This document shows positions 1 through 64,000 of a stretch of 64,000 nucleotides of DNA, piece by piece. Origin of the DNA: Acidimicrobiia bacterium (GTDB taxonomy: Bacteria > Actinomycetota > Acidimicrobiia > Spongiisociales > JAENVV01); NCBI GenBank assembly GCA_041628225.1, contig JBFKPQ010000002.1:824-64823 (forward strand). The letters are read 5' to 3'. The notes beneath the pieces are model-generated. The model searched no databases and was not told the origin of the DNA. It was given only the letters and a program-made list of their open reading frames with translations. Numbering within the stretch: the first letter of the stretch is position 1; each line of letters opens with the position of its first letter. Both the position numbers and the translations under genes were made by a program.

Positions 1-850
1 GAAGGACCGACAGGCCATCATCTTCCGTTCCGGCGTCGACCTTTCTGCCGACGTCCTCGACCAGTCGAGCGATCTCGAACTTCTGGTCCGAGCCGGATCG
101 GGTTTCGACAACGTCGACCTCGCCTACGCCCGGAGGCGCGGCCTTAGGGCAATGCGGGTGCCAGGACCCTCGGCGCAGGCGGTGGCCGAACTCACCTTCG
201 GGCTGATGCTGGCCGTCGCCCGGAAGATCGTCGAAGCCGATCGTGCTGTCCGGCAGGGGTCCTGGCCGAAGCACCAATTGGGCGGACCGCTGCTGGCCGG
301 AAAGACGCTGGGCGTGGTTGGAGCCGGAAATATCGGCGGCCGCGTCGGCGAGCTGGGTGTGGCCTGGGGCATGCGAGTCCTCGGCTGTGTCGAAGAGGTC
401 CACCGTCGGGCGCAGACGGCGGCCATGGCCGAGCGCGGCATCGAGCTCTTGACCGCCGAGCAGGTCATCTCCGAGGCGGACATCGTCACCATCCACACTC
501 CGCTGACCGACGCAACCCGCGACTGGTTCGACCGATCGACGCTGGCGACCTTGCGACCTTCGGCCATCCTCATCAACACGGCGCGCGGCGGCATCGTCGA
601 CGAGGTGGCCTTGTTCGACGCCCTGGCCTCCGGACGGCTCGCGGGAGCCGCACTCGACGTGCACCAGCGGGAGGGCGAGGGCATCATCCCGAAACTCGCC
701 GAGCTCCCGAACGTGGTGCTCACGCCCCACATCGGGGGTATGGCTCTCGAGTCGCAAACCATGATCGGCGAGCGGATCGAGGAGATGTTGGATGCCTACG
801 AACGCGGACGCTTCGACGAAGCCGTCCTCCCGAACGAATTGCTGGTGTGA
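1..850 (+). CDS. D-isomer-specific 2-hydroxyacid dehydrogenase (phosphoglycerate-dehydrogenase-like), 5'-truncated by window edge
   Basis: Frame-2 translation from nt 2 is continuous (..RSGVDLSADVLDQSSDLELLVRAGSGFDNVDLAYARRRGL..) into ORF 152..850. Rossmann motif GVVGAGNIGGRVGELG and the catalytic-domain block LTPHIGG are present. Its stop overlaps the next start (ATGA at 847-850). Confidence 0.85.
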   Translation, partial: KDRQAIIFRSGVDLSADVLDQSSDLELLVRAGSGFDNVDLAYARRRGLRAMRVPGPSAQAVAELTFGLMLAVARKIVEADRAVRQGSWPKHQLGGPLLAGKTLGVVGAGNIGGRVGELGVAWGMRVLGCVEEVHRRAQTAAMAERGIELLTAEQVISEADIVTIHTPLTDATRDWFDRSTLATLRPSAILINTARGGIVDEVALFDALASGRLAGAALDVHQREGEGIIPKLAELPNVVLTPHIGGMALESQTMIGERIEEMLDAYERGRFDEAVLPNELLV

Positions 851-1746
851 CCATGGCCACTGCCGAACACAAACGACACGCCCTCCGCGCCGGCCTCGCG
901 GCCGATCGACCGATGGTGATCGTCGGAGCGCATGACGCCTTGTCTGCCCATCTCATCACCCGCGCCGGATTCGACGGCGTCTGGGTGAGCGGCTTCGGCG
1001 TATCGACCATGACGTACGCGATGCCCGACCTCAATCTCGTCACGATGACGGAGGCTCTCGACGCGGCCCGTCGCATCGACGCCGCCACGCCTCTGCCGGT
1101 GGTGGCGGACTGCGACAACGGGTTCGGCGGCCTCAACAACGTCGTCCGAACCGTGCAGGACTACGAGCGGGGCGGCATTGCCGGCATCTGCATCGAGGAC
1201 AACCTGTTCCCGAAGCGCAACAGCCTGCTCGGCTCGGACATCCGGCGCGAGTTGCTCCCGGTCTCAGAACAGGCGCGACGAATCGCAGCCGGGAAGGCGG
1301 GTCAGGTCACCGACGACTTCGTCGTGATCGCCCGCGTCGAAGCCCTCATCGCAGGCCACGGCGTCGACGAGGCGATCGTTCGGGCCAACGCCTATGCCGA
1401 CGCGGGAGCCGACGCGGTGCTCATCCACTCGCGCGACAAGACGCTCGGCGAGATCGAAGCGTTTCTCGCCGCCTGGGAAGGTGACGTGCCGCTGGTCGTC
1501 GTTCCGACGCTTTTTCCGACCTTCACGCCAGAGGAGCTGTACGGCAAGGGCATACAACTCGTCATCCTCGCCAACCAGCCGATGCGGGCCGCCGTCAAGG
1601 CCATGGAGGACACGCTGGCACTCCTCGCCGAACACCGTGTGGCCTCCGCCGTGGACCCGCACATCGCGTCGGTCGGGCACGTCTTCGACCTCGTGGGAAC
1701 CCGCGAGATGATCCAACGCGAAGCCGCCTACGGCGAAGACGGCTGA
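847..1746 (+). CDS. PEP mutase/isocitrate lyase superfamily enzyme, closely PepM-like (phosphoenolpyruvate phosphomutase homolog) with EDNLFPKRNS instead of the EDKxxxxxNS motif
   Basis: Strong block similarity to Mytilus PEP mutase as recalled: VADCDNGFGGLNNVVRTV, GICIEDNLFPKRNSLL, IARVEALIAGHGVDEAIVRANAYADAGADAVLIHS, VVPT. Translationally coupled to the upstream dehydrogenase. Confidence 0.85.
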   Translation: MTMATAEHKRHALRAGLAADRPMVIVGAHDALSAHLITRAGFDGVWVSGFGVSTMTYAMPDLNLVTMTEALDAARRIDAATPLPVVADCDNGFGGLNNVVRTVQDYERGGIAGICIEDNLFPKRNSLLGSDIRRELLPVSEQARRIAAGKAGQVTDDFVVIARVEALIAGHGVDEAIVRANAYADAGADAVLIHSRDKTLGEIEAFLAAWEGDVPLVVVPTLFPTFTPEELYGKGIQLVILANQPMRAAVKAMEDTLALLAEHRVASAVDPHIASVGHVFDLVGTREMIQREAAYGEDG

Positions 1747-1747
1747 C

Positions 1748-2938
1748 GTGGGGGCCGCTCCCGGCGTCGCGAATCCGGCCGTTGTCATCGGCCTGGGGAA
1801 CCTCGTCGGATTGCAGACCGTTCGTGTGCTGGCCGCACGCGACGTTCCCGTCTACGGCATCGCCGACCATGCCGGTCAGCCGTTCTCCCGGACGCGCCTG
1901 TGCCGAGAGGTGGTGTTCGTCGACACGGCGAGCTCAGCACTCATCGATGCGCTCGAAGACCTCGGTCGGCGCTTGCCGGCCAGGGCGGTGCTCTATCCGT
2001 GTGACGACGTCACGGTGCTCGCCGTGTCCGCGGCGCGGGGTCGCCTCGAGCCCTGGTACCACCTTTCCCTGCCGGATCACGACGTGCTCGAGACCTTGAT
2101 GGACAAGGCGCGCTTCCACGCTTGGGCGACCGAGCAAGGCCTGCCCGTTCCGGTGGGTCGGGTGGTGGCCGACCGGGACGATGTCGGGTCGGCGGCCGCG
2201 TTGCTGAGGTTCCCGGTGGTGATGAAACCAGACCATCGGGGCGAGCGGTGGTTCGCGAACACGGCTGAGAAGGCCATACGCGCCGAGACGCCTGCGGAAC
2301 TCCTGGCCGCCTACGAACGCGTCAGAACCTGGGCGGACGGCTTCACCGTGCACGAATGGATCGAAGGAGGCGAGGATGCCCTGTTCTCGTGCAACGCCTA
2401 TTTCGATCGGCTCGGTCAGCCTCTCGTCACGTTCGTGGCCCGGAAGGTCAGGCAATGGCCGCCGCGCACCGGCCGCAGCTCGCTGGGCGTCGAGGTGCGG
2501 AACGACGAGGTGCTGCGAACGGCCATCGAGCTGTTCCAGAAAGCCGGGATGGTCGGGTTGGCGTACCTCGAGATGAAACGGGACGCGCGGACCGGAGAAC
2601 ACATCATCGTCGAACCGAATGTCGGGCGGCCGACCGGCCGATCGGCCATCGCCGAGGCAGGCGGTGTGGAGCTCGTCTACACGATGTATCGGGATGTGCT
2701 TGGCCTGCCCTTGCCAGACAACCGCCAGCAATCGTACGGCTCGGCGAAGTGGATCTACCTGCGTTGGGATCTCCAGTCGGCGTACCGGGACTGGAGAGAT
2801 GGACGCTTGGGTGTCGGCAGTTGGCTGGCGTCGCTGCGAGGTCCCAAATGGTACGCAATCTGGTCCTGGCGCGACCCCATGCCGTTCGTGGCCGACGTCT
2901 GGCAGGTCATCCGGAAAAGCGCGAGGCGATCGCCGTGA
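1748..2938 (+). CDS. ATP-grasp superfamily carboligase (COG3919-like)
   Basis: Pre-ATP-grasp Rossmann start VVIGLGNLVGLQTVRVL, and ATP-grasp core FPVVMKPDHRGERWF...EWIEGGED...LAYLEMKRDARTGEHIIVEPNVGRP. GTG start 1 nt after the upstream stop. Confidence 0.8.
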   Translation: MGAAPGVANPAVVIGLGNLVGLQTVRVLAARDVPVYGIADHAGQPFSRTRLCREVVFVDTASSALIDALEDLGRRLPARAVLYPCDDVTVLAVSAARGRLEPWYHLSLPDHDVLETLMDKARFHAWATEQGLPVPVGRVVADRDDVGSAAALLRFPVVMKPDHRGERWFANTAEKAIRAETPAELLAAYERVRTWADGFTVHEWIEGGEDALFSCNAYFDRLGQPLVTFVARKVRQWPPRTGRSSLGVEVRNDEVLRTAIELFQKAGMVGLAYLEMKRDARTGEHIIVEPNVGRPTGRSAIAEAGGVELVYTMYRDVLGLPLPDNRQQSYGSAKWIYLRWDLQSAYRDWRDGRLGVGSWLASLRGPKWYAIWSWRDPMPFVADVWQVIRKSARRSP

Positions 2939-4077
2939 ACCGTGTGACCGGCCGATTGGTAGACAACCTGTCCGACCTGGAGCCGGTGCGTGCCGACTGG
3001 GACCGGTTGGCGATAGCGGTCGGTCAACCGTATGCGGCGCCTGCCTGGATGTGGCCCTGGTGGGTCCACAAGGCCGCATCCGACTGGCTCTTGCGGGTGG
3101 TGCTGGTCTTCGACGGTGACGAGCTGATCGGCGTGGCTCCCTTCTTTGTCGACAAGAACGCGTTGGGACGGCCCCGCTTTCGGCTCGTGGGCGCGGTCAC
3201 CACGTCACGGGTGGACGTGCTCAGCGCCTCGGGAAGAGACCGCGAGGTGGCCCGGGTGGTGGCGGAAGTGCTCGGTGCTTCCGATCCGGCGCCCGGAACG
3301 ATTCGCTTCGACGGGATCCCGGCCCGCTCCACCTTCCCGCGCCTGCTGGCCGACAGCTGGCAAGGGCGAGCTCCACAACTGTCCGATCGACACTCGTCTC
3401 CGGCCCCGATCGTGACGCTCGACGCCGATTCGTTCGAGAGCTGGATGGCGTCCAAGAGCAGCAACTTCCGCCAGCAGATGCGCCGGCATGCCCGCAAGAT
3501 CGCCGCCGAGGGGGGCGAGTTCCGCCTGGCGACGGTCGCAACCCTCGAAGATGACCTGCGCTCGTTCGCTCGTCTGCACCATCAGCGATGGGACCGCCGC
3601 GGTGGGTCCAGCGTCCTCGACGCTGGGACGGTTCGCATGTTGACCGACGCCGGGAACCACCTCATTCCATCCGGCCGATTCCTCCTCTGGATGCTCGACA
3701 TCGACGGTCGTGCGGTGAGCAGCCAGATCTTCCTCCAGGCAGGCCGGCAGATCTCCTACTGGCTCGGCGGGTTCGACGACGAAGTGGCCCACCTGAAACC
3801 GTCGATCATCACCATCTATCGGGTCGTCGAAGAAGCCTTTGGCAGCGGAGCCACCGCGGTCGAACTGGGTTCGGGCGGTCAGCCCTATAAGTATCGGTTT
3901 GCCGACGCCACCGAGAGCTTGCGCTGGACCTACCTCTCGTTCGGTCCCGCCGAGCGAGCGGTGGCTGCCGCCGAGATCGCTCCTATGCAGATGCGCGGCA
4001 TACTGGCGGAGCGGTTGTCGGCAGACGTGAAGCGCAAGCTGCGCCGCGCCTATGGGACGGTCCGGCGCGGGGTTTGA
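2935..4077 (+). CDS. FemAB-like GNAT acyltransferase (Acetyltransf_6/BioF2-like, CelD-type)
   Basis: GTG at 2935 overlaps the ATP-grasp stop (GTGA). Family-typical C-terminal region NFRQQMRRHARKIAAEGGEFRL...HQRW...YWLGGFDDE...AVELGSGGQPYKYRFAD. The long upstream part of ORF 2356..4077 is rejected as an out-of-frame overlap. Confidence 0.75.
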   Translation: MNRVTGRLVDNLSDLEPVRADWDRLAIAVGQPYAAPAWMWPWWVHKAASDWLLRVVLVFDGDELIGVAPFFVDKNALGRPRFRLVGAVTTSRVDVLSASGRDREVARVVAEVLGASDPAPGTIRFDGIPARSTFPRLLADSWQGRAPQLSDRHSSPAPIVTLDADSFESWMASKSSNFRQQMRRHARKIAAEGGEFRLATVATLEDDLRSFARLHHQRWDRRGGSSVLDAGTVRMLTDAGNHLIPSGRFLLWMLDIDGRAVSSQIFLQAGRQISYWLGGFDDEVAHLKPSIITIYRVVEEAFGSGATAVELGSGGQPYKYRFADATESLRWTYLSFGPAERAVAAAEIAPMQMRGILAERLSADVKRKLRRAYGTVRRGV

Positions 4078-4115
4078 GCACCGGTACCATGAGGTATTCC
4101 TCGAGAGATCACCTC

Positions 4116-7100
4116 ATGACCACGTCCGAACTCACCGAAGGCTTCGGCCCCAACATCTGGCTCGTCGACGAGATGTATCGGAAGTACGTCGATGCGCCGA
4201 ACTCGGTCTCCGAGGCGTGGCGTGAGTTCTTCGCCGATTACACGCCCGGACTGCCGTCGGCGACCATCCGGTCCGAAGCGCCCGCTCCATCTTCGGCGGC
4301 AGCACCAGTTCCGCCCGACGGTGGCGCCGAATCATCTCTCCCGCCCGGCGCCGAGCCGCTCCGTGGTGTCGCGGCGCGCATCGCCGAGCGCATGGACGAC
4401 AGCCTCACCGTGCCGACGGCCACCTCGGTACGAACCATCCCGGCGAAGTTGCTCGAGGTCAACCGACGCATCTTGAACAACCAGCTTCGGCGCCTCATCC
4501 ATGGCGGCAAGGTGAGCTTCACGCACCTGATCGGCTGGGCCGTCGTCAGAGCGATCGCCGAGCAACCGGAGATGAACGTCGCCTACGGCGAGTTCGATGG
4601 GAAGCCCCATCTCATCCGCCACGGCCACGTGCATCTCGGGATCGCCATCGACGTGGCCCGAAAGGACGGTTCTCGCAGCCTGCTGGTGCCGAACATCAAG
4701 GGCGCCGATCAGTTGGACTTCCAGCAGTTCTGGCTGGCCTATGAGGACGTGGTGCAGCGGGTTCGCTCGAACCAGATCAGCCCGGAGGACTTCGCGGGCA
4801 CGACCGTGACGCTGACGAATCCCGGCACGATCGGGACCGTCCAGTCGGTCCCGCGCCTCATGGACGACCACGGGCTGATCGTGGGCGTGGGTGCCATCGG
4901 CTATCCGCCCGAATACTCGGCGTCCGATCCCCGGTTCCTCGCACGCATGGGTATCGGGCGGGTCATCACCTTGACGTCCACCTACGACCATCGCGTCATC
5001 CAAGGTGCCGGATCGGGGATGTTCTTGGCACGCATCCACGAACTCCTGTTGGGCGCCGACGGCTTTTACGACGAGATCTTCCGGTTCATGGGTGTTCCGT
5101 ATACGCCCGCCCGATGGGCGGCCGACGACAACCCGCCCGTCGGATCGCCCGAGTGGGCGGAGAAGCAGGCCCGGGTCTTCCGACTCATCAACATGTATCG
5201 AGTCCGCGGCCATCTCATCGCCGACCTCGATCCGCTCCGCCAGTCCGGCCCGGCCCTCCATCCCGAACTCGACCCGCTCACCTACGGGCTCACGATTTGG
5301 GACCTCGATCGCGAATTCGCCACGGGCGGATTGCTCGGTCGCCCGACCATGGCGCTCGGTGACATCTTGGGAACGCTCCGTGACGCGTATTGCCGGGCCA
5401 TCGGCATCGAGTACATGCACATCCAAGAGCCCGAGCAGAAGGCGTGGATTCAGGAACGGGTCGAGGGTCCGCAGCCCGGCCTGTCACGGGAAACCCGCCT
5501 CCGGCTGCTCCGCAAGCTGAATGAAGCGGAGGCGTTCGAACGGTTCCTCCACACCAAATACGTCGGGCACAAGCGGTTTGGCCTCGAAGGCGCCGAGAGC
5601 CTGATCCCGCTCCTCGACACGTTGCTCAATGCGGCCGTCGAGGACGAGATGGACGAGGCCGTCATCGGCATGGCCCACCGGGGACGCCTCAACGTGCTGG
5701 CCAACATCATCGGCAAGTCATACGCCCGGATCTTCCGGGAGTTCGACGACGTGGCCGTTGAACAGACCCAGGGCTCTGGAGACGTCAAGTATCACCTCGG
5801 CTCGACCGGAACCCACGTGACGCCGTCCGGCAAGGAGCTGGCGGTCGCGGTCGCCGCCAATCCTTCGCATCTCGAGGCCGTCGATCCGGTGCTCGAGGGC
5901 ATCGTCCGGGCCAAGCAGGAGCGGCGCGGAAAGGTCGGACACCATCAGGTCCTTCCGGTGCTGCTGCATGGCGATGCGGCTTTCGCCGGGCAAGGCGTGG
6001 TCGTCGAGACGCTCAATCTCTCCCAGCTGCGGGGCTATCGGACGGGGGGAACCGTCCACATCGTCATCAACAACCAGGTGGGATTCACGACGTCGACCGT
6101 CGACGCCCGATCATCGTTCTACGCAACCGACGTCGCCAAGACGGTGCAGGCGCCGATCATCCATGTCAACGGCGACGATCCCGAAGCCGTTGCCAAGGCC
6201 ACCATTCTGGCGTTCGCCTTCCGGCAGGCCTTCAACAAGGACGTCGTGATCGATCTCATCTGCTACCGGCGCCGCGGCCACAACGAGGGCGACGAGCCGT
6301 CGTACACCCAGCCGCTGATGTACCGGATCATCGACCAACGCCGCTCCGTGCGGAAGCTGTACATGGAGAAGCTCGTCAACACGAAGGAGATCTCGATCGA
6401 CGAGGGCGAGCAGTTGCTGGACGAATACCGGGCGATCCTCGACCGAGCCTTTTCCGAGACGGACGGCCTCACTCCGTCCGTGCTCGACGCCCCCACGCCG
6501 GCGGCCGCCGAAGGTGTCGTCGAGACGGCCGTTCCCGCCGATCGGCTGGAACGCATCGTGCAGGCGATCTCGACGCCACCGGATGGCTTCACGTTGCATC
6601 CGAAGCTGGTGAGGACCGTCGAGATGCGCAAGACGCTCTTCGAGCGGGGGGAGGTCGACTGGGGACTCGCCGAGGCGCTGGCGTTGGGGGCAACCGCCCT
6701 GGAAGGCCATTGGGTTCGCGTGGCCGGCGAGGATTCGCGGCGTGGCACGTTCAGCCATCGACATGCGGCCCTGGTCGACTACGAGACGGGCCAGTCGTGG
6801 GTAGCCCTCCAGGAGCTGGCCGAGGGAACCGCCCGGGTTCGAATCGTCGACTCGCTCCTCTCCGAGTTCGCCGCCGTCGGGTTCGAGTACGGCTATTCGA
6901 TCGAGATGCCGGAGGCACTCACGATCTGGGAGGCCCAGTTCGGCGACTTTGTCAACGGAGCGCAGGTGATCATCGACCAGTTCATCGCCGCCGGTGAGGA
7001 CAAGTGGGGTCAGACCAGCAATCTCGTGATGCTGCTGCCCCATGGGTTCGAAGGGCAAGGGCCCGAGCATTCGTCGGCGCGGATCGAACGATTCCTCCAA

Positions 7101-7655
7101 TCGGCCGCCGAGGACAACATGCGGATCGTCGTGCCTTCGACGGCCGCATCCTATTTCCATGCGCTGCGCCGGCAGGTGAAGTCCCGTGTCGCCAAGCCGC
7201 TGATCGCTTTCACCCCCAAGAGCCTCCTCCGGACGCGTGCCTCCTACTCGGAGCGGATCACGCTCACCGACGGGAGATTCGAAGCGGTCATCCCGGCTGC
7301 AGAGCCGGCCGAGCCGCGACGTGTCGTGTTCTGCAGCGGCAAGTTCTTCTATGACCTCGCCGACGCCCGAACCGACGAGAGTGTCGCGTTGGTTCGGATC
7401 GAGCAGCTCTACCCGTTCCCGGTGACCGAGGTGGCCGAGGTGCTGGCTGCGGCGCCCTCCGACGCCGAGATCATGTGGGCACAGGAGGAACCGTCCAACA
7501 TGGGCGCATGGACCTTCGTGCGTCCTCGGCTCGCCGATCTGGCCGGCCGGCAGATCCGCTTGGTGGCGCGGGCCGAATCGGCGAGTCCCGCGACGGGCAG
7601 CCACCGCTTGCATGACCTCGAGCAGGGCGATCTCGTCGACGAGGTGTTCGGCTAG
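4116..7655 (+). CDS. kgd: multifunctional 2-oxoglutarate dehydrogenase E1 component with fused succinyltransferase-like domain (actinobacterial Kgd/OdhA type)
   Basis: N-terminus MTTSELTEGFGPNIWLVDEMYRKYVDAPNSVSEAWREFFADY matches the mycobacterial Kgd start. An E2-like catalytic region (DHRVIQGAGSGMFL) is followed by the TPP-dependent E1 domains. About 1180 aa. Start at 4116 preferred over the TTG at 4074. Confidence 0.9.
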   Translation: MTTSELTEGFGPNIWLVDEMYRKYVDAPNSVSEAWREFFADYTPGLPSATIRSEAPAPSSAAAPVPPDGGAESSLPPGAEPLRGVAARIAERMDDSLTVPTATSVRTIPAKLLEVNRRILNNQLRRLIHGGKVSFTHLIGWAVVRAIAEQPEMNVAYGEFDGKPHLIRHGHVHLGIAIDVARKDGSRSLLVPNIKGADQLDFQQFWLAYEDVVQRVRSNQISPEDFAGTTVTLTNPGTIGTVQSVPRLMDDHGLIVGVGAIGYPPEYSASDPRFLARMGIGRVITLTSTYDHRVIQGAGSGMFLARIHELLLGADGFYDEIFRFMGVPYTPARWAADDNPPVGSPEWAEKQARVFRLINMYRVRGHLIADLDPLRQSGPALHPELDPLTYGLTIWDLDREFATGGLLGRPTMALGDILGTLRDAYCRAIGIEYMHIQEPEQKAWIQERVEGPQPGLSRETRLRLLRKLNEAEAFERFLHTKYVGHKRFGLEGAESLIPLLDTLLNAAVEDEMDEAVIGMAHRGRLNVLANIIGKSYARIFREFDDVAVEQTQGSGDVKYHLGSTGTHVTPSGKELAVAVAANPSHLEAVDPVLEGIVRAKQERRGKVGHHQVLPVLLHGDAAFAGQGVVVETLNLSQLRGYRTGGTVHIVINNQVGFTTSTVDARSSFYATDVAKTVQAPIIHVNGDDPEAVAKATILAFAFRQAFNKDVVIDLICYRRRGHNEGDEPSYTQPLMYRIIDQRRSVRKLYMEKLVNTKEISIDEGEQLLDEYRAILDRAFSETDGLTPSVLDAPTPAAAEGVVETAVPADRLERIVQAISTPPDGFTLHPKLVRTVEMRKTLFERGEVDWGLAEALALGATALEGHWVRVAGEDSRRGTFSHRHAALVDYETGQSWVALQELAEGTARVRIVDSLLSEFAAVGFEYGYSIEMPEALTIWEAQFGDFVNGAQVIIDQFIAAGEDKWGQTSNLVMLLPHGFEGQGPEHSSARIERFLQSAAEDNMRIVVPSTAASYFHALRRQVKSRVAKPLIAFTPKSLLRTRASYSERITLTDGRFEAVIPAAEPAEPRRVVFCSGKFFYDLADARTDESVALVRIEQLYPFPVTEVAEVLAAAPSDAEIMWAQEEPSNMGAWTFVRPRLADLAGRQIRLVARAESASPATGSHRLHDLEQGDLVDEVFG

Positions 7656-8527
7656 AGCCGAGGTGGTGGGAGGTACTTGGCCTTCTTGAACCCTCCGGAC
7701 CGTTTGGGTCGCAGCACCCACGTCGAGCCCTTCTTGGCTTCGAACGGCCTCGCCAGCACCGTCCCTCGACGAGCCAGGAGATCCATGGTTTCGGTGATCA
7801 CATCACCGTGCGTGCAGATGGCGGCGCGGACATCCGAGAGCGACTCGATCAGCCCGAGGGTGAACCGCGGGTCGGCTCCCTCGGCAAGGGCTTCGTGGTA
7901 CTCGATCTCGACGCCGATCGCCGCCGAGAGGGGTTCGAGCGTCTGCCAGCAACGTGTGTACGGGCTGGACAGCAGCCGAACCAGGCCGTCGTCGGCGAAC
8001 TCCTCGCGCAGCAGCTGAGCCTGGACGCGGCCTTCGGGTGAGAGCGGACGCGTCCGGTCGTCGCCCGTCCAGGTGCGGCGGATGCCCGCCTCGGCATGCC
8101 GGATGATGAGAGTCTTCGGCTTGGGCAGCCACCATTGGTCGGGCAATCCGGCCATGAACTCCCGGTCCCGTTCGTAGGTCAGGTGCTTCAGCGCCTTCTT
8201 TGGGGTGAGCCACGCGACTTCGTCGACTTCCGAGTTCTTCCGGAACGTCCCGGCGGTTGCCTCCATCGCCCAGTAGTGGACGACCTTCGGGTACCCGCGC
8301 GTCGTCTCGTAGTCGATGGCTCCCAGTGCCGGGCCGAGCCGGCACACGTAGCCGGTCTCTTCGGCGACCTCGCGGCGAGCGGCTCGACGGGGCGTCTCGC
8401 CCGGATCCACTTTGCCTTTCGGGAAGGACCAGTCGTCGTACCCGGGACGGTGCGCGAGCAGGACTTCGACGCGTCCTTCATTCCGCCAGACGATTCCTCC
8501 GGCCGCAACGATGTTCTTCTTGGCCAA
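7652..8527 (-). CDS. bifunctional NUDIX hydrolase / histidine phosphatase (MutT1-like)
   Basis: N-terminal Nudix box GKVDPGETPRRAARREVAEETG. C-terminal histidine phosphatase RHAEAG...SSPYTRCWQTL...THGDVI. Convergent with kgd, with overlapping stops. Confidence 0.8.
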   Translation of the reverse strand: MAKKNIVAAGGIVWRNEGRVEVLLAHRPGYDDWSFPKGKVDPGETPRRAARREVAEETGYVCRLGPALGAIDYETTRGYPKVVHYWAMEATAGTFRKNSEVDEVAWLTPKKALKHLTYERDREFMAGLPDQWWLPKPKTLIIRHAEAGIRRTWTGDDRTRPLSPEGRVQAQLLREEFADDGLVRLLSSPYTRCWQTLEPLSAAIGVEIEYHEALAEGADPRFTLGLIESLSDVRAAICTHGDVITETMDLLARRGTVLARPFEAKKGSTWVLRPKRSGGFKKAKYLPPPRL

Positions 8528-8530
8528 CGG

Positions 8531-8707
8531 CTACTCCCATAGCGACCTGCGTCGGAGGACCTTGGCGTCCGTGGGACGCTCCTCGCGCAAGTCGATGATG
8601 ATATCGCCGCAGCGACGACATGCCGTCCGCACGATGCCACCGCCGACCGCCACGGGGGGTTTGAAGTCGTGCACCGTGCAGGACCGGCGGTTGCGGAGAC
8701 GCGACAT
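8531..8707 (-). CDS. small zinc-ribbon-like protein (C-x2-H...C-x2-C), hypothetical
   Basis: MSRLRNRRSCTVHDFKPPVAVGGGIVRTACRRCGDIIIDLREERP. Sits 3 nt upstream of the MutT1-like gene on the same strand. The start could instead be 8773. Confidence 0.4.
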   Translation of the reverse strand: MSRLRNRRSCTVHDFKPPVAVGGGIVRTACRRCGDIIIDLREERPTDAKVLRRRSLWE

Positions 8708-8806
8708 GAGTCTGCGGCGCTGCCGGTGGCGGCCGCCTGGTCGTCTGTCGCGCGCGTCGGGTCGCTCGGTCATCGGGTCGGCGCTCCAGCGTAGTGCACG
8801 CAGGTC

Positions 8807-9352
8807 TCAGCTTGGTCGATCGGCGAACCGGGTCACGATCCAGCGGTGGGCTTGGTCGACGGTGTCGACCGTGTGGATGAGACTGCCGTCGGTGCCCAGA
8901 CGGCCCGTCAACTCGGGAATGAGCGTTCGCCAGAGTTCGCCAACCGTCACGACCGGCCGTGCGGGTCGGCTGCCCAACTGTGCGATGAAGGCATCGTTCC
9001 ACGCCACCATCAGTTCCGTCAGCGTCCCGATCGATCCGGGCATGGCGACGACGCCGTCCGACATCGTCACGAGATCGTGGATGCGTTCGGTCAGTGAGGC
9101 ATGCGGTCGTTCGATCGCCACCCATGGGTTGGCACCGGAACGATCGGGAAAGAGCGCAGGTGCGGTCACCCCGATGACGGTTCCTCCGCGTTCGGCGGCA
9201 CCGCGCGACGCGGCGGCCATGACACCCGCGTAGCCGCCCGTGGCAACCGTGAAGCCGGATTCGGCCAGGAGACTGCCGAGGCGGTGGGCGGCGCGGTAGG
9301 TCGGGTGGTCCGGTGCGGGTTCTGAGCCCCCGAATACGGCGATCGTCGGCAT
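8807..9352 (-). CDS. LOG family protein (TIGR00730 Rossmann-fold, cytokinin riboside 5'-monophosphate phosphoribohydrolase-like)
   Basis: PTIAVFGGS...GGYAGVM...PGSIGTLTEL motifs. Start at the internal Met (residue 42 of ORF 8807..9475); longer alternatives are possible. Confidence 0.7.
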   Translation of the reverse strand: MPTIAVFGGSEPAPDHPTYRAAHRLGSLLAESGFTVATGGYAGVMAAASRGAAERGGTVIGVTAPALFPDRSGANPWVAIERPHASLTERIHDLVTMSDGVVAMPGSIGTLTELMVAWNDAFIAQLGSRPARPVVTVGELWRTLIPELTGRLGTDGSLIHTVDTVDQAHRWIVTRFADRPS

Positions 9353-9389
9353 GGGGCGGCGATGGTACCGGGTAGGCTCGGCTTCGACC

Positions 9390-10004
9390 ATGTCGATCCT
9401 GCTCACCGTTGCTGGCTTGGCCACGGCCGTGGTATTCGTGTTCCTCGGTGGATGGGCCATACGCGAGTCGGGCAAGGTGCGGGGACCGCACTACCGCCGT
9501 CTCCTGTTCGGTATAGGTCTGGCCGCCGTCTTTCATGCGGCCGTCGGTGTATTCGTCGCCATCTTCGGGTTCGTGCACATGGAGGCCGGATTCACCGATT
9601 CGATGGTCGTGGCGGCGTGGTACTCCTTGGGCCTGCTCACAGGGTCCGGTGCGTTGGGATGGTTCGCCTACCGCACGACCACGACGATTTCGAGGCCGCT
9701 CCAGAAGGCGGAACGGCTCATGGGCGTGATGACCGACCAACTGCCGGAGCGGTCCGTGGCCGATCTCGGCCTGACGGCCCGAGAGATCGAGGTCGTGAAG
9801 GTGATCTCGTCGGGGGAGATGTCCGATGCCGGCATCGCAGATCGGCTGTTCATCTCCAAGGCGACCGCGGCCACCCATGTGCGCAACATCCTGCGCAAAG
9901 CCGAACTGAGCAACCGTCGGGACCTCATGCTGCTGTCGGGCTGGAAAGACTTGCCTGCTTCGCCGCCCGACATGACTCCGGGACCGACTCCGCTCAGTCC
10001 GTGA
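9390..10004 (+). CDS. LuxR-family HTH transcriptional regulator with N-terminal transmembrane segments
   Basis: C-terminal REIEVVKVISSGEMSDAGIADRLFISKATAATHVRNILRKAEL (LuxR/GerE HTH). Three predicted hydrophobic helices at the N-terminus. Confidence 0.7.
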   Translation: MSILLTVAGLATAVVFVFLGGWAIRESGKVRGPHYRRLLFGIGLAAVFHAAVGVFVAIFGFVHMEAGFTDSMVVAAWYSLGLLTGSGALGWFAYRTTTTISRPLQKAERLMGVMTDQLPERSVADLGLTAREIEVVKVISSGEMSDAGIADRLFISKATAATHVRNILRKAELSNRRDLMLLSGWKDLPASPPDMTPGPTPLSP

Positions 10005-12054
10005 GCAACGAACGCAGGGCCGTCTCGATCTGCGTCGTGTCGATCAGGCCGTGTTCCTCCACCGCGAAATGCGGCATGGGCGCATCGAATCCGCACACCC
10101 GCACGATCGGCGCTTCGAGGGCATAGAGAAGCTCTTCGGCCACGGTGGCGGCGATCTCGGCTGCGATTCCGGCGGTGCGCGGTGGCTCTTGCACCAGGAG
10201 CAGTCTTCCGGTGCGAGCCACGCTGGCCAGCACCGTTTCCCGATCCCACGGGAACACGGTGCGGAGGTCGATGACCTCCACCGAGGCATCGATCGACTCG
10301 GCGGCCGTGATGGCCTTCGGCACCATCCCGCCATACGTGACGATCGTGGCGTCATCGCCGGGACGCCGAATGCGGGCTCGGCCGATCGGCAGGGTGAAGT
10401 GATCGATGGGCACGTCGGAGCGGCCCGCCCGATACAGGACCTTGGGCTCGAGAAAGATGACGGGATCGTTGGATTCGACCGCGGCCGCCAGAAGACCCTT
10501 GGCGTCGACCGGGGTGGACGGGACGATCACGATGAGCCCCGGTGCGTGGGCGAAGAAGGCCTCCGGGCTGTCGCTGTGGTGCTCGTGGGCGCGGATGCCT
10601 GCGCCGCTGGGCATGCGTACGACCACCGGCACGTCCACGGTGCCGCGTCCGCGGTAGCGCATGCGGCCGAGGTGACTGACGATCTGATCGAACGCCGGGT
10701 AGACGAAGCCGTCGAACTGGATCTCCGCGATCGGACGTCCGCCCGCCATGGCCATGCCCAGCGCCGTTCCCACGATGCCGGACTCGTTCAGTGGCGTGTC
10801 GATGACTCGGTCCGGCCCGAAGGCGTCTTGAAGTCCTTCCGTGATCCGGAAGACCCCGCCGACCCGACCGACGTCCTCGCCGAGGACGACCGTCTCCGGA
10901 TGGCGTTCCATGGCTTCCGTGAGTGCGGCCGTGAGCGCTTCGGCCATGTTCATCGGTCGCCGCGACCCGTCGGGGAGCGAATCGCGTTCGGGTTCGGCGA
11001 TCTCGTGGTCTTCGAGACCGCCCTCGGGCTCGCCGCGGCCGCGCTGGGCGGCGTAGAGCTGATCGGCGAGCAGGCTCGGGATCCTGGTGTAGGTATGGCG
11101 GACCGCGTCCGCTCGGTCGGGGAGCGGGCGATCTTCCAGAGCGCGGATCGCCTCTTCCGCTTCGTCGGCGGCCTCGTCGGCGACCGACGTCACGTCGATC
11201 GGTGCCTGGCGTAGTTCGAGGTGACGCCGGAGGCGGTCGAGCGGATCGAGCGCACGCCAGGCCTCGACCTCCGTGACATCTCGGTAGAGCGTCGGATCGT
11301 CCGCCGTGGCGTGGGGTCCGTATCGGTAGGTGATCGCCTCGATGAGGGTTGGGCCGTCCCCGCGGCGGGCGCTTTCGACTGCCGTCGTGGTTGCGACCCA
11401 CACGGCCAGGGGGTCCATTCCGTCGACCTGAACTCCCTCGAAGCCGTACGCCTTGGCCTTGACGGCGATCGACGAGGCCGCGGTTTGCTGGGCGAAGGGC
11501 ACCGAGATGGCGTAGGAGTTGTTCTGACAGAAGAACACGTTCGGCGTCTTCCACACGCCGGCGAAGTTCAGGCCGGCGTGGAAGTCGCCTTCCGAGGTGG
11601 CGCCGTCCCCGAAATAGGTCATGACGACCGTCGAGCGTCCCGCGAGACGCTCCTGGTAGGCGTGCCCCACCGCATGGGGTATCTGCGAGGCGATGGGGAC
11701 CGTCGTCAACCCCATCCGCCAGCGGTCGGGGGCCCACGCCGGGTTCGGGACCCCTTTCCAATACCCGAGAACGACGTCCATCGGCATGCCTCTGGCGAGT
11801 TGGACCCCGTGCTCCCGGTAGGACGGGTAGATCCAGTCGTCAGGACGGAGGGCGAGCGCCGAGCCGATCTGCGCCCCCTCTTGGCCCTCGAGCGGTGGGT
11901 ACGTTCCGATGCGTCCCTGACGCTGCAGCGAGAGGGCCTTCCGATCGAAAGCACGGGCCCGTGCCATGAGTCGATAGATCGTGTGCAGGTCGTCGATCGT
12001 GAGGCCTGGGTCGTCGCCGACCAATCGGCCGTTCGGGTCGAGTACTCGCAACAT
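9994..12054 (-). CDS. TPP-dependent 2-oxoacid dehydrogenase E1 component, fused alpha-beta subunits (pyruvate/branched-chain/acetoin type)
   Basis: E1-alpha region (YRLMARARAFDRKALSLQRQGRIGTYPPLEGQEGAQIG...YREHG) is joined without a stop to an E1-beta region (GEDVGRVGGVFRITEGL...IDTPLNESGIVGTALGMAMAG...FPWD). Start chosen at Met135 of the ORF so as not to overlap the divergent hisC. Confidence 0.8.
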   Translation of the reverse strand: MLRVLDPNGRLVGDDPGLTIDDLHTIYRLMARARAFDRKALSLQRQGRIGTYPPLEGQEGAQIGSALALRPDDWIYPSYREHGVQLARGMPMDVVLGYWKGVPNPAWAPDRWRMGLTTVPIASQIPHAVGHAYQERLAGRSTVVMTYFGDGATSEGDFHAGLNFAGVWKTPNVFFCQNNSYAISVPFAQQTAASSIAVKAKAYGFEGVQVDGMDPLAVWVATTTAVESARRGDGPTLIEAITYRYGPHATADDPTLYRDVTEVEAWRALDPLDRLRRHLELRQAPIDVTSVADEAADEAEEAIRALEDRPLPDRADAVRHTYTRIPSLLADQLYAAQRGRGEPEGGLEDHEIAEPERDSLPDGSRRPMNMAEALTAALTEAMERHPETVVLGEDVGRVGGVFRITEGLQDAFGPDRVIDTPLNESGIVGTALGMAMAGGRPIAEIQFDGFVYPAFDQIVSHLGRMRYRGRGTVDVPVVVRMPSGAGIRAHEHHSDSPEAFFAHAPGLIVIVPSTPVDAKGLLAAAVESNDPVIFLEPKVLYRAGRSDVPIDHFTLPIGRARIRRPGDDATIVTYGGMVPKAITAAESIDASVEVIDLRTVFPWDRETVLASVARTGRLLLVQEPPRTAGIAAEIAATVAEELLYALEAPIVRVCGFDAPMPHFAVEEHGLIDTTQIETALRSLLTD

Positions 12055-12127
12055 GGGTCCGATTCTGCCGGACGGCTCCGGCCGATGCCGGGTTGGAACG
12101 TCCCAATCCCTCGGTAGCATCGGGGGA

Positions 12128-13204
12128 ATGTCTGTCCGTGTCCGATCCGATGTGGCCGCGCTACCGCCGTACGTGCCGGGACGTGCCATCGCCGAGGTGG
12201 CGGCCGAACTGGGTATCGAGACGTCCGAGATCATCAAGTTGGCGTCCAACGAATCGCCCGAGCAGCCCTTCCCGGAGGTGATCGCCGCGGTCGCCGAATC
12301 GGCGGCCGGATTGCATCGATACCCCGACATGGCGTGCCGCGTGCCGGCGGAAGCCGTGTCCGAGGCGCTGGGAATCGATCCCGACAACCTCTGGTTCGAT
12401 GCCGGGAGTTCGGCGCTCTTGCGAACGATGGCGCTCGCTGTGGGAGGGCCGGGCACGTCTGCGGTGATGCCGTGGCCGTCGTTCGTGGTCTACCCTCTCG
12501 GTTCGCAGCTCGCCCACACCGAGTCGATCCGGGTGCCGCTCACCGACCATCACCTCGACCTGGCCGCGATGGCTTCGGCCGTCCGGTCGGACACGACGAT
12601 CCTGTACGTCTGCAACCCGAACAACCCGACGGGGACCGTCCGCGGTGGGGTGGACGTGGTCGCGATGCTCGATGACATCCCTGACGACGTGCTCGTCGTC
12701 GTCGACGAGGCCTACGGCGAGTACGTCGTCGATCCCGGCTACCGGTCGCTCGTTCCTGTGGCCCTCGAACGCCGCAACGTCGTCGTGACTCGCACGTTCT
12801 CGAAGATCTACGGCCTGGCGGCACTTCGGATCGGCTATGCGGTCGGGCACCCCGACACGCTCCGGGAGATCCGCAAGGCGCAGGCGCCGTTCTCGGTGTC
12901 GACGCCGGCACAGGTTGCCGCGGCGGCCGCCGTGCGACTCGTCGATCGCGTGCGCCAGCGTGTCGCGGCGAATCGCACCGGAGTCGAGTCGTTGGAGGCA
13001 GGGTTCGCCGACATGGCGCTTCGCTTCATTCCATCGCAGGCGAACTTCGTCGCCACCCTGCCCGACGACCCGACGGCCGTTGCTGAGCGGCTGAACGATG
13101 CCGGCATCATCACACGGCCCCTGGGCGAGCTGCTCCGGATCACCGTCGGGTCTCCCACCGAGCGAGAACGGCTGCTGCAGGCCATAGCGGCAGGTTTGGG
13201 CTAA
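12128..13204 (+). CDS. hisC: histidinol-phosphate aminotransferase-like class I/II PLP aminotransferase
   Basis: MSVRVRSDVAALPPYVPG...KLASNESPEQPF...YPD, plus a TFSKIYGLAALRIGY lysine region. RBS GGGGGAA before the ATG at 12128. Confidence 0.75.
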   Translation: MSVRVRSDVAALPPYVPGRAIAEVAAELGIETSEIIKLASNESPEQPFPEVIAAVAESAAGLHRYPDMACRVPAEAVSEALGIDPDNLWFDAGSSALLRTMALAVGGPGTSAVMPWPSFVVYPLGSQLAHTESIRVPLTDHHLDLAAMASAVRSDTTILYVCNPNNPTGTVRGGVDVVAMLDDIPDDVLVVVDEAYGEYVVDPGYRSLVPVALERRNVVVTRTFSKIYGLAALRIGYAVGHPDTLREIRKAQAPFSVSTPAQVAAAAAVRLVDRVRQRVAANRTGVESLEAGFADMALRFIPSQANFVATLPDDPTAVAERLNDAGIITRPLGELLRITVGSPTERERLLQAIAAGLG

Positions 13205-13272
13205 GTCGCCCGCGTTTCTAGCATCGGGTTCCGACATCGTGTCGGCTGGACGTTCTCCGTGAAAGGCCTCTC

Positions 13273-16200
13273 GTGAAAGCTCTCGTCTCTCTGCTGTCGC
13301 GGTCCGTGCAACGGTTCCCGTGGGTGACGGTGGTCCTGGTACTGCTCGTCTCGTTCGGGATCATGTCGTTCAACCGCGAGATCGAACAGGCGGAAGCCAA
13401 CGAGGGGTTCGCTCCCGAGGCCGAGGCGCTGGCCGCCTCGGAGCGAATCCCGGATCTCTTCGGGGACGAGTCATCGGGTTCGGTGTTGCAGATCATCGTG
13501 TCGGCCGATGGCGGGGATGTCGTGACGGCTGACGGTGCAGCCGCGGTCCGGCAGATCACGGAGACACTGCTGGCCTCGGAACTGGCCGATGACTTGCAAG
13601 CCGGCAACGGCCAGCCGCCGATCGCCAGCTTCTTGGCGCCCCTCGAAGGAGCTCCCGGCCAAGGTCCCACGCTCCAACTGGTCGTGTCATCGGCCGACGG
13701 CGACGTCGTCACCCCCGATGGCCTTGCCGCGGTGCGGTCGATCCAGCAGGCCCTGTTCTCCTCGCCGGTCGCCGAAAAGCTCGACACGGCCTCGGGCCAA
13801 CCGCCTGTGTCGAGTTTCCTCGCTCCGCTCGAGTCGGCCCAAGGCCCGTCGCTGCAGCTCGTGGTGAAAGGCTCCGACGTGTTCACCGCCGAAGGGCTTC
13901 AGCTGACCGTTGCCGCGGAACAGGCGGTCTTCTCCACGCCGCTTGCCGCCAAGTTCGTCCAAGACGGCCCGCCGGTCACGTCGTACTTGCTGCCGGTCGA
14001 GAGCGCCATCGCCCAAGGCGCTCCGGCCGATCTCCCGACGCCGGGCGTCAAGCAGACGTACCTGGAGGTGGCTCCTGAACTCCCACCCGAAGTGGTTCCG
14101 GTTCTCGGGTTTCTCGCTTCGAACGATGCCGATCTCTCGGTGCCACAGGCGAGCGCCGGCCTCATCTCGTTCAGCTTGACCGAACCCGCTTCCGCCGAAG
14201 AGGTCGAAGCGGTCCGCGCCGCGCTGGCGGCCATCGAAGCACCGGAGGGCGTCTCCGTGTCGGTGCTGACGCCCGAGCCTGCCACCGCCGGGGAGCTGAA
14301 GGAGCTCTATCGCGAACGGCTGGCCTTCGTGCCGGCCGAGGTCGTGCCCTTTCTCGACTTCCTGCTCAGCAACGATCGCGACCCGGCCGGCCCCTCCGCA
14401 TCGAAGGGCCTCATCACGGCCACGCTCACCGAGCCGCTCACCGCCGCCGACGAGGCAGGGTTGCTGTCGGCACTGTCGTCGGCTCCGTTGCCGTCCGGAT
14501 ATGCCGTGAGCTTCCTTCCGTCGGATCCGACCGACACCGAGCTCAAGGCTGCCTATCTCGATCGTCTGGCGTTCGTGCCTGCCGAACAGGCGGGTCTCGT
14601 CGAGAATCTGCTGAGCGCCGACCGCGACCTCGCCGTGCCTTCGGCGACGCACGGTCTGATGATCGTCTTCCTGGAGTCGCCGGACTTCGAGGACACGGAC
14701 GCCCAGATCGACGCGGCCCTCCGCCAGCAGGCCGCCGTCGACGCCATCGCCGAACTCGACCTACCCGATGGCTACTCGGCTCAGGCGTTCAGCTTCGAAT
14801 TGATCTTCGCTTCCGCCGACGACAGCACGGCCGAGATCGGGCGCATGTTCGGCCTCGCGGCACTGATCATCGTCGTCGTCCTCCTCTTCAACTTCTGGCG
14901 CCGGCTCCCGGCGGCGGGGACGGTCCGGTCGGTGCGGCGCATGCTGGCTACGACCGTGGTCACGCTCGTCGTCATCCTCATGGCGATCGGGATCATGCAA
15001 GGCATCGGTGTCCTCTTGGGCCCGAAGTACCTGGGGATCATCGGCGACTTCAACCAGATCGTGCAGATTCTTCCGATCCTCCTCATCGGCCTCGGTGTCG
15101 ACTACGGCATTCACATGACGACGCGCTACCAGGAGGAACTCGGAGCGGGAGCCGACGTCGAGCGGGGGACCGGCATCGCCATTCGTACCGTCGGCGTCGC
15201 TCTGGTCTTGGCGACCGTCACGACGGTGGTGGGGTTCCTCACGAACCTCGTGTCGCCCGTGCCGGCGTTGAAGGACTTCGGCATCCTGGCGGCGGTCGGC
15301 ATCGTCGTGTCGTTCGTGCTCATGCTCACGCTCATGCCGGCAATTCGCCTCATCCTCGACAAGGTGGCGGAGCGCAATGGACATCTCGATGCCGCCGACT
15401 TCGCCTCCGAAGGTGCGCGGGGTGGTGCGATCGGCGCTTTGCTGGCCGGTTTCGTGGGAGGTGCTGCCGTCTACGCCGCCAGCGCGTCGATCGAAGCGGG
15501 TATCAAGTCGGTGGGTTACGGCGAGGTCTTCGAGGTCGCGCAACTGGGTCTGTTCGCCGTCATCGGTGCCGCGGTAGGCCTGGTCATCATCTTTCTGCCC
15601 CGCATCGTCGGGCCCACGGGAGCGCTGGCCGAGCGATTCCCGGTCTGGGTGGTGATCGCCGCCCTGGCCATCGGCGGGGTCGGCTACTACGGGTTCCAAC
15701 AGCTCGAGACGAGGTTCTCCTTCACGGACTTCGTGCCGTCGGACAACCCGTTGCTGGGCGCGATCGACCTGCTGACCGACGAGTTCGGTGGAGGGTTCGG
15801 TGAGACGACCTCGATACTCATCGAAGGGAACGTAGCCACCCCCGACGTGCACAACGCGCAAGTCGATGCGCTCGAGGCGCTGGGCGACACACCCGATGTC
15901 GTGCTGTTCGGCGACGCGGCCGCGCAAGATTCGGTGCTGTCGGTGCTCGGCTCGCTGATCGACCCATCCCTCCCGACGTTCTCGACCGACGTCGCCGGAG
16001 CTGCGCAGGCTGCGGGCGTCGGTTCCGATCTGCGGGTGGCGGCCGACGCCGATGTCGAAGCCCTCTACGGCGCCGTGCAGGCCGCCGCGCCGAACGAGTT
16101 CGCTTCGGTCGTGCATGGCGCCGGCGGCTCGTACACGGCCGGACTCTGGACGATCAACACGCAGGCCGGCGACCTGCGGGCCGGCGAGCTGAACGACAAC

Positions 16201-16845
16201 CTCGTGGAGGTGTTCGATCCTGTCGTCGGCGCCGGCGTGTCGGCGATACCGACCTCGCAGAACATCATCGGCGACGTCGTCGTCAAGTCGCTCCAGGCGT
16301 CGCAGGTCAGCTCGTTGTGGATCACCCTGATCGCCGCCACGTTGCTGCTGATCCTGAACTTCTGGATCGAATCGCGGCGCCCGCTGCTCGGCGTCATCAC
16401 CATGTTGCCGGTTGCGCTCGTCGTGCTCGCCACCTTCGGGACGATGGCGGTCACCGGCATCCCGTTCGGGCCGGTTACGGCCACGATCTCGGCGCTGGCG
16501 ATCGGCATCGGCGTGCCGTACACGATCCACATCACGCACCGCTTCCAGGAAGACCGGATCCGTCACGACTCGACGGAGGCGGCCATTCGGTCGACGACCC
16601 TGCACACCGGGGGTGCCCTGGCGGGTTCGGCCCTCACGACGATGGCCGGATTCGGCTCGCTGGTGACGTCGGCCCTGACGCCGTTCCAGCAGTTCGGCGC
16701 CGTGACCTTCTACGCCATCTTCTACGCCCTGGCGTTTTCGATCTTGCTGCTGCCGTCGATGCTCGTCCTGTGGGACCGCTGGCACCGGTCACGAGGCGAG
16801 GCGACGATCGACGAGAGCCGCCTGCACGAAGCGCTCGAGATCTGA
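13273..16845 (+). CDS. MMPL/RND superfamily membrane transporter with enlarged repeat-containing first periplasmic domain
   Basis: TM1, then a ~470-aa loop with tandem ~70-aa repeats, then two 6-TM RND bundles (GLGVDYGIHM..., AIGIGVPYTIHITHRFQE). GTG start with a GAAAGG RBS. Confidence 0.85.
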   Translation: MKALVSLLSRSVQRFPWVTVVLVLLVSFGIMSFNREIEQAEANEGFAPEAEALAASERIPDLFGDESSGSVLQIIVSADGGDVVTADGAAAVRQITETLLASELADDLQAGNGQPPIASFLAPLEGAPGQGPTLQLVVSSADGDVVTPDGLAAVRSIQQALFSSPVAEKLDTASGQPPVSSFLAPLESAQGPSLQLVVKGSDVFTAEGLQLTVAAEQAVFSTPLAAKFVQDGPPVTSYLLPVESAIAQGAPADLPTPGVKQTYLEVAPELPPEVVPVLGFLASNDADLSVPQASAGLISFSLTEPASAEEVEAVRAALAAIEAPEGVSVSVLTPEPATAGELKELYRERLAFVPAEVVPFLDFLLSNDRDPAGPSASKGLITATLTEPLTAADEAGLLSALSSAPLPSGYAVSFLPSDPTDTELKAAYLDRLAFVPAEQAGLVENLLSADRDLAVPSATHGLMIVFLESPDFEDTDAQIDAALRQQAAVDAIAELDLPDGYSAQAFSFELIFASADDSTAEIGRMFGLAALIIVVVLLFNFWRRLPAAGTVRSVRRMLATTVVTLVVILMAIGIMQGIGVLLGPKYLGIIGDFNQIVQILPILLIGLGVDYGIHMTTRYQEELGAGADVERGTGIAIRTVGVALVLATVTTVVGFLTNLVSPVPALKDFGILAAVGIVVSFVLMLTLMPAIRLILDKVAERNGHLDAADFASEGARGGAIGALLAGFVGGAAVYAASASIEAGIKSVGYGEVFEVAQLGLFAVIGAAVGLVIIFLPRIVGPTGALAERFPVWVVIAALAIGGVGYYGFQQLETRFSFTDFVPSDNPLLGAIDLLTDEFGGGFGETTSILIEGNVATPDVHNAQVDALEALGDTPDVVLFGDAAAQDSVLSVLGSLIDPSLPTFSTDVAGAAQAAGVGSDLRVAADADVEALYGAVQAAAPNEFASVVHGAGGSYTAGLWTINTQAGDLRAGELNDNLVEVFDPVVGAGVSAIPTSQNIIGDVVVKSLQASQVSSLWITLIAATLLLILNFWIESRRPLLGVITMLPVALVVLATFGTMAVTGIPFGPVTATISALAIGIGVPYTIHITHRFQEDRIRHDSTEAAIRSTTLHTGGALAGSALTTMAGFGSLVTSALTPFQQFGAVTFYAIFYALAFSILLLPSMLVLWDRWHRSRGEATIDESRLHEALEI

Positions 16846-16881
16846 GCGAGGGGGAGCCCGCTCGGGCTCCCCCTTTCGCTC
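16844..16881. terminator. GC-rich hairpin (gagcga-GGGGGAGCCCG-ct-CGGGCTCCCCC-tt-tcgctc) between convergent genes
   Basis: Perfect 11-bp stem plus 6-bp outer stem, starting at the MMPL stop codon and followed by TTT. Confidence 0.5.
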
Positions 16882-17101
16882 ACTTACAAACCGAGAACCC
16901 TCGGTGGGTGCCCGGCTTGTGTCCCTGACCAAGGAGTCCATCGTGCGCCAGCGGCACGATGTGGTGCTTGGCGTATTCGTGGCCGGACGGCATACCGTCC
17001 ATGTTGGTGTCGTTGCACGGCGGGGCCGTGTGGGCGAAGGCCGGTATGGCCGCCACCATCATGAGCGCTACGAGCGCCAGGGTCGTCACGAATCGTCGCA
17101 T
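16880..17101 (-). CDS. small secreted His-rich protein (73 aa, signal peptide), hypothetical
   Basis: MRRFVTTLALVALMMVAAIPAFA signal. Mature part HTAPPCNDTNMDGMPSGHEYAKHHIVPLAHDGLLGQGHKPGTHRGFSVCK. Strong SD GAGGAGGAGAGGA before the ATG. Confidence 0.55.
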   Translation of the reverse strand: MRRFVTTLALVALMMVAAIPAFAHTAPPCNDTNMDGMPSGHEYAKHHIVPLAHDGLLGQGHKPGTHRGFSVCK

Positions 17102-17210
17102 TCCTCTCCTCCTCGTGTTGAGGCGACGCACCGCAGTACGGATGCCTGCCGCGATCGGTTCGTGGTCGAACGACGGCGGGGCCGGCGTCGGCGCCTCTGC
17201 GTCGGCGGGG

Positions 17211-17780
17211 TCAGCGGAGCCCGTCGAGGATGAACCGCTGGATCTGTTCGGCGAGCCCGGCCCGGTCGATCCGGCCGCCCGGGTCGTACCAGCGTTCGAC
17301 GGCGTTGAGGACCGAGAGAACGAAGATGGCAGCCATGTGCGGGTCGAGATCCGAGCGAAACGAGCCGTCGGCGACGCCGGCCCTCACGACCTTCCGGAAC
17401 TCCTGCTCGTAGCGGTCTCGCTGCTCGAGGACGTGCTGTCGCTGGGTGTCGGGAAGCGAGCGGGCTTCGTGGAGGAAGGTCCGTGCCTCGTCGCGGTGAT
17501 CGAGTACCACCCCGAGGTGTCCGACGACCAACAGCTCCAGGCGGTCGGCGGCGGAGGCGACGTCGGATACCTGCGCCCGTTCCGCGACCGCGCCGAACAG
17601 CTCGCCCCCTCGGCGGACCACCTCGACGAGGAGTTCCTCCTTGCTGCCGATGTGGGCGTAGAGCGAACCGCGCAACAGCCCCAACTCGTCTCCGAGGTCG
17701 CGCATGGAGGTTCCGTGGTAGCCGCGCTTGGCGAACAGTCGGCCGGCCGCGATGACGACGTCGTCGCGGGAGGTGGTCAT
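17211..17780 (-). CDS. TetR-family transcriptional regulator (PaaR-like, co-transcribed with paa operon)
   Basis: TetR HTH DVVIAAGRLFAKRGYHGTSMRDLGDELGLLRGSLYAHIGSKEELL. Its start overlaps the paaE stop (ATGA). Confidence 0.85.
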   Translation of the reverse strand: MTTSRDDVVIAAGRLFAKRGYHGTSMRDLGDELGLLRGSLYAHIGSKEELLVEVVRRGGELFGAVAERAQVSDVASAADRLELLVVGHLGVVLDHRDEARTFLHEARSLPDTQRQHVLEQRDRYEQEFRKVVRAGVADGSFRSDLDPHMAAIFVLSVLNAVERWYDPGGRIDRAGLAEQIQRFILDGLR

Positions 17781-18829
17781 ACGTCGAAGTCCAAGGTCAC
17801 GCGGTCCGACCGCGGGTGGGCCTGGCAGGTGAGGATGAGACCTGCGTCGACCTCCTCGGGAACCAGCGCCCAGTTCTTGTCCATCGTGACCTCACCGTCG
17901 ATGAGCTGTGCCTTGCAGGTTGCGCACGCGCCGCCCTTGCACGAGAACGGAAGCTCGCGCCGCACCTGCAAGGCGTGATCGAGGATGGACGGGCCGGCCG
18001 GATCGACCTGCACGACCGAGCCACGGCCTTCGAGAGTGAACGTCACGGTCGCCATGCCGGCGGTGTCGTCGTCCGCGGCGGGCAGACCAACGTCTGTGGG
18101 CGGGCCGGCAAAGAACAACTCGTCGTGGATGACTGCAGGGTCGATGCCGCGATCTTCGAGGGTGCTCCGGGCCGATGCGACGAGGCCGAACGGGCCGCAC
18201 AGGTACCAGTGGTCGACCGACTCCTGATCGACGAGGGTCTCGAAGAGCCGGTCGAGCTTGGCGCCGTCGATGCGACCGGAGAACAGGTCCACGGCGACGT
18301 GCTCGCCCGACAGCACATGCATGAGATGGAACCGATCGGTGTAGCGGTCCTTCAACGCCTCCAGCTCTTCGAGGAACATGATCGAAGCTGCGGTGCGGTT
18401 ACCCAGGATGAGCGTGGCTTTGCCGTGTTCGGTCGTCGAGAGGTGTGTCGAGACGAGCGACAGGATCGGTGTGATGCCCGAGCCCGCCGCGATCGCCGCG
18501 ATGTGGTGGCTGGCCTCCAGAGTGAACTCGCCGACCGGTTCCATCACGTCGAGGGCCATGCCGGCGCGCAGCTCCTTCGTCGCCCAGGTGGAGAAGATGC
18601 CACCATCCAGCCGCTTGATCCCGATACGCAGTTCGCCGGTGGTGGCGTTCGCGCAGATGGAGTAGGAGCGACGCACGTCCTGGCCGCCGATGTCGGCTCG
18701 GACGGTGACGTGCTGTCCGGCCTCGTAGGTGAAGGTGGTGCGCAGCTCGTCGGGAACGGCCAGCGTCACGGCCACGGCTTCGTCGGTCAGCGGTTCGACG
18801 GTCTCCACACCGAGTCGGTGGAACCGCAT
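17777..18829 (-). CDS. paaE: phenylacetyl-CoA 1,2-epoxidase reductase subunit PaaE (FNR-like with 2Fe-2S ferredoxin)
   Basis: FAD/NAD-binding RSYSIC...GSGITP, and a C-terminal CKGGACATCKA...LTCQA ferredoxin. Confidence 0.9.
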   Translation of the reverse strand: MRFHRLGVETVEPLTDEAVAVTLAVPDELRTTFTYEAGQHVTVRADIGGQDVRRSYSICANATTGELRIGIKRLDGGIFSTWATKELRAGMALDVMEPVGEFTLEASHHIAAIAAGSGITPILSLVSTHLSTTEHGKATLILGNRTAASIMFLEELEALKDRYTDRFHLMHVLSGEHVAVDLFSGRIDGAKLDRLFETLVDQESVDHWYLCGPFGLVASARSTLEDRGIDPAVIHDELFFAGPPTDVGLPAADDDTAGMATVTFTLEGRGSVVQVDPAGPSILDHALQVRRELPFSCKGGACATCKAQLIDGEVTMDKNWALVPEEVDAGLILTCQAHPRSDRVTLDFDV

Positions 18830-19275
18830 CAGATGTCCTTGAAGTGGTCGAAGGGTTCACCGCACGACGAGCACACATACAGCGCTTTGCAGGCCGTGGA
18901 TCCGAATTCGCTCACGAGGCGCGGTTCGGCGGTCCGACAGCGCGGGCACGTCACCTCGCCGCCCGGCGGAGCGATCCCGTACGCGTCGAGTTTGGCCCTG
19001 CCCTCGTCGGACATCCACGCGGTGGTCCAGGCGGGGGAGAGGACGGTGCGCACTTCATGTGGGCCGTCCCACAGACGGTCGACGACCGCCGACACGTCTG
19101 CCCGAATGACATCCATCGCCGGACAACCCGAGTAGGTCGGGGTGATCGTGACGATGAGCGTTTCGGAATCGACCGTCACGTCGCGCAGGATGCCGAGATC
19201 GGCGATCGTGAGCACCGGGATCTCCGGGTCGGTGACCGCGTCGAGTGCCGACCGAACGTCCTCGGCGGTCACCAT
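18829..19275 (-). CDS. paaD: phenylacetyl-CoA epoxidase subunit PaaD
   Basis: DVRSALDAVTDPEIPVLTIADLGILRD...TPTYSGCPA...CPRC...CSSCGEPF. Start at Met54 of ORF 18829..19434. Confidence 0.8.
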   Translation of the reverse strand: MVTAEDVRSALDAVTDPEIPVLTIADLGILRDVTVDSETLIVTITPTYSGCPAMDVIRADVSAVVDRLWDGPHEVRTVLSPAWTTAWMSDEGRAKLDAYGIAPPGGEVTCPRCRTAEPRLVSEFGSTACKALYVCSSCGEPFDHFKDI

Positions 19276-20030
19276 GTCAGGCCCGGGTGAGAGCGCGGCA
19301 CGATCTGGAGTTCGGCGAGGAGGAAGCCGAGATGCTCGCTGTGGCGGCCCGCCCGACCGCCCGTCCGCTGGAACGGGTCGTCCGGAACCGTGAGCGTCGC
19401 CTCGTGCAGCACGTTGTGCACCGTGCTCGTCCACCGTGGCGCGAGTGCGCCAGGGTCGATGCCGATGCCATCGGCCGCCAACCGTCGGTCGAGGTCGTCA
19501 CCCGTCGTCAGCTCTGCGGTGAAGCGCCACAGGGAGTCGACGGCGAACTGCATGCGGGTGTGAGATTCCTGCGTACCATCGCCGAGACGCCGGACCCACG
19601 TCGAGGAATGCCGGAGATGGTAGGCGGTCTCCTTGGCGGCCTTGGCGGCGATCCCGGCGAGATCCGGGTCGGACGACGACGCCAGGTCCTGCCAGAACGG
19701 GAGTTGGTAGGCGTCGAAGAACAACTGGCGGGCCATCGTGAAGGCGAAGTCGCCATTGGGCTGTTCCACGAGCAAGACGTTCGAGAACTCGCGCTCTGAC
19801 CGGAAGAAGGCGAAGTCGTCCTCGACCCTGCCCATCCCCTCGCGAACGCCCGCCAGCGAGTAGAGGTGGCGAGCCTGACCCAGGAGGTCGAGGGCGATGT
19901 TGGTGAGCGCGATGTCCTCCTCGAGTTCATGCGCGCGCGACGACCACTCGCCGAGGCGTTGGGCGAGGACCAGGCAATCGTCGGCGTGGCGCAAGACATA
20001 GGCCGTGACATCGGTGGTGTTCGTCGTCAC
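19269..20030 (-). CDS. paaC: phenylacetyl-CoA epoxidase subunit PaaC
   Basis: Ferritin-like PaaC pattern (AQRLGEW...LDLLGQARHLY...DDFAFFRSEREFSN). Confidence 0.85.
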   Translation of the reverse strand: MTTNTTDVTAYVLRHADDCLVLAQRLGEWSSRAHELEEDIALTNIALDLLGQARHLYSLAGVREGMGRVEDDFAFFRSEREFSNVLLVEQPNGDFAFTMARQLFFDAYQLPFWQDLASSSDPDLAGIAAKAAKETAYHLRHSSTWVRRLGDGTQESHTRMQFAVDSLWRFTAELTTGDDLDRRLAADGIGIDPGALAPRWTSTVHNVLHEATLTVPDDPFQRTGGRAGRHSEHLGFLLAELQIVPRSHPGLTW

Positions 20031-20365
20031 ATGTGCCCTACGTCATCGGGGATCTCGTAGAAGGTGGGATGGCGGTACGGCTTGTCGGCGAACGGTTCGA
20101 ACAGCTCGCCGGCCGCGTCGGGGTCAGAAGCCGTGATGGCGGTGCTCGGGACCACCCACAGCGAAACGCCTTCCACGCGCCGGGTGTATACGTCTCGGGC
20201 GGCCTGCAGGGCCGTCTCGGCGTCTGAGGCGTGGAGGCTGCCCGCGTGGACGTGCGAGAGGCCGCGGCGCCGACGAACGAATACCTCCCACAGCGGTGGA
20301 CCCGCTCGTCGATCGCCGATCGAGGGCGGCTGGTCGTCCGGCTGGGAAGGTACTTCGTATGGCAT
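20027..20365 (-). CDS. paaB: phenylacetyl-CoA epoxidase subunit PaaB
   Basis: PLWEVFVRRRRGLSHVHAGSLHA...LWVVPS. RBS GAGGAG. Start at Met29 of the listed ORF. Confidence 0.85.
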   Translation of the reverse strand: MPYEVPSQPDDQPPSIGDRRAGPPLWEVFVRRRRGLSHVHAGSLHASDAETALQAARDVYTRRVEGVSLWVVPSTAITASDPDAAGELFEPFADKPYRHPTFYEIPDDVGHM

Positions 20366-20373
20366 GGCGCTCC

Positions 20374-21291
20374 TCAGGCCGTCCGGCGGTTGGCGTGCTT
20401 GGCGGCGTACGAGGCGGCTGCCTCGCGCACCCACGCGCCCTCGTTCCACGCGTCGACCTTTTGCGCAAGCCGCTCGCGGTTCATGGGGCCGTCACCTGAA
20501 ACAACCCGCCAGAATTCGTCCCAGTCGATGGCACCGAAGTCGTATCGGCCCGCGCGTTCATTCCAGACGAGGTCCGGGTCGGGGATGGTGAGGCCGAGGT
20601 ATTCGGCTTGCGGCACGGTGGTGTCGACGAATTGCTGGCGCAGGTCGTCGTTCGAGACCCGCTTGATCTTCCACGCCATCGACTGGAGCGAGTGCGTCGA
20701 GTCGGCGTCGTGTGGACCGAACATCATGAGTGACGGCCACCACCACCGGTCGAGTGCATCCTGGGCCATCGCCTTCTGATCGTCGGAGCCGCGGCAGAGG
20801 GTGAGCATGATCTCGTAGCCCTGACGCTGATGGAACGATTCCTCCTTGCAGATCCGCACCATCGCACGTGCGTAGGGCCCGTAGCTGCACCGTGCGAGCA
20901 TCAGCTGGTTGGTGATGGCGGCTCCGTCGACCAGCCAGCCGATGGCGCCGATGTCGGCCCAGGTCAGCGTCGGGTAGTTGAAGATCGACGAGTACTTGTG
21001 GCGGCCCACGTGCAGGAGGTGCAGCAACTCGTCGCGGGAGACACCGAGCGTTTCGGCCGCCGAGTAGAGGTAGAGGCCGTGGCCGGCCTCGTCCTGGACC
21101 TTGGCCATGAGGATGGCTTTTCGCTTGAGGCTGGGGGCGCGGGTGATCCAGTTGCCCTCCGGTTGCATGCCGATGATCTCCGAGTGGGCGTGTTGGGCGA
21201 TCTGTCGGATGAGCGTTTGCCGGTAGCCGTCGGGCATGTCGTCTTTCGGCTCGATCTTCTCGTCGGCGTCGATGAGGGCCTGGAAGTCCAT
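20374..21291 (-). CDS. paaA: phenylacetyl-CoA epoxidase catalytic subunit PaaA
   Basis: Diiron ligand motifs ([15 protein letters not shown]...[10 protein letters not shown]...[11 protein letters not shown]). Confidence 0.9.
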
Positions 21292-21305
21292 GTGCCGGAC
21301 GATAC

Positions 21306-21319
21306 CAAACGATCGTTTG
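21306..21319. promoter_or_regulatory. perfect 14-bp palindrome CAAACGATCGTTTG, candidate PaaR (TetR) operator 15 nt upstream of paaA start
   Basis: Reverse complement is identical to itself. Fits the CNAACGNNCGTTNG pattern recalled for Thermus PaaR. Lies in the 260-bp divergent intergenic region. Confidence 0.45.
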
Positions 21320-21550
21320 TTTCGAGCGGAGCGGCGCGAAGAAGGCCCCGCTAGCGTTTCCGCTCTCAGGGCCTTCTACGTGGCTCGATCCGTGACGGAC
21401 CGAACCGAGGCGATCTACGTGTTCCGGCCCGAGGGCCTACGTGTTCCGATCGCGCAAAGGGCAATCTATCGCATGGGCGCCGGTCTGTCCATGGCGGAGT
21501 GTCACGGCGGCGCGGCTAGGTTCGAACCGACACCGAAAGGACGATCCCAG

Positions 21551-21961
21551 ATGGCCACACTCGAGGAGTTCTGCACGATTCGGGCGTCGCTCGACATGAA
21601 CGTCATCGGCAACACGCCGCGCGGCATGCGGATCGATTTTCCGTTCGCGGGTGTCGCCACCTCCTCGCATTGGGAAGGCGAACGTCCGGTGAGTGGAGTG
21701 GACTACGTGACGGTGCGCGCCGACGGCAACATGCAACTCGACATCCACGGGGTCATCGGTGAGGGACGCGCCAAGGTGGCATACACGGCGACCGGCGTGA
21801 GCCTGGCCAGCGAAGAACGAGGGGTCGCCTACCCGCAAGAGCTCCTCGTGTTCGAGACCGCCGACGCGGACCTGGCGTTTCTCAATGACGCCGTCGCGGT
21901 GGCCCTCGGCAAAGGCGAGGGCAACGCCATCGAGCTGACCGTGTGGCTGGTCCGCGGCTGA
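21551..21961 (+). CDS. DUF3237-family beta-barrel protein
   Basis: MATLEEFCTIRASLD...VIGNTPRGMRIDFPFAGVATS..WEGERPVSGVDYVTVRADGNMQLDIHGVI. RBS GAAAGGA before the ATG at 21551. Confidence 0.6.
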   Translation: MATLEEFCTIRASLDMNVIGNTPRGMRIDFPFAGVATSSHWEGERPVSGVDYVTVRADGNMQLDIHGVIGEGRAKVAYTATGVSLASEERGVAYPQELLVFETADADLAFLNDAVAVALGKGEGNAIELTVWLVRG

Positions 21962-21977
21962 CGGATACACTGCCGGC

Positions 21978-22790
21978 GTGTTGCGTCCGGTTCTGCAAGG
22001 TGAGCATCCCATCGCCATGGCCCATCGAGGGTCGATGAGCCTGTGGCCGGAGAACACGATGGTGGCCTTTCAGGGTGCCGTCGACCTCGGCTACCGGTAC
22101 CTCGAAACCGATCTGCATGCCACCGCCGACGGTGTTCTCGTGTGCGTCCACGACGACACGCTCGACCGGACCACCGAGGCGACCGGTCCCGTCACCCAGC
22201 GTCATTTGGCGGACCTGCAGAGCTTCGACGCCGCCTACCGCTTCGATCCGGTCCGGCACTTCCCGCACCGCTGCGGAGGTGTGACCATCCCGACCTTCGA
22301 GGAGCTCGTCACGACGTTTCCGGACGTCCGGATCACGGTCGACCTGAAGCAATCCGGCATCGAACCGTTGCTGGCGGATGCCGTCGCTCGCTGGGACCTG
22401 TGGGACCGGCTGATCGTCGGATCGTTTCGTGACGGACGCATTGCCCGCTTTCGGCGGCTCACCAAGGGCAGGGTTGCAACGTCGGGAGGACCGGCCGCCA
22501 TCCTGCGTTTCCTGGCAGCGGTCCGGATGGGTCGGCGACCTCGGCTCGTGGCCGACGCGCTCCAGGTGCCAGTCTCCAGCAACGGCCTCAGAGTGGTCGA
22601 CAATCGCACGGTTCGGGCAGCCCATGCCATCGGCAAACACGTGCACGTGTGGACGGTGAATGAGCGCGACGAGATGGAACGCCTCATGGAACTGGGGGTA
22701 GACGGTCTGATCACCGATCGACCCGACGTCTTGAAGCACCTGATGGTCGAACGCGGCCGAGGCGGTCCGTGGAACGAGGTTCGGACATGA
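21978..22790 (+). CDS. glycerophosphodiester phosphodiesterase (GDPD family)
   Basis: IAMAHRGSMSLWPENT...YRYLETDLHATADGVLVCVHDDTLDRTT...HVWTVNE. Confidence 0.8.
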   Translation: MLRPVLQGEHPIAMAHRGSMSLWPENTMVAFQGAVDLGYRYLETDLHATADGVLVCVHDDTLDRTTEATGPVTQRHLADLQSFDAAYRFDPVRHFPHRCGGVTIPTFEELVTTFPDVRITVDLKQSGIEPLLADAVARWDLWDRLIVGSFRDGRIARFRRLTKGRVATSGGPAAILRFLAAVRMGRRPRLVADALQVPVSSNGLRVVDNRTVRAAHAIGKHVHVWTVNERDEMERLMELGVDGLITDRPDVLKHLMVERGRGGPWNEVRT

Positions 22791-23368
22791 GCGGTTGGGA
22801 GCGTGTCGGATCGGTGGCTCTGACGCAGATCCACGTGGGTGATCTCGTCCACGGCAACTGGTACGACGTCAATCGGCTGCATCGCGTCGACGCCCTGTGG
22901 CTCACGGCGCGAGGGGTGGTCGGCGTGAGGGACGGCAAGGCCATCCTCGATTCGCATCACCGGGACCACCCGGAGCGGAGCCGTTGGAACCCGGGACGCA
23001 TGCTGTCGGTGGGCTTCGAGGGTCACTACGCCCGGATCGCCGAGCATTTCGGAGAGGTACCCATGGGTATCGGCGGGGAGAACCTCGTGGTCGACGCTCC
23101 TGACGTCTTCACCGAGTCAGACCTGTCGGCCGGGATGCGCATCGTCGGGGAGTCGGGCGAGGTCGAGTTGGCGGGAGCCGCCGTGGCGAAGCCGTGCTTG
23201 CAGTTCACCGGACACCTGCTGGACGATCCCGATGCCGACCAGGCGACGTTGCTCGCCCATCGGGGGCTGCTCGATCACGGTATCCGGGGGTTCGTGTTCG
23301 ATATCAGCGACCTGTCGGACCGGGGGTTCCGGGTGGCTCCCGGGGCCGAGGTGTTCCGACGGATTTGA
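22787..23368 (+). CDS. MOSC domain-containing protein
   Basis: ATG overlaps the GDPD stop (ATGA). GENLVVD...AKPCLQF...GLLDHGIRGFVFDI pattern, typical of the MOSC beta-barrel. Confidence 0.65.
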   Translation: MSGWERVGSVALTQIHVGDLVHGNWYDVNRLHRVDALWLTARGVVGVRDGKAILDSHHRDHPERSRWNPGRMLSVGFEGHYARIAEHFGEVPMGIGGENLVVDAPDVFTESDLSAGMRIVGESGEVELAGAAVAKPCLQFTGHLLDDPDADQATLLAHRGLLDHGIRGFVFDISDLSDRGFRVAPGAEVFRRI

Positions 23369-23545
23369 GGTTCCGTTAACCGGGACCTGCGTCCCCGTTA
23401 GGTCGTGGAATGTGACACTGGTGGTGGACGGTCAGCAACGCCCACCCCCCCGGGCGCGGACCGCAGCCTCGCCTCGGATGGTCGGCTGAGCTTTCAGAGC
23501 CTCCCAGCCCACTGGTCGGCCATCCGAGTCGAGGCGCTTTCGTTT

Positions 23546-26500
23546 TCAGCGCGGCGCAATGGCGAAGACCTGGCCCGTCTCGCTCGTGACGAAGAGGACG
23601 TCGGTTCCCACCGCGGGCGACGTGACGATCCGTCCTCCGGCGTCGAATCGCCACACTTCCTCGCCATCGAGGGTGGCTGCCAGGACGAACCCGCTGACGG
23701 AGCCGGCATAGATCATGTCTCCGGCGATCACGGGAGGCCCGGTGTCGGTGAGGTCGGGGATCACCCAGAGAATGGTCCCGTCCGGCACGCTCATCGCCGT
23801 CAGCCGCGGCCCGTCGGCGTAGTAGACGACGCCGTCTGCAACCGCGACTTCGTCATTGAGGTCCACGCCCAACAACAGGGGCTGGGCTTCCACCAGTGAT
23901 GGGCACCGACCCTCGGCGAACTGGAAGAGATTGCCCCCTTGGGTGCCGACGTACACGATGCCATCCGAGATGGCCGGCGCGGTTCGGATGGCGGCGCCGG
24001 TCTCCAGCGTGCAGATGCCTTCGCCGGTGGTTGCGTCGACGAGGTGGAGGGTGCCGGCTTCGTCGCCGACGTAGATGATGCCATCGCTGGCCGTGGGGCT
24101 CCCGGTCATGGGCGGCCCTGGGTCGCCGGACGGGTATTGCCAGAGAACCGTGCCTTCTCCGGCCGCCAGGCCGTGGAGCCGGCCATCCCCGCCGCTCACG
24201 GCGACCATGTCGTATCGCTCACCGGACGGTGGGAAGATCCGAAAAACGATCGGCGTCGTGAGGACGGGCTCGCCGATCTCGTATTGCCAGAGGGGCCTTT
24301 GGTTCGAGTTGATCGCATCGCGGGCGTACACGCGACCGTCGTTGCTGCCGGCCACCAACATGCTGAGCGTCGACTCCCCGATGTCGACGGATCCGACCGT
24401 CGGTGTCGAGAGGACGGGCCCTCCTGTCTCCATTCGCCACAGCTGCGCCCCGGTCGTCTGGTCGACGGCGTAGATGAAGTGATCCGAGCTGCCGAAGTAC
24501 ACCCATTTCCCGAAGGCAACCGGCGACGTCCGGATGACGTCCCCTGCGGCGAATGTCCAGTAGATCCCGCCGACGTCGGGAACTCCTGCGGCGTCGAACA
24601 CGCCATCGTGCAGTGGTGACCCTCGCCATTCGGCCGAGCCCGACAAGCCGTCTTCGGGGACCGGAACGATGTTTCGCTCCAGAACGAACTGTGTCGTGGT
24701 GGTGCGGTCGACCGTGCGTTCAATGACGACCGTTCCTCCGGGAGAGAGGTCGAAGCCCCCGAGAGCGAACGTGGCACCGACCGAGAGCGCGACGACGGCG
24801 GCAGCGCCGACCAGGATGGCGACCGCACGACTCGCCGTGCGGACTGGTCGGCGGCGGACGACACCGGCGGCGCGGCGCTGCGACGGCGACAGCGGCGCAC
24901 CTCCTTCGTCCAACCCGAGACCTGCCCAGGCCTCCGCCAGTGCTTCGCGGAACTCGGGGGTCTCTTCGTCGACCGCTCCGGTGTGCTCGAGCGCGGCCGA
25001 TACGTGCGGCAGCTCTCGCCACGCCGGTTGCCATCCGGGTGGTAGCCGGTCGGCGAGTCCTCGCACCCTGTCGGCGACGCGGGCCGACGGGCCTTCTTCC
25101 CAGGCGTCGGCCGCATGCACGGCTCGGACGGTTGCCGGGAGGTTGCCGAGCTCGTCGGCGAGCGTGGCGGCGTGGCGTGCCAGTTCCGGGTCGGACTCGA
25201 TCGTGGCCCGATCCGTCATGAAGTCCACCGCCGCGCCGAACCACCTGGCCACGAGCAGTTCGTCGGTCAGGTTCTCGGCGTGCTCCTGGTCGTAGTCGCC
25301 GGTGGAGGCCTGATCGATGACGAGGCGCGCCGCCTCGCAGCGGCGCCTCCACCGCCATCCGTCGGCGCCTGGCGGGCAGGCTTCGATCGCCAGCCGGATC
25401 TCCGACTGCGCCGTGCCGGCATCGTCCGTGTGGAGGAATCCCTGAGCGCGATGGAACCGCGCCACGTTCTCCCATTGGGGAAGATGCGCCATCGTCAGGT
25501 CGAACAGCCCTTCGGCTTGTTCGGCGTAATCGGCCCAGCGCTCGAAGGTCGCGAGTCCTTCCGCCCGAGCCAACGCCGCCAGGAACAGCACGGAGGTGGC
25601 CCCGTTGGCGCGTGCCAGGTCCTCGGCGCGCCGGATGGCTTCCAGAGCGCCGGTCGCGTCGCCGGTGGAAAAAAGGGCCCGGCCCCAGTAGGCGAGCTGC
25701 GCGGCGAGCGCCCCCGGTCCAAGGTGCTCGGCCCGGTCGACGAGCGATGCAAACGACGCCTCGGCGTCGCGCGCCTGTCCGCGGTCCAACTCGATCCAGG
25801 CTCGGTGCGTGTCGACCGAATAGCGATGGTCCGCAACCTCCCCTTCTGCCGACGACTTGCGGAGGGCAGCGTCGGCTTCCTCGGGGAACCCCAGGCGAGA
25901 CAACGTCCGAGCGTGGAGAGCAAGGAGCGGCGGAAGCTGGTCTCGGGTGTCCGCGAGGTGCGCATCGAGTTCGGCCATGGCGAGATGGCGCTCCGCCTGC
26001 TGCGGTCGCTGCAGATCGTCGGCCAAGGTTGCGGCAAAGCCGCGCGCCGCCACCTTCGGAGCGCCTTCCAGCAGATCGACGGCCAGTTGGTTTTCTCGCG
26101 CGGCTCCGTCCGACCAGCCGGCCGAGCGCAGGAAGCGTGCTCGCATGTCGTGCAGCATCCCCGTCGTCTCGTCCCTGGCCTCAGGGTCGGCGTCGAGAGC
26201 CCGGCCGGCCAGCCAATACGCCTCGGCCGCCTGGCCGGTGTCGTGGCGCGCCTTGGCCAGGCGCGTGAACATGTCCCTGGCGCCCTCCGTATCGCCCGCT
26301 TGGGCCATCAATTCCGCCCGGGTGAGTTCGTCACTCTCGGGGACGGCTGCCAGCAGGCGCTGGGCGAGATGGGCTCTCCGCGCCGCCGTCAGCTCGATGG
26401 TATCGGACAGCGCCTCACCAGCTCCGTAGCCTTGGGGAGTGTCGATGGCGAGACCGGAACGAATGAGCCGGTCGCCCGCAGTGAGCACCGCGTTCTCTTC

Positions 26501-27223
26501 GAGGCCGGTGACCGTCGCGAGCGCATCGACTCGCACGGGATTCCCGGCGGTGACGAGGGCTTGGGCGACGGCTACCTGGGTCTCGTCGAGTGCATCCTGC
26601 GCCACCTGCGCGCCCGGTTCGATCGTCCACTGGTCTTCCGTGTGATCGAGCGAACCTGTGGCCGCCGATGCCCGGAGGCGGGCGAGAATCCGCCGGTCGT
26701 TGGCGCCACCGGCGAGAATGGCGTCGGCGAACGCTTCGACGCCGGGGCCCGTCAGCGCACCGGCCAGGTCCACTGAGTCGATGGGAATCAGGTCGAGTTC
26801 GTGAGTCGTCGCACCGGTCGTGGCTCGCATCTTGTTGATCGTGATGGCGACGAGGTCGTCAGAACGATCGGCGACCAACACCAGCGTCACCGGCCGATCG
26901 CCGGACGCCAACAGACGGTGGAGGTGTGCCAGTGAGCTGGCATCGGCCTTGCCGAGATCTTCGATCGCAATGAGGAGTGGACCGTCTTCCGGCAGGTCGA
27001 GCTGGTCGAGAACGTCGCCCGCCCGGGAAGGGTCGGTGCCGTGAGCGATGTGGGCTCCCAGGTCGTCGCGCAGCGCCTCCAGGAGGGGCCCCGCATCAGC
27101 CGGGGGAACCCGGTCGACGACGACGAGCTGGCTCGAGCCCTCCGCCTTCGACGCGATGTGCGCGGCCGAGATGCGCTCCCAGATGTCTCGGCGCAAGGTA
27201 CGGACGAATTCGATGGTTTCCAC
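23546..27223 (-). CDS. large multidomain membrane protein: degenerate STAND/AAA-like NTPase N-terminus, TPR-like helical middle, single TM, C-terminal extracytoplasmic PQQ-repeat beta-propeller
   Basis: 1225 aa with a strong SD (GAGGGAGG). Walker-B-like LLIAIEDLGKADASSLAHLHRLLA but no P-loop. TM helix AVAILVGAAAVVALSVGATFAL around residue 830. Repeated G.VY.G..DG.L.A.D..TG..LW propeller blades follow. Confidence 0.75.
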   Translation of the reverse strand: METIEFVRTLRRDIWERISAAHIASKAEGSSQLVVVDRVPPADAGPLLEALRDDLGAHIAHGTDPSRAGDVLDQLDLPEDGPLLIAIEDLGKADASSLAHLHRLLASGDRPVTLVLVADRSDDLVAITINKMRATTGATTHELDLIPIDSVDLAGALTGPGVEAFADAILAGGANDRRILARLRASAATGSLDHTEDQWTIEPGAQVAQDALDETQVAVAQALVTAGNPVRVDALATVTGLEENAVLTAGDRLIRSGLAIDTPQGYGAGEALSDTIELTAARRAHLAQRLLAAVPESDELTRAELMAQAGDTEGARDMFTRLAKARHDTGQAAEAYWLAGRALDADPEARDETTGMLHDMRARFLRSAGWSDGAARENQLAVDLLEGAPKVAARGFAATLADDLQRPQQAERHLAMAELDAHLADTRDQLPPLLALHARTLSRLGFPEEADAALRKSSAEGEVADHRYSVDTHRAWIELDRGQARDAEASFASLVDRAEHLGPGALAAQLAYWGRALFSTGDATGALEAIRRAEDLARANGATSVLFLAALARAEGLATFERWADYAEQAEGLFDLTMAHLPQWENVARFHRAQGFLHTDDAGTAQSEIRLAIEACPPGADGWRWRRRCEAARLVIDQASTGDYDQEHAENLTDELLVARWFGAAVDFMTDRATIESDPELARHAATLADELGNLPATVRAVHAADAWEEGPSARVADRVRGLADRLPPGWQPAWRELPHVSAALEHTGAVDEETPEFREALAEAWAGLGLDEGGAPLSPSQRRAAGVVRRRPVRTASRAVAILVGAAAVVALSVGATFALGGFDLSPGGTVVIERTVDRTTTTQFVLERNIVPVPEDGLSGSAEWRGSPLHDGVFDAAGVPDVGGIYWTFAAGDVIRTSPVAFGKWVYFGSSDHFIYAVDQTTGAQLWRMETGGPVLSTPTVGSVDIGESTLSMLVAGSNDGRVYARDAINSNQRPLWQYEIGEPVLTTPIVFRIFPPSGERYDMVAVSGGDGRLHGLAAGEGTVLWQYPSGDPGPPMTGSPTASDGIIYVGDEAGTLHLVDATTGEGICTLETGAAIRTAPAISDGIVYVGTQGGNLFQFAEGRCPSLVEAQPLLLGVDLNDEVAVADGVVYYADGPRLTAMSVPDGTILWVIPDLTDTGPPVIAGDMIYAGSVSGFVLAATLDGEEVWRFDAGGRIVTSPAVGTDVLFVTSETGQVFAIAPR

Positions 27224-27285
27224 GCGGCCTCCCTCGTTGGCAAACTACCGCACCGGCCACCGTCGCGGTGGGGGAACCTGGAATA

Positions 27286-27884
27286 TCAGAAGGATGGCAG
27301 GAACTCGGCGCGGCCTGCCTCGAAGTCTGCGATGGCCGATGCGTGTCCGAGGGTGATGCCGATGTCGTCCAAGCCGTTCAGCAATCGGTGTCTCGTGAAC
27401 GGGTCGATTTCGAAGGTCGCTTCGAATGCGTCGGCGGTCACCGTTTGTGCCTCGAGATCGATCACGATGGATGCAGCAGGATCGTTTTCCGCCAGTTCGA
27501 GGAGGTAGTCGACTTCCTTGTCGGACAGCTCGATGGGGAGCAGTCCGATCTTGGTGCAGTTGGTCTTGAAGATGTCGGCGAACGACGGCGCGATGACGGC
27601 TTCGAATCCCCAATCCTGGATGCCCCACGGCGCATGTTCCCGTGACGACCCCGATCCGAAGTTCGGTCCGGTGACGAGCACCTTGGCATCTTGGTACTCG
27701 GGCCGGTTGAGCGGGAAGTCCGGGTCGAGTTCACCGTCAGGGCCGTGCCGCCAGTCCGCGAACACGAACTCGCCGTAGCCGGTGCGCTCGACCCGCTTGA
27801 GGTGCTGTTTCGGCATGATCTGGTCGGTGTCGACGTTGGCTCGTCGGAGCGGGAGCATCGTTCCACGGATGACGGTCACGACTT

Positions 27885-27888
<4 letters not shown>
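27286..27888 (-). CDS. leuD: 3-isopropylmalate dehydratase small subunit
   Basis: [28 protein letters not shown]... (200 aa). Start overlaps the leuC stop (ATGA). Confidence 0.9.
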
Positions 27889-29291
<1,403 letters not shown>

Positions 29292-29365
29292 GGGTGTCTC
29301 CGTGTGAGCGATAGAGCGTAGCCAGGCGCCGCCGGAGGGGAAACACCGCATGGGAGAATCGTCCG

Positions 29366-29941
29366 ATGGACGATCGGCGATTGGCAATACGTCTCGAGTG
29401 GGCGACGATCTGGTGGAACCTCGGCGAGGCGGTCGTCACGGTGACGCTGGGGCTGATGGCACGTTCGATCGCCCTGGTGGCGTTCGGCGCGGATTCGCTC
29501 ATCGAGGTGTTCGCATCGGGGGTGGTGGTGTGGCACGAGGAGCACGAGGGCGATCGGTCGGCTGATCGCACCCGTCTGGCCCATCGGTTGATCGGTGTGG
29601 CATTCGTGCTGCTGGCGGTGGCGCTGCTGGCGTCGGCGACGCGCCGTTTCGCCACCGGCGAGGCCCCCGATCCATCGCCATGGGGCATCGCCTATACGGC
29701 GCTCGCCGCCGTGGTGATGTTCGGCCTGGCGATCTGGAAACGTCGCGTGGCGCGCCGCCTCGACTCGTCGCCGCTGGCCGCCGAAGCCGACGTCACCTTC
29801 CTCGACGGTGTCCTCGCCTCGAGCATCCTGGTCGCACTCATCCTCACGGCCTGGCGAGGCTGGTGGTGGGTCGATCCGGCGGCGGCACTCGTCGTGGCGG
29901 GATTCGCCGTACGAGAGGGGGTCGAGAACCTCCGCTGGTAG
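29366..29941 (+). CDS. cation-efflux (CDF-like) transmembrane-domain-only membrane protein
   Basis: Six hydrophobic helices with Glu/Asp/His-containing helices ([22 protein letters not shown]). No cytoplasmic CTD. Confidence 0.5.
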
Positions 29942-29950
29942 GGTCGCCGC

Positions 29951-30346
29951 ATGCTGACCGACCAAGCCATCGCTCTCGCCCGGGGAGCCAACTACGCCGT
30001 GCTGTCAACCCATCTGCCGAGCGGCGCCATCCAGTCGCACGTCATGTGGATCGGCACCGACGGTGAGCATCTGCTGATCAACACGGAGATCCACCGGCAG
30101 AAGGTTCGCAACGTCGAACGCGACGCGGTCGCAACCGTCACCGTGCTCGACAGGGACAATCCGTTTCAGTATTCCGAAGTGCGCGGAGAGATCGTGGAGG
30201 TCGTCCGCGGTGCCGAAGCCCGCGCACACATCGATGCCCTCTCCAACAAGTATGTCGGCCGGGACTACGCCAATCCGATCCACTCGGAGCGCGTCATCCT
30301 CAAGTTGCGTCCGACGAGGGTGCGGGATGTGACCGTCACGGCCTGA
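29951..30346 (+). CDS. pyridoxamine 5'-phosphate oxidase-family / PPOX class F420-dependent protein
   Basis: LARGANYAVLSTHLPSGAIQSHVMW...LLINTE...RNVERDAVATVTVLD pattern. Confidence 0.7.
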   Translation: MLTDQAIALARGANYAVLSTHLPSGAIQSHVMWIGTDGEHLLINTEIHRQKVRNVERDAVATVTVLDRDNPFQYSEVRGEIVEVVRGAEARAHIDALSNKYVGRDYANPIHSERVILKLRPTRVRDVTVTA

Positions 30347-30351
30347 TCGGA

Positions 30352-30765
30352 TCAGCGGTCTCCGGTCAGTTCGCTGATCTCGAACAGGTGTCCGTCCGGG
30401 TCCCCGAAGAACGCCCGGATCTCGAAGCCGTGGTCGACCGGTTCCGTCAGGAACGCCGCCCCGCGTTCTCGCAGCACGTCGTACGTCGACCGGCAGTCGT
30501 CGACTCTGATGGTGAAGGCGTGATCGACCCGATCCGGATCGGCCGGCTCCGCAAAAGTGACGGTGGGCTTGTCGGGGGTGGGGCCACCGCCCGTGACCAG
30601 CAGGAGCCAGGTCCCGGCGAATCGCAACACCACCGACGTTCCCCCGTACTCGCCGTGGAGATCGGCGCCGAGCACGTCGAGGTACCAGGTTTTGGCGACG
30701 GCCAGGTCGGAGACGACGAGGATCGTCGTGATCTCGGTATCGGGCTTCGGGAAGGCGGCCACCAT
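30352..30765 (-). CDS. VOC/glyoxalase-family protein
   Basis: Glyoxalase-like beta-alpha-beta-beta-beta modules (ILVVSDLAVAKTWYLDVLGA...EIRAFFGDPDGHLFEI). Confidence 0.65.
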   Translation of the reverse strand: MVAAFPKPDTEITTILVVSDLAVAKTWYLDVLGADLHGEYGGTSVVLRFAGTWLLLVTGGGPTPDKPTVTFAEPADPDRVDHAFTIRVDDCRSTYDVLRERGAAFLTEPVDHGFEIRAFFGDPDGHLFEISELTGDR

Positions 30766-30772
30766 CCCGAAC

Positions 30773-31708
30773 CTACACGGGCTCTCTGGCTCCGATCGGT
30801 AGGCGTTGGCGGAAGAGCCCATCCGGGATGGGAGCGCCCGAGCGGATGAGGGCGAGCTTCCAGGTCGGGGACGAGCCCATCGCCCAGCGAAGGAAGCCGA
30901 CCGCGGTTCTGCCCCGAAGTCGTGCTCCCGGCAGTGCGCGCACCTCGAGGATTTCGGCGAGGCGGCTTGGGAGCGTGGCGGCGGCGGCGTCGAACAGCGC
31001 CAAGTAGCCCGCCTTCAGAGGGGGGTCCAGAGGCGGATTCTTGAGGAACTGCACGGTCTCGACCATGCCGGGTGAGCGGTCGAGTGCCGGGTGGTCGGCC
31101 ACCCAGTCGGCGAGGCCGCGGGCCGTGGCAGGAAGGGGCTCGGCGTCGAGCATGGCTCCCACCTGGGTCTGCTCGGCGACGTAGGCGTCGCGCTCCGCGG
31201 TGGTCAGCTCATCACGGCCGTAGGCGACGTAGGCGGCGAGGAACGAGTCGATGAGTGCGTTGTGGACCCAGGCAGCGTGCTCGGGTTTTGCGGCGGAATA
31301 GCGGATTCCGCGATGTGACACGCCGCTCACGCCTTCATGGGCCCGTCGTACGGCGCCGACCGCCCATTCGACTTCCGGCATCGCTCCGAACGCCGTCGCC
31401 GTCACGTACTGGCTCGTACGCGACAAGCGGCCGAGCGGATCCTCACGGTACGAGGAATGATCGGATACGCCTGCGACGACCTCGGGATGGGCGGCTTGGA
31501 CGAGGAGCGCCCGAATCCCGCCCACGAAGCCCGACACGTCGCCGATGATGCGCCACGTCACCGAGCCGGGACCGAAGAGGCCCGGGTCGCCGTCGTAGTC
31601 CATCGTCCGGGCGAGCGCGTAGTCGGCATGGGCGAACGGAGATGCGGCGACCGCCACGATCCGGTCGCGGTATGCGTCGATGAGTTGGCGGGCGGAGTCG
31701 AGCATCAC
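30773..31708 (-). CDS. DUF2236 (MpaB/oxygenase-like) family protein
   Basis: GPGSVTWRIIGDVSGFVGGIRALLVQAAHPEVVAGV...AAWVHNALIDSFLAAY. Confidence 0.65.
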   Translation of the reverse strand: MMLDSARQLIDAYRDRIVAVAASPFAHADYALARTMDYDGDPGLFGPGSVTWRIIGDVSGFVGGIRALLVQAAHPEVVAGVSDHSSYREDPLGRLSRTSQYVTATAFGAMPEVEWAVGAVRRAHEGVSGVSHRGIRYSAAKPEHAAWVHNALIDSFLAAYVAYGRDELTTAERDAYVAEQTQVGAMLDAEPLPATARGLADWVADHPALDRSPGMVETVQFLKNPPLDPPLKAGYLALFDAAAATLPSRLAEILEVRALPGARLRGRTAVGFLRWAMGSSPTWKLALIRSGAPIPDGLFRQRLPIGAREPV

Positions 31709-31813
31709 AACCAGTCTCGCAGTGTGCCTCTGTTGTACGGCGTGAACTGGTCGCCCGGATCATCGACACGCGCAGTGGTTGCGTGGGTACTGTGGGGGGC
31801 AGGAGGAGGACCT

Positions 31814-33145
31814 ATGAAGAGATGGATGACGGTGCTCGTCGCCTCGCTGACCGTGTTCGCGTTGACACCGGGGGCGCTGGCCGAGCCCAAACCGAAGTAT
31901 TACGTGAACGAAGCGGCGCTCGAGGCGTTCGAGCCCCTGCCGGGAGCGACGGGCATGACCGGCATCCTGAACGGGGCCGGCTACTTGGTCGAAGTGCCGG
32001 ACGACTGGAACGGCGACCTCGTCATGTGGGCCCACGGCTATGCCGGAGAAGGTCTCGAGCTGAACGTCTCGCCACCGCCTGCCGGACTGCGCCAGTACCT
32101 CGTCGACCAGGGCTTCGCGTGGGCCGCGTCGTCCTATTCGAAGAACAGCTACAACGTGTCGCAAGGCGTGAAAGACACCCACAGCCTGGCCACGTGGTTC
32201 CGGGGTCACGTCGACAAGCCCGACCGCACCTACATCGCCGGGGTCTCGATGGGCGGCCACATCACCGCCGTGTCGATCGAGCAGTATCCGATGTACAACG
32301 CGGCCATGCCGGTCTGCGGTGTGCTCGGCGACTTCGAACTGTTCGACTACTTCCTCGACTTCAACCTCGCTGCCCAGGCGTTGGGCGGCGTCGACTCCGA
32401 GTACCCGATCTTCACCGTCGAGCCGTACCTGACGGAGACCGTTCCCCAGATCCAAGCCAACCTCGAAGCCTTCCCCGGCGGCTGGCCGATCTTCTTGAAC
32501 GCCGACGGAACCAACCTCAAGAACCTGACGGAGCTGCGGTCCGGCGGTGACCGTCCGAACTTCGATGAGGCGTGGTTCTTCTGGAACGAGTTCGCGTCAT
32601 TCGCAGGACCACCCGGCGACTTCTTGTTCGATCTCGGCCTGGGCGATGGAACGCTGGCCGGACGTCCTGGCCAGGTGCCCGACAACCACGACACCGTGTA
32701 CCAGTTCGACGGCGATTCGGCGCTGTCGGCCGACGAGCAGGCGCTCAACGACTCGATCCTGCGTGTCTCCGCTGATCGACAGTCCCGCCACTCCAACGGT
32801 CTGGCGAACGTCCCGGTCGTTTCGGGCGACATCGACATTCCGGTGCTGACGATGCACAACCTCGGCGATCTCTTCGTGCCGTTCGGCATGGAGACGATCT
32901 ACGGCCAACGCGTCGCCGACCATGGCAAGAGCGACCTGCTCGTGCAACGCGCCATCCGCGGGGTGTTGCACTGCGACTTCACGGATGCGGAATACACCAC
33001 GGCGTTCGCTGACCTCGTCGCCTGGGTGGAGATGGGAACCAAGCCCGACGGTGACGACGTCCTGGATCCGGCCGCGGTCGCGCACCCCGAGTTCGGTTGC
33101 GCGTTCACCGACGGCGCACACCTGCTCGGCACTCCCTGTCCGTAG
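31814..33145 (+). CDS. secreted alpha/beta hydrolase (GxSxG esterase/lipase-like)
   Basis: Perfect RBS AGGAGGAGGA. Signal peptide MKRWMTVLVASLTVFALTPGALA. GVSMGGHIT nucleophile elbow. Confidence 0.7.
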   Translation: MKRWMTVLVASLTVFALTPGALAEPKPKYYVNEAALEAFEPLPGATGMTGILNGAGYLVEVPDDWNGDLVMWAHGYAGEGLELNVSPPPAGLRQYLVDQGFAWAASSYSKNSYNVSQGVKDTHSLATWFRGHVDKPDRTYIAGVSMGGHITAVSIEQYPMYNAAMPVCGVLGDFELFDYFLDFNLAAQALGGVDSEYPIFTVEPYLTETVPQIQANLEAFPGGWPIFLNADGTNLKNLTELRSGGDRPNFDEAWFFWNEFASFAGPPGDFLFDLGLGDGTLAGRPGQVPDNHDTVYQFDGDSALSADEQALNDSILRVSADRQSRHSNGLANVPVVSGDIDIPVLTMHNLGDLFVPFGMETIYGQRVADHGKSDLLVQRAIRGVLHCDFTDAEYTTAFADLVAWVEMGTKPDGDDVLDPAAVAHPEFGCAFTDGAHLLGTPCP

Positions 33146-33168
33146 TCGGGGCAGCCGGCAAACGAACG

Positions 33169-33195
33169 GTGGGGCCCCGGAATCCGGGGCCCCAC
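33169..33195. terminator. perfect 12-bp GC hairpin GTGGGGCCCCGG-aat-CCGGGGCCCCAC between convergent genes
   Basis: Lies between the hydrolase stop (33145) and the cupredoxin gene end (33222). Confidence 0.5.
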
Positions 33196-33221
33196 GGCCG
33201 TCTGCGGGAGAAGGGGGGAAA

Positions 33222-33815
33222 CTACCCGCCGACGGTGAGTTCGGCCAGCATGCCCGCCTCGTAGTGTCCGGGGAGGAGACATGCCACGACGTCGAACGCG
33301 CCGGCTTCTTCGAACGCCACGGTGATCTCACCGGTTTCGCCCGGTTCGACGATGAGGATGAGCTCTTCATGGCCGTGGCCGCCCTCGTCGTCGTGATCGT
33401 CGTGACCCGACTCGATGTGCTCGGCAGCCGAGTGCTTGGTAGTGATCCGGAACTCGTGCTGGATCACACCCTCGTTGTGCACCACGAAGAGGATCGTCTC
33501 GCCGGCGGTCGCCTCGAACTCGGCCGGCTCAAAGGCGAACTCGGTCATGACGACTTCCACGACGCGGTCGGCATCGCTGTCCGAAACGGTCGCACCGTCG
33601 TCCATGTGCTCGTCCTCTTCCATGTGCTCGTCGTCGTCCATATGCATGGTCGTGGCCGGCGTCGTGGTGGCCGTAGTGGTGGCGGGCGCGGCTGCGAGCG
33701 TGGTCGCCGCCGGCTGTGCACCGGCATCGGACTCTGCATCGGCGATCGGCGCGGTCTCAGCGCAGGCGGCCAATCCGAGGATGAGAGCGAAGAGTAGAAC
33801 GGTCGGTTTCGTCAT
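33222..33815 (-). CDS. cupredoxin-like copper-binding lipoprotein with Met/His/Asp-rich metal-binding segment
   Basis: Lipobox LILGLAAC. MHMDDDEHMEEDEHMDD and HDDHDDEGGHGHEE segments. C-terminal cupredoxin site CLLPGHYEAGM. Confidence 0.7.
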   Translation of the reverse strand: MTKPTVLLFALILGLAACAETAPIADAESDAGAQPAATTLAAAPATTTATTTPATTMHMDDDEHMEEDEHMDDGATVSDSDADRVVEVVMTEFAFEPAEFEATAGETILFVVHNEGVIQHEFRITTKHSAAEHIESGHDDHDDEGGHGHEELILIVEPGETGEITVAFEEAGAFDVVACLLPGHYEAGMLAELTVGG

Positions 33816-33959
33816 CGTTGTCCTCTCGTGGCGACGAGGCGATACGTGAAGCGTAGGGATCGGGTTCGGAGCGCAACCACCGCCTTCCGTCCTTGTCTCG
33901 GGGGCCGGAAGGCCCTGACCGCCTGCATATCGTCATCGGGCCGGGTACCATCTTCGGCA

Positions 33960-34486
33960 TGCACTGGCTCATGTCACTGCTGCTGGCGTCCGTGACGCTC
34001 GGCGCGGGATTCGGCGACGCATCCGCTTCGGCCACCCCAGCAGACGACGGGACGATGACGCTGGATCTCCAGGTCGAGGTCGGCGATGCCGCCACCGTCG
34101 TCGCCCACTTGCTCGACGTGGGTGGCGACCAGCAGACCGTCACGCTCGGCTCCGACGATGACGGTACGTATCGAGGTCGCGTCGTCACCGAGCGGGCCAA
34201 CTTCATCGTTGTGTTCGAAGCGCTGTACGCCGACGGAACCGGCCGGGCATCGTCACCTGCCAACCTCCTCGAATTGGGCGTCGACCCCGAGATGCTCGGG
34301 CTGGAGCCGCCACCGCTGCCCGACGATGAGATCACGGGGTTCTCGGCGGCCACCACCCGGTGGATCTGGATCGCGATCGCTTTGACGGCTCTGTCGCTCG
34401 CGCTCACGGCGCTCTGGGCCGCCGGACCCAAGCCCGCCGCCAAGGCGCGAACGGCGACCCCGCGCCAGGATCAGGAGGTCCGGTGA
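33960..34486 (+). CDS. hypothetical secreted protein with C-terminal membrane anchor
   Basis: MHWLMSLLLASVTLGAG signal and a C-terminal hydrophobic WIWIAIALTALSLALTALWAAG. The start could be 33893. Confidence 0.45.
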
Positions 34487-35376
34487 CGGCGAGCCGGGTC
34501 GGCTTCATCGGACTCGGCATCATGGGCGGCGGGATGGCCCGCAACCTCCTCGAAGCCGGACACGAAACCGTCGTCTGGAACCGCACCGCGGAGCGTGCCG
34601 GACCCTTGCTCGACGCCGGAGCGACCTGGGGCGACTCACCGCAGGCCGTCGCCGAACGCTGCGACATCATCATGATCTGTGTTTCCGACACGGCGGACGT
34701 GGTTGCCGTCACCACTGGTCCGGCCGGCGTCCTCGAAGGGCTGGCGCCGGGCAAACTGGTCATCGATCACTCGACGATTTCGCCGTCCGAGACGATTCGC
34801 CTCGCCAAACTCGTCAACGAACGCGGCGTCGACTGGCTCGACGCTCCCGTATCGGGAGGCAGTGAAGGAGCCGCCAGAGGAACGCTGTCGATCATGGTCG
34901 GAGGCGATGCGGAGCCATTCGACCGAGCTCGACCGTACCTCGAGGCGTTCGGCACCACCATCACGCACGTCGGGGCCCAGGGTGCCGGGCAGCTCGTCAA
35001 GCTCGTGAACCAGATTCTCGTCGTCGTCAACCAGCTGGCGGTCTCCGAAGCCCTGCTCTTCGCGCAGGCGGGCGGTCTGGATCTTCCCAAGGCCCTCGAG
35101 GCGGTCAAAGGTGGCGCAGCCGGCTCGTGGATGCTCGCCAATCGAGGCCCGCAGATGATCGAGCGCGACTGGCAGCCGGGGTTCACGATCGACCTACAAC
35201 AGAAGGACCTGCGCCTCGTCTTGGAGGCCGCCGACGACCTCGGCGTACCGGCGATCGGAACCGGGATCGTGTACCAGCTGTACCGGGCCCTTCAGGCCAA
35301 AGGGCTCGGCGCCGAAGGCAACCACGCCCTCGTCAAGGCCCTCGAAGATCTGGCGGGCTTCCACCTCGGCGAGTGA
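34483..35376 (+). CDS. NAD-binding 3-hydroxyisobutyrate/2-hydroxy-3-oxopropionate reductase family dehydrogenase
   Basis: GFIGLGIMGGGMARNL...6-PGDH-like fold. GTG overlaps the upstream stop (GTGA). Confidence 0.85.
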   Translation: MTASRVGFIGLGIMGGGMARNLLEAGHETVVWNRTAERAGPLLDAGATWGDSPQAVAERCDIIMICVSDTADVVAVTTGPAGVLEGLAPGKLVIDHSTISPSETIRLAKLVNERGVDWLDAPVSGGSEGAARGTLSIMVGGDAEPFDRARPYLEAFGTTITHVGAQGAGQLVKLVNQILVVVNQLAVSEALLFAQAGGLDLPKALEAVKGGAAGSWMLANRGPQMIERDWQPGFTIDLQQKDLRLVLEAADDLGVPAIGTGIVYQLYRALQAKGLGAEGNHALVKALEDLAGFHLGE

Positions 35377-35395
35377 GGCTCCGTAGGATGCGCTC

Positions 35396-35848
35396 ATGAG
35401 CGATCGCGTCCGCCGTTATGCCGAGGCCATGGCCGCACTCGACTCCGCCGCGCTCGCAGAGATGCGCCATGGAGACTACGAGTGCAGCTATCCCCAGTCG
35501 GGGGAACGCTTCGTTGGTCACGACGCATGGGCAGCCGCCCACGATGGCTACGCCGAACGCTTCGGATCGGTGGACACCGTCGTCACCACGCGAGGCGGCG
35601 AGCAACACGCCACGGTGAGCACGGTGTTGTCGCCGATCCCCTTTGCGTCGACGCCCATCATCGAGGTCTCCGACACCGGAGACCTCGGGGTCGTCGAGGG
35701 CCGGGGCACCTGGCCCGACGGCAAGCTGTACCACTGGGTCTTGATCTGCGAATACCGCGACGGTTTGGTGTGGCGTGAAGCGCAGTATTTCGCGGAACCG
35801 TTCGATGCCCCCGAGTGGCGGCGTCCGTTCGTCACGCCTGCCGACTAG
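35396..35848 (+). CDS. NTF2/SnoaL-like fold protein
   Basis: Size and pattern only (150 aa, ..HWVLICEYRDGLVWREAQYF..). Low specificity. Confidence 0.5.
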   Translation: MSDRVRRYAEAMAALDSAALAEMRHGDYECSYPQSGERFVGHDAWAAAHDGYAERFGSVDTVVTTRGGEQHATVSTVLSPIPFASTPIIEVSDTGDLGVVEGRGTWPDGKLYHWVLICEYRDGLVWREAQYFAEPFDAPEWRRPFVTPAD

Positions 35849-37088
35849 GGCGGCGACCAATGGCGTCGGAGGCGGCACGGGTTCGGCGCGCCAGACCGAT
35901 GAACGGCAATGCGGCGGCCATGACGAGGCCGCTCGCCACATAGGCGGCCGAGTACGACCAGACATCGGCGGCTCGTCCGAGCGAGGGCTGTGAGATGACA
36001 CCTCCGGTCGAACCCATCAGCGCATCGAACGACAGCACGGTGGCGCGCTGTTGCGATGGGACGATGCCGTTGAGGAACGACTGCCGAACCGGTGTGCTCG
36101 CCGAGAATCCCAGCGCCCACAGCGAGATCAGCACCAACGCCGGCCAGAAGCTCGACACCAGCCCCAAGCCGACGAGGACCAACACGCTGAGGCCGGTGGC
36201 CGCGACCAGCACGTCGGTTCGGCGCCGAAACACCCGACCCACCTGTGAGACGAGCAGCCCACCGACGATCTGTGCCCCGGCGACGATCGCCGCAGCCAAA
36301 CCGGCGATGCCGAAGGCGTTCGGGTCGCCGTACAGCTCGAGCAGATACGGCTGCATGGCATAGAACGCGAAGATGCCGGCGCCCGTCGTGAACGGTGCGG
36401 CGAGCATGAGCCACCGGACCGGCCGAAGCCGCCAGCCGTGTTCGACGGAGGCCGAGACCACGTCTCGGATCTCATCGAAAGCGCCGCCGCCGCGGTGCGG
36501 CGTGAAGCCCTCATCCCGCATCGACTTGGCCGCATAGACGAGTACGGCTCCCAGCAAGACCGCTCGCACCAGATAGGGCACGCCGAGGTTCGTCGCTTGC
36601 GCCAGCGCTCCGCCGGCAACGGACCCGGTCAGCATCGCGATGCCGGCCGCCGACTGTCCCCGGCCGAACACCGTCTCTAGTTCGCCGTCGTAGTCGTTGG
36701 CGGCCAGCGCGTCCACCAGCCACGCCTCGACGGCCCCACTGAAGAAGGTGAAGCCCAGTCCGATCAGGATCGAGGCGGACGCCCACCCCCACAAGGGGGC
36801 TTCGATCTGCCACATCAAGACGTACAGGAGCGTCGAGACCAGGAGCGTGGCAGAACCGAGGAGGTACGACGTCCGTCGCCCCTTCGTGTCGGCCACGACG
36901 CCGGTGGGGATCTCGAAGAGCATCTGGCCGGCCGTGAAGAAGGCGTTGACGCCGAAGGCGGCCGCGTTCGACAGACCGGCGTCGAGCAGGAACAGCGTAT
37001 TGATGCCCCAGATCAGCGAAGCGGCCAACGTCGACAGGACGGTGAGCGTCACATACGTCCGACGCACTCGCCGGACTCCGTCGTTCAT
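35832..37088 (-). CDS. MFS transporter
   Basis: 12-TM MFS pattern (GVVADTKGRRTSYLLG motif). Start at Met280 of the long ORF. Confidence 0.8.
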   Translation of the reverse strand: MNDGVRRVRRTYVTLTVLSTLAASLIWGINTLFLLDAGLSNAAAFGVNAFFTAGQMLFEIPTGVVADTKGRRTSYLLGSATLLVSTLLYVLMWQIEAPLWGWASASILIGLGFTFFSGAVEAWLVDALAANDYDGELETVFGRGQSAAGIAMLTGSVAGGALAQATNLGVPYLVRAVLLGAVLVYAAKSMRDEGFTPHRGGGAFDEIRDVVSASVEHGWRLRPVRWLMLAAPFTTGAGIFAFYAMQPYLLELYGDPNAFGIAGLAAAIVAGAQIVGGLLVSQVGRVFRRRTDVLVAATGLSVLVLVGLGLVSSFWPALVLISLWALGFSASTPVRQSFLNGIVPSQQRATVLSFDALMGSTGGVISQPSLGRAADVWSYSAAYVASGLVMAAALPFIGLARRTRAASDAIGRRPSRQA

Positions 37089-37172
37089 CGGCCGGACCCT
37101 AACCGCCCGTCGATGCGACGATCCTGTTCGCAACGGCCCGAGTCCATGGCGACCTGGCGGTAGCTTCGCCAC

Positions 37173-37763
37173 ATGAGTGACTTCTTCGACGTTCCGACCG
37201 TGGCGCCGGAACCGGAACGAGATCCCCCGCCTTGGGCCGAACCGCCACGCGATGTCGTGGCTGCGCTGGTCGCCGACCGTCGGGTCCTCATGGCGACAGA
37301 TCGTGTGTCGGTCACCCTGACCCACATCGATACCTATCCGACCGGCGCCGGCGTGCGTCTGCTGGTCATGGCGCGGCGGGTTCCGGACATGACCGAGGCG
37401 GACTGGCGGCGCAGCCAGGAAGTCGTATGGGGCCGGGCGGGCCCGCCGGCACCCGACGAGGTGTTCCGGGTCGGCGTGCAGTTCGCAGACGGTCAAAAGG
37501 CGACGAATCTCGATCAGGGTCATCATGCGTGGCCGGCGGATGAGCCCTCCGGCCCCCGCCTCACCGAATACGGCGGGGGCGGACGAGGTCACCGGGAGCT
37601 GATCGTGCACGGCCGCAACCTGTGGCTGTGGCCACTGCCGCCGCCCGAGCCGTTCGACCTCGTCATCGAGTGGCCCGCACTCGGGGTCCCGTTCACTCGG
37701 TCGAAACTCGACGGAGCCGCCATCGTGGCGGCCGCCGCCCGGTGCCGACCGGCGTGGAACTGA
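37173..37763 (+). CDS. hypothetical protein (196 aa, Pro-rich ends), family not recognised
   Basis: Clean ORF filling the gap between two MFS genes. No motif recognised. Confidence 0.45.
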   Translation: MSDFFDVPTVAPEPERDPPPWAEPPRDVVAALVADRRVLMATDRVSVTLTHIDTYPTGAGVRLLVMARRVPDMTEADWRRSQEVVWGRAGPPAPDEVFRVGVQFADGQKATNLDQGHHAWPADEPSGPRLTEYGGGGRGHRELIVHGRNLWLWPLPPPEPFDLVIEWPALGVPFTRSKLDGAAIVAAAARCRPAWN

Positions 37764-37764
37764 C

Positions 37765-39075
37765 CTAGACCGCGGCGCCGGCGCGGGCGTTCTCGAGCCG
37801 GTGGGTGGTGAAGGCCCGGATGCCGATGACGAACAACACGGCGTAGACGGCGGCCGCCACGAGGAAGGGGAGCCGCAGGGCGGTGATCCGGTCGGTGAAA
37901 GACTCGCCGCCCGAGACGATGACACCGGCGAGGACCGAGCCGATGGGCATCATGCCCCAGGCGAAGAAGCGGTATACCGAGTTCACCCGTCCCAGCAGGT
38001 GATCGGGAATGATCTCCTGTCGAAGCGACACGGTGATGACGTTCCACAACACAGCCACGAACGAGGTGACGGCGGCCATGGCGAAGACGACGCCCCAGCT
38101 CGACGTCAATCCGGTGACGGCGAGGCCGATCGCACTGACCGCCAGGACCGCCTGCAGAGACGTTCCCGATCCGATGCGCTTGGACACGCGCGATGCCAGC
38201 ACGCTGCCGGCCACGCCGCCGACCGCGCCCGACCACATGAGCACGCCGAAGCGAGCCGCATCGAGCCCGAGGACTTCCTGGACGAACAGCACATAGGTGG
38301 CGAACGACACCATGAGCAGTGCGTTCATGATGCCCAGGACGACGGCCAGCGTTCGCAGCAGACGGTGTTGCCACAGCCAGCGGACGCCTTCCTTGAGGTC
38401 CGCCCACCACGACGGTCGGGGGCCGGGCGCCTGTTCGGGTCGGAAGGCTCCGTGCAAGGAGATGATCAGGGCCCCGGCCACCGCGAAGGTCACGGCGTCG
38501 ACGAAGAAGGGCAGGGAGAAGGCCACCGCCAGGAGGAATCCACCGAGCGGCGGTCCGATGAAGCTGTTCGCCACCATTTCCCCGCCCCAGAGGCGTCCGT
38601 TGGCGCGCTCGAGCTGATCCTTCTCGACGACCGACGGCATGAGCGTCTGGGTTGCGTTGTCGGCGAGGACCTCGGCGACCCCGAATAGGAACGCGCCGAT
38701 GTACAGCATCGCGAGGAGCAGTCCGGCCGAGTCGGGGGCGGCTGCCGTTCCCGCCGCGAGGCCGTCCGGATCGGCGAGCGAACCCTGCACGGACCACACG
38801 ATCCCCCCCACGGCCAGAGTCAGCAGGAAACGGAACGCGTGCATGGATGCGACGAGCACCCGTCGGTCCATCCGGTCGGTGACGACGCCGGCCGGCAGCG
38901 TGAACAGCAGCCAGGGCAGCCGCGTGGCGACGAGGATGAGCGAGATCTGCAGCGGGTCGCGCGTGATGGCCGACGCCAGCCAGGGATAGGCGATCCCGGC
39001 GACGCCGTCCCCCAGGTTCGAGGTGACGTTGGCGGTGAAGAGGCGCCAATAGTTCGAGCCGAGCCGGGTGGTCAC
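37765..39075 (-). CDS. MFS transporter
   Basis: NYWRLFTANVTSNLGDGVAGIAYPWLA... 12 TM. GTG start chosen so as not to overlap the divergent GNAT. Confidence 0.75.
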   Translation of the reverse strand: MTTRLGSNYWRLFTANVTSNLGDGVAGIAYPWLASAITRDPLQISLILVATRLPWLLFTLPAGVVTDRMDRRVLVASMHAFRFLLTLAVGGIVWSVQGSLADPDGLAAGTAAAPDSAGLLLAMLYIGAFLFGVAEVLADNATQTLMPSVVEKDQLERANGRLWGGEMVANSFIGPPLGGFLLAVAFSLPFFVDAVTFAVAGALIISLHGAFRPEQAPGPRPSWWADLKEGVRWLWQHRLLRTLAVVLGIMNALLMVSFATYVLFVQEVLGLDAARFGVLMWSGAVGGVAGSVLASRVSKRIGSGTSLQAVLAVSAIGLAVTGLTSSWGVVFAMAAVTSFVAVLWNVITVSLRQEIIPDHLLGRVNSVYRFFAWGMMPIGSVLAGVIVSGGESFTDRITALRLPFLVAAAVYAVLFVIGIRAFTTHRLENARAGAAV

Positions 39076-39126
39076 CGGGCGAATACTGGCACGCGCGCCG
39101 CGGGTCGACTGGGTACCTTCACATGC

Positions 39127-39627
39127 ATGGAGATCCGACCTGCCACCGTCACAGATGCCGAACGCGTGGCCTTCATCCACATCCGCAGCTGGCAGGCGGC
39201 CTATCGGGGCCTCATCCGCCAGGACTACCTCGACGGCCTCGACGAGACATTCGACCGCCGAGTCGAGTGGTGGACCTCTCAGGCGAACGGCCCCGGCGTG
39301 TTCCTGGTGGGCGAGACGGACGCCGGAGAGCTAGCCGGGTTCGCCAGCGCCGGCCGCGCTCGAGAGGACCATGAACTCGGAGAGCTGTACGCCATCTATC
39401 TCCTCGCCGAGGCGTGGGGGAGTGGATTGGGTGCGCCGCTGCTCGAGGGTGCCACGGATCGCCTTCGTGAGAGCGGATACGACGAGGCGATCCTCTGGGT
39501 GCTCGACTCCAACGGTCGGGCGCGCCGATTCTACGAAAAGCATGGATGGCACTCCGACGGTGGGGCAAAGATCGAGCTCTGGGGTGACCTCGCCCTGTCG
39601 GAGGTCCGCTACCGGCGCGCGCTCTAG
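39127..39627 (+). CDS. GNAT family N-acetyltransferase
   Basis: MEIRPATVTDAERVAFIH...LYAIYLLAEAWGSGLGAPLL...RRFYEKHGW. Confidence 0.8.
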   Translation: MEIRPATVTDAERVAFIHIRSWQAAYRGLIRQDYLDGLDETFDRRVEWWTSQANGPGVFLVGETDAGELAGFASAGRAREDHELGELYAIYLLAEAWGSGLGAPLLEGATDRLRESGYDEAILWVLDSNGRARRFYEKHGWHSDGGAKIELWGDLALSEVRYRRAL

Positions 39628-40418
39628 GTGCGGGCGCGGCGGCGCATCGCCACGAACAGCACGATCGCTCCGGCGACGGAGGCCACAGCCGCCCCACTGA
39701 GCACCGGGTCGGGTTTCGGCAGCTCGGCGAGCCGGCTCCGGATGGACACCGGGTTCTTGAACGACATGATCTGCCAGTCGGACTCGATGGCGAGATGGCG
39801 GAGCTCCTTGTCGGGGTTGACCGCGACCGGATGTCCGACGACCTTCAGCATGTGGCTGTCGGTGAACGAGTCCGAGTAGGCGTACGAATCCTCGAGTGAG
39901 ATGCCGTCCCGCCGCGCCATCTCGACCATGGCTTCGGCCTTGCCGGCCGCATAGGCGTAGAACTCGAGTTCGCCGGTGTAGCGGCCGTCCTCACCCACCT
40001 TCGACTGGGTGGCGATCACGTCGGTGATTCCGAGGTAGCCGGCGAGGGGCTTGACGACCTCGTACGGGCTGGACGAGATCACCACCACCCGGCGACCTGC
40101 TTTGCGGTGTTCTTCGATGATCGCCAGTGCCTCGGCATACACGAGCGGCGCCACGACCTCGTCGACGGTCTCCTTGACGAGCCGTTCGATCTCGAAGCGG
40201 TCCCACCCCTTGGTGAGGGCGGTGAGTTGCTCACGGACCTTCTCGAGCTGATCGTGATCGGCTCCGAACATCATGTAGACGACCTGGGCGATCCCGGCCT
40301 TCACCAGCGACCGGCGGTTCAGGAAACCTGCCTTGTACAGAGGCCGTCCGAAGGCGAGCGTCGACGACTTGGCGATGATCGTCTTGTCCAGATCGAAGAA
40401 TGCAGCGGCGGTGGACAT
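39624..40418 (-). CDS. HAD-IB family hydrolase (phosphoserine-phosphatase-like), C-terminal membrane anchor
   Basis: AAFFDLDKTII...VVVISSSPYEVVKPLA...AYSDSFTDSHML... Confidence 0.8.
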   Translation of the reverse strand: MSTAAAFFDLDKTIIAKSSTLAFGRPLYKAGFLNRRSLVKAGIAQVVYMMFGADHDQLEKVREQLTALTKGWDRFEIERLVKETVDEVVAPLVYAEALAIIEEHRKAGRRVVVISSSPYEVVKPLAGYLGITDVIATQSKVGEDGRYTGELEFYAYAAGKAEAMVEMARRDGISLEDSYAYSDSFTDSHMLKVVGHPVAVNPDKELRHLAIESDWQIMSFKNPVSIRSRLAELPKPDPVLSGAAVASVAGAIVLFVAMRRRART

Positions 40419-40513
40419 GGCATTAAGTCTATTCGGCTGTCCGAACTTCGACGACCAAGCCTCCTTCTTCGCACATCTCAGGGCGTTTCGCAAGGGGTTG
40501 TCGGGGCCCGGTC

Positions 40514-41086
40514 ATGCCCATACGTTCGTTGGGCGAGAAGGGATGCGTTCTGCCGTTGCTCCATGTTCAGACCAACCACGACGGCTTGTTGTCCGCCATC
40601 GCCCCGCTCGGGCTCGGAGCGGCGGCGGGAACGGCGCTCGTCGTCGACACCGACCCGGATGGGCCCGCCTATCCGGGGAGCGCCAGTCTCGCCGCGATGC
40701 TCGCCGAAGGGCCACGGCGTGCCGACCTCACTCCGGCTCGGGCAGGCCTGGCGGTGCTGCGAAGCGGTGGAGCGAGCCTGGCGGAGGCGGGGGATCTGCT
40801 CGGCGCGCTCGCTTCGGGCTGGCCGGCGGTGGTCGTTCGGGTGCCGGCACGCCAACCGGTCGACGGGCCGGTCGTTCCGGTCGCGCCGGCTCTGCCGGGA
40901 GCGCTGGCCGAGCGCCCGGCGGCACGACATGTCGTGCAGGCCACCGGCCTCGCGCCCGCACCGCGCGACGGCATCGTGCTCCCGCGACCGTCCGGGCGGC
41001 TCGTGCGCGACCTGTTGAGCGGCGTCGTCCGTCCTCGCGATCGCTGGATCAGAGCCTGGCGTCCCGTATGGGAGGTCGTGTGGTGA
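40514..41086 (+). CDS. hypothetical protein at head of tad operon, possible degenerate TadZ/CpaE-like (no Walker A)
   Basis: Position immediately upstream of tadA, with the stop overlapping the tadA start. LVVDTDPDGPAYPG resembles a ParA/MinD switch region, but the P-loop is absent. Confidence 0.4.
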   Translation: MPIRSLGEKGCVLPLLHVQTNHDGLLSAIAPLGLGAAAGTALVVDTDPDGPAYPGSASLAAMLAEGPRRADLTPARAGLAVLRSGGASLAEAGDLLGALASGWPAVVVRVPARQPVDGPVVPVAPALPGALAERPAARHVVQATGLAPAPRDGIVLPRPSGRLVRDLLSGVVRPRDRWIRAWRPVWEVVW

Positions 41087-42147
41087 CGGCCTTCGAACGC
41101 ATCACCCGCCGGATCATCGACAGCGGCGTACCGCTCGACCGCGACTCCCTCGACGCCGCCGTGCGTCCACTGATCGCGGCCGAGGCGCCGTTGGCGCCCG
41201 AAACCTTGGCCGTGGACATCGTCGACGGATTGATCGGCCTCGGGCCCCTCGAACGCCTCCTCGCCGACCCGCAGGTCTCCGACATCCTCGTCAATGGGCC
41301 AGACGACGTCTGGGTCGAACGATCGGGCGTCCTCAGCCGATCAGACGTCGCCTTTCCGAGCGAAGCCGCCGTGGTGGCCGCCGTCGAGCGGGTCCTCGCA
41401 CCGCTCGGTCTGCGCATCGATCGGGCGGCGCCCATGGTGGATGCACGGCTCGCCGACGGATCTCGGCTGCACGCGGTCATTCCGCCGGTGGCCGTGCCGT
41501 CTCCGATCGTCGCGATCCGGCGATTCACGGCGGCGGTCGCGAGCCTGTCGGAACTCGTCTCGTCGGGAGCCGTCGATGAGGTCGGTGGGCGTCTTCTGGC
41601 GGACCTCGTCCACCGGCGCCAGACCATCGTCGTAGCGGGCGGAACCGGTACGGGAAAGACGACCTTGCTCAACGTCTTGTCCACCGAGATCCCAGCCCAC
41701 GAGCGGGTCGTGACGGTCGAAGACGCCGCCGAGCTCCGCCTGGCGGGGCACGTGGTTCGGCTCGAGGCGCGGCCTCCCAACGTGGAGGGTGCCGGCGAGG
41801 TCACCGTGCAGCAGCTCGTTCGCTCGGCGCTGCGGCTCCGACCCGACCGCATCATCGTCGGAGAAGTGCGCGGACCCGAAGCGCTCGACATGATCTGGGC
41901 GCTGAACACCGGCCATCGAGGTTCGATGTCGACGGTCCACGCCAACAGTCCCGACGAGGCGCTGTGGCGTCTGGAGACGCTGGCTTTGTCCGGCGATCGA
42001 AAGGTGGGCGAGGACGCCGTTCGCCGGCAGCTCCGTGCGGCCGTCGACATCATCATCCAGGTCGGGCGGGTGGCGGGGCGTCGCGCCGTCGTGGCCATCG
42101 GCGAGGTGGGTGTCGACGGACCCGTCGTACCGCGGTGGCCACTGTGA
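41080..42147 (+). CDS. tadA: Tad/Flp pilus assembly ATPase TadA/CpaF
   Basis: Walker A VVAGGTGTGKTTLLN, Asp box, Walker B RPDRIIVGEVRG, His box LNTGHRGSMSTVHANS. SD GGGAGG. Confidence 0.9.
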   Translation: MVTAFERITRRIIDSGVPLDRDSLDAAVRPLIAAEAPLAPETLAVDIVDGLIGLGPLERLLADPQVSDILVNGPDDVWVERSGVLSRSDVAFPSEAAVVAAVERVLAPLGLRIDRAAPMVDARLADGSRLHAVIPPVAVPSPIVAIRRFTAAVASLSELVSSGAVDEVGGRLLADLVHRRQTIVVAGGTGTGKTTLLNVLSTEIPAHERVVTVEDAAELRLAGHVVRLEARPPNVEGAGEVTVQQLVRSALRLRPDRIIVGEVRGPEALDMIWALNTGHRGSMSTVHANSPDEALWRLETLALSGDRKVGEDAVRRQLRAAVDIIIQVGRVAGRRAVVAIGEVGVDGPVVPRWPL

Positions 42148-42803
42148 CAGCACTCATCCTCGCTGCGCTGGTCGCCGCCCCGGTTCCGTGGCCCCATGTG
42201 GGCGTCGTCGGCTGGGCCGTGGTGCACCCGTCGGCCGCCGTTCCGGTGGTGGCCGCGGCATGGTGGGCACGCCGCCGGTCCGGCTGGGAGCAGATGACGG
42301 AGGTCCAGTATCTGACGGCGATCGCGGCCGAGCTGCGCTCCGGAGCGACCGTCCGTCGGGCGTTGGACATGGCCGCGGGACCCAAACCGGCGCCTGCGTT
42401 CGCTGCCATAGGGCGTCTCTGTCGAGCCGGCCTGCCGGCTGCAGACATCGCCGAATCGCTCCGCGCAGCGCTGCCGCGGAACGGGATCGCTGCGGCCACA
42501 GCCTTCGAGATCTCCGTGGAGACAGGCGGTGCTGCAGCGGCAGCTTTCGACGAGCTGGCACATCAGGCGGCCGAGCGTGCCGTCCTGGCCGGAGAGCTGC
42601 GACTGGCAACCGCGCAGGCACGGGTGTCGGGCCTCATCGTGGGCGGGCTACCGATGCTCATGTTGGGATGGCAGGCGGCGACGGGTCGGTTGGGTGTGGT
42701 CTTGGCCACCGGAGTCGGTCGGTACGCGGTGGGAGTCGGGTCGCTCCTGGTCGTCGCGGGTGGGGCCGTGATGTGGCGGATGATCGTCGGAGCGCTCCGA
42801 TGA
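42144..42803 (+). CDS. tadB: Tad pilus inner-membrane protein TadB-like (T2SS-F domain)
   Basis: GTGA overlap with tadA. TM-helical-TM topology (219 aa). Confidence 0.65.
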   Translation: MTALILAALVAAPVPWPHVGVVGWAVVHPSAAVPVVAAAWWARRRSGWEQMTEVQYLTAIAAELRSGATVRRALDMAAGPKPAPAFAAIGRLCRAGLPAADIAESLRAALPRNGIAAATAFEISVETGGAAAAAFDELAHQAAERAVLAGELRLATAQARVSGLIVGGLPMLMLGWQAATGRLGVVLATGVGRYAVGVGSLLVVAGGAVMWRMIVGALR

Positions 42804-43420
42804 TGCTCGTGGGCCTCGGTGCCGCCTCCCTGATCTGGCTCGCCCTGCCGGGTCACCCGGTGGCGGCTGCCGTAGCCGGTGGTCTGTTGGTGGCCCCCGG
42901 CCCGACGATCGCAGGTGCGCTGGGCGTCGTCGCACGGCGCCGGATCCGAGCCGCCCGCCATCGCCGACGGGCAGCTGTCGAAGCCGAAGCCGCGATCAGT
43001 CACCTCGCTCGCAACCTCTCGATCGCGCTGGCGGCAGGCCTGGCGGTCCCCGTCGCCCTCGACCGCGCTGCCCGGCCAGTGCACCGGGTCGTTCGCGAGG
43101 AAGTCGAAGCCGTGCTGAGGGCGGCGCGCTCACACGGTCTGGCGGTCGCGCTCGCCGACGCCGGAGGTCACACGGGGCGGCTCATGTCGGTCTTGGCGCG
43201 CGCCCAGTCTTCGGGGGCGCGTGTCCGTCGTGCCGTCGCTTCGTTCATCGAAGAACGCAACGAGATCCACCGGCAATCGGTTACCGAGCAAGCGCGCAAA
43301 CTGCCCGTCAAACTCACAGTCCCGCTGGCGTTGCTCATCCTGCCGGGCTTCGTGATCGTCACCGTGGGCCCGTCGGTGATCGAATCGGTGCGGCGGCTAC
43401 TCGGGCCGCTGCTCCCCTGA
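42800..43420 (+). CDS. tadC: Tad pilus inner-membrane protein TadC-like (T2SS-F domain)
   Basis: ATGA overlap with tadB. 206 aa with an N-terminal TM and C-terminal TMs. Confidence 0.65.
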   Translation: MMLVGLGAASLIWLALPGHPVAAAVAGGLLVAPGPTIAGALGVVARRRIRAARHRRRAAVEAEAAISHLARNLSIALAAGLAVPVALDRAARPVHRVVREEVEAVLRAARSHGLAVALADAGGHTGRLMSVLARAQSSGARVRRAVASFIEERNEIHRQSVTEQARKLPVKLTVPLALLILPGFVIVTVGPSVIESVRRLLGPLLP

Positions 43421-43471
43421 TGTGCTTCCCCCCGGGCCGGCCGGCCGCCGGCGTACCCAGAAAGGAGCGTC

Positions 43472-43642
43472 ATGTTGTCTGTGCTACGTGACGAAGACGG
43501 GCAGGGCACCGTCGAATACGTGTTGGTGATCCTCGCCGCGGCGGCGATCGCCCTCGCTCTGATCGGATGGATGAGTTCCGACGGGCTGCTTCCCAGCTTG
43601 TTCAGCACCATCCTCCAGAAGGTCATCGGTTTCGTCGGGTGA
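43472..43642 (+). CDS. flp: Flp family type IVb prepilin (56 aa)
   Basis: Not in the ORF track (under 60 aa). RBS AAAGGAG. MLSVLRDEDGQGTVEYVLVILAAAAIALALIG carries the G/xxxxEY prepilin cleavage motif and a hydrophobic stretch. Confidence 0.8.
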   Translation: MLSVLRDEDGQGTVEYVLVILAAAAIALALIGWMSSDGLLPSLFSTILQKVIGFVG

Positions 43643-43995
43643 CCGGTGAGCGAGGATCGGCCACGGTCGAGTTTGCGCTCATCCTTCCAGCGGTGGTGCT
43701 CGTGATCCTTGCGGTCGCCGAGATCACGGTGGTTGCGAGGACGCAGTTGGAGCTCGCCCATGCCGCCCGAGAAGGCGCCCGCGTTGCGGCGACGGCGCCG
43801 GATCCCGATGCGGCCATTCGTGCCGCGCGGGAGGCGCTGTCGGACGGGCTGGCACACCGGGTTTCCGTCTCGGTGTCGCGCCCGTCGATCGTGGGGCGTC
43901 CCGCCTCGGTCGAGCTGCGGGCCACGCATCGGGTGGTCGGCCTCGGGTGGGTTGTGCCCATCCAGGCATCGGCCTCGATGCGGGTGGAGCGGTGA
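43639..43995 (+). CDS. TadE-like pilus assembly/pseudopilin protein
   Basis: GTG overlaps the flp stop (GTGA). GERGSATVEFALILPAVVLVILAVAEI is the TadE N-terminal signature. Confidence 0.7.
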   Translation: MTGERGSATVEFALILPAVVLVILAVAEITVVARTQLELAHAAREGARVAATAPDPDAAIRAAREALSDGLAHRVSVSVSRPSIVGRPASVELRATHRVVGLGWVVPIQASASMRVER

Positions 43996-44375
43996 CGGAA
44001 GCCGGTTCCGTGTCGGTGATCGCCGTGGCGACGCTGGTCGTCGTGGCGGTTGCCGGCCTCGCCATCGGTGCGCTGGCGCAGACTCAGCACGGCGCGTGGC
44101 GCGCCCAGACGTCGGCCGACGCGGCGGCCCTGGCGGCCGCGTCGGCCACCTTCCCGCCCGTCGGTGCCGGCGCGCCTCGAGACGAGGCGGTCGCCATCGC
44201 CGCGGCCAACGGTGGCCAGTTGCTCGACTGTGTGTGCTCGGTGGACGCGTCGTTTGCTGTCCGCAGCGTGGACGTGACGGTGGCGGTGAACGTGACGATC
44301 CTCGGATACGGACGCGCCACCGTCGTGCGGTCGGCGCGAGCCGAGTTCGACCCGGTGGCTGCGCTGGGGTGGTGA
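43992..44375 (+). CDS. TadE/TadG-like membrane protein
   Basis: GTGA overlap with the previous gene. VTEAGSVSVIAVATLVVVAVAGLAIGALAQ. Confidence 0.6.
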   Translation: MTEAGSVSVIAVATLVVVAVAGLAIGALAQTQHGAWRAQTSADAAALAAASATFPPVGAGAPRDEAVAIAAANGGQLLDCVCSVDASFAVRSVDVTVAVNVTILGYGRATVVRSARAEFDPVAALGW

Positions 44376-44422
44376 GCGATTCGTCTGCTCGTTGCTCCTG
44401 ACCAACGGCCCTAGCCCTGCAC

Positions 44423-45370
44423 GTGGCCCCGACCGACAGTGGACCCATGGGACGCGTAGACGCGAACCCGGACGTGGGGGACATCGTCGAGCCGAACGTC
44501 GGTGAGGGCTGGATGATCGCCGAGGTGTGGCGGGCCTGGCCCCCGCCGCACAACGCGGTGCGCGGCGAGTTGGCGCATCAGGACGCACTCGTCGCCCTCG
44601 CCGGGCCGCCGCGCCGGCTCGGCTATCTAATCCCCGTCGAAGTCACCTTCGAACGCGACCTGACGAACGCTCGGAACCCGTGGTCGTGGTCGGCAAGCGT
44701 CGACGAGACCGTCGTCGGTGTCCTCGATGCGGAGATCGCCTCGCTGATCACACCAGACCTCGCTCGAGCGGTCACCGAGAAGTTCACCGTGGCGGGTGTC
44801 GTGCGCGGTGGTTCGACCCGCACTCCGACCCTCGGCGTGCATGTTTGGCTCGGACGAGCCATCACGCCGACGCCACGTCTGGACCTCGGCCCGAGGTTGG
44901 AGGTCCACTGGCCACCGTTCGATCATGAGGGTGAAGAGACCGTCCGCACCGGCTTGTCGTCGATGAGCGCATGGGCCGACGTCGATCTTCGCAATCCGAT
45001 CGCCGCGATCCACCGAGCCCGCGACATGCTGTCCACCTCGATCGACCATCTGGACCGGCACTTCGCCTTCGTCGTGCTGGAAGAAGCGCTCTACCAATGC
45101 CGCGACGCCATCTCGGGCGCACTCGACGATTTCGACGAAACCTGCTCCATGCACGATTTCGAGATGGACGCCATACGTCCGGTGCTCGTCGAACGCTTCG
45201 GCGGAGTGCCGGTCCTTTCCACCTATCGCCAGATGGCGATCCGCCGGGTCAAGCAAGGCGATCCAGCCGCAGCGGCGTGGTGGTGCCGGCGCGGGCTGAA
45301 ACTCTACGGCACCGAGGCGTTGCGACGCGACGCGGTCGACGATCTGCGCGATCGCCTCGCCGGCTTCTAG
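44423..45370 (+). CDS. hypothetical protein (315 aa), family not recognised
   Basis: Clean ORF directly downstream of the tad genes. No motif recognised. Confidence 0.45.
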   Translation: MAPTDSGPMGRVDANPDVGDIVEPNVGEGWMIAEVWRAWPPPHNAVRGELAHQDALVALAGPPRRLGYLIPVEVTFERDLTNARNPWSWSASVDETVVGVLDAEIASLITPDLARAVTEKFTVAGVVRGGSTRTPTLGVHVWLGRAITPTPRLDLGPRLEVHWPPFDHEGEETVRTGLSSMSAWADVDLRNPIAAIHRARDMLSTSIDHLDRHFAFVVLEEALYQCRDAISGALDDFDETCSMHDFEMDAIRPVLVERFGGVPVLSTYRQMAIRRVKQGDPAAAAWWCRRGLKLYGTEALRRDAVDDLRDRLAGF

Positions 45371-47619
45371 GCGATGACGGCGCGGAGCAGGGCGAGTGAG
45401 CCTGCCTTGTCGAGCGGCTCGTTGAAGTTGCCGCACTTGGGCGACTGCACGCAGCTCGGGCATCCCGCCAGACAAGGGCACTCCTCGATGGCGTCGGCGG
45501 TGGCCTCGAGATGGCGGGAGCGGATGTCGTAGGCGATGGCTGAGATGCCCGCTCCACCGGGGATGCCCTCATAGATGAACACGGTCGCTTCGCCGGCGAA
45601 CGGGTGCCAGTTGGTCGACAGGCCGCCGATGTCCCAACGGTCGCACACCGCAAACAGCGGCAACATGGCGATCCCGGCGTGTTCGGCGGCGTGCAGGGTC
45701 CCCAACAGCCGCGCGTCACCTATCCCCGCAGACTGCAACAGCCCGGTCGGAACCGTGTACCAGATGGCGTGCGTGTCGAACACGGTCGGCGGCAGGTCCA
45801 GCCAGTCATGTTCGAGGATCTCGCCGGTGCCCAACTTGCGCTTCTGATACCCGACGACGTGGCTCTCCACCCGCACAGACCCGAGGTGGTACGTGAGACG
45901 CCCGAGGCGGGTGGAAGCGGCCACCTCGAGCACGTCGAGGTTCTTCTCCTGTTGGGTCTGCGTGTAATGGCCGACCGTGCGGGCCGTCACTCGGACCTCG
46001 CGGCGGTCGAGGTCGAGTTCGTCGACTTCGAACGTGTCCCCCTGATGGAGGTAGACGGCTCCGCGATGGCCGTCCCGAAACGCGCGCTGCTCTTCCATGG
46101 TGCCCAACACCTCGCCGTCGGCGACGATCGTGTAGGCCGGTCCGCCGGATGAGCGGATACCTACCCGCGGCGCCGGTGCTTGGCGATGGGACCAGAACAG
46201 CCGGCCCCGCTGCATGTCGAGGTGTCCCTGGCCGACGAGTTCGGTGACGGCTTCCTCCATCGCAGGGCCGAGGAACTCGCGGTCGGACAACTCGAGGGGG
46301 AGTTCGTGGGCGGCGCAGGCGGTGTGCGCCTCGACCACGAGAGGGTTGTCTGGATTCACGACCACCGCCTCGGGGTCACGCGTGAACAATTCCGCCGGGT
46401 GGTGCATGAAGTATTGGTCGAGAGCGTCCTCGCCGGCCACGAGCACCGCCAGCGACTGCGCCTGCGTGCGGCCGGCGCGTCCGGCCTGCTGCCGGAACGA
46501 GGCGATCGTCCCCGGGAAGGTGTTGATGAGGGCGGCGTCGAGGGACCCGACGTCGATACCGAGTTCGAGCGCGTTCGTGGCGGTGACGCCCAGCAGCTCT
46601 CCGGAGAACAGCGCAGCCTCCGTTTCCCGTCGGGCCTCAGCCAGATAGCCGGCCCGATACGGAGCGATGCGATCCTGGCGCGTGTCGTCGAGTCGGTCAC
46701 GAGCCCATCGATACATCAGTTCGGTGGCCTTCCGAGAGCGGCTGAAAGCGATCGTCGGTCGGTCGTGCCGGACCAGGTCGACGAACAGGTCCGTGGTCTC
46801 GGCCATCGCCGATCGTCGGCGCCCGGTGCCGGGATCCTCGAGCGCGGGATTCCACAACGCGACGAGCTTGCTGCCGGAGGGCGAGTCGTCGGCGTCGAGC
46901 ACGGTGACCGGCGTGCCGGTGATCCGTTCCGCCAACGCCCCCGGGTTGCCGATCGTGGCCGAGGTGAGGATGAAAGTGGGGTTCCCGCCGTAGTGGGCGG
47001 CGAGCCGACGCAGCCTGCGAATGATCAGGGCGACGTGGCTGCCGAAGATGCCCCGCAGCATGTGCATCTCGTCGATTACGACGTAGCGGAGGCGCAAGAA
47101 GAAGTTGGCCCACTTGGCGTGGTTGGGCAGGATTCCGACATGCAGCATGTCGGGGTTCGTGAGGATCACGTTGGCGTGCCGTCGGGCCCACACGCGGTCG
47201 TCGGGTGGGGTATCGCCGTCGTACGCGCTGGCGACCAGCTCGGGAACGCCGAGGGCGCCGATCGACCGCAGCTGATCTCGAGCCAGGGCCTTCGTCGGGT
47301 AGAGCGCGAGTGCGGTCGCCTTGGGGTCGGAAAGGATGGCTTCGGCGATCGGGAGTGTGTAGCAGAGGGTCTTGCCGCCCGCCGTGCCCGCCACCACCAC
47401 GACGTTCTCGCCTGAGCGGATGTGGTCGATGGCGCGGGCCTGGTGTCGGTAAAGGCGCTCGATGCCTCGTTCGGCGAGTAGCCCGGCCAAGGTGGGCTGC
47501 AGGGCCGGTCGCGGGTCGCCGTAGATGGCCCGACGCGCGCCGACCTCCTCGACGTGGACGAGTTCACCCTCCAGGTCCGGGTCATGTGCCCAGGCGGCAA
47601 CGATCTCACGCAACGTCAT
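45367..47619 (-). CDS. DEAD/DEAH-box helicase with C-terminal DUF1998 zinc-finger (YprA/MrfA family)
   Basis: Walker A AGTAGGKT, DEMH box, SAT motif, helicase-C motifs, and a C-terminal CPCLAGCPSCV...KCGN metal-binding DUF1998. Confidence 0.85.
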   Translation of the reverse strand: MTLREIVAAWAHDPDLEGELVHVEEVGARRAIYGDPRPALQPTLAGLLAERGIERLYRHQARAIDHIRSGENVVVVAGTAGGKTLCYTLPIAEAILSDPKATALALYPTKALARDQLRSIGALGVPELVASAYDGDTPPDDRVWARRHANVILTNPDMLHVGILPNHAKWANFFLRLRYVVIDEMHMLRGIFGSHVALIIRRLRRLAAHYGGNPTFILTSATIGNPGALAERITGTPVTVLDADDSPSGSKLVALWNPALEDPGTGRRRSAMAETTDLFVDLVRHDRPTIAFSRSRKATELMYRWARDRLDDTRQDRIAPYRAGYLAEARRETEAALFSGELLGVTATNALELGIDVGSLDAALINTFPGTIASFRQQAGRAGRTQAQSLAVLVAGEDALDQYFMHHPAELFTRDPEAVVVNPDNPLVVEAHTACAAHELPLELSDREFLGPAMEEAVTELVGQGHLDMQRGRLFWSHRQAPAPRVGIRSSGGPAYTIVADGEVLGTMEEQRAFRDGHRGAVYLHQGDTFEVDELDLDRREVRVTARTVGHYTQTQQEKNLDVLEVAASTRLGRLTYHLGSVRVESHVVGYQKRKLGTGEILEHDWLDLPPTVFDTHAIWYTVPTGLLQSAGIGDARLLGTLHAAEHAGIAMLPLFAVCDRWDIGGLSTNWHPFAGEATVFIYEGIPGGAGISAIAYDIRSRHLEATADAIEECPCLAGCPSCVQSPKCGNFNEPLDKAGSLALLRAVIA

Positions 47620-47703
47620 CGTGCGTCATCCTCGCGCGCGTGTCGAAATATCCGCCCGGCCGGCACAGTCCCACTTTCGTGATCGGGAATGGTCAGCCGG
47701 GAC

Positions 47704-48936
47704 TCAGCTGTCGGGGATGGTGTCCAGGACGCCGTCGGCGAGGTCTTCGAAGATGTCACCGGCGCCTTCATCGAGGTAGACCACCGACGCCTCGCCGGCC
47801 CAACCCGGAGTGCCCGGGACGACGAGGTTGGGGATCTCGAACGGCTCGAGATAGAAGAGGGCGGCGGTGAGCTGCAACAGGTTCGTGGCTTCGAGATCGG
47901 TGAACGTGTGCTTGGTCAAGAGCTCGAGATGGTGCGGTACTTGCTCGATGCCCTTGCCCTGGACGGCGAACAGGCCCCACTGCATGATCACGCCGTGATG
48001 GAACTGGCGCGTGAAGTCTCCACCCGCCAATGTTCGGTTCCGCGCGAACGCCAGCGCCTGGGCACCGTCGATCATTTGCCGACCCGCCTCGAAGTAGGCC
48101 TTCGACTTCGGTTCGTTCATGGCGAACGGAATGTCGATCTCCATGCCGCCGAACTCGTTGACCAGGCGGACGAAGCCCGCAAACCCCGTCACGACATACC
48201 CGTCGAACTCCAGTCCGGTCAGCATCTCGCCGGTCTCGACGACCACCTCGGGTCCGCGCCCCGACATCGTGTTCGTGAACTTGGCATTGCGGCCGTACGA
48301 AGCCTCCACCCACGTGTCCCGGGGGATGCCGACGATCGACGCGGACGAGCCGTCGGCCGCCACCGACACGATGTGGAGGCTGTCAGCCCGCAGTTTCAAC
48401 GGATCTTCGCGGGTGCGGGCATCCGATCCGATCACGAACACCTGGTGTGGCCCGTCACCGAACCAGGGGTCGAGACCGACTGAGGGGAGCGACGCGCCGA
48501 CCAGGGTCCAGGCGTGGCCGTCGTCGGACACGGCGAGCACGACGTCGTCGTTCCACGCGACGACGGCCACGTGCGAGTCGAGCAGCAGCGCCGTCGTGGC
48601 CACGGCTTCGATCGACAGCGGCACGTCGGCGGTCGATCGCCCGACGTGGGTCGCTAGTCCGGCGAGCAGGACAGGGGTTCGGTCGTGGCCGAGCGCCAGG
48701 TCGTAGAGGCCTTCGACCTGGGCCGCCAGGTCGCCGGGTGCGTCCATCGAGAGCGTGGCGTCGGGCATCGTGGTCGTCGTGGTCTGAGGAACGGTGGTCG
48801 TCGTAGGCGGCGCGGTCATAGGAGCCGGTTCGGTGGACTCGGTGGCGGCGTTGCACGCTGCCGCGACGACGATCAACGCCACGAGGCCGGCGATGACGCG
48901 CACGAGCGGTTGCGCGGGTGGAGAGATGCGGTGCAT
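47704..48936 (-). CDS. LCP (LytR-CpsA-Psr) family cell-envelope phosphotransferase
   Basis: Membrane anchor, Thr/Pro-rich linker, and LCP core (RADSLHIVSV...GIPRDTWVE...FAGFVRLVN). Confidence 0.8.
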   Translation of the reverse strand: MHRISPPAQPLVRVIAGLVALIVVAAACNAATESTEPAPMTAPPTTTTVPQTTTTTMPDATLSMDAPGDLAAQVEGLYDLALGHDRTPVLLAGLATHVGRSTADVPLSIEAVATTALLLDSHVAVVAWNDDVVLAVSDDGHAWTLVGASLPSVGLDPWFGDGPHQVFVIGSDARTREDPLKLRADSLHIVSVAADGSSASIVGIPRDTWVEASYGRNAKFTNTMSGRGPEVVVETGEMLTGLEFDGYVVTGFAGFVRLVNEFGGMEIDIPFAMNEPKSKAYFEAGRQMIDGAQALAFARNRTLAGGDFTRQFHHGVIMQWGLFAVQGKGIEQVPHHLELLTKHTFTDLEATNLLQLTAALFYLEPFEIPNLVVPGTPGWAGEASVVYLDEGAGDIFEDLADGVLDTIPDS

Positions 48937-49035
48937 CGGCGGGCAGGATATCCGCCGCCGGTCCGAGCGCAATTCCCAGAGTTCGGCGCCGTTGGCGGGT
49001 TCCCTATACTGCCGCCGGTTCTAACGGGAGATTCG

Positions 49036-51099
49036 ATGATCGATTTCATGGTGGTGCTGGCGATGGTCGCCGGCGTGGCAGCTCTGGTATTGGCGTTCGT
49101 GTTCACGCGCCAAGTTCAGGCGGCGCCGCAGGGCAACGACCGAATGGTCGAGCTCGCAGGCGCCATCCGCGAGGGCGCCATGGCCTTCTTGCGGCGCGAA
49201 GGCACCTGGGTCGCCGCCTTTGTCGCCGTAATGGCCGTCCTGATCGGCGTGTTGCTGCCGTCCGACTCCTGGATTCGGTCGCTCGCGTATATCGTCGGTG
49301 CCGCCCTGTCGTTCGGAGCGGGTTTCGTCGGTATGCGCATCGCAACCGCGGCCAACGCCCGAACGACCGAAGCTGCCCGTCAGGGCGGCATCGTGCAGGC
49401 CCTTCCGCTCGCCTTTCGAGGCGGGGCCGTCATGGGCTTCACCGTGGCCGGACTCGGACTGCTCGGTGTGGCGGTCGGCTGGTGGGTCTTCAGCTCTGCG
49501 CTCGGCTACGCACCCGACCGGGCGGCTGAGATCGTGGCAGCCATCGGCCTCGGCGGCTCGACGATCGCTCTCTTCGCTCGCGTCGGAGGCGGCATCTACA
49601 CCAAGGCCGCCGACGTCGGTGCCGACCTCGTCGGCAAGGTCGAAGCAGGCATCCCGGAGGACGACCCCCGGAACCCCGCGGTCATCGCCGACAACGTCGG
49701 CGACAACGTGGGCGACGTCGCCGGAATGGGTGCCGACTTGTTCGAGTCGTACGTCGGTTCGCTCGTCGCACCTATCGCCTTCGCGGCACTGGCGTTTGGC
49801 GGAGCCGCCTACCAGGCCGAGGCCATCGTGTTCCCGCTGGCCGTCGGTGCGCTCGGCATGTTCGCCTCGATCATTGGCTCGTTCTTCGTCAAGCCCCGCA
49901 GCGACGCCGATCTGGCTTCAGCGCTGCATCGCGGCACCAACCTCGCCATGATCCTGGCGGCCTCCGGCGTGCTGGGTCTGGCGTACTGGATCTTCGGGGG
50001 CATCGATGGGGTGAATCCGTTCGGCCTCTGGCTGGCGGTCGTCATCGGTCTCCTCGTCGGATTCACGATCGGGAAGATCTCGGAGATCTACACATCGGAT
50101 CACTACAAGACCGTCAAGGACATCGCCAAACAGTCCGAGACGGGGCCCGCCACCGTCGTGCTCGCCGGCATCGCCGAGGGCATGCGATCGGCCGCCTACT
50201 CGGTCATCGTCGCCGCCGCCGGTATCGGCGGTGCCCATTGGGCCGGCGGCCTCGCACTCGGCGAGGGTGGCGGCATCTACGGTGTCGCCATCGCCGCCAT
50301 CGGCGTGCTCGCCACGCTCGGCATCACCATCGCCGTCGACGCCTACGGTCCCATCGCCGACAACGCCGGGGGTATCGCCGAGATGGCGCACCTGCCGCCG
50401 GAGGTTCGGGAGGCGACCGACGCCCTGGATTCACTCGGCAACACCACAGCCGCGGTGGCCAAGGGATTTGCCATCGGTTCGGCGGCGGTGACCGCACTCG
50501 CGCTGTTCTCGACCTTCACCGAGGCAGTCGGTCTCGAAGAGATCAACCTCATCAACGTCGGGACGACGATCGGCCTGTTCCTCGGAGCCATGTTCCCGTT
50601 CCTGTTTTCTGCGATGACGATCAAAGCCGTCGGCCGTGCCGCCTTCTCGATGATCGAAGAGGTGCGGCGCCAGTTCCGGGACATCCCGGGTCTGCGGGAA
50701 GGCAAGCCCGGAGCTCGCGCCGAGTACGCCAAATGTGTGGACATCGCCACGGCCGGAGCCCTCCGCGAGATGATCCTGCCCGGAACCCTGGCCATCGCCT
50801 TTCCGCTCGTCATCGGCTTCATCGACGTCGAGGCGCTCGGCGGATTCCTGGCAGGCGCGCTCGTGACCGGCTTCCTGCTCGCCATCTACATGGCGAACGC
50901 CGGTGGGGCTTGGGACAACGCCAAGAAGTTCATCGAGTCGGGCGCCTTCGGCGGCAAAGGTTCGGAAAGCCACAAGGCCGCCGTCATCGGTGACACGGTC
51001 GGCGACCCGTTCAAGGACACGGCTGGTCCGGCCATGAACATCGTCATCAAAGTCATGACGATCGTCAGTCTCATCTTTGCCAGCGCCTTCATCGGCTGA
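49036..51099 (+). CDS. hppA: membrane-bound H+/Na+-translocating pyrophosphatase
   Basis: GGIYTKAADVGADLVGKVE, DNVGDNVGD, and a 15-16 TM pattern. Confidence 0.9.
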   Translation: MIDFMVVLAMVAGVAALVLAFVFTRQVQAAPQGNDRMVELAGAIREGAMAFLRREGTWVAAFVAVMAVLIGVLLPSDSWIRSLAYIVGAALSFGAGFVGMRIATAANARTTEAARQGGIVQALPLAFRGGAVMGFTVAGLGLLGVAVGWWVFSSALGYAPDRAAEIVAAIGLGGSTIALFARVGGGIYTKAADVGADLVGKVEAGIPEDDPRNPAVIADNVGDNVGDVAGMGADLFESYVGSLVAPIAFAALAFGGAAYQAEAIVFPLAVGALGMFASIIGSFFVKPRSDADLASALHRGTNLAMILAASGVLGLAYWIFGGIDGVNPFGLWLAVVIGLLVGFTIGKISEIYTSDHYKTVKDIAKQSETGPATVVLAGIAEGMRSAAYSVIVAAAGIGGAHWAGGLALGEGGGIYGVAIAAIGVLATLGITIAVDAYGPIADNAGGIAEMAHLPPEVREATDALDSLGNTTAAVAKGFAIGSAAVTALALFSTFTEAVGLEEINLINVGTTIGLFLGAMFPFLFSAMTIKAVGRAAFSMIEEVRRQFRDIPGLREGKPGARAEYAKCVDIATAGALREMILPGTLAIAFPLVIGFIDVEALGGFLAGALVTGFLLAIYMANAGGAWDNAKKFIESGAFGGKGSESHKAAVIGDTVGDPFKDTAGPAMNIVIKVMTIVSLIFASAFIG

Positions 51100-51101
51100 T
51101 G

Positions 51102-51124
51102 CGTGTCGGCCGGTGGCCGACACG
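51102..51124 (+). terminator. 10-bp GC hairpin CGTGTCGGCC-ggt-GGCCGACACG immediately after hppA stop
   Basis: Perfect inverted repeat starting 3 nt past the stop. No U-tract (typical for high-GC genomes). Confidence 0.4.
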
Positions 51125-51209
51125 TCCGCAGATGCGGGGCCCCGGTGGGCCGCGTTCTGCCGGGGGGTGCGCTTACGCCGAGGTTGTTTCGGCCGACGGC
51201 CGGTGTCGG

Positions 51210-51665
51210 TCAGCTTCCGAACCAGAAGTGCTGCGAGACCTTGTAGCTACCGCCGGACTGAAAGATGACATAGACCGAGTAGCCGCTCTGCTCGTCGAAG
51301 TCAGACGAGATGCGATTCGGGCTGACGACGATCTTCCACGGACCTTCGCCATACATGATCGGATCGCCGGTCACCTCCACCTGGAAGTTCGTGTCGCGAA
51401 GGCCGTCGATCAGATTGGCCGTCGCCTGTGCCGAGTAGGTGGCGCTTTGGCTGGTGTGGATCGCGTTCGGCGTTGCGAGCGCCAAGTAGGCTTCGCCATC
51501 CCACGTGTTCCAGGCTTCGAGATGCGCGTCGAGGAACTCGGCGACGTCGTCGGTCACAGGTTCGTCGAACCCGGTGGCCCGGTCGGCGAGCACCCAGCCG
51601 CCGAAGCCGATCAGCGCCAGGACGAGGATCACGACGGTCGTCCACAGGCGGCGATTGGACGCCAT
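51210..51665 (-). CDS. hypothetical membrane-anchored protein with NTF2/SnoaL-like extracytoplasmic domain
   Basis: Signal-anchor LWTTVVILVLALIGFGGWVLA. ..FLDAHLEAWNTWDGEAYLALATP.. The start could be 51725. Confidence 0.45.
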   Translation of the reverse strand: MASNRRLWTTVVILVLALIGFGGWVLADRATGFDEPVTDDVAEFLDAHLEAWNTWDGEAYLALATPNAIHTSQSATYSAQATANLIDGLRDTNFQVEVTGDPIMYGEGPWKIVVSPNRISSDFDEQSGYSVYVIFQSGGSYKVSQHFWFGS

Positions 51666-51883
51666 GAGACGATCGGTCCGGTCATCGTCGGCCACAGGCC
51701 GCAGTTCTTCGGTGTGGATTGCCACGGTCCCTCCCTTGCCGAGGTCGCTTCCATCGTCCGTCCGTCGGCCCGCCGGTGGGAGGGGCCGAACGGCCCGTGC
51801 CGTGACCGTCCACCGACGGCCACGCTCCGTCGTAGATCGCGCTTCGGGCCCGGGGCAGTGATCGAGTTGCGTAGTGTCGAGGC

Positions 51884-52336
51884 ATGCGAGTGCGAGCTCT
51901 CGAAGGAACCGACTTCTATCCGGCTCTGGCCAAGATCGACGCCTGGTTCGGCGACGCCGGCTACGAGCCCATACATCCGGTGTTCTTTCATCATTTCGGC
52001 GGCTACGCCGTCGTCGACGACGACGAGAACCTCGTGGGGTTCCTCATCGGCTTCCGGTCGCTCCGCAACGCCGACATCGCGTATATCCACGTCGCCGTCA
52101 TCGATCCAGAGCGGCGCAAGCAAGGCATCGGCACCGAGCTCTACGACCGATTCGAGAAGCAGGCGCGGACTTGGGGCTGCTACACCCTCGAAGCCGTTGT
52201 GGAGCCTTCCAACGCCAGGGCCGTGGCCTTCCACACCGATCGAGGATTCCGCGAGCGTCTCGAGAAGGATTGGGGCGGTGACGGCATCGACCGGATCGTC
52301 CTGCAGAAGAGCATCGAGCCGCACTTCAGAACCTGA
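51884..52336 (+). CDS. GNAT family N-acetyltransferase
   Basis: RRKQGIGTELYDRFE...AVAFHTDRGF. Confidence 0.8.
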   Translation: MRVRALEGTDFYPALAKIDAWFGDAGYEPIHPVFFHHFGGYAVVDDDENLVGFLIGFRSLRNADIAYIHVAVIDPERRKQGIGTELYDRFEKQARTWGCYTLEAVVEPSNARAVAFHTDRGFRERLEKDWGGDGIDRIVLQKSIEPHFRT

Positions 52337-52369
52337 CGTGCCGGCGGCATCCCGCTACGTTGCAGTTCG

Positions 52370-53614
52370 ATGAAGATCACGTTCGTTCGGCACGGCGAAA
52401 CCGCCCACAATGCATCGTCGACATGGCAAGGCCATGCGGCCGGATCGCTGTCGGAGCGAGGACGCGCTCAGGCGAAAGCCCTCGGTGACCGCCTCGTCCA
52501 CACGTCCTTTGACCTGGTCGTCGGCTCGGACCTGGGGCGAGCGATGGAAACGGCCGAGGTGGCAGGCCTGGCGGTGGAACCCGAACCCGCCTGGCGAGAG
52601 ATCGATGTGGGCGACTGGGCCGGCCGGACGCATGCCGAGGTGGCCGCGGCCCATCCCGACCAACTCCGCGCACTGCGGTCCGGCGAGGACGTGCGCCTCG
52701 GAGGCGGCGAATCCATTCGCGCCTTCGACGACCGGGTCGCGCAGGCGTTCTCCGAACTCGCCGGCCGTCTTGGCGAGGACGGGCACGCCCTCGTGGTCAC
52801 CCACGGCGGCGTCATCATGAGCCTCGTCAACCGGCATTGGGGTCTGCCGTTCGGGCCGGACAATCCGACCGGTCCGATCACGAACACGTCGATCACCACG
52901 TTCGGTTGTTTCCATGAACAGTGGCGACTCGACACCTACAACGATGCCGGGCACCTCGGAACCCTCGCCGGATATGCCGCCGATCGCGCCGCGGCGGGCG
53001 ACCGCATCCTGACCCTCGTCCGGCACGGCCAGACCGATGCCAACGTCGCCGAGATCTGGCAGGGCCAGACCGACTGGGGGCTCAACGACACCGGGCGCCG
53101 GCAAGCGGAGCGACTCGGCGCCTGGTATACCTCGCCCGGTCCCGTGTTCGCCTCGCCGCTCGGCCGTGCCCACCAAACCGCACAAGCTCTGAACGGCCAC
53201 GATCCCGTCCTCGTCGATGGACTCCAAGAGATCTCGATGGGCTCGTGGGAAGGCCTCCACGCAAACGAGATCAAGGAACGCTGGCCCGATCTCTTCGAGC
53301 GCACGTTTCAACGGATGGAGGATCTCAAGCGAGGTGGAGACGGCGAGAGCGTCGCCGAGTTGATCGCCCGGATGCGGACGACGGTGGACGGTCTCGTCGC
53401 AGACCACACGTCCGGACGGATGACCGTCGTGTCGCACGGCTCGGCGATCCGAGCATTCATCGTGTCCGTGCTTGGCGGTGGCAACGAGGTCTTCCGCAAG
53501 ACCGGCCTCCTCGAGAACACCGCGCTCGCGAATGTCGTCGTGACCGACCGCGGCTATCGCCTGGCCGACTACGGCGTCTCGCATCATGTCGACGGGGGCG
53601 ACCCGCCCGCGTGA
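52370..53614 (+). CDS. tandem-domain histidine phosphatase (two phosphoglycerate-mutase-family domains in one polypeptide)
   Basis: Two RHG catalytic starts (ITFVRHGETAHN and LTLVRHGQTDAN), each followed by a THGGVI/SHGSAI His motif. Confidence 0.8.
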   Translation: MKITFVRHGETAHNASSTWQGHAAGSLSERGRAQAKALGDRLVHTSFDLVVGSDLGRAMETAEVAGLAVEPEPAWREIDVGDWAGRTHAEVAAAHPDQLRALRSGEDVRLGGGESIRAFDDRVAQAFSELAGRLGEDGHALVVTHGGVIMSLVNRHWGLPFGPDNPTGPITNTSITTFGCFHEQWRLDTYNDAGHLGTLAGYAADRAAAGDRILTLVRHGQTDANVAEIWQGQTDWGLNDTGRRQAERLGAWYTSPGPVFASPLGRAHQTAQALNGHDPVLVDGLQEISMGSWEGLHANEIKERWPDLFERTFQRMEDLKRGGDGESVAELIARMRTTVDGLVADHTSGRMTVVSHGSAIRAFIVSVLGGGNEVFRKTGLLENTALANVVVTDRGYRLADYGVSHHVDGGDPPA

Positions 53615-54798
53615 CGACCTATGACGTGGCGGTCGTCGGGCTCGGCCTCATCGGGTCGGCCGCGCTGCGGCACCTGTCCGCATCCGGTCTGTCGGCCGTC
53701 GGCGTCGGAGCCGTCGAGCCCGACGACTGGGCTGTCCATGCCGGACCCTTTGCCAGCCACTACGACTCGGGTCGGGTGACTCGCCGACTGGATGCCCGCC
53801 GGGAGTGGGCGATCCTGGCCGATCGGGCCATCTCGACCTACCCGGACCTGGAGGCCGAAACGGGAGTGCGATTCCATGAGCCGGTTGGCTTGCTCTTTGC
53901 TCGGAATGACACGAAGGGTGTCGAGGCGCACCGCGCCGTCATCGCCGACCGTGGGCTGGACGTGGAGGAGTCGTTGACCTCCGACGACCTGCCATACCGG
54001 CTCCCGTCCGGTTGGCCTTTGTTCACCGAGTCGACACCCGCCGGGTTCATCGACCCGCGCCGGATGCTCGCCGCGCACCTCGTCGCGGCAGAACGGACCG
54101 GGGCTACCGTGCGCCGGGGGCACGTCGTCGCGATCGAGCGCACCGCCGGCGGTTACCGGGCGGTCACCGGCGACGGCGACAACGTCGAGGCCGAGCGCGT
54201 GCTGCTGGCCGCCGGCGCCTATGTGGCCGACCTCCTGCCCGTGCGACCAGCCATGTCCGTCCTCCCCGAGGCGGTGGTGCTGGGCGAGGTCCCCGCGGAT
54301 CGCGCCGCCGCGCTTCGGCACATGCCGGCGCTCATCCACATCCCCGACGTCGGGCCGTTCGCAGACATCTATGTGGTGCCGGCGACTCGGTATCCCGACG
54401 GAAGGTGGTACATCAAGCTGGGCGGATCGCTGGCAGGAAAGCGCCCAGTCGACGGTGACGACCGGAACGTCTGGATGGCCGGATCCGCAGCCGACGATGA
54501 CCTTCCCCCGCTTCGTGCAGCCATGCTCGACCTCCTTCCCGAGGTGTCCTTTCGCCGGTTCGTCGCCAAACCGTGCCTGATCACCAAGACGAACCATCAC
54601 CTTCCGTACGTCGACGAAGTCGATACCGGGCTCTTCATCGCGGCGGGCGGAAACGGCCGGTCGGCCAAATCGGCCGATGCCATCGGAGCGGTCGCCGCAG
54701 ACCTCGTCACCCACGGTTCCTGGCGAGACCCCGAGCTCGACCGAAACAGCTTCCGGTTCGTGGAGGGCCCGTTCGAGGCCGGTGCCCATCCCTATTGA
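53611..54798 (+). CDS. FAD-dependent oxidoreductase (DAO/sarcosine-oxidase-like)
   Basis: GTGA overlap with the upstream gene. Dinucleotide-binding YDVAVVGLGLIGSAAL and a C-terminal AAGGNGRSAKSADAIG. Confidence 0.8.
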   Translation: MTTYDVAVVGLGLIGSAALRHLSASGLSAVGVGAVEPDDWAVHAGPFASHYDSGRVTRRLDARREWAILADRAISTYPDLEAETGVRFHEPVGLLFARNDTKGVEAHRAVIADRGLDVEESLTSDDLPYRLPSGWPLFTESTPAGFIDPRRMLAAHLVAAERTGATVRRGHVVAIERTAGGYRAVTGDGDNVEAERVLLAAGAYVADLLPVRPAMSVLPEAVVLGEVPADRAAALRHMPALIHIPDVGPFADIYVVPATRYPDGRWYIKLGGSLAGKRPVDGDDRNVWMAGSAADDDLPPLRAAMLDLLPEVSFRRFVAKPCLITKTNHHLPYVDEVDTGLFIAAGGNGRSAKSADAIGAVAADLVTHGSWRDPELDRNSFRFVEGPFEAGAHPY

Positions 54799-54912
54799 TC
54801 TCCGGGCCTTTCGACTCTGACCGTACGTTCGTCAAGGCGGGATGCTCCGCGCGTATCGGCACATCGATGCCGCAACAGGAGCCCAGCGGCTCCTCGCACA
54901 GGAGGTCGAGAG

Positions 54913-55563
54913 ATGCGTCGTGCGCTTCCCCTCGTCGTGGCTCTGCTGCTCGTCTTCGTGACTTTGCCGGCTCACGCCAGCACGGTCGTCAACGAGCGCT
55001 ACAGCGAGACCATCGTCGAAGGCTGGTGGAGCAGCGGCGAATGGGGCGATCCCGAGATCGCCTACGGATACGTGGGAGCCCGGGAGACGTCCACCTACGA
55101 AGAGATCTACTTCTACGAGTCACGGGGTGTCGCCACGATCTGTGACAACGGGACGCCCGACATCCCCGGGGACGACTACATCGGGTACGTGTGGACGAGC
55201 CGGGACGGCTGGGGGCCGGCGACGGTCGATATCGCCCGCCGGCTCGGCAGCGGGTCCGCGACCGGAATCGTGGATGCGTGGGAGTACACCTACAGCGATT
55301 GCGAGTACGGCTACGGCACCGAGAACGGTGGCAATGGAGGCTCGATGCTTGTCGAGGTGAACATCTCGATGACGGCCGACGGCCCGAAGGTGACGAGCCG
55401 GAATCACTACAGCTACAAGCTTCCCGGCGAGTACAACGAACACGGTCGTTCGGTCAGCACGTACCGGCCGGCGCTCGGCACCGCCACCGTCGACGGGATG
55501 GTGATGACGGCCGAGGGTCAGCTTGGCACCTGGGTCCACCAGTACCACGTGGGTAGCAAGTGA
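54913..55563 (+). CDS. secreted hypothetical protein (Tyr/Trp/Gly-rich, 216 aa)
   Basis: RBS GGAGG. Signal peptide MRRALPLVVALLLVFVTLPAHA. No known motif. Confidence 0.6.
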   Translation: MRRALPLVVALLLVFVTLPAHASTVVNERYSETIVEGWWSSGEWGDPEIAYGYVGARETSTYEEIYFYESRGVATICDNGTPDIPGDDYIGYVWTSRDGWGPATVDIARRLGSGSATGIVDAWEYTYSDCEYGYGTENGGNGGSMLVEVNISMTADGPKVTSRNHYSYKLPGEYNEHGRSVSTYRPALGTATVDGMVMTAEGQLGTWVHQYHVGSK

Positions 55564-55587
55564 TGGTCCGGTAGGTCGGAGCCGAAT

Positions 55588-55615
55588 CCGCAGCCGCGGA
55601 ACCCCGCGGCTGCGG
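55588..55615 (+). terminator. perfect 12-bp hairpin CCGCAGCCGCGG-aacc-CCGCGGCTGCGG
   Basis: 25 nt after the secreted-protein stop and before the GT4 gene. Confidence 0.5.
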
Positions 55616-55635
55616 CGCGCTCCTAGCCTGGGCGC

Positions 55636-56694
55636 ATGCGGGTCCTGCTGGTGACGAACGACTACCCACCCAAGCCGGGTGGGATCCAGCAGTACCTCGG
55701 CAACATCGTCGACCACACCGCTCACGACATCCGTGTTCTCGCTCCCCTCGACGAGCGAGCTCTATCGGATCGTCGCGTGGTTCGGCACCCGTCCCGTCGC
55801 TTCATGTGGCCGACCCCGAAGGTCCAACGATGGATCGAGGCCGAGGCGCGCACCTTTGCAGCCGAGGTCATGGTCTTCGGAGCCCCGACACCCCTGGCAT
55901 CGGCCGGGCCGCGGCTGGCCGAACGGCTGCGCATCCCGCACGTCGTGATGACCCACGGCGCCGAGCTGACCATCCCCATGGCGTTCCCCGGCGCCCGTGG
56001 CCTGGTCGCCCGACCGCTTCGGAGCGCCGCAGCCGTGTTTGCCGTTTCTCGCTACACCGCCGAACGGGTGTCGGCGGCCACTGGTCGCCGTGACGTCGTC
56101 GTGCTCGGAGCGGGCGTGGACGTCGATCGCTTCCACCCTGCTCCGAGGTTGGCGTCCCCTCCCACGGTCGGAGTCGTCAGCCGTTTCGTTCCCCGCAAAG
56201 GGCATGCCAAGGTGCTCGAGGCGGTCAACCGCCTTCGGGCTGCAGGACATGGCATCGACGTGCTCATGGTCGGCACGGGCCGGCTGGAGCAAGACCTGCG
56301 AGCCCTCGCCACCCGTCTCGAGGTCCCGACCCGGTTCGAGGTCGACGTACCGTGGGACCGATTACCGGATCTCTACCGTGAGATGACCGTCTTTGCCATG
56401 CCCGCCACGTCGCGATGGTGGGGGCTCGAGATCGAAGGTCTGGGGATCGTATACCTCGAGGCGGCAGCTTCGGGATTGCCGGTCATCGCCGGCCCGTCGG
56501 GCGGTGCGCCGGAGACCGTGGTGCCCGGCGAGACCGGCCTCGTCGCCGGGACCGTCGACGGTATCGTCGCCGCGCTCGAAGAGATCCTGGCCGACCCGGC
56601 TGCCATGGGAACGGCTGGACGACGCTGGGTGGAGTCCCGCTGGAGTTGGCGTCACGTCGCCGATCGCTTCGACGCAACCCTCTCCGACTTGTGA
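55636..56694 (+). CDS. GT4 family glycosyltransferase (PimB/MshA-like retaining GT-B)
   Basis: MRVLLVTNDYPPKPGGIQ... and the C-terminal EX7E region (GLGIVYLEAAASGLPVIAGPSGGAPETVVPGETGLV). Confidence 0.85.
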   Translation: MRVLLVTNDYPPKPGGIQQYLGNIVDHTAHDIRVLAPLDERALSDRRVVRHPSRRFMWPTPKVQRWIEAEARTFAAEVMVFGAPTPLASAGPRLAERLRIPHVVMTHGAELTIPMAFPGARGLVARPLRSAAAVFAVSRYTAERVSAATGRRDVVVLGAGVDVDRFHPAPRLASPPTVGVVSRFVPRKGHAKVLEAVNRLRAAGHGIDVLMVGTGRLEQDLRALATRLEVPTRFEVDVPWDRLPDLYREMTVFAMPATSRWWGLEIEGLGIVYLEAAASGLPVIAGPSGGAPETVVPGETGLVAGTVDGIVAALEEILADPAAMGTAGRRWVESRWSWRHVADRFDATLSDL

Positions 56695-56780
56695 CTAGTC
56701 ATCACGTCGGTTGGCGAAACGGTTCTCGGGTGAAGCGCCGAATCGGCCGATCACTACAACACGAGACCGAGGAGACGAAC

Positions 56781-56966
56781 ATGGCGGCAACCAATCGCTG
56801 TTCTCATAGCCACGACTACCGCCAAGCCGGCGTAGGCGCCGGGCTCATTCGGCTCGTGTGCGCCGATTGCCGTGCCATCAGCATCCGACCGTCGGCGGTT
56901 CGCCAAGCGATCCGGCGCATCCCACCGAGCCTGTCGGCGCACTCCTTGCTGCAACAGGCGAGCTGA
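56781..56966 (+). CDS. small zinc-ribbon protein (61 aa), hypothetical
   Basis: RBS GAGGAG. MAATNRCSHSHDYRQAGVGAGLIRLVCADCRAISIRP (C-x-H-x-H ... C-x2-C). Confidence 0.45.
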   Translation: MAATNRCSHSHDYRQAGVGAGLIRLVCADCRAISIRPSAVRQAIRRIPPSLSAHSLLQQAS

Positions 56967-56968
56967 GG

Positions 56969-57718
56969 TCAACCTCCGAAGACGTGGACCGTCCACATCT
57001 GGCCGGAACCGTCGATCCACACGCCTACGCCGACATGCGTGAAGTCGGGATGGGTCATGTTCGCCAGGTGCGGTCCGCTGCCGGCCAGCGCCGAGAAGAT
57101 CACGGAGGCGTTGGGGCCGACGCCCACGTTTTCGCCGGTGATCGACCATTGCCCGTAGGCGCCCCCCAGCCCACTGTGTGACGGCGTTCCTGCGGCGGCC
57201 ATCGTCTCTGCCCAACCGCGCGCGTATGCATCGAGCGCGCCGGCGCGCGCGAGGCGGCCGACGCCTGCGTCCGATCGCGCCGCGTCGATGAGACCGATGA
57301 ACGCGGCTTCCGCGGCGGCATCGAAGCCTCCGGCCGGAAGGGTGGTGGTCGGTGGTGCCACCGTCGTCGTGGTCGTCGCGATGGTGGATGTCGTCGTCGA
57401 CGGCGTCGGGTGCGTTGGATTGGTGGTCGGAGGGGGTGGCGGTGCCACCGTGGTTGTGGTGGTGACGATCGACGAGGTCGTCGAGGTCAGCCCGGTCCAC
57501 TCCGGTTCGTCCACCTCCGGAATCGACGTCACGAACGCCGCGATGAGCACGACATCGTCCGCGTCGACGACGGCTGTCGTCGCGTTCAGCAGGTCGGGTG
57601 GTTCTTCGGCGGTGGCCGTCGCATCGAACCCGGCCGTGACGAGAGCGGTGACGGCCGTCAGGGCCGCCAGGAGTGCGACGCGCACCAGCGCCGCGGTGTC
57701 GACTGAGCGTGTGTGCAT
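56969..57718 (-). CDS. secreted CAP/SCP (PR-1-like) domain protein with Thr/Pro-rich linker
   Basis: Signal peptide, TTTTVAPPPPPTT linker, and a C-terminal CAP motif region HPDFTHVGVGVW..G..WTVHVFGG. Confidence 0.75.
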   Translation of the reverse strand: MHTRSVDTAALVRVALLAALTAVTALVTAGFDATATAEEPPDLLNATTAVVDADDVVLIAAFVTSIPEVDEPEWTGLTSTTSSIVTTTTTVAPPPPPTTNPTHPTPSTTTSTIATTTTTVAPPTTTLPAGGFDAAAEAAFIGLIDAARSDAGVGRLARAGALDAYARGWAETMAAAGTPSHSGLGGAYGQWSITGENVGVGPNASVIFSALAGSGPHLANMTHPDFTHVGVGVWIDGSGQMWTVHVFGG

Positions 57719-57872
57719 GGAAGCGCCGGGTAGGGGGAGCCCGGACCGAGGCTTTACCATACGAAGGTCCACGGCGATTTCCAACTCAATCGGCGCTCGG
57801 ACCGAAATCCTTGCCTTCTGCGCGCGGAGCGTGTGGAGTGGTGCACTGCTAGCACACGAGGGAGACAATTCG

Positions 57873-59183
57873 GTGGGTCGGACGTATGTGCTCGACACCT
57901 GTGTTCTGTTGGCGGACGCCCACGCCCTCTTGCGTTTCGACGAGCATGACGTCGTTCTGCCGCTGGTCGTCGTCGAAGAACTCGATCGCAAGAAGTCGCG
58001 GTTCGACGAGGTAGGCGCCAACGCCCGAGCCGCACTCCGCCTCCTGGAACAGGTGGGTGCGTCACGCGATGGTGGCCTCAAGGCCGCGGCCGTGCTCCCC
58101 GGTGGCGGGACCCTTCGCATCGAGATCAATCGGATCAGATCGCCGCGCCTGCCCGACGTGCTCGACCCCGCGACACCCGACCATCGCATTCTCGCCACCT
58201 GCCTCAACCTGCACGACGAAGGCGTCGACGCCGTATTGGTCACGAAGGATGCTGCCCTGCGGATCAAGGGAGCCCAGCTCGATCTGGCCGTCGAGGACTA
58301 CCGCGCCGATACGGCACAGGTCGAGGAACTCCACAGCGGCGTCTCGGAGCTGCATGTGGAGCCCGACGTCATCGACCGGCTCTTCGAACGCGGCAAGGTG
58401 ACGCTGCCGGGCGTTCGAGCGCTCGTCAACCAGTTCGTCGTGCTCAAGGCCGGCACGTCACAATCGGGAGTCGGTCGCGTGGTGCAAGCCGATCCCGAAT
58501 GCGTCGTCACTCGGGTGCCCGGATCGCGACAGGCGTTCGGGGTCGAGGCCAAGAACATCCGGCAGACCTTTGCGCTCGAGCTCCTACTCGATCCGGACGT
58601 CCAGGCCGTGTCGCTGATGGGGTTGGCAGGATCGGGCAAGACGTTCCTGGCCCTGGCCGCCTCTCTGGAACAGGTGATCGAGCAGGGTCGCTACCGGCGT
58701 GTGGCTGTCTACCGCCCGCTGGTGGCGGTGGGGCGTCAGGAGGTCGGGTACCTGCCGGGTGACCTCGACGAGAAGCTCTCGCCGTGGATGGCCGCCGTCT
58801 ACGACAACCTGTACGCCCTCTTCTCAGATTCGACCCCCGAGGACGCCCGGATGGCCATCGAGGATCTCGTCGACCGGAACGAGCTCGAGATGGCAGCCGT
58901 CACCTATCTGCGGGGCCGTTCCATCATGGGCGAGATCGTGATCATCGATGAGGCCCAAAACCTCGAATTGTCGACCCTGAAGACGATCCTGACCCGCATG
59001 AGCCGGGATTCGAAAGTGATCCTGTGCGGCGATCTCAGTCAGGTCGACAATCCGTACATCTCGCCGTACGGGGGCGTGGCGGCGCTGATCGAGAAGTTCA
59101 AGGGCCAGTCGATCTTCGGTCACATCACGCTGGAGCGGTCGATGAGGAGTCCACTGGCCGAGATGGCTGCGACCGTCCTCTGA
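57873..59183 (+). CDS. PhoH2: N-terminal PIN domain fused to PhoH-like ATPase
   Basis: GTG start with RBS GAGGGAGA. PIN region YVLDTCVLL...VVLPLVVVEELD. Walker A GLAGSGKTFLA. Walker B VIIDEAQN. Confidence 0.85.
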   Translation: MGRTYVLDTCVLLADAHALLRFDEHDVVLPLVVVEELDRKKSRFDEVGANARAALRLLEQVGASRDGGLKAAAVLPGGGTLRIEINRIRSPRLPDVLDPATPDHRILATCLNLHDEGVDAVLVTKDAALRIKGAQLDLAVEDYRADTAQVEELHSGVSELHVEPDVIDRLFERGKVTLPGVRALVNQFVVLKAGTSQSGVGRVVQADPECVVTRVPGSRQAFGVEAKNIRQTFALELLLDPDVQAVSLMGLAGSGKTFLALAASLEQVIEQGRYRRVAVYRPLVAVGRQEVGYLPGDLDEKLSPWMAAVYDNLYALFSDSTPEDARMAIEDLVDRNELEMAAVTYLRGRSIMGEIVIIDEAQNLELSTLKTILTRMSRDSKVILCGDLSQVDNPYISPYGGVAALIEKFKGQSIFGHITLERSMRSPLAEMAATVL

Positions 59184-59934
59184 CGGCGCGCGCCGCGGCC
59201 GGAAAGAGCCAGTACGTGCCGAGGATGACCACCGAGAACTCCAGGAGTTCCACCGTTCCCGCCATGACCAGTGGGATGGTGAGGTGGAGGCCGAGTCCGG
59301 CGACGATGAGGATCCGACGGTAGCGAGCCGACCAGAGGCCGATACCGAGGGCGATCTCGACGAGCGGGGTCATGACGGAAAGTAGCTGGGCCGATCCGAC
59401 CGCCCAGGCTGCTCGTTCTTCGATGAACCGGGCGAGCATCGCGCCGGACAGGAAGACGGGATTGACCTTGGTGAGGCCCGCTCCGATGTACACGATGCTG
59501 ACCTGTGCGCACATCAGGACGACCGGCCACGCCGCAACCGGCTCCGGGGTCCGGCCGCGACCATCGATCGACCACGCGGCCCCTGGGGTACTCAACAACG
59601 AGAGGCCCACCAGCAACCACAGCAGATAGGCGTGGTTCGAGTACAACTGCTGATCGAGCGCCACGGTCGTGGCCATCGCGATGAGGAGCACGACCCCGGC
59701 CGGTCTCGTCATCCAACCGACGGCATAGGCGATCGAGGCGGCGAGCCAGGCGGCCGCCAACGCCATGAGCCAAGGCGTGATCTCCCACGACAGGAACAGA
59801 GGGAGCCGGAGGGCGTCCGGCGCGGCGAGTTGGTCGAGGATGAGGATCGAGCGGACGGCGACGCTGGCCGACGTCACGCCGAGTGCGATCCGTGTCCCGG
59901 CCAGCGGGCGTGGATCGATGACGGCCGATGTCAT
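59125..59934 (-). CDS. polytopic membrane protein (HTTM/DoxX-like guess), hypothetical
   Basis: Start overlaps the upstream small-protein stop (ATGA at 59931-59934). At least six hydrophobic helices. Confidence 0.5.
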   Translation of the reverse strand: MTSAVIDPRPLAGTRIALGVTSASVAVRSILILDQLAAPDALRLPLFLSWEITPWLMALAAAWLAASIAYAVGWMTRPAGVVLLIAMATTVALDQQLYSNHAYLLWLLVGLSLLSTPGAAWSIDGRGRTPEPVAAWPVVLMCAQVSIVYIGAGLTKVNPVFLSGAMLARFIEERAAWAVGSAQLLSVMTPLVEIALGIGLWSARYRRILIVAGLGLHLTIPLVMAGTVELLEFSVVILGTYWLFPAAARAVRGRSQPSRPVDSSSTAPA

Positions 59935-60263
59935 CCGCACGGCACGGTCTCCGTCTCGCCGAGGCGGGTGATGGACACCGTCGGCGTCGCCTGGGTATCG
60001 CACAGCCAGGCGGCGATGCGAAGGCGGTCGTGGATGTCGGCACGCGCATGCGTGGCCAGCTCGTCGAGCGTTTTTTCCGTCGGCCCATCGGCCGTCTCAT
60101 AGCTGAAGAGTGTGATGTAGCCGGGATATGAGTACATCTGCCACCCGAAGCGTGCCGGGCGTTCGCGGGTCGTTGCGGCGAAGGCGAGGACGACCTGGAT
60201 CACGAGGTAGGCGACCATGAACGTGGCCACGAGCCGGCTGCGCACCGCCCGATGTTGCCACAC
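59931..60263 (-). CDS. small membrane protein (110 aa) with N-terminal TM and FGWQMYS motif, hypothetical
   Basis: VATFMVAYLVIQVVLAFA helix. Coupled to the downstream membrane protein. Confidence 0.45.
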   Translation of the reverse strand: MWQHRAVRSRLVATFMVAYLVIQVVLAFAATTRERPARFGWQMYSYPGYITLFSYETADGPTEKTLDELATHARADIHDRLRIAAWLCDTQATPTVSITRLGETETVPCG

Positions 60264-60264
60264 G

Positions 60265-60939
60265 TCAGGTCAATCGGAGCGGCAGACCGAGCTCGCCTGC
60301 CCGGGTCAACGCCTCGGCCCTCGTCTCCAGCGTCTTGATGAGAGCCATCAGGGTGTTCTGGCGGTTGCCGTGGTCCGGCACCGCCCAATCGATCCGGTTC
60401 CAGAGAGCGGGGTCGGGATCGGCGAGATCGTCCGCGCCCTCTCGAAGGCCGTCGGCGACCACCGCCACGTCGGCGACGGGCAGCCACCCACCGAGAGCTG
60501 CGGCGGTGGCGTTGTCGATCCGTTGGGTCATCTCGCGCGCCAACCGCTTGTGACCGAGGCGAGCGCCGAGCGAGCGAATCGGGTGGCCGGCGAGCGCGAT
60601 GCGCACGTCGATGGGTGGCCAGCGGAGAAAGGTCAACGCCTCGACGCACACGGTCGGTTGGATGAAGTCGGTCGGATTGGACACCGGTGTCAAGAACGGC
60701 GCCATCGATGCGGCGTAGAGCTCGATGGTGTAGGGCGGGTACTCCGGGTCGTCGAGCCAGTGCGCCTCGTCGTCGTCCTCTGGCGCCCAGATCCGGAGGT
60801 AATCCTTTGCCGGATCGTCGGCCTCGGCCTCGATGTCACGGACCCACCGCATCCAGGCGGTGCGGTCGATCGAGCGGCGGTCGAGGACGCGTTCGGCGAC
60901 GGCCGCATGGAATCCGTCGACGTCGATGGTCCAGATCAC
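60265..60939 (-). CDS. hypothetical protein (224 aa) translationally coupled to topA
   Basis: ATG overlaps the topA stop (ATGA at 60936-60939). Acidic, Trp-rich. No family recognised. Confidence 0.5.
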   Translation of the reverse strand: MIWTIDVDGFHAAVAERVLDRRSIDRTAWMRWVRDIEAEADDPAKDYLRIWAPEDDDEAHWLDDPEYPPYTIELYAASMAPFLTPVSNPTDFIQPTVCVEALTFLRWPPIDVRIALAGHPIRSLGARLGHKRLAREMTQRIDNATAAALGGWLPVADVAVVADGLREGADDLADPDPALWNRIDWAVPDHGNRQNTLMALIKTLETRAEALTRAGELGLPLRLT

Positions 60940-63521
60940 GTCCGGTCGCGCCGCAGTTGCAGCAGTTCGAACGCGCGCTCCTCGGTGATCGTTTCGGGAT
61001 CGTCGCCGGTGCGCAGCGAAGCATTCGTCTCGCCATCGGTCACATACGGTCCGTACCGGCCCTTCTTGAGGACGACCGGCTTTCCGGAAGCGGGATCCTC
61101 CCCGAACTCCTTGAGCGGCGCCGCGGTGCGCCGGCTCCGCTGCTTGGGTTCTGCCAGTTTGGCGATGGCCTCGTCGAGGCTGATCGTGAAGAGTTGGTCT
61201 TCCGTGTCGAGGGATCGGGTCTCCTTGCCCATCTTCAGGTACGGGCCGTACCGCCCGTTGAGCGCCTGGATCGGCTCCCCGGAATCCGGGTGTTCGCCGA
61301 CCATGCGGGGAAGCTGCAGCAGCTCGAGGGCCTGATCCAGCGTGACGTCGTCGAGGGACATGGTCTTGAACAGGGATGCCGTCTTGGGTTTCTGTTTCGA
61401 GCCCTCTTCCGGTTCGCCGAGCTGCACATACGGCCCGTAGCGGCCGGCCTTGGCGACGACGACGAGCCCCGAGTCCGGGTCTGAGCCCAGGATCTTGTCG
61501 CCGCTCGGGGCATCGAGCAGCTCCGTCGCTCGCTCGATCGTCAGCTCATCGGGAGGGAGATCCTCCGGGATGGAGGCGCGGTCGTCGCCGCGTTGGAGAT
61601 ACGGGCCGTACTGGCCGACGCGAGCCGCGATGTCACGCCCGTGCTCGTCGGTGCCGATCGGCAGCGAATTGACGACGCGCGGGTCGATCTGCTCGAGGCG
61701 CTCGTCCGCCACGAGCGCCTTCAGCCCTTCGTCCCCGAAGTAGAACCGGCGCAACCAGGGAGTGGGTTCTTGTTCACCCTCGGCGATCCGGTCGAGGTCG
61801 GACTCCATACGAGCGGTGAAGGCATAGTCGACCAGTTCCGGGAAATGTTCTTCGAGCAGATGGACAGTGGCGAATGCCGTGAACGACGGTACGAGGGCGC
61901 TGCCCTTCTTCCACACATACCCGCGCTGCTGAATGGTCGAGATGATCGAGGCGTAGGTGGACGGCCGGCCCACTCCGAGTTCCTCGAGGCGCCGCACGAG
62001 ACTCGCCTCCGTGAACCGGGCCGGCGGTTTCGTCTCGTGGCCCTTCGCCTCGACCGAGACCAGATCGGCGGCGTCGCCTGCGGACAGATCGGGGAGTCGG
62101 CGTTCCTGGTCGTCGAGTTCTGCATCGGGATCGTCCGACCCCTCGACGTAGGCGCGCAGGAAGCCGGGGAAGTGGATGATCTTGCCCGACGTCGCGAATT
62201 CTGTGTCGCGGCCGTCTGCCGCGGTGGCTCCGAGCCGGATCGAGACCGACTCTCCGCGCGCGTCCTTCATCTGGGAGGCGACGGTGCGTTTCCAGATCAG
62301 CTCGTACAGCTTCGCTTCGTCGGACGAGACGGCGCCGGCCACCTCGTCCGGGAGCCGAAAGGTGTCGCCCGCCGGGCGAATCGCCTCGTGCGCCTCCTGA
62401 GCTCCCTTGACCTTCTTCGCATAGGACCGCGCCTTGTCGGGCAGGTAGTCCTTGCCGTACATGTCGGCGATCTGACTGCGCGCGGCGGCCAGCGCCGTCT
62501 CGGACAGCGAGGTCGAATCGGTCCGCATGTAGGTGATGAAACCGTTCTCGTAGAGCCGCTGGGCTGCCGACATCGTGCGAGCCGACGAGAATCGCAGCTT
62601 GCGTCCCGCCTCCTGCTGCAGCGTCGAGGTACGAAACGGCGCGTAGGGCTTGCGGGTGTACGGCTTGGCCTCGACCGAACGGACGGTCGCCTCGGCGCCG
62701 TCGAGTGACTCCGCCAAGGCGATCGCGGCGGACTCGTCGAGCGTGACCGTGTCGTTCTTCTTGTTCGATCCGTCCGCCGCGAAGTCCTTGCCGGTGGCCA
62801 CCCTGCGACCGTCGACGGCAACCAACGTGGCGGAGAACCGGTCGGCATCCTTGGCGAACTCGCCCTCGAGATCCCAATAGGACGCCGACGTGAACGCCAT
62901 ACGCTCGCGCTCGCGCTCGACGACGATGCGCGTCGCCACGCTCTGGACGCGGCCGGCCGAGAGCTTCGGTCGGACCTTGCGCCAGAGCACCGGCGACACC
63001 TCGTACCCGTAGAGGCGATCGAGGACGCGGCGCGCTTCCTGAGCATCGACGAGGCGTTGATCGAGGTCACGCGGGTTGTTCAGTGCGTCGCTGATGGCGC
63101 CGGGGGTGATCTCGTGGAACACCATGCGCCGCACCGGCACCTTCGGTTTGAGAACCTCGAACAGGTGCCACGCGATGGATTCGCCTTCTCGATCTTCGTC
63201 GGTGGCGAGATACAGCTCGGACGCGTCGGCCACCAGCCGCTTCAGCTCCTTGACCGTGTCGCGCTTGTCCTTGGAGACGACGTACAGCGGCTCGAAGTCG
63301 TTGTCGACGTTGACGGCCAGTCTCGCCCACGGCTCGCCCTTGTACTTCGCCGGCACGTCGGCTGCCTTCGACGGGAGGTCGCGGATGTGACCGACCGAAC
63401 TCGCCACGACATAGTCACCGCCCAAATACTGGGCGATCGTGCGCGCCTTGGCAGGGGATTCGACGATGATGAGCGGCTTGGCCACGGCCGAGAGGTAACC
63501 CCGGGTCGCCGTGCTTGTCAA
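60936..63521 (-). CDS. topA: DNA topoisomerase I
   Basis: TOPRIM start KPLIIVESPAKARTIAQYLGG, active-site Tyr region, and C-terminal actinobacterial GRYGPYV repeats. TTG start at 63521 (16 aa before LIIVESP) or GTG at 63485. Confidence 0.9.
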   Translation of the reverse strand: MTSTATRGYLSAVAKPLIIVESPAKARTIAQYLGGDYVVASSVGHIRDLPSKAADVPAKYKGEPWARLAVNVDNDFEPLYVVSKDKRDTVKELKRLVADASELYLATDEDREGESIAWHLFEVLKPKVPVRRMVFHEITPGAISDALNNPRDLDQRLVDAQEARRVLDRLYGYEVSPVLWRKVRPKLSAGRVQSVATRIVVERERERMAFTSASYWDLEGEFAKDADRFSATLVAVDGRRVATGKDFAADGSNKKNDTVTLDESAAIALAESLDGAEATVRSVEAKPYTRKPYAPFRTSTLQQEAGRKLRFSSARTMSAAQRLYENGFITYMRTDSTSLSETALAAARSQIADMYGKDYLPDKARSYAKKVKGAQEAHEAIRPAGDTFRLPDEVAGAVSSDEAKLYELIWKRTVASQMKDARGESVSIRLGATAADGRDTEFATSGKIIHFPGFLRAYVEGSDDPDAELDDQERRLPDLSAGDAADLVSVEAKGHETKPPARFTEASLVRRLEELGVGRPSTYASIISTIQQRGYVWKKGSALVPSFTAFATVHLLEEHFPELVDYAFTARMESDLDRIAEGEQEPTPWLRRFYFGDEGLKALVADERLEQIDPRVVNSLPIGTDEHGRDIAARVGQYGPYLQRGDDRASIPEDLPPDELTIERATELLDAPSGDKILGSDPDSGLVVVAKAGRYGPYVQLGEPEEGSKQKPKTASLFKTMSLDDVTLDQALELLQLPRMVGEHPDSGEPIQALNGRYGPYLKMGKETRSLDTEDQLFTISLDEAIAKLAEPKQRSRRTAAPLKEFGEDPASGKPVVLKKGRYGPYVTDGETNASLRTGDDPETITEERAFELLQLRRDRT

Positions 63522-63585
63522 GGCGTGGCCGCCCCGGACCGCACGACCCGGCGGATAACCGACGCACTGATAACGTGGTCTCGGT

Positions 63586-64000
63586 ATGCGTGAACGCAGC
63601 GCTGCCAGAAGCCGGCTCGAACTCGTCGTACGCGGCCAGTTCGCACGGCTGTGGTGGGCGGGAGCCATCTCCAGTTTCGGTGATTGGGTCTCGCTGTTCG
63701 CCACCCTGGCCCTCGGCGACCTGATCGGTGGCGGAACCGGCACGATCGTCCCGCTCGTCGGACGGTTCGTGCCCGGATTGCTCTTCGGTGCCCTCGGCGG
63801 AGTACTGGCCGATCGACTGGACCGCAAGCGGACCATGATCTTCACCGATGTTGGCCGAGGCCTGCTCGTGTTGTCGCTCGTCTTCGTGGACACGCTCCCG
63901 CAATTGTTCGCCGTGTCGTTCGCTCTGGAGATGCTCTCGCTGCTCCGGCAACCGGCACGCGAGGCTGCCATGCCGACACTCGTCTCCAACCAGGAACTGC
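63586..64000 (+). CDS. MFS transporter, 3'-truncated by window edge
   Basis: MRERSAARSRLELVVRGQFARLWWAGAISSFGDWVSLFATLALGDL...LADRLDRKRTMI. Runs off the window end, so it is absent from the ORF track. Confidence 0.7.
   Translation, partial: MRERSAARSRLELVVRGQFARLWWAGAISSFGDWVSLFATLALGDLIGGGTGTIVPLVGRFVPGLLFGALGGVLADRLDRKRTMIFTDVGRGLLVLSLVFVDTLPQLFAVSFALEMLSLLRQPAREAAMPTLVSNQEL

Follow-up and report, generated by a model that had tools for sequence, protein, structure and literature searches.

The locus described here raises the question of what has become of TadZ in a Tad/Flp pilus operon whose first gene encodes a small protein without a recognizable ATP-binding loop. The window, a 64,000-nucleotide stretch of an Acidimicrobiia genome, contains at 40514–44375 (+ strand) a seven-gene Tad/Flp pilus operon of the standard actinobacterial type, with all genes co-directional. 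The first gene (g190, 40514..41086) encodes a protein of 181–190 residues in the position of TadZ/CpaE/Ssd. It is followed by genes for a TadA/CpaF-type secretion ATPase (41083..42147), TadB- and TadC-like inner-membrane platform proteins (42144..42803 and 42800..43420), a 56-residue Flp-type prepilin (43472..43642), the TadE-like minor pilin TadE1 (43639..43995) and a second, TadE/TadF-like minor pilin, TadE2 (43992..44375). All seven open reading frames are present in the order and on the strand given in a preliminary description of the locus.

At five of the six junctions the neighbouring genes overlap by 4 nt (GTGA/ATGA): g190/TadA (GTGA; g190 stop 41086, TadA GTG 41083), TadA/TadB (stop 42147, GTG 42144), TadB/TadC (stop 42803, ATG 42800), Flp/TadE1 (stop 43642, GTG 43639) and TadE1/TadE2 (stop 43995, GTG 43992). 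Such overlaps had been reported throughout the locus, but TadC and flp are separated by a 51-nt gap (stop 43420, ATG 43472), the sole non-overlapping junction, which contains GAAAGGAG ending 4 nt 5′ of the flp ATG. A GGGAGG Shine-Dalgarno sequence lies 7 nt upstream of the TadA GTG; an alternative TadA start, ATG 41068, would extend the overlap with g190 from 4 nt to 19 nt.

The operon is flanked on the left by a divergent, Rv3661-like HAD-IB hydrolase gene (39624..40418, − strand; TIGR01490, 1.4e-54), with which it shares an intergenic region of ~95 nt (40419–40513), and on the right by a convergent, Rv3649-like gene (45367..47619, − strand) for a DEAH-box helicase with an MrfA-type Zn-binding domain (PF00270, PF09369, PF22982). 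The helicase matches the TIGR03817 'helicase/secretion neighbourhood' model at 2.9e-261 (868.9 bits vs a cutoff of 874.1). An extra 315-residue ORFan lies between TadE2 and the helicase, and topA is found farther along in the window. The divergent HAD gene is kept in loci L003, L005, L008, L010 and L056, and the same helicase is found downstream in loci L006, L007, L011, L056 and L066.

These flanks match the Rv3649–Rv3661 'helicase/secretion neighbourhood' of Mycobacterium tuberculosis. Gene order and strand are the same as in the Rv3660c–Rv3654c cluster (tadZ/ssd, tadA, tadB, tadC, flp, tadE, tadF; TIGRFAM TIGR03815–03819), which likewise has a divergent HAD gene (Rv3661), a DEAH/MZB helicase nearby (Rv3649), topA in the region, and neither a secretin nor a linked prepilin peptidase. 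The families common to both are T2SSE/TIGR03819, two T2SSF, DUF4244, TadE_Rv3655c and TIGR03816. The proposed likeness to the actinobacterial tad island is thus borne out gene for gene in a Mycobacterium locus, L005 (HAD(−) / Ssd/Rv3660c_N, T2SSE, T2SSF, T2SSF, DUF4244, a 95-residue ORF, Tad); the window adds the TIGR03817 helicase and topA. The Acidimicrobiia locus differs in the extra ORFan, in genes that score just under curated cutoffs and, above all, in its first gene, which in M. tuberculosis is ~350 residues long and carries the CheY-like Rv3660c_N domain and a glycine-rich loop, GGRGGAGAS, both lacking from g190.

Profile searches support the assignment of the secretion ATPase and platform genes, with all three matching the T2SSE or T2SSF profiles expected of them. 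TadA (Rv3659c-like) matches PF00437 T2SSE at 3.2e-56 and TIGR03819 heli_sec_ATPase at 1.9e-95, although the latter score, 320 bits, is below the cutoff of 373; in its translation the Walker A (GGTGTGKTT) and Walker B motifs and the Asp and His boxes are all intact. PF00482 T2SSF matches both TadB (Rv3658c-like; 4.6e-6, 27.1 bits vs a gathering score of 25.2) and TadC (Rv3657c-like; 1e-10). Most NCBIfam matches in this locus fall slightly under the curated cutoffs.

The Flp prepilin (Rv3656c-like) begins MLSVLRDEDG/QGTVEYVLVILAAAA, in which the G/XXXXEY motif is seen as a DG/QGTVEY processing site followed by a hydrophobic helix. Its match to PF14029 (DUF4244; 2.8e-8, 33.5 bits) is above the gathering score of 27, whereas that to Flp_Fap (PF04964) reaches 17.2 bits, under the gathering score of 32.2, and that to the Flp1_like model is sub-threshold. 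The DUF4244 family also covers the gene at the Rv3656c position in Mycobacterium and other Acidimicrobiia. The prepilin with a G/QGTVEY motif is confirmed at the stated position, with DUF4244 in place of the anticipated PF04964 as the significant family; it had been called unannotated, which holds for the ORF-length cutoff then used but not for the gene callers applied to its relatives. TadE1 (Rv3655c-like; N-terminus ERG/SATVEF) matches PF07811 TadE at 4.3e-12, as had been anticipated, and NF041390 TadE_Rv3655c at 4.3e-8 (33.6 bits vs a cutoff of 40). TadE2 (Rv3654c family; N-terminus EAG/SVSVIAV, without a Glu at +5) matches PF13400 Tad at 1.2e-6 and TIGR03816 at 3.5e-11 (43.3 bits vs a cutoff of 50.95). 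No prepilin peptidase was found within the 64-kb window, so pilin maturation is assumed here, and the locus is complete, as first described, only in the sense of the seven-gene actinobacterial type. Actinobacterial tadV is typically unlinked to the tad genes (PMC4322843).

A non-coding or frameshifted first gene had been named as an outcome that would refute the first description. This is ruled out by its 271 homologues of ~181 residues, which establish g190 as a real gene. Its codon-position GC (0.82/0.59/0.79) is similar to that of TadB and TadC. The start is ambiguous between ATG 40514, TTG 40529 and TTG 40556, with most family members beginning at the equivalent of ~40550. Column identity within the family averages 52%, 15 residues are invariant, and the named or locus-verified members are all from Acidimicrobiia; in each of the 12 Acidimicrobiia loci examined, the family HMM matches the ORF that immediately precedes tadA. 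No match to g190 was found in Pfam, NCBIfam or PDB sequences, nor with TIGR03815 (Ssd) even at E ≤ 1. The family HMMER profile, run against 1.84 billion cluster representatives, recovered only the family itself (130 representatives) and no P-loop family.

Foldseek matches of the AlphaFold2 model of g190 (pLDDT 92, pTM 0.89) are almost all SIMIBI MinD/ParA-type NTPases (BcsQ, FlhG, Soj, MinD, FleN), and the best 34 are exclusively of this type, with neither CheY nor other Rossmann folds among them. The TM-scores are moderate (0.55–0.61), with BcsQ (6yay, E 3e-4) as the best match and a TMq of 0.60 to MinD (1hyq). The closest structural neighbours, the solved ATPases BcsQ, FlhG/FleN and MinD, are dimers that bind nucleotides and retain an intact deviant Walker A, and they share only 12–17% identity with g190. 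As a positive control, a P-loop-bearing KGGxGTT positional orthologue of ~218 residues from other Acidimicrobiia largely found the same PDB families with TMq 0.75–0.79. Profile comparison by hhalign aligned g190 with 42 TadZ ATPase domains (probability 62%, E 7e-5) in a register that matches β1, the P-loop and helix 1, VVDLDP with VLLVDLD, and VVxRLP with the Walker B VVvDlP. The same register was obtained with M. tuberculosis Ssd (E 9e-4), where the matched segment, residues 153–257, lies in the C-terminal ATPase-like domain directly after the GGRGGAGAS loop; with the nearest P-loop-bearing Acidimicrobiia family, hhalign gives only a weak match (probability 3%, E 0.015). The faint ParA/MinD-like signature noted earlier is supported at the level of predicted fold, in a protein that falls ~60 residues short of a MinD domain and has no helices after β4 and β5.

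TadZ/CpaE (Aggregatibacter, Caulobacter, Eubacterium rectale; PDB 3FKQ) is the ParA/MinD-family localisation/assembly factor of Tad pili. It resembles g190 in its gene position immediately upstream of tadA, its MinD/ParA core (predicted in g190), the 'hhhhDxDxxG' strand after helix 1 and an amphipathic C-terminus, and differs in having an atypical N-terminal receiver domain, a deviant Walker A and the Walker B Asp, at whose position the g190 family has Arg without exception. Of the 42 TadZ domains compared, 38 have the deviant Walker A, KGGxG[KAT][TS]. The g190 family has T-P-E-D-G-L-L in its place, with the Lys and Ser/Thr of the loop gone and no Lys in the P-loop stretch in any of 120 members, in agreement with the original reading of a gene without Walker A; D18 is found in 113 and R104 in all 120. 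The same position in other Acidimicrobiia/Acidimicrobiales (L056, L059, L066; alignments A6/A7) is occupied by ~218-residue MinD-like proteins that also lack the N-terminal domain but keep the signature Lys and glycine-rich loop of KGGxGTT, have a full MinD fold, match the CbiA, BcsQ and ParA models weakly and can be aligned with g190 only marginally. L056 (HAD / KGGxGTT protein, TadA ... helicase) and L066 are orthologous rather than paralogous loci, since both carry the flanking helicase and, in L056, the divergent HAD gene is present as well. Across orthologous loci, where g190 sits in the tadZ/ssd position, the loop decays from KGGxGK[ST] through KGGxG[AT]T and the GG[RC]GGAGAS of M. tuberculosis Ssd to nothing. 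These data support g190 as an undescribed pseudo-ATPase variant of TadZ. Since it is MinD/ParA-like without the ATP-binding loop and the regulatory domain, the usual pilus-positioning ATPase has probably been reduced here to an inert scaffold.

Two other origins of g190 were considered. Non-orthologous displacement of TadZ by an unrelated small α/β protein, with a MinD/ParA likeness generic to Rossmann-like three-layer folds, is unlikely. The absence of a HMMER-level link to any P-loop family, the hhalign E of only 0.015 and TM-scores of only 0.55–0.61 are as this reading would have them, but the exclusively MinD/ParA-type character of the best 34 structural matches, the correct register of β1, helix 1, VVDLDP and the Walker B strand in three independent hhalign comparisons, the identical position beside the same helicase (and, in L056, the HAD gene) and the graded decay among relatives all argue against it. 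Of the earlier alternatives, a TadZ 'degenerate or replaced', the former fits the evidence better. Descent from the receiver-like (CheY-like, Rv3660c_N) N-terminal domain of TadZ/Ssd is very improbable: g190 matches neither PF26563 nor any response-regulator model, CheY-like structures are missing from its top Foldseek matches, and hhalign places it on the ATPase-like domain of Ssd, even though both are small α/β domains and g190, at ~180 residues, does not reach the length of a full MinD domain.

It is also unlikely that g190 is an Ssd-like septum-site regulator of cell division that merely resides in the tad operon. The M. tuberculosis orthologue Rv3660c was named Ssd, its overexpression causing filamentation (PMC3095998), and TIGR03815 bears the NCBIfam name 'septum site-determining protein Ssd'. 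However, g190 is coupled to tadA by the 4-nt overlap (19 nt from the ATG), its family occurs only directly upstream of tadA (12 of 12 loci), and the structural components of Tad machines include CpaE/TadZ (PMC13170226, PMC11407121). MinD-like patterning, moreover, normally requires ATP-dependent dimerisation, for which g190 lacks the motifs.

The locus is therefore likely a coupled monoderm Tad pilus operon in which g190 is a diverged, catalytically dead TadZ/CpaE/Ssd orthologue acting as an adaptor. As one translationally coupled unit, it would produce a type IVc Tad/Flp pilus machine without a secretin, of the 'helicase/secretion neighbourhood' type. By analogy with established Tad biology, a TadA hexamer would power the TadB/TadC platform; Flp would be cut at G/QGTVEY by a TadV-type peptidase whose gene lies elsewhere in the genome, and the platform would polymerise the cleaved 56-residue pilin into a filament primed by the two TadE-like minor pilins. 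CpaE assembles around CpaF as a ring of dimers, with ATP used for dimerisation, and contains a REC domain and, at its C-terminus, an amphipathic helix (PMC13170226). Because g190 lacks the receiver domain, the Walker motifs and ~60 residues, CpaE-type ATP-dependent dimerisation and REC-mediated ring contacts (PMC13170226) are not expected. With a trimmed MinD/ParA core apparently all that is retained after loss of the receiver-like domain, Walker A loop and Walker B aspartate, g190 would neither bind nor hydrolyse ATP, and may serve as a structural adaptor that needs no nucleotide, docking at the membrane on TadA or around it. The operon could serve adhesion, or DNA uptake as in Micrococcus luteus, where tad genes drive transformation (PMC4322843).

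The C-terminus of g190 contains a conserved amphipathic Trp/Arg segment, RW[VI]RAWRxVWxxPW, with a hydrophobic moment of 0.8, which may substitute for the C-terminal helix with which CpaE/MinD bind the membrane. The C-terminal helices have high pLDDT, and could equally well pack on the core rather than being free for the membrane.

The Tad/Flp locus comprises seven co-directional open reading frames on the forward strand of the window (40514–44375), with a GC content of about 69–71%. The first gene, g190 (40514–41086), matches no Pfam or NCBIfam model even at E≤1, and is followed by tadA (41083, or 41068 from an alternative start, to 42147), tadB (42144–42803), tadC (42800–43420), flp (43472–43642) and two tadE-like genes, tadE1 (43639–43995) and tadE2 (43992–44375). 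Five junctions display a 4-nt GTGA/ATGA overlap (19 nt between g190 and tadA with the alternative TadA start); the 4-nt overlaps described as running throughout the locus are thus interrupted between tadC and flp, where a 51-nt spacer contains GAAAGGAG. TadA matches the T2SSE family (PF00437, E 3.2e-56), and the highest-scoring NCBIfam model is TIGR03819, "TadA family conjugal transfer-associated ATPase", whose 320 bits fall a little short of the cutoff of 373. The Walker A, Asp box, Walker B and His box motifs are all readable in its translation, as in a TadA/CpaF-type secretion ATPase. TadB and TadC each contain one T2SSF domain (PF00482, 27.1 and 42.1 bits; gathering score 25.2). TadE1 (PF07811, 46.4 bits; NF041390, TadE_Rv3655c) and TadE2 (PF13400, 29.1 bits; TIGR03816, the Rv3654c family) also score above the Pfam gathering scores. 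The 56-residue Flp, MLSVLRDEDG/QGTVEYVLVILAAAAIALALIGW, is a small prepilin, within the expected 50–80 residues, with a G/XXXXEY processing site, a motif described previously (PMC4322843), followed by a hydrophobic stretch of ~20 residues. It falls below the gathering score of the Flp_Fap model in which it was expected (PF04964, 17.2 versus 32.2 bits), but exceeds that of PF14029 (DUF4244; 33.5 versus 27 bits). Consensus scans for promoters and terminators gave nothing above shuffle expectation, and Rfam gave no match in the whole window.

The dedicated Tad prepilin peptidase, TadV/CpaA, is an A24 peptidase without a methyltransferase domain. A six-frame scan of the 64-kb window for the GxGD[VA]K motif revealed no prepilin peptidase candidate, and Pfam searches of its multi-TM ORFs returned cation efflux, HTTM, MFS, H+-PPase and MMPL families and no peptidase. 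Since an A24-type peptidase was not found in the window, the term "complete" used in the preliminary description is true solely of the seven-gene island. In actinobacteria, tadV is as a rule not linked to the other tad genes (PMC4322843).

The proposed correspondence to the actinobacterial tad island is borne out by both gene order and flanks. The Mycobacterium tuberculosis (Mtb) cluster is ordered tadZ(Rv3660c)-tadA-tadB-tadC-flp-tadE-tadF (PMC9531140), and a Mycobacterium locus (L005) contains a minus-strand HAD gene followed by an Rv3660c_N protein, T2SSE, T2SSF, T2SSF, DUF4244, a 95-residue ORF and Tad. In the window, a divergent HAD-IB hydrolase gene (TIGR01490) is located on the left flank, and a DEAH-box helicase gene (45367–47619, minus strand; TIGR03817, E 2.9e-261, 868.9 bits against a cutoff of 874.1) is convergent, ~1 kb downstream of TadE2, and represents the helicase of the "helicase/secretion neighbourhood". 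Beyond it lie LytR-CpsA-Psr and, further along, H+-PPase, PhoH-PIN and topA. The tad region belongs to the chromosomal core and is not a mobile island. Because its gene order and flanks match the Mtb cluster and L005, the island itself is of an already known kind, and the locus as a whole is ordinary apart from g190.

The helicase combines an MrfA Zn-binding domain (PF09369) with a winged helix of the HRQ1 type (PF22982), and is therefore an MrfA/Hrq1-like repair helicase; its synteny with tad genes extends across Actinomycetota. A 315-residue ORF between TadE2 and this helicase (44423–45370, plus strand) has coding-like composition (GC3 0.81) and matches neither Pfam nor NCBIfam models. In related Acidimicrobiia tad loci, the helicase or LytR gene directly follows TadE2 and the ORF is missing from all of them; it was thus rejected as a conserved eighth member of the operon, and looks like a lineage-specific ORFan insertion.

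The g190 frame is coding and not frameshifted, as the preliminary description had assumed. It has 271 homologues at E≤0.01 in a set of 5.8 billion proteins, typically of 178–185 residues, with a conserved frame, and its GC by codon position (0.82/0.59/0.79) is like that of TadB (0.78/0.59/0.78) and TadC (0.81/0.54/0.79). Overlapping ORFs in the +1 frame (40107–41018) and on the minus strand (40478–40930 and 40669–40974) encode Arg/Ser/Pro-rich junk or have atypical codon-position GC, and were rejected as genes because the g190 frame is conserved. The homologues are all unnamed or "hypothetical", and the named sources are mostly Acidimicrobiia MAGs. Mean column identity in the family is 52%, with invariant residues that include D40, G45, P46, G80-G81, W98, R104, Q137 and W173. 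Most members start with MPALA.W, equivalent to window position ~40550; the g190 start may therefore be TTG 40529 or TTG 40556, rather than ATG 40514. In all 12 related loci inspected (L001–L004, L006–L012 and L014), a g190-family gene immediately precedes tadA, and the operon is arranged in the same way. Together with the overlap with tadA, this places g190 where TadZ/CpaE is found, immediately ahead of tadA and in one transcript with it.

An AlphaFold2 model of g190, calculated from a 120-sequence alignment (pLDDT 92, pTM 0.89), predicts a domain with the MinD/ParA fold of TadZ/CpaE. The top Foldseek matches in the PDB are almost exclusively MinD/ParA-class SIMIBI NTPases (probability 1.00, TMq 0.55–0.61), including BcsQ (6yay, E 3e-4), FlhG (4rz2), Soj (2bek), MinD (1hyq, TMq 0.60), FleN, HypB, NifH and the Wzc/CapB kinases. 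As a positive control, we modelled in the same way the ~218-residue, P-loop-bearing proteins that head the orthologous tad operon in other Acidimicrobiia/Acidimicrobiales (the KGG short family); the control (pLDDT 94) matched largely the same PDB families at TMq 0.75–0.79 and E 1e-9. Comparison of secondary-structure strings indicates that g190 retains β1-α1-β2, the β3-α-β4 unit with the Walker B strand, and β5, whereas the helices after β4 and β5 are missing and the β1-α1 loop is shortened from six residues in the control to four.

The same relationship emerges from alignments with hhalign. The g190 family (residues 11–111) aligns with 42 diverse TadZ ATPase domains, taken from the genes that precede tadA in the scanned genomes, with a probability of 62% and E 7e-5. 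An alignment of mycobacterial Ssd (Rv3660c) gives the same register (E 9e-4), with g190 residues 24–111 equivalent to Ssd 153–257, a segment that begins immediately after the Ssd GGRGGAGAS loop. The register is also unchanged in a weak match to 40 sequences of the KGG short family (E 0.015); two KGG-type sequences alone gave no signal. In this register, xKGGxGxT corresponds to T-P-E-D-G-L-L-G, VLLVDLD to ALVVDLDP and the Walker B hhhhD to VV.R(L/V)P. The preliminary view of g190 as P-loop-less is upheld by column counts, with lysine in the P-loop-equivalent stretch in 0 of 120 members, Asp18 in 113 and Arg104 in all 120. This loop is two residues shorter than in KGG relatives and is not the deviant Walker A of TadZ/CpaE. 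Judged from the alignments, the nucleotide-binding and hydrolysis motifs are gone from g190, and for this reason the protein would be expected to bind no nucleotide. Its C-terminus is strongly amphipathic and rich in Trp and Arg, with tryptophans at i, i+4, i+8 and i+12 and a hydrophobic moment of ~0.8.

Scanning contigs with a TadA alignment yielded 80 loci, which display a range of first genes. A classic TadZ, with a receiver-like N-terminal domain and KGGxGK[ST] or, more often, KGGxG[AT][TS], is found upstream of tadA in Firmicutes, Proteobacteria, Acidobacteriota, some Actinomycetota and Solirubrobacterales; one Actinomycetes MAG locus (L078) has HGGAGTT at the P-loop. Among the 42 TadZ-like ATPase domains from diverse phyla, just 11 contain KGGxGK[ST] and 27 contain KGGxG[AT][TS], which lacks the canonical lysine. 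A partly degenerate P-loop is thus usual in TadZ rather than exceptional. Mycobacterial Ssd (L005:10001–11053; P0249, "helicase/secretion CpaE-like protein [M. tuberculosis]", 100% identical to our Rv3660c query) has GG[RC]GGAGAS at the Walker A position, without the signature or the canonical P-loop lysine, and this loop is invariant across 12 aligned mycobacterial sequences. By its sequence, Ssd, annotated as "septum site-determining" and described as MinD-like, may itself be a pseudo-ATPase. The KGG short family in Acidimicrobiia (L056, 5249–5917; L059; L066, 1273–1953; ~218 residues) has no N-terminal domain and carries WS(V/P)KGG(A/S/T)GTT. It has more than 1,700 matches, weak CbiA, BcsQ and ParA model matches, and source annotations of hypothetical, BcsQ(-like) or MinD-like. 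The convergent helicase of the window recurs in both L056 and L066, and L056 additionally has the divergent HAD gene; these loci are therefore orthologous to the window. Of all these forms, g190 is the most reduced, and its family is a P-loop-less, receiver-domain (REC)-less derivative of TadZ/Ssd, conserved in the Acidimicrobiia loci examined. A description of the family was not found in the literature searched.

TadZ/CpaE proteins characteristically place or scaffold the Tad machine and contact TadA/CpaF. The TadZ properties considered here are drawn from three studies (PMC13170226, PMC11407121, PMC8467076). TadZ/CpaE is a ubiquitous Tad component; cryo-ET and modelling place six ATP-dependent CpaE dimers in a ring around the motor ATPase CpaF, with REC domains linking one dimer to the next and a C-terminal amphipathic helix on the membrane (PMC13170226). 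In contrast to CpaE, g190 lacks the REC domain and the ATP-binding motifs, but keeps the amphipathic C-terminus. Given the operon structure, family identities, predicted MinD-like fold, motif loss and positional orthology, g190 probably acts at the membrane as a scaffold or adaptor for TadA, independently of nucleotide.

Three other explanations were considered. An exhaustive HMMER search of 1.84 billion cluster representatives with the g190 family profile returned 130 proteins, all family members or fragments, with no P-loop NTPase or P-loop-bearing intermediate among them, and the profile has a single chance match among PDB sequences, to an alpha/beta-hydrolase (E 0.24). Such isolation would suit an unrelated alpha/beta protein that had replaced TadZ non-orthologously; the Foldseek matches and the constant hhalign register speak for common descent, and we regard replacement as unlikely. 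(The few longer profile matches, P0187, P0233, P0236 and P0123, reflect frameshifted or chimeric gene calls, or N-termini extended too far.) A second alternative is that g190 regulates division in the manner of Ssd and has no part in the pilus; the gene stays beside tadA in every related locus inspected, and this explanation is quite improbable. The Ssd model TIGR03815, which scores 382 bits for Mtb Ssd, 64.8 for L078 and 20.7 for L059, does not match g190 at E≤1, so that the CpaE-like member of the "helicase/secretion neighbourhood" is not recognized. Descent from a receiver domain, which classic TadZ does possess, seems very improbable indeed; g190 matches neither PF26563 nor a response regulator. 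The REC domain of TadZ/CpaE is absent, g190 starting ~9 residues before β1 of the MinD-like core.

TadA would power TadB/TadC and Flp would be assembled after cleavage by an unlinked TadV, as in known Tad systems (PMC10191384, PMC13170226, PMC4322843). The TadE-like proteins would serve as minor pilins, as in Tad biology generally, and no secretin is present, as would be expected of a monoderm cell. The pilus may function in adhesion or DNA uptake; in M. luteus, tad genes are required for transformation and TadZ is missing altogether (PMC4322843). A DNA-related role is hinted at by the conserved helicase next door, though this does not amount to evidence.

More tentatively, and with somewhat less than even confidence, a stepwise decay of TadZ within Actinomycetota could have ended in the g190 family. 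The decay may have proceeded from REC plus KGGxGK[ST], through KGGxG[AT]T, to the lysine-free GG[RC]GGAGAS of mycobacterial Ssd, and later steps may have led to a REC-less KGGxGTT and then to a REC-less protein without any P-loop. If so, the task of TadZ in monoderm Tad machines would be purely structural and nucleotide-independent, and a MinD core of ~180 residues with a Trp/Arg amphipathic tail would be the minimal module that organizes TadA at the membrane. Extended to Mtb, this would make Ssd a pseudo-ATPase that scaffolds the pilus rather than a MinD-like division ATPase. The lack of Walker A lysines in this medically studied protein bears on how its "septum site-determining" annotation is read. 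A lineage that keeps the gene at the operon head without P-loop, Walker B Asp or REC amounts to a natural dissection experiment, with the conserved VVDLDPxGPxYPG, RNGG, GWP..V.R and W-x3-W-x3-W tail as candidates for essential TadZ-TadA or membrane contacts. Additionally, g190 defines a protein family without a Pfam or NCBIfam model, now "hypothetical" in hundreds of Acidimicrobiia MAGs.

Elsewhere in the window, a 1225-residue protein (23546–27223, minus strand) contains PQQ/beta-propeller repeats in its C-terminal part, and its N-terminal ~880 residues have no Pfam match at E≤1e-5. A 196-residue ORF (37173–37763, plus strand) of coding-like composition and without a Pfam match is flanked by minus-strand MFS transporter genes (35832–37100 and 37765–39180). 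Two genes of the 2-oxoacid dehydrogenase E1 type are present (4074–7655, plus strand; 9994–12456, minus strand), one encoding a 1193-residue Kgd/SucA-like protein fused to an E2 acyltransferase domain and the other an E1 alpha-beta fusion (820 residues). The longest ORF of the latter runs into the beginning of a class I/II aminotransferase gene on the opposite strand (11981–13204), and therefore the start of one of these two genes has probably been placed too far upstream.
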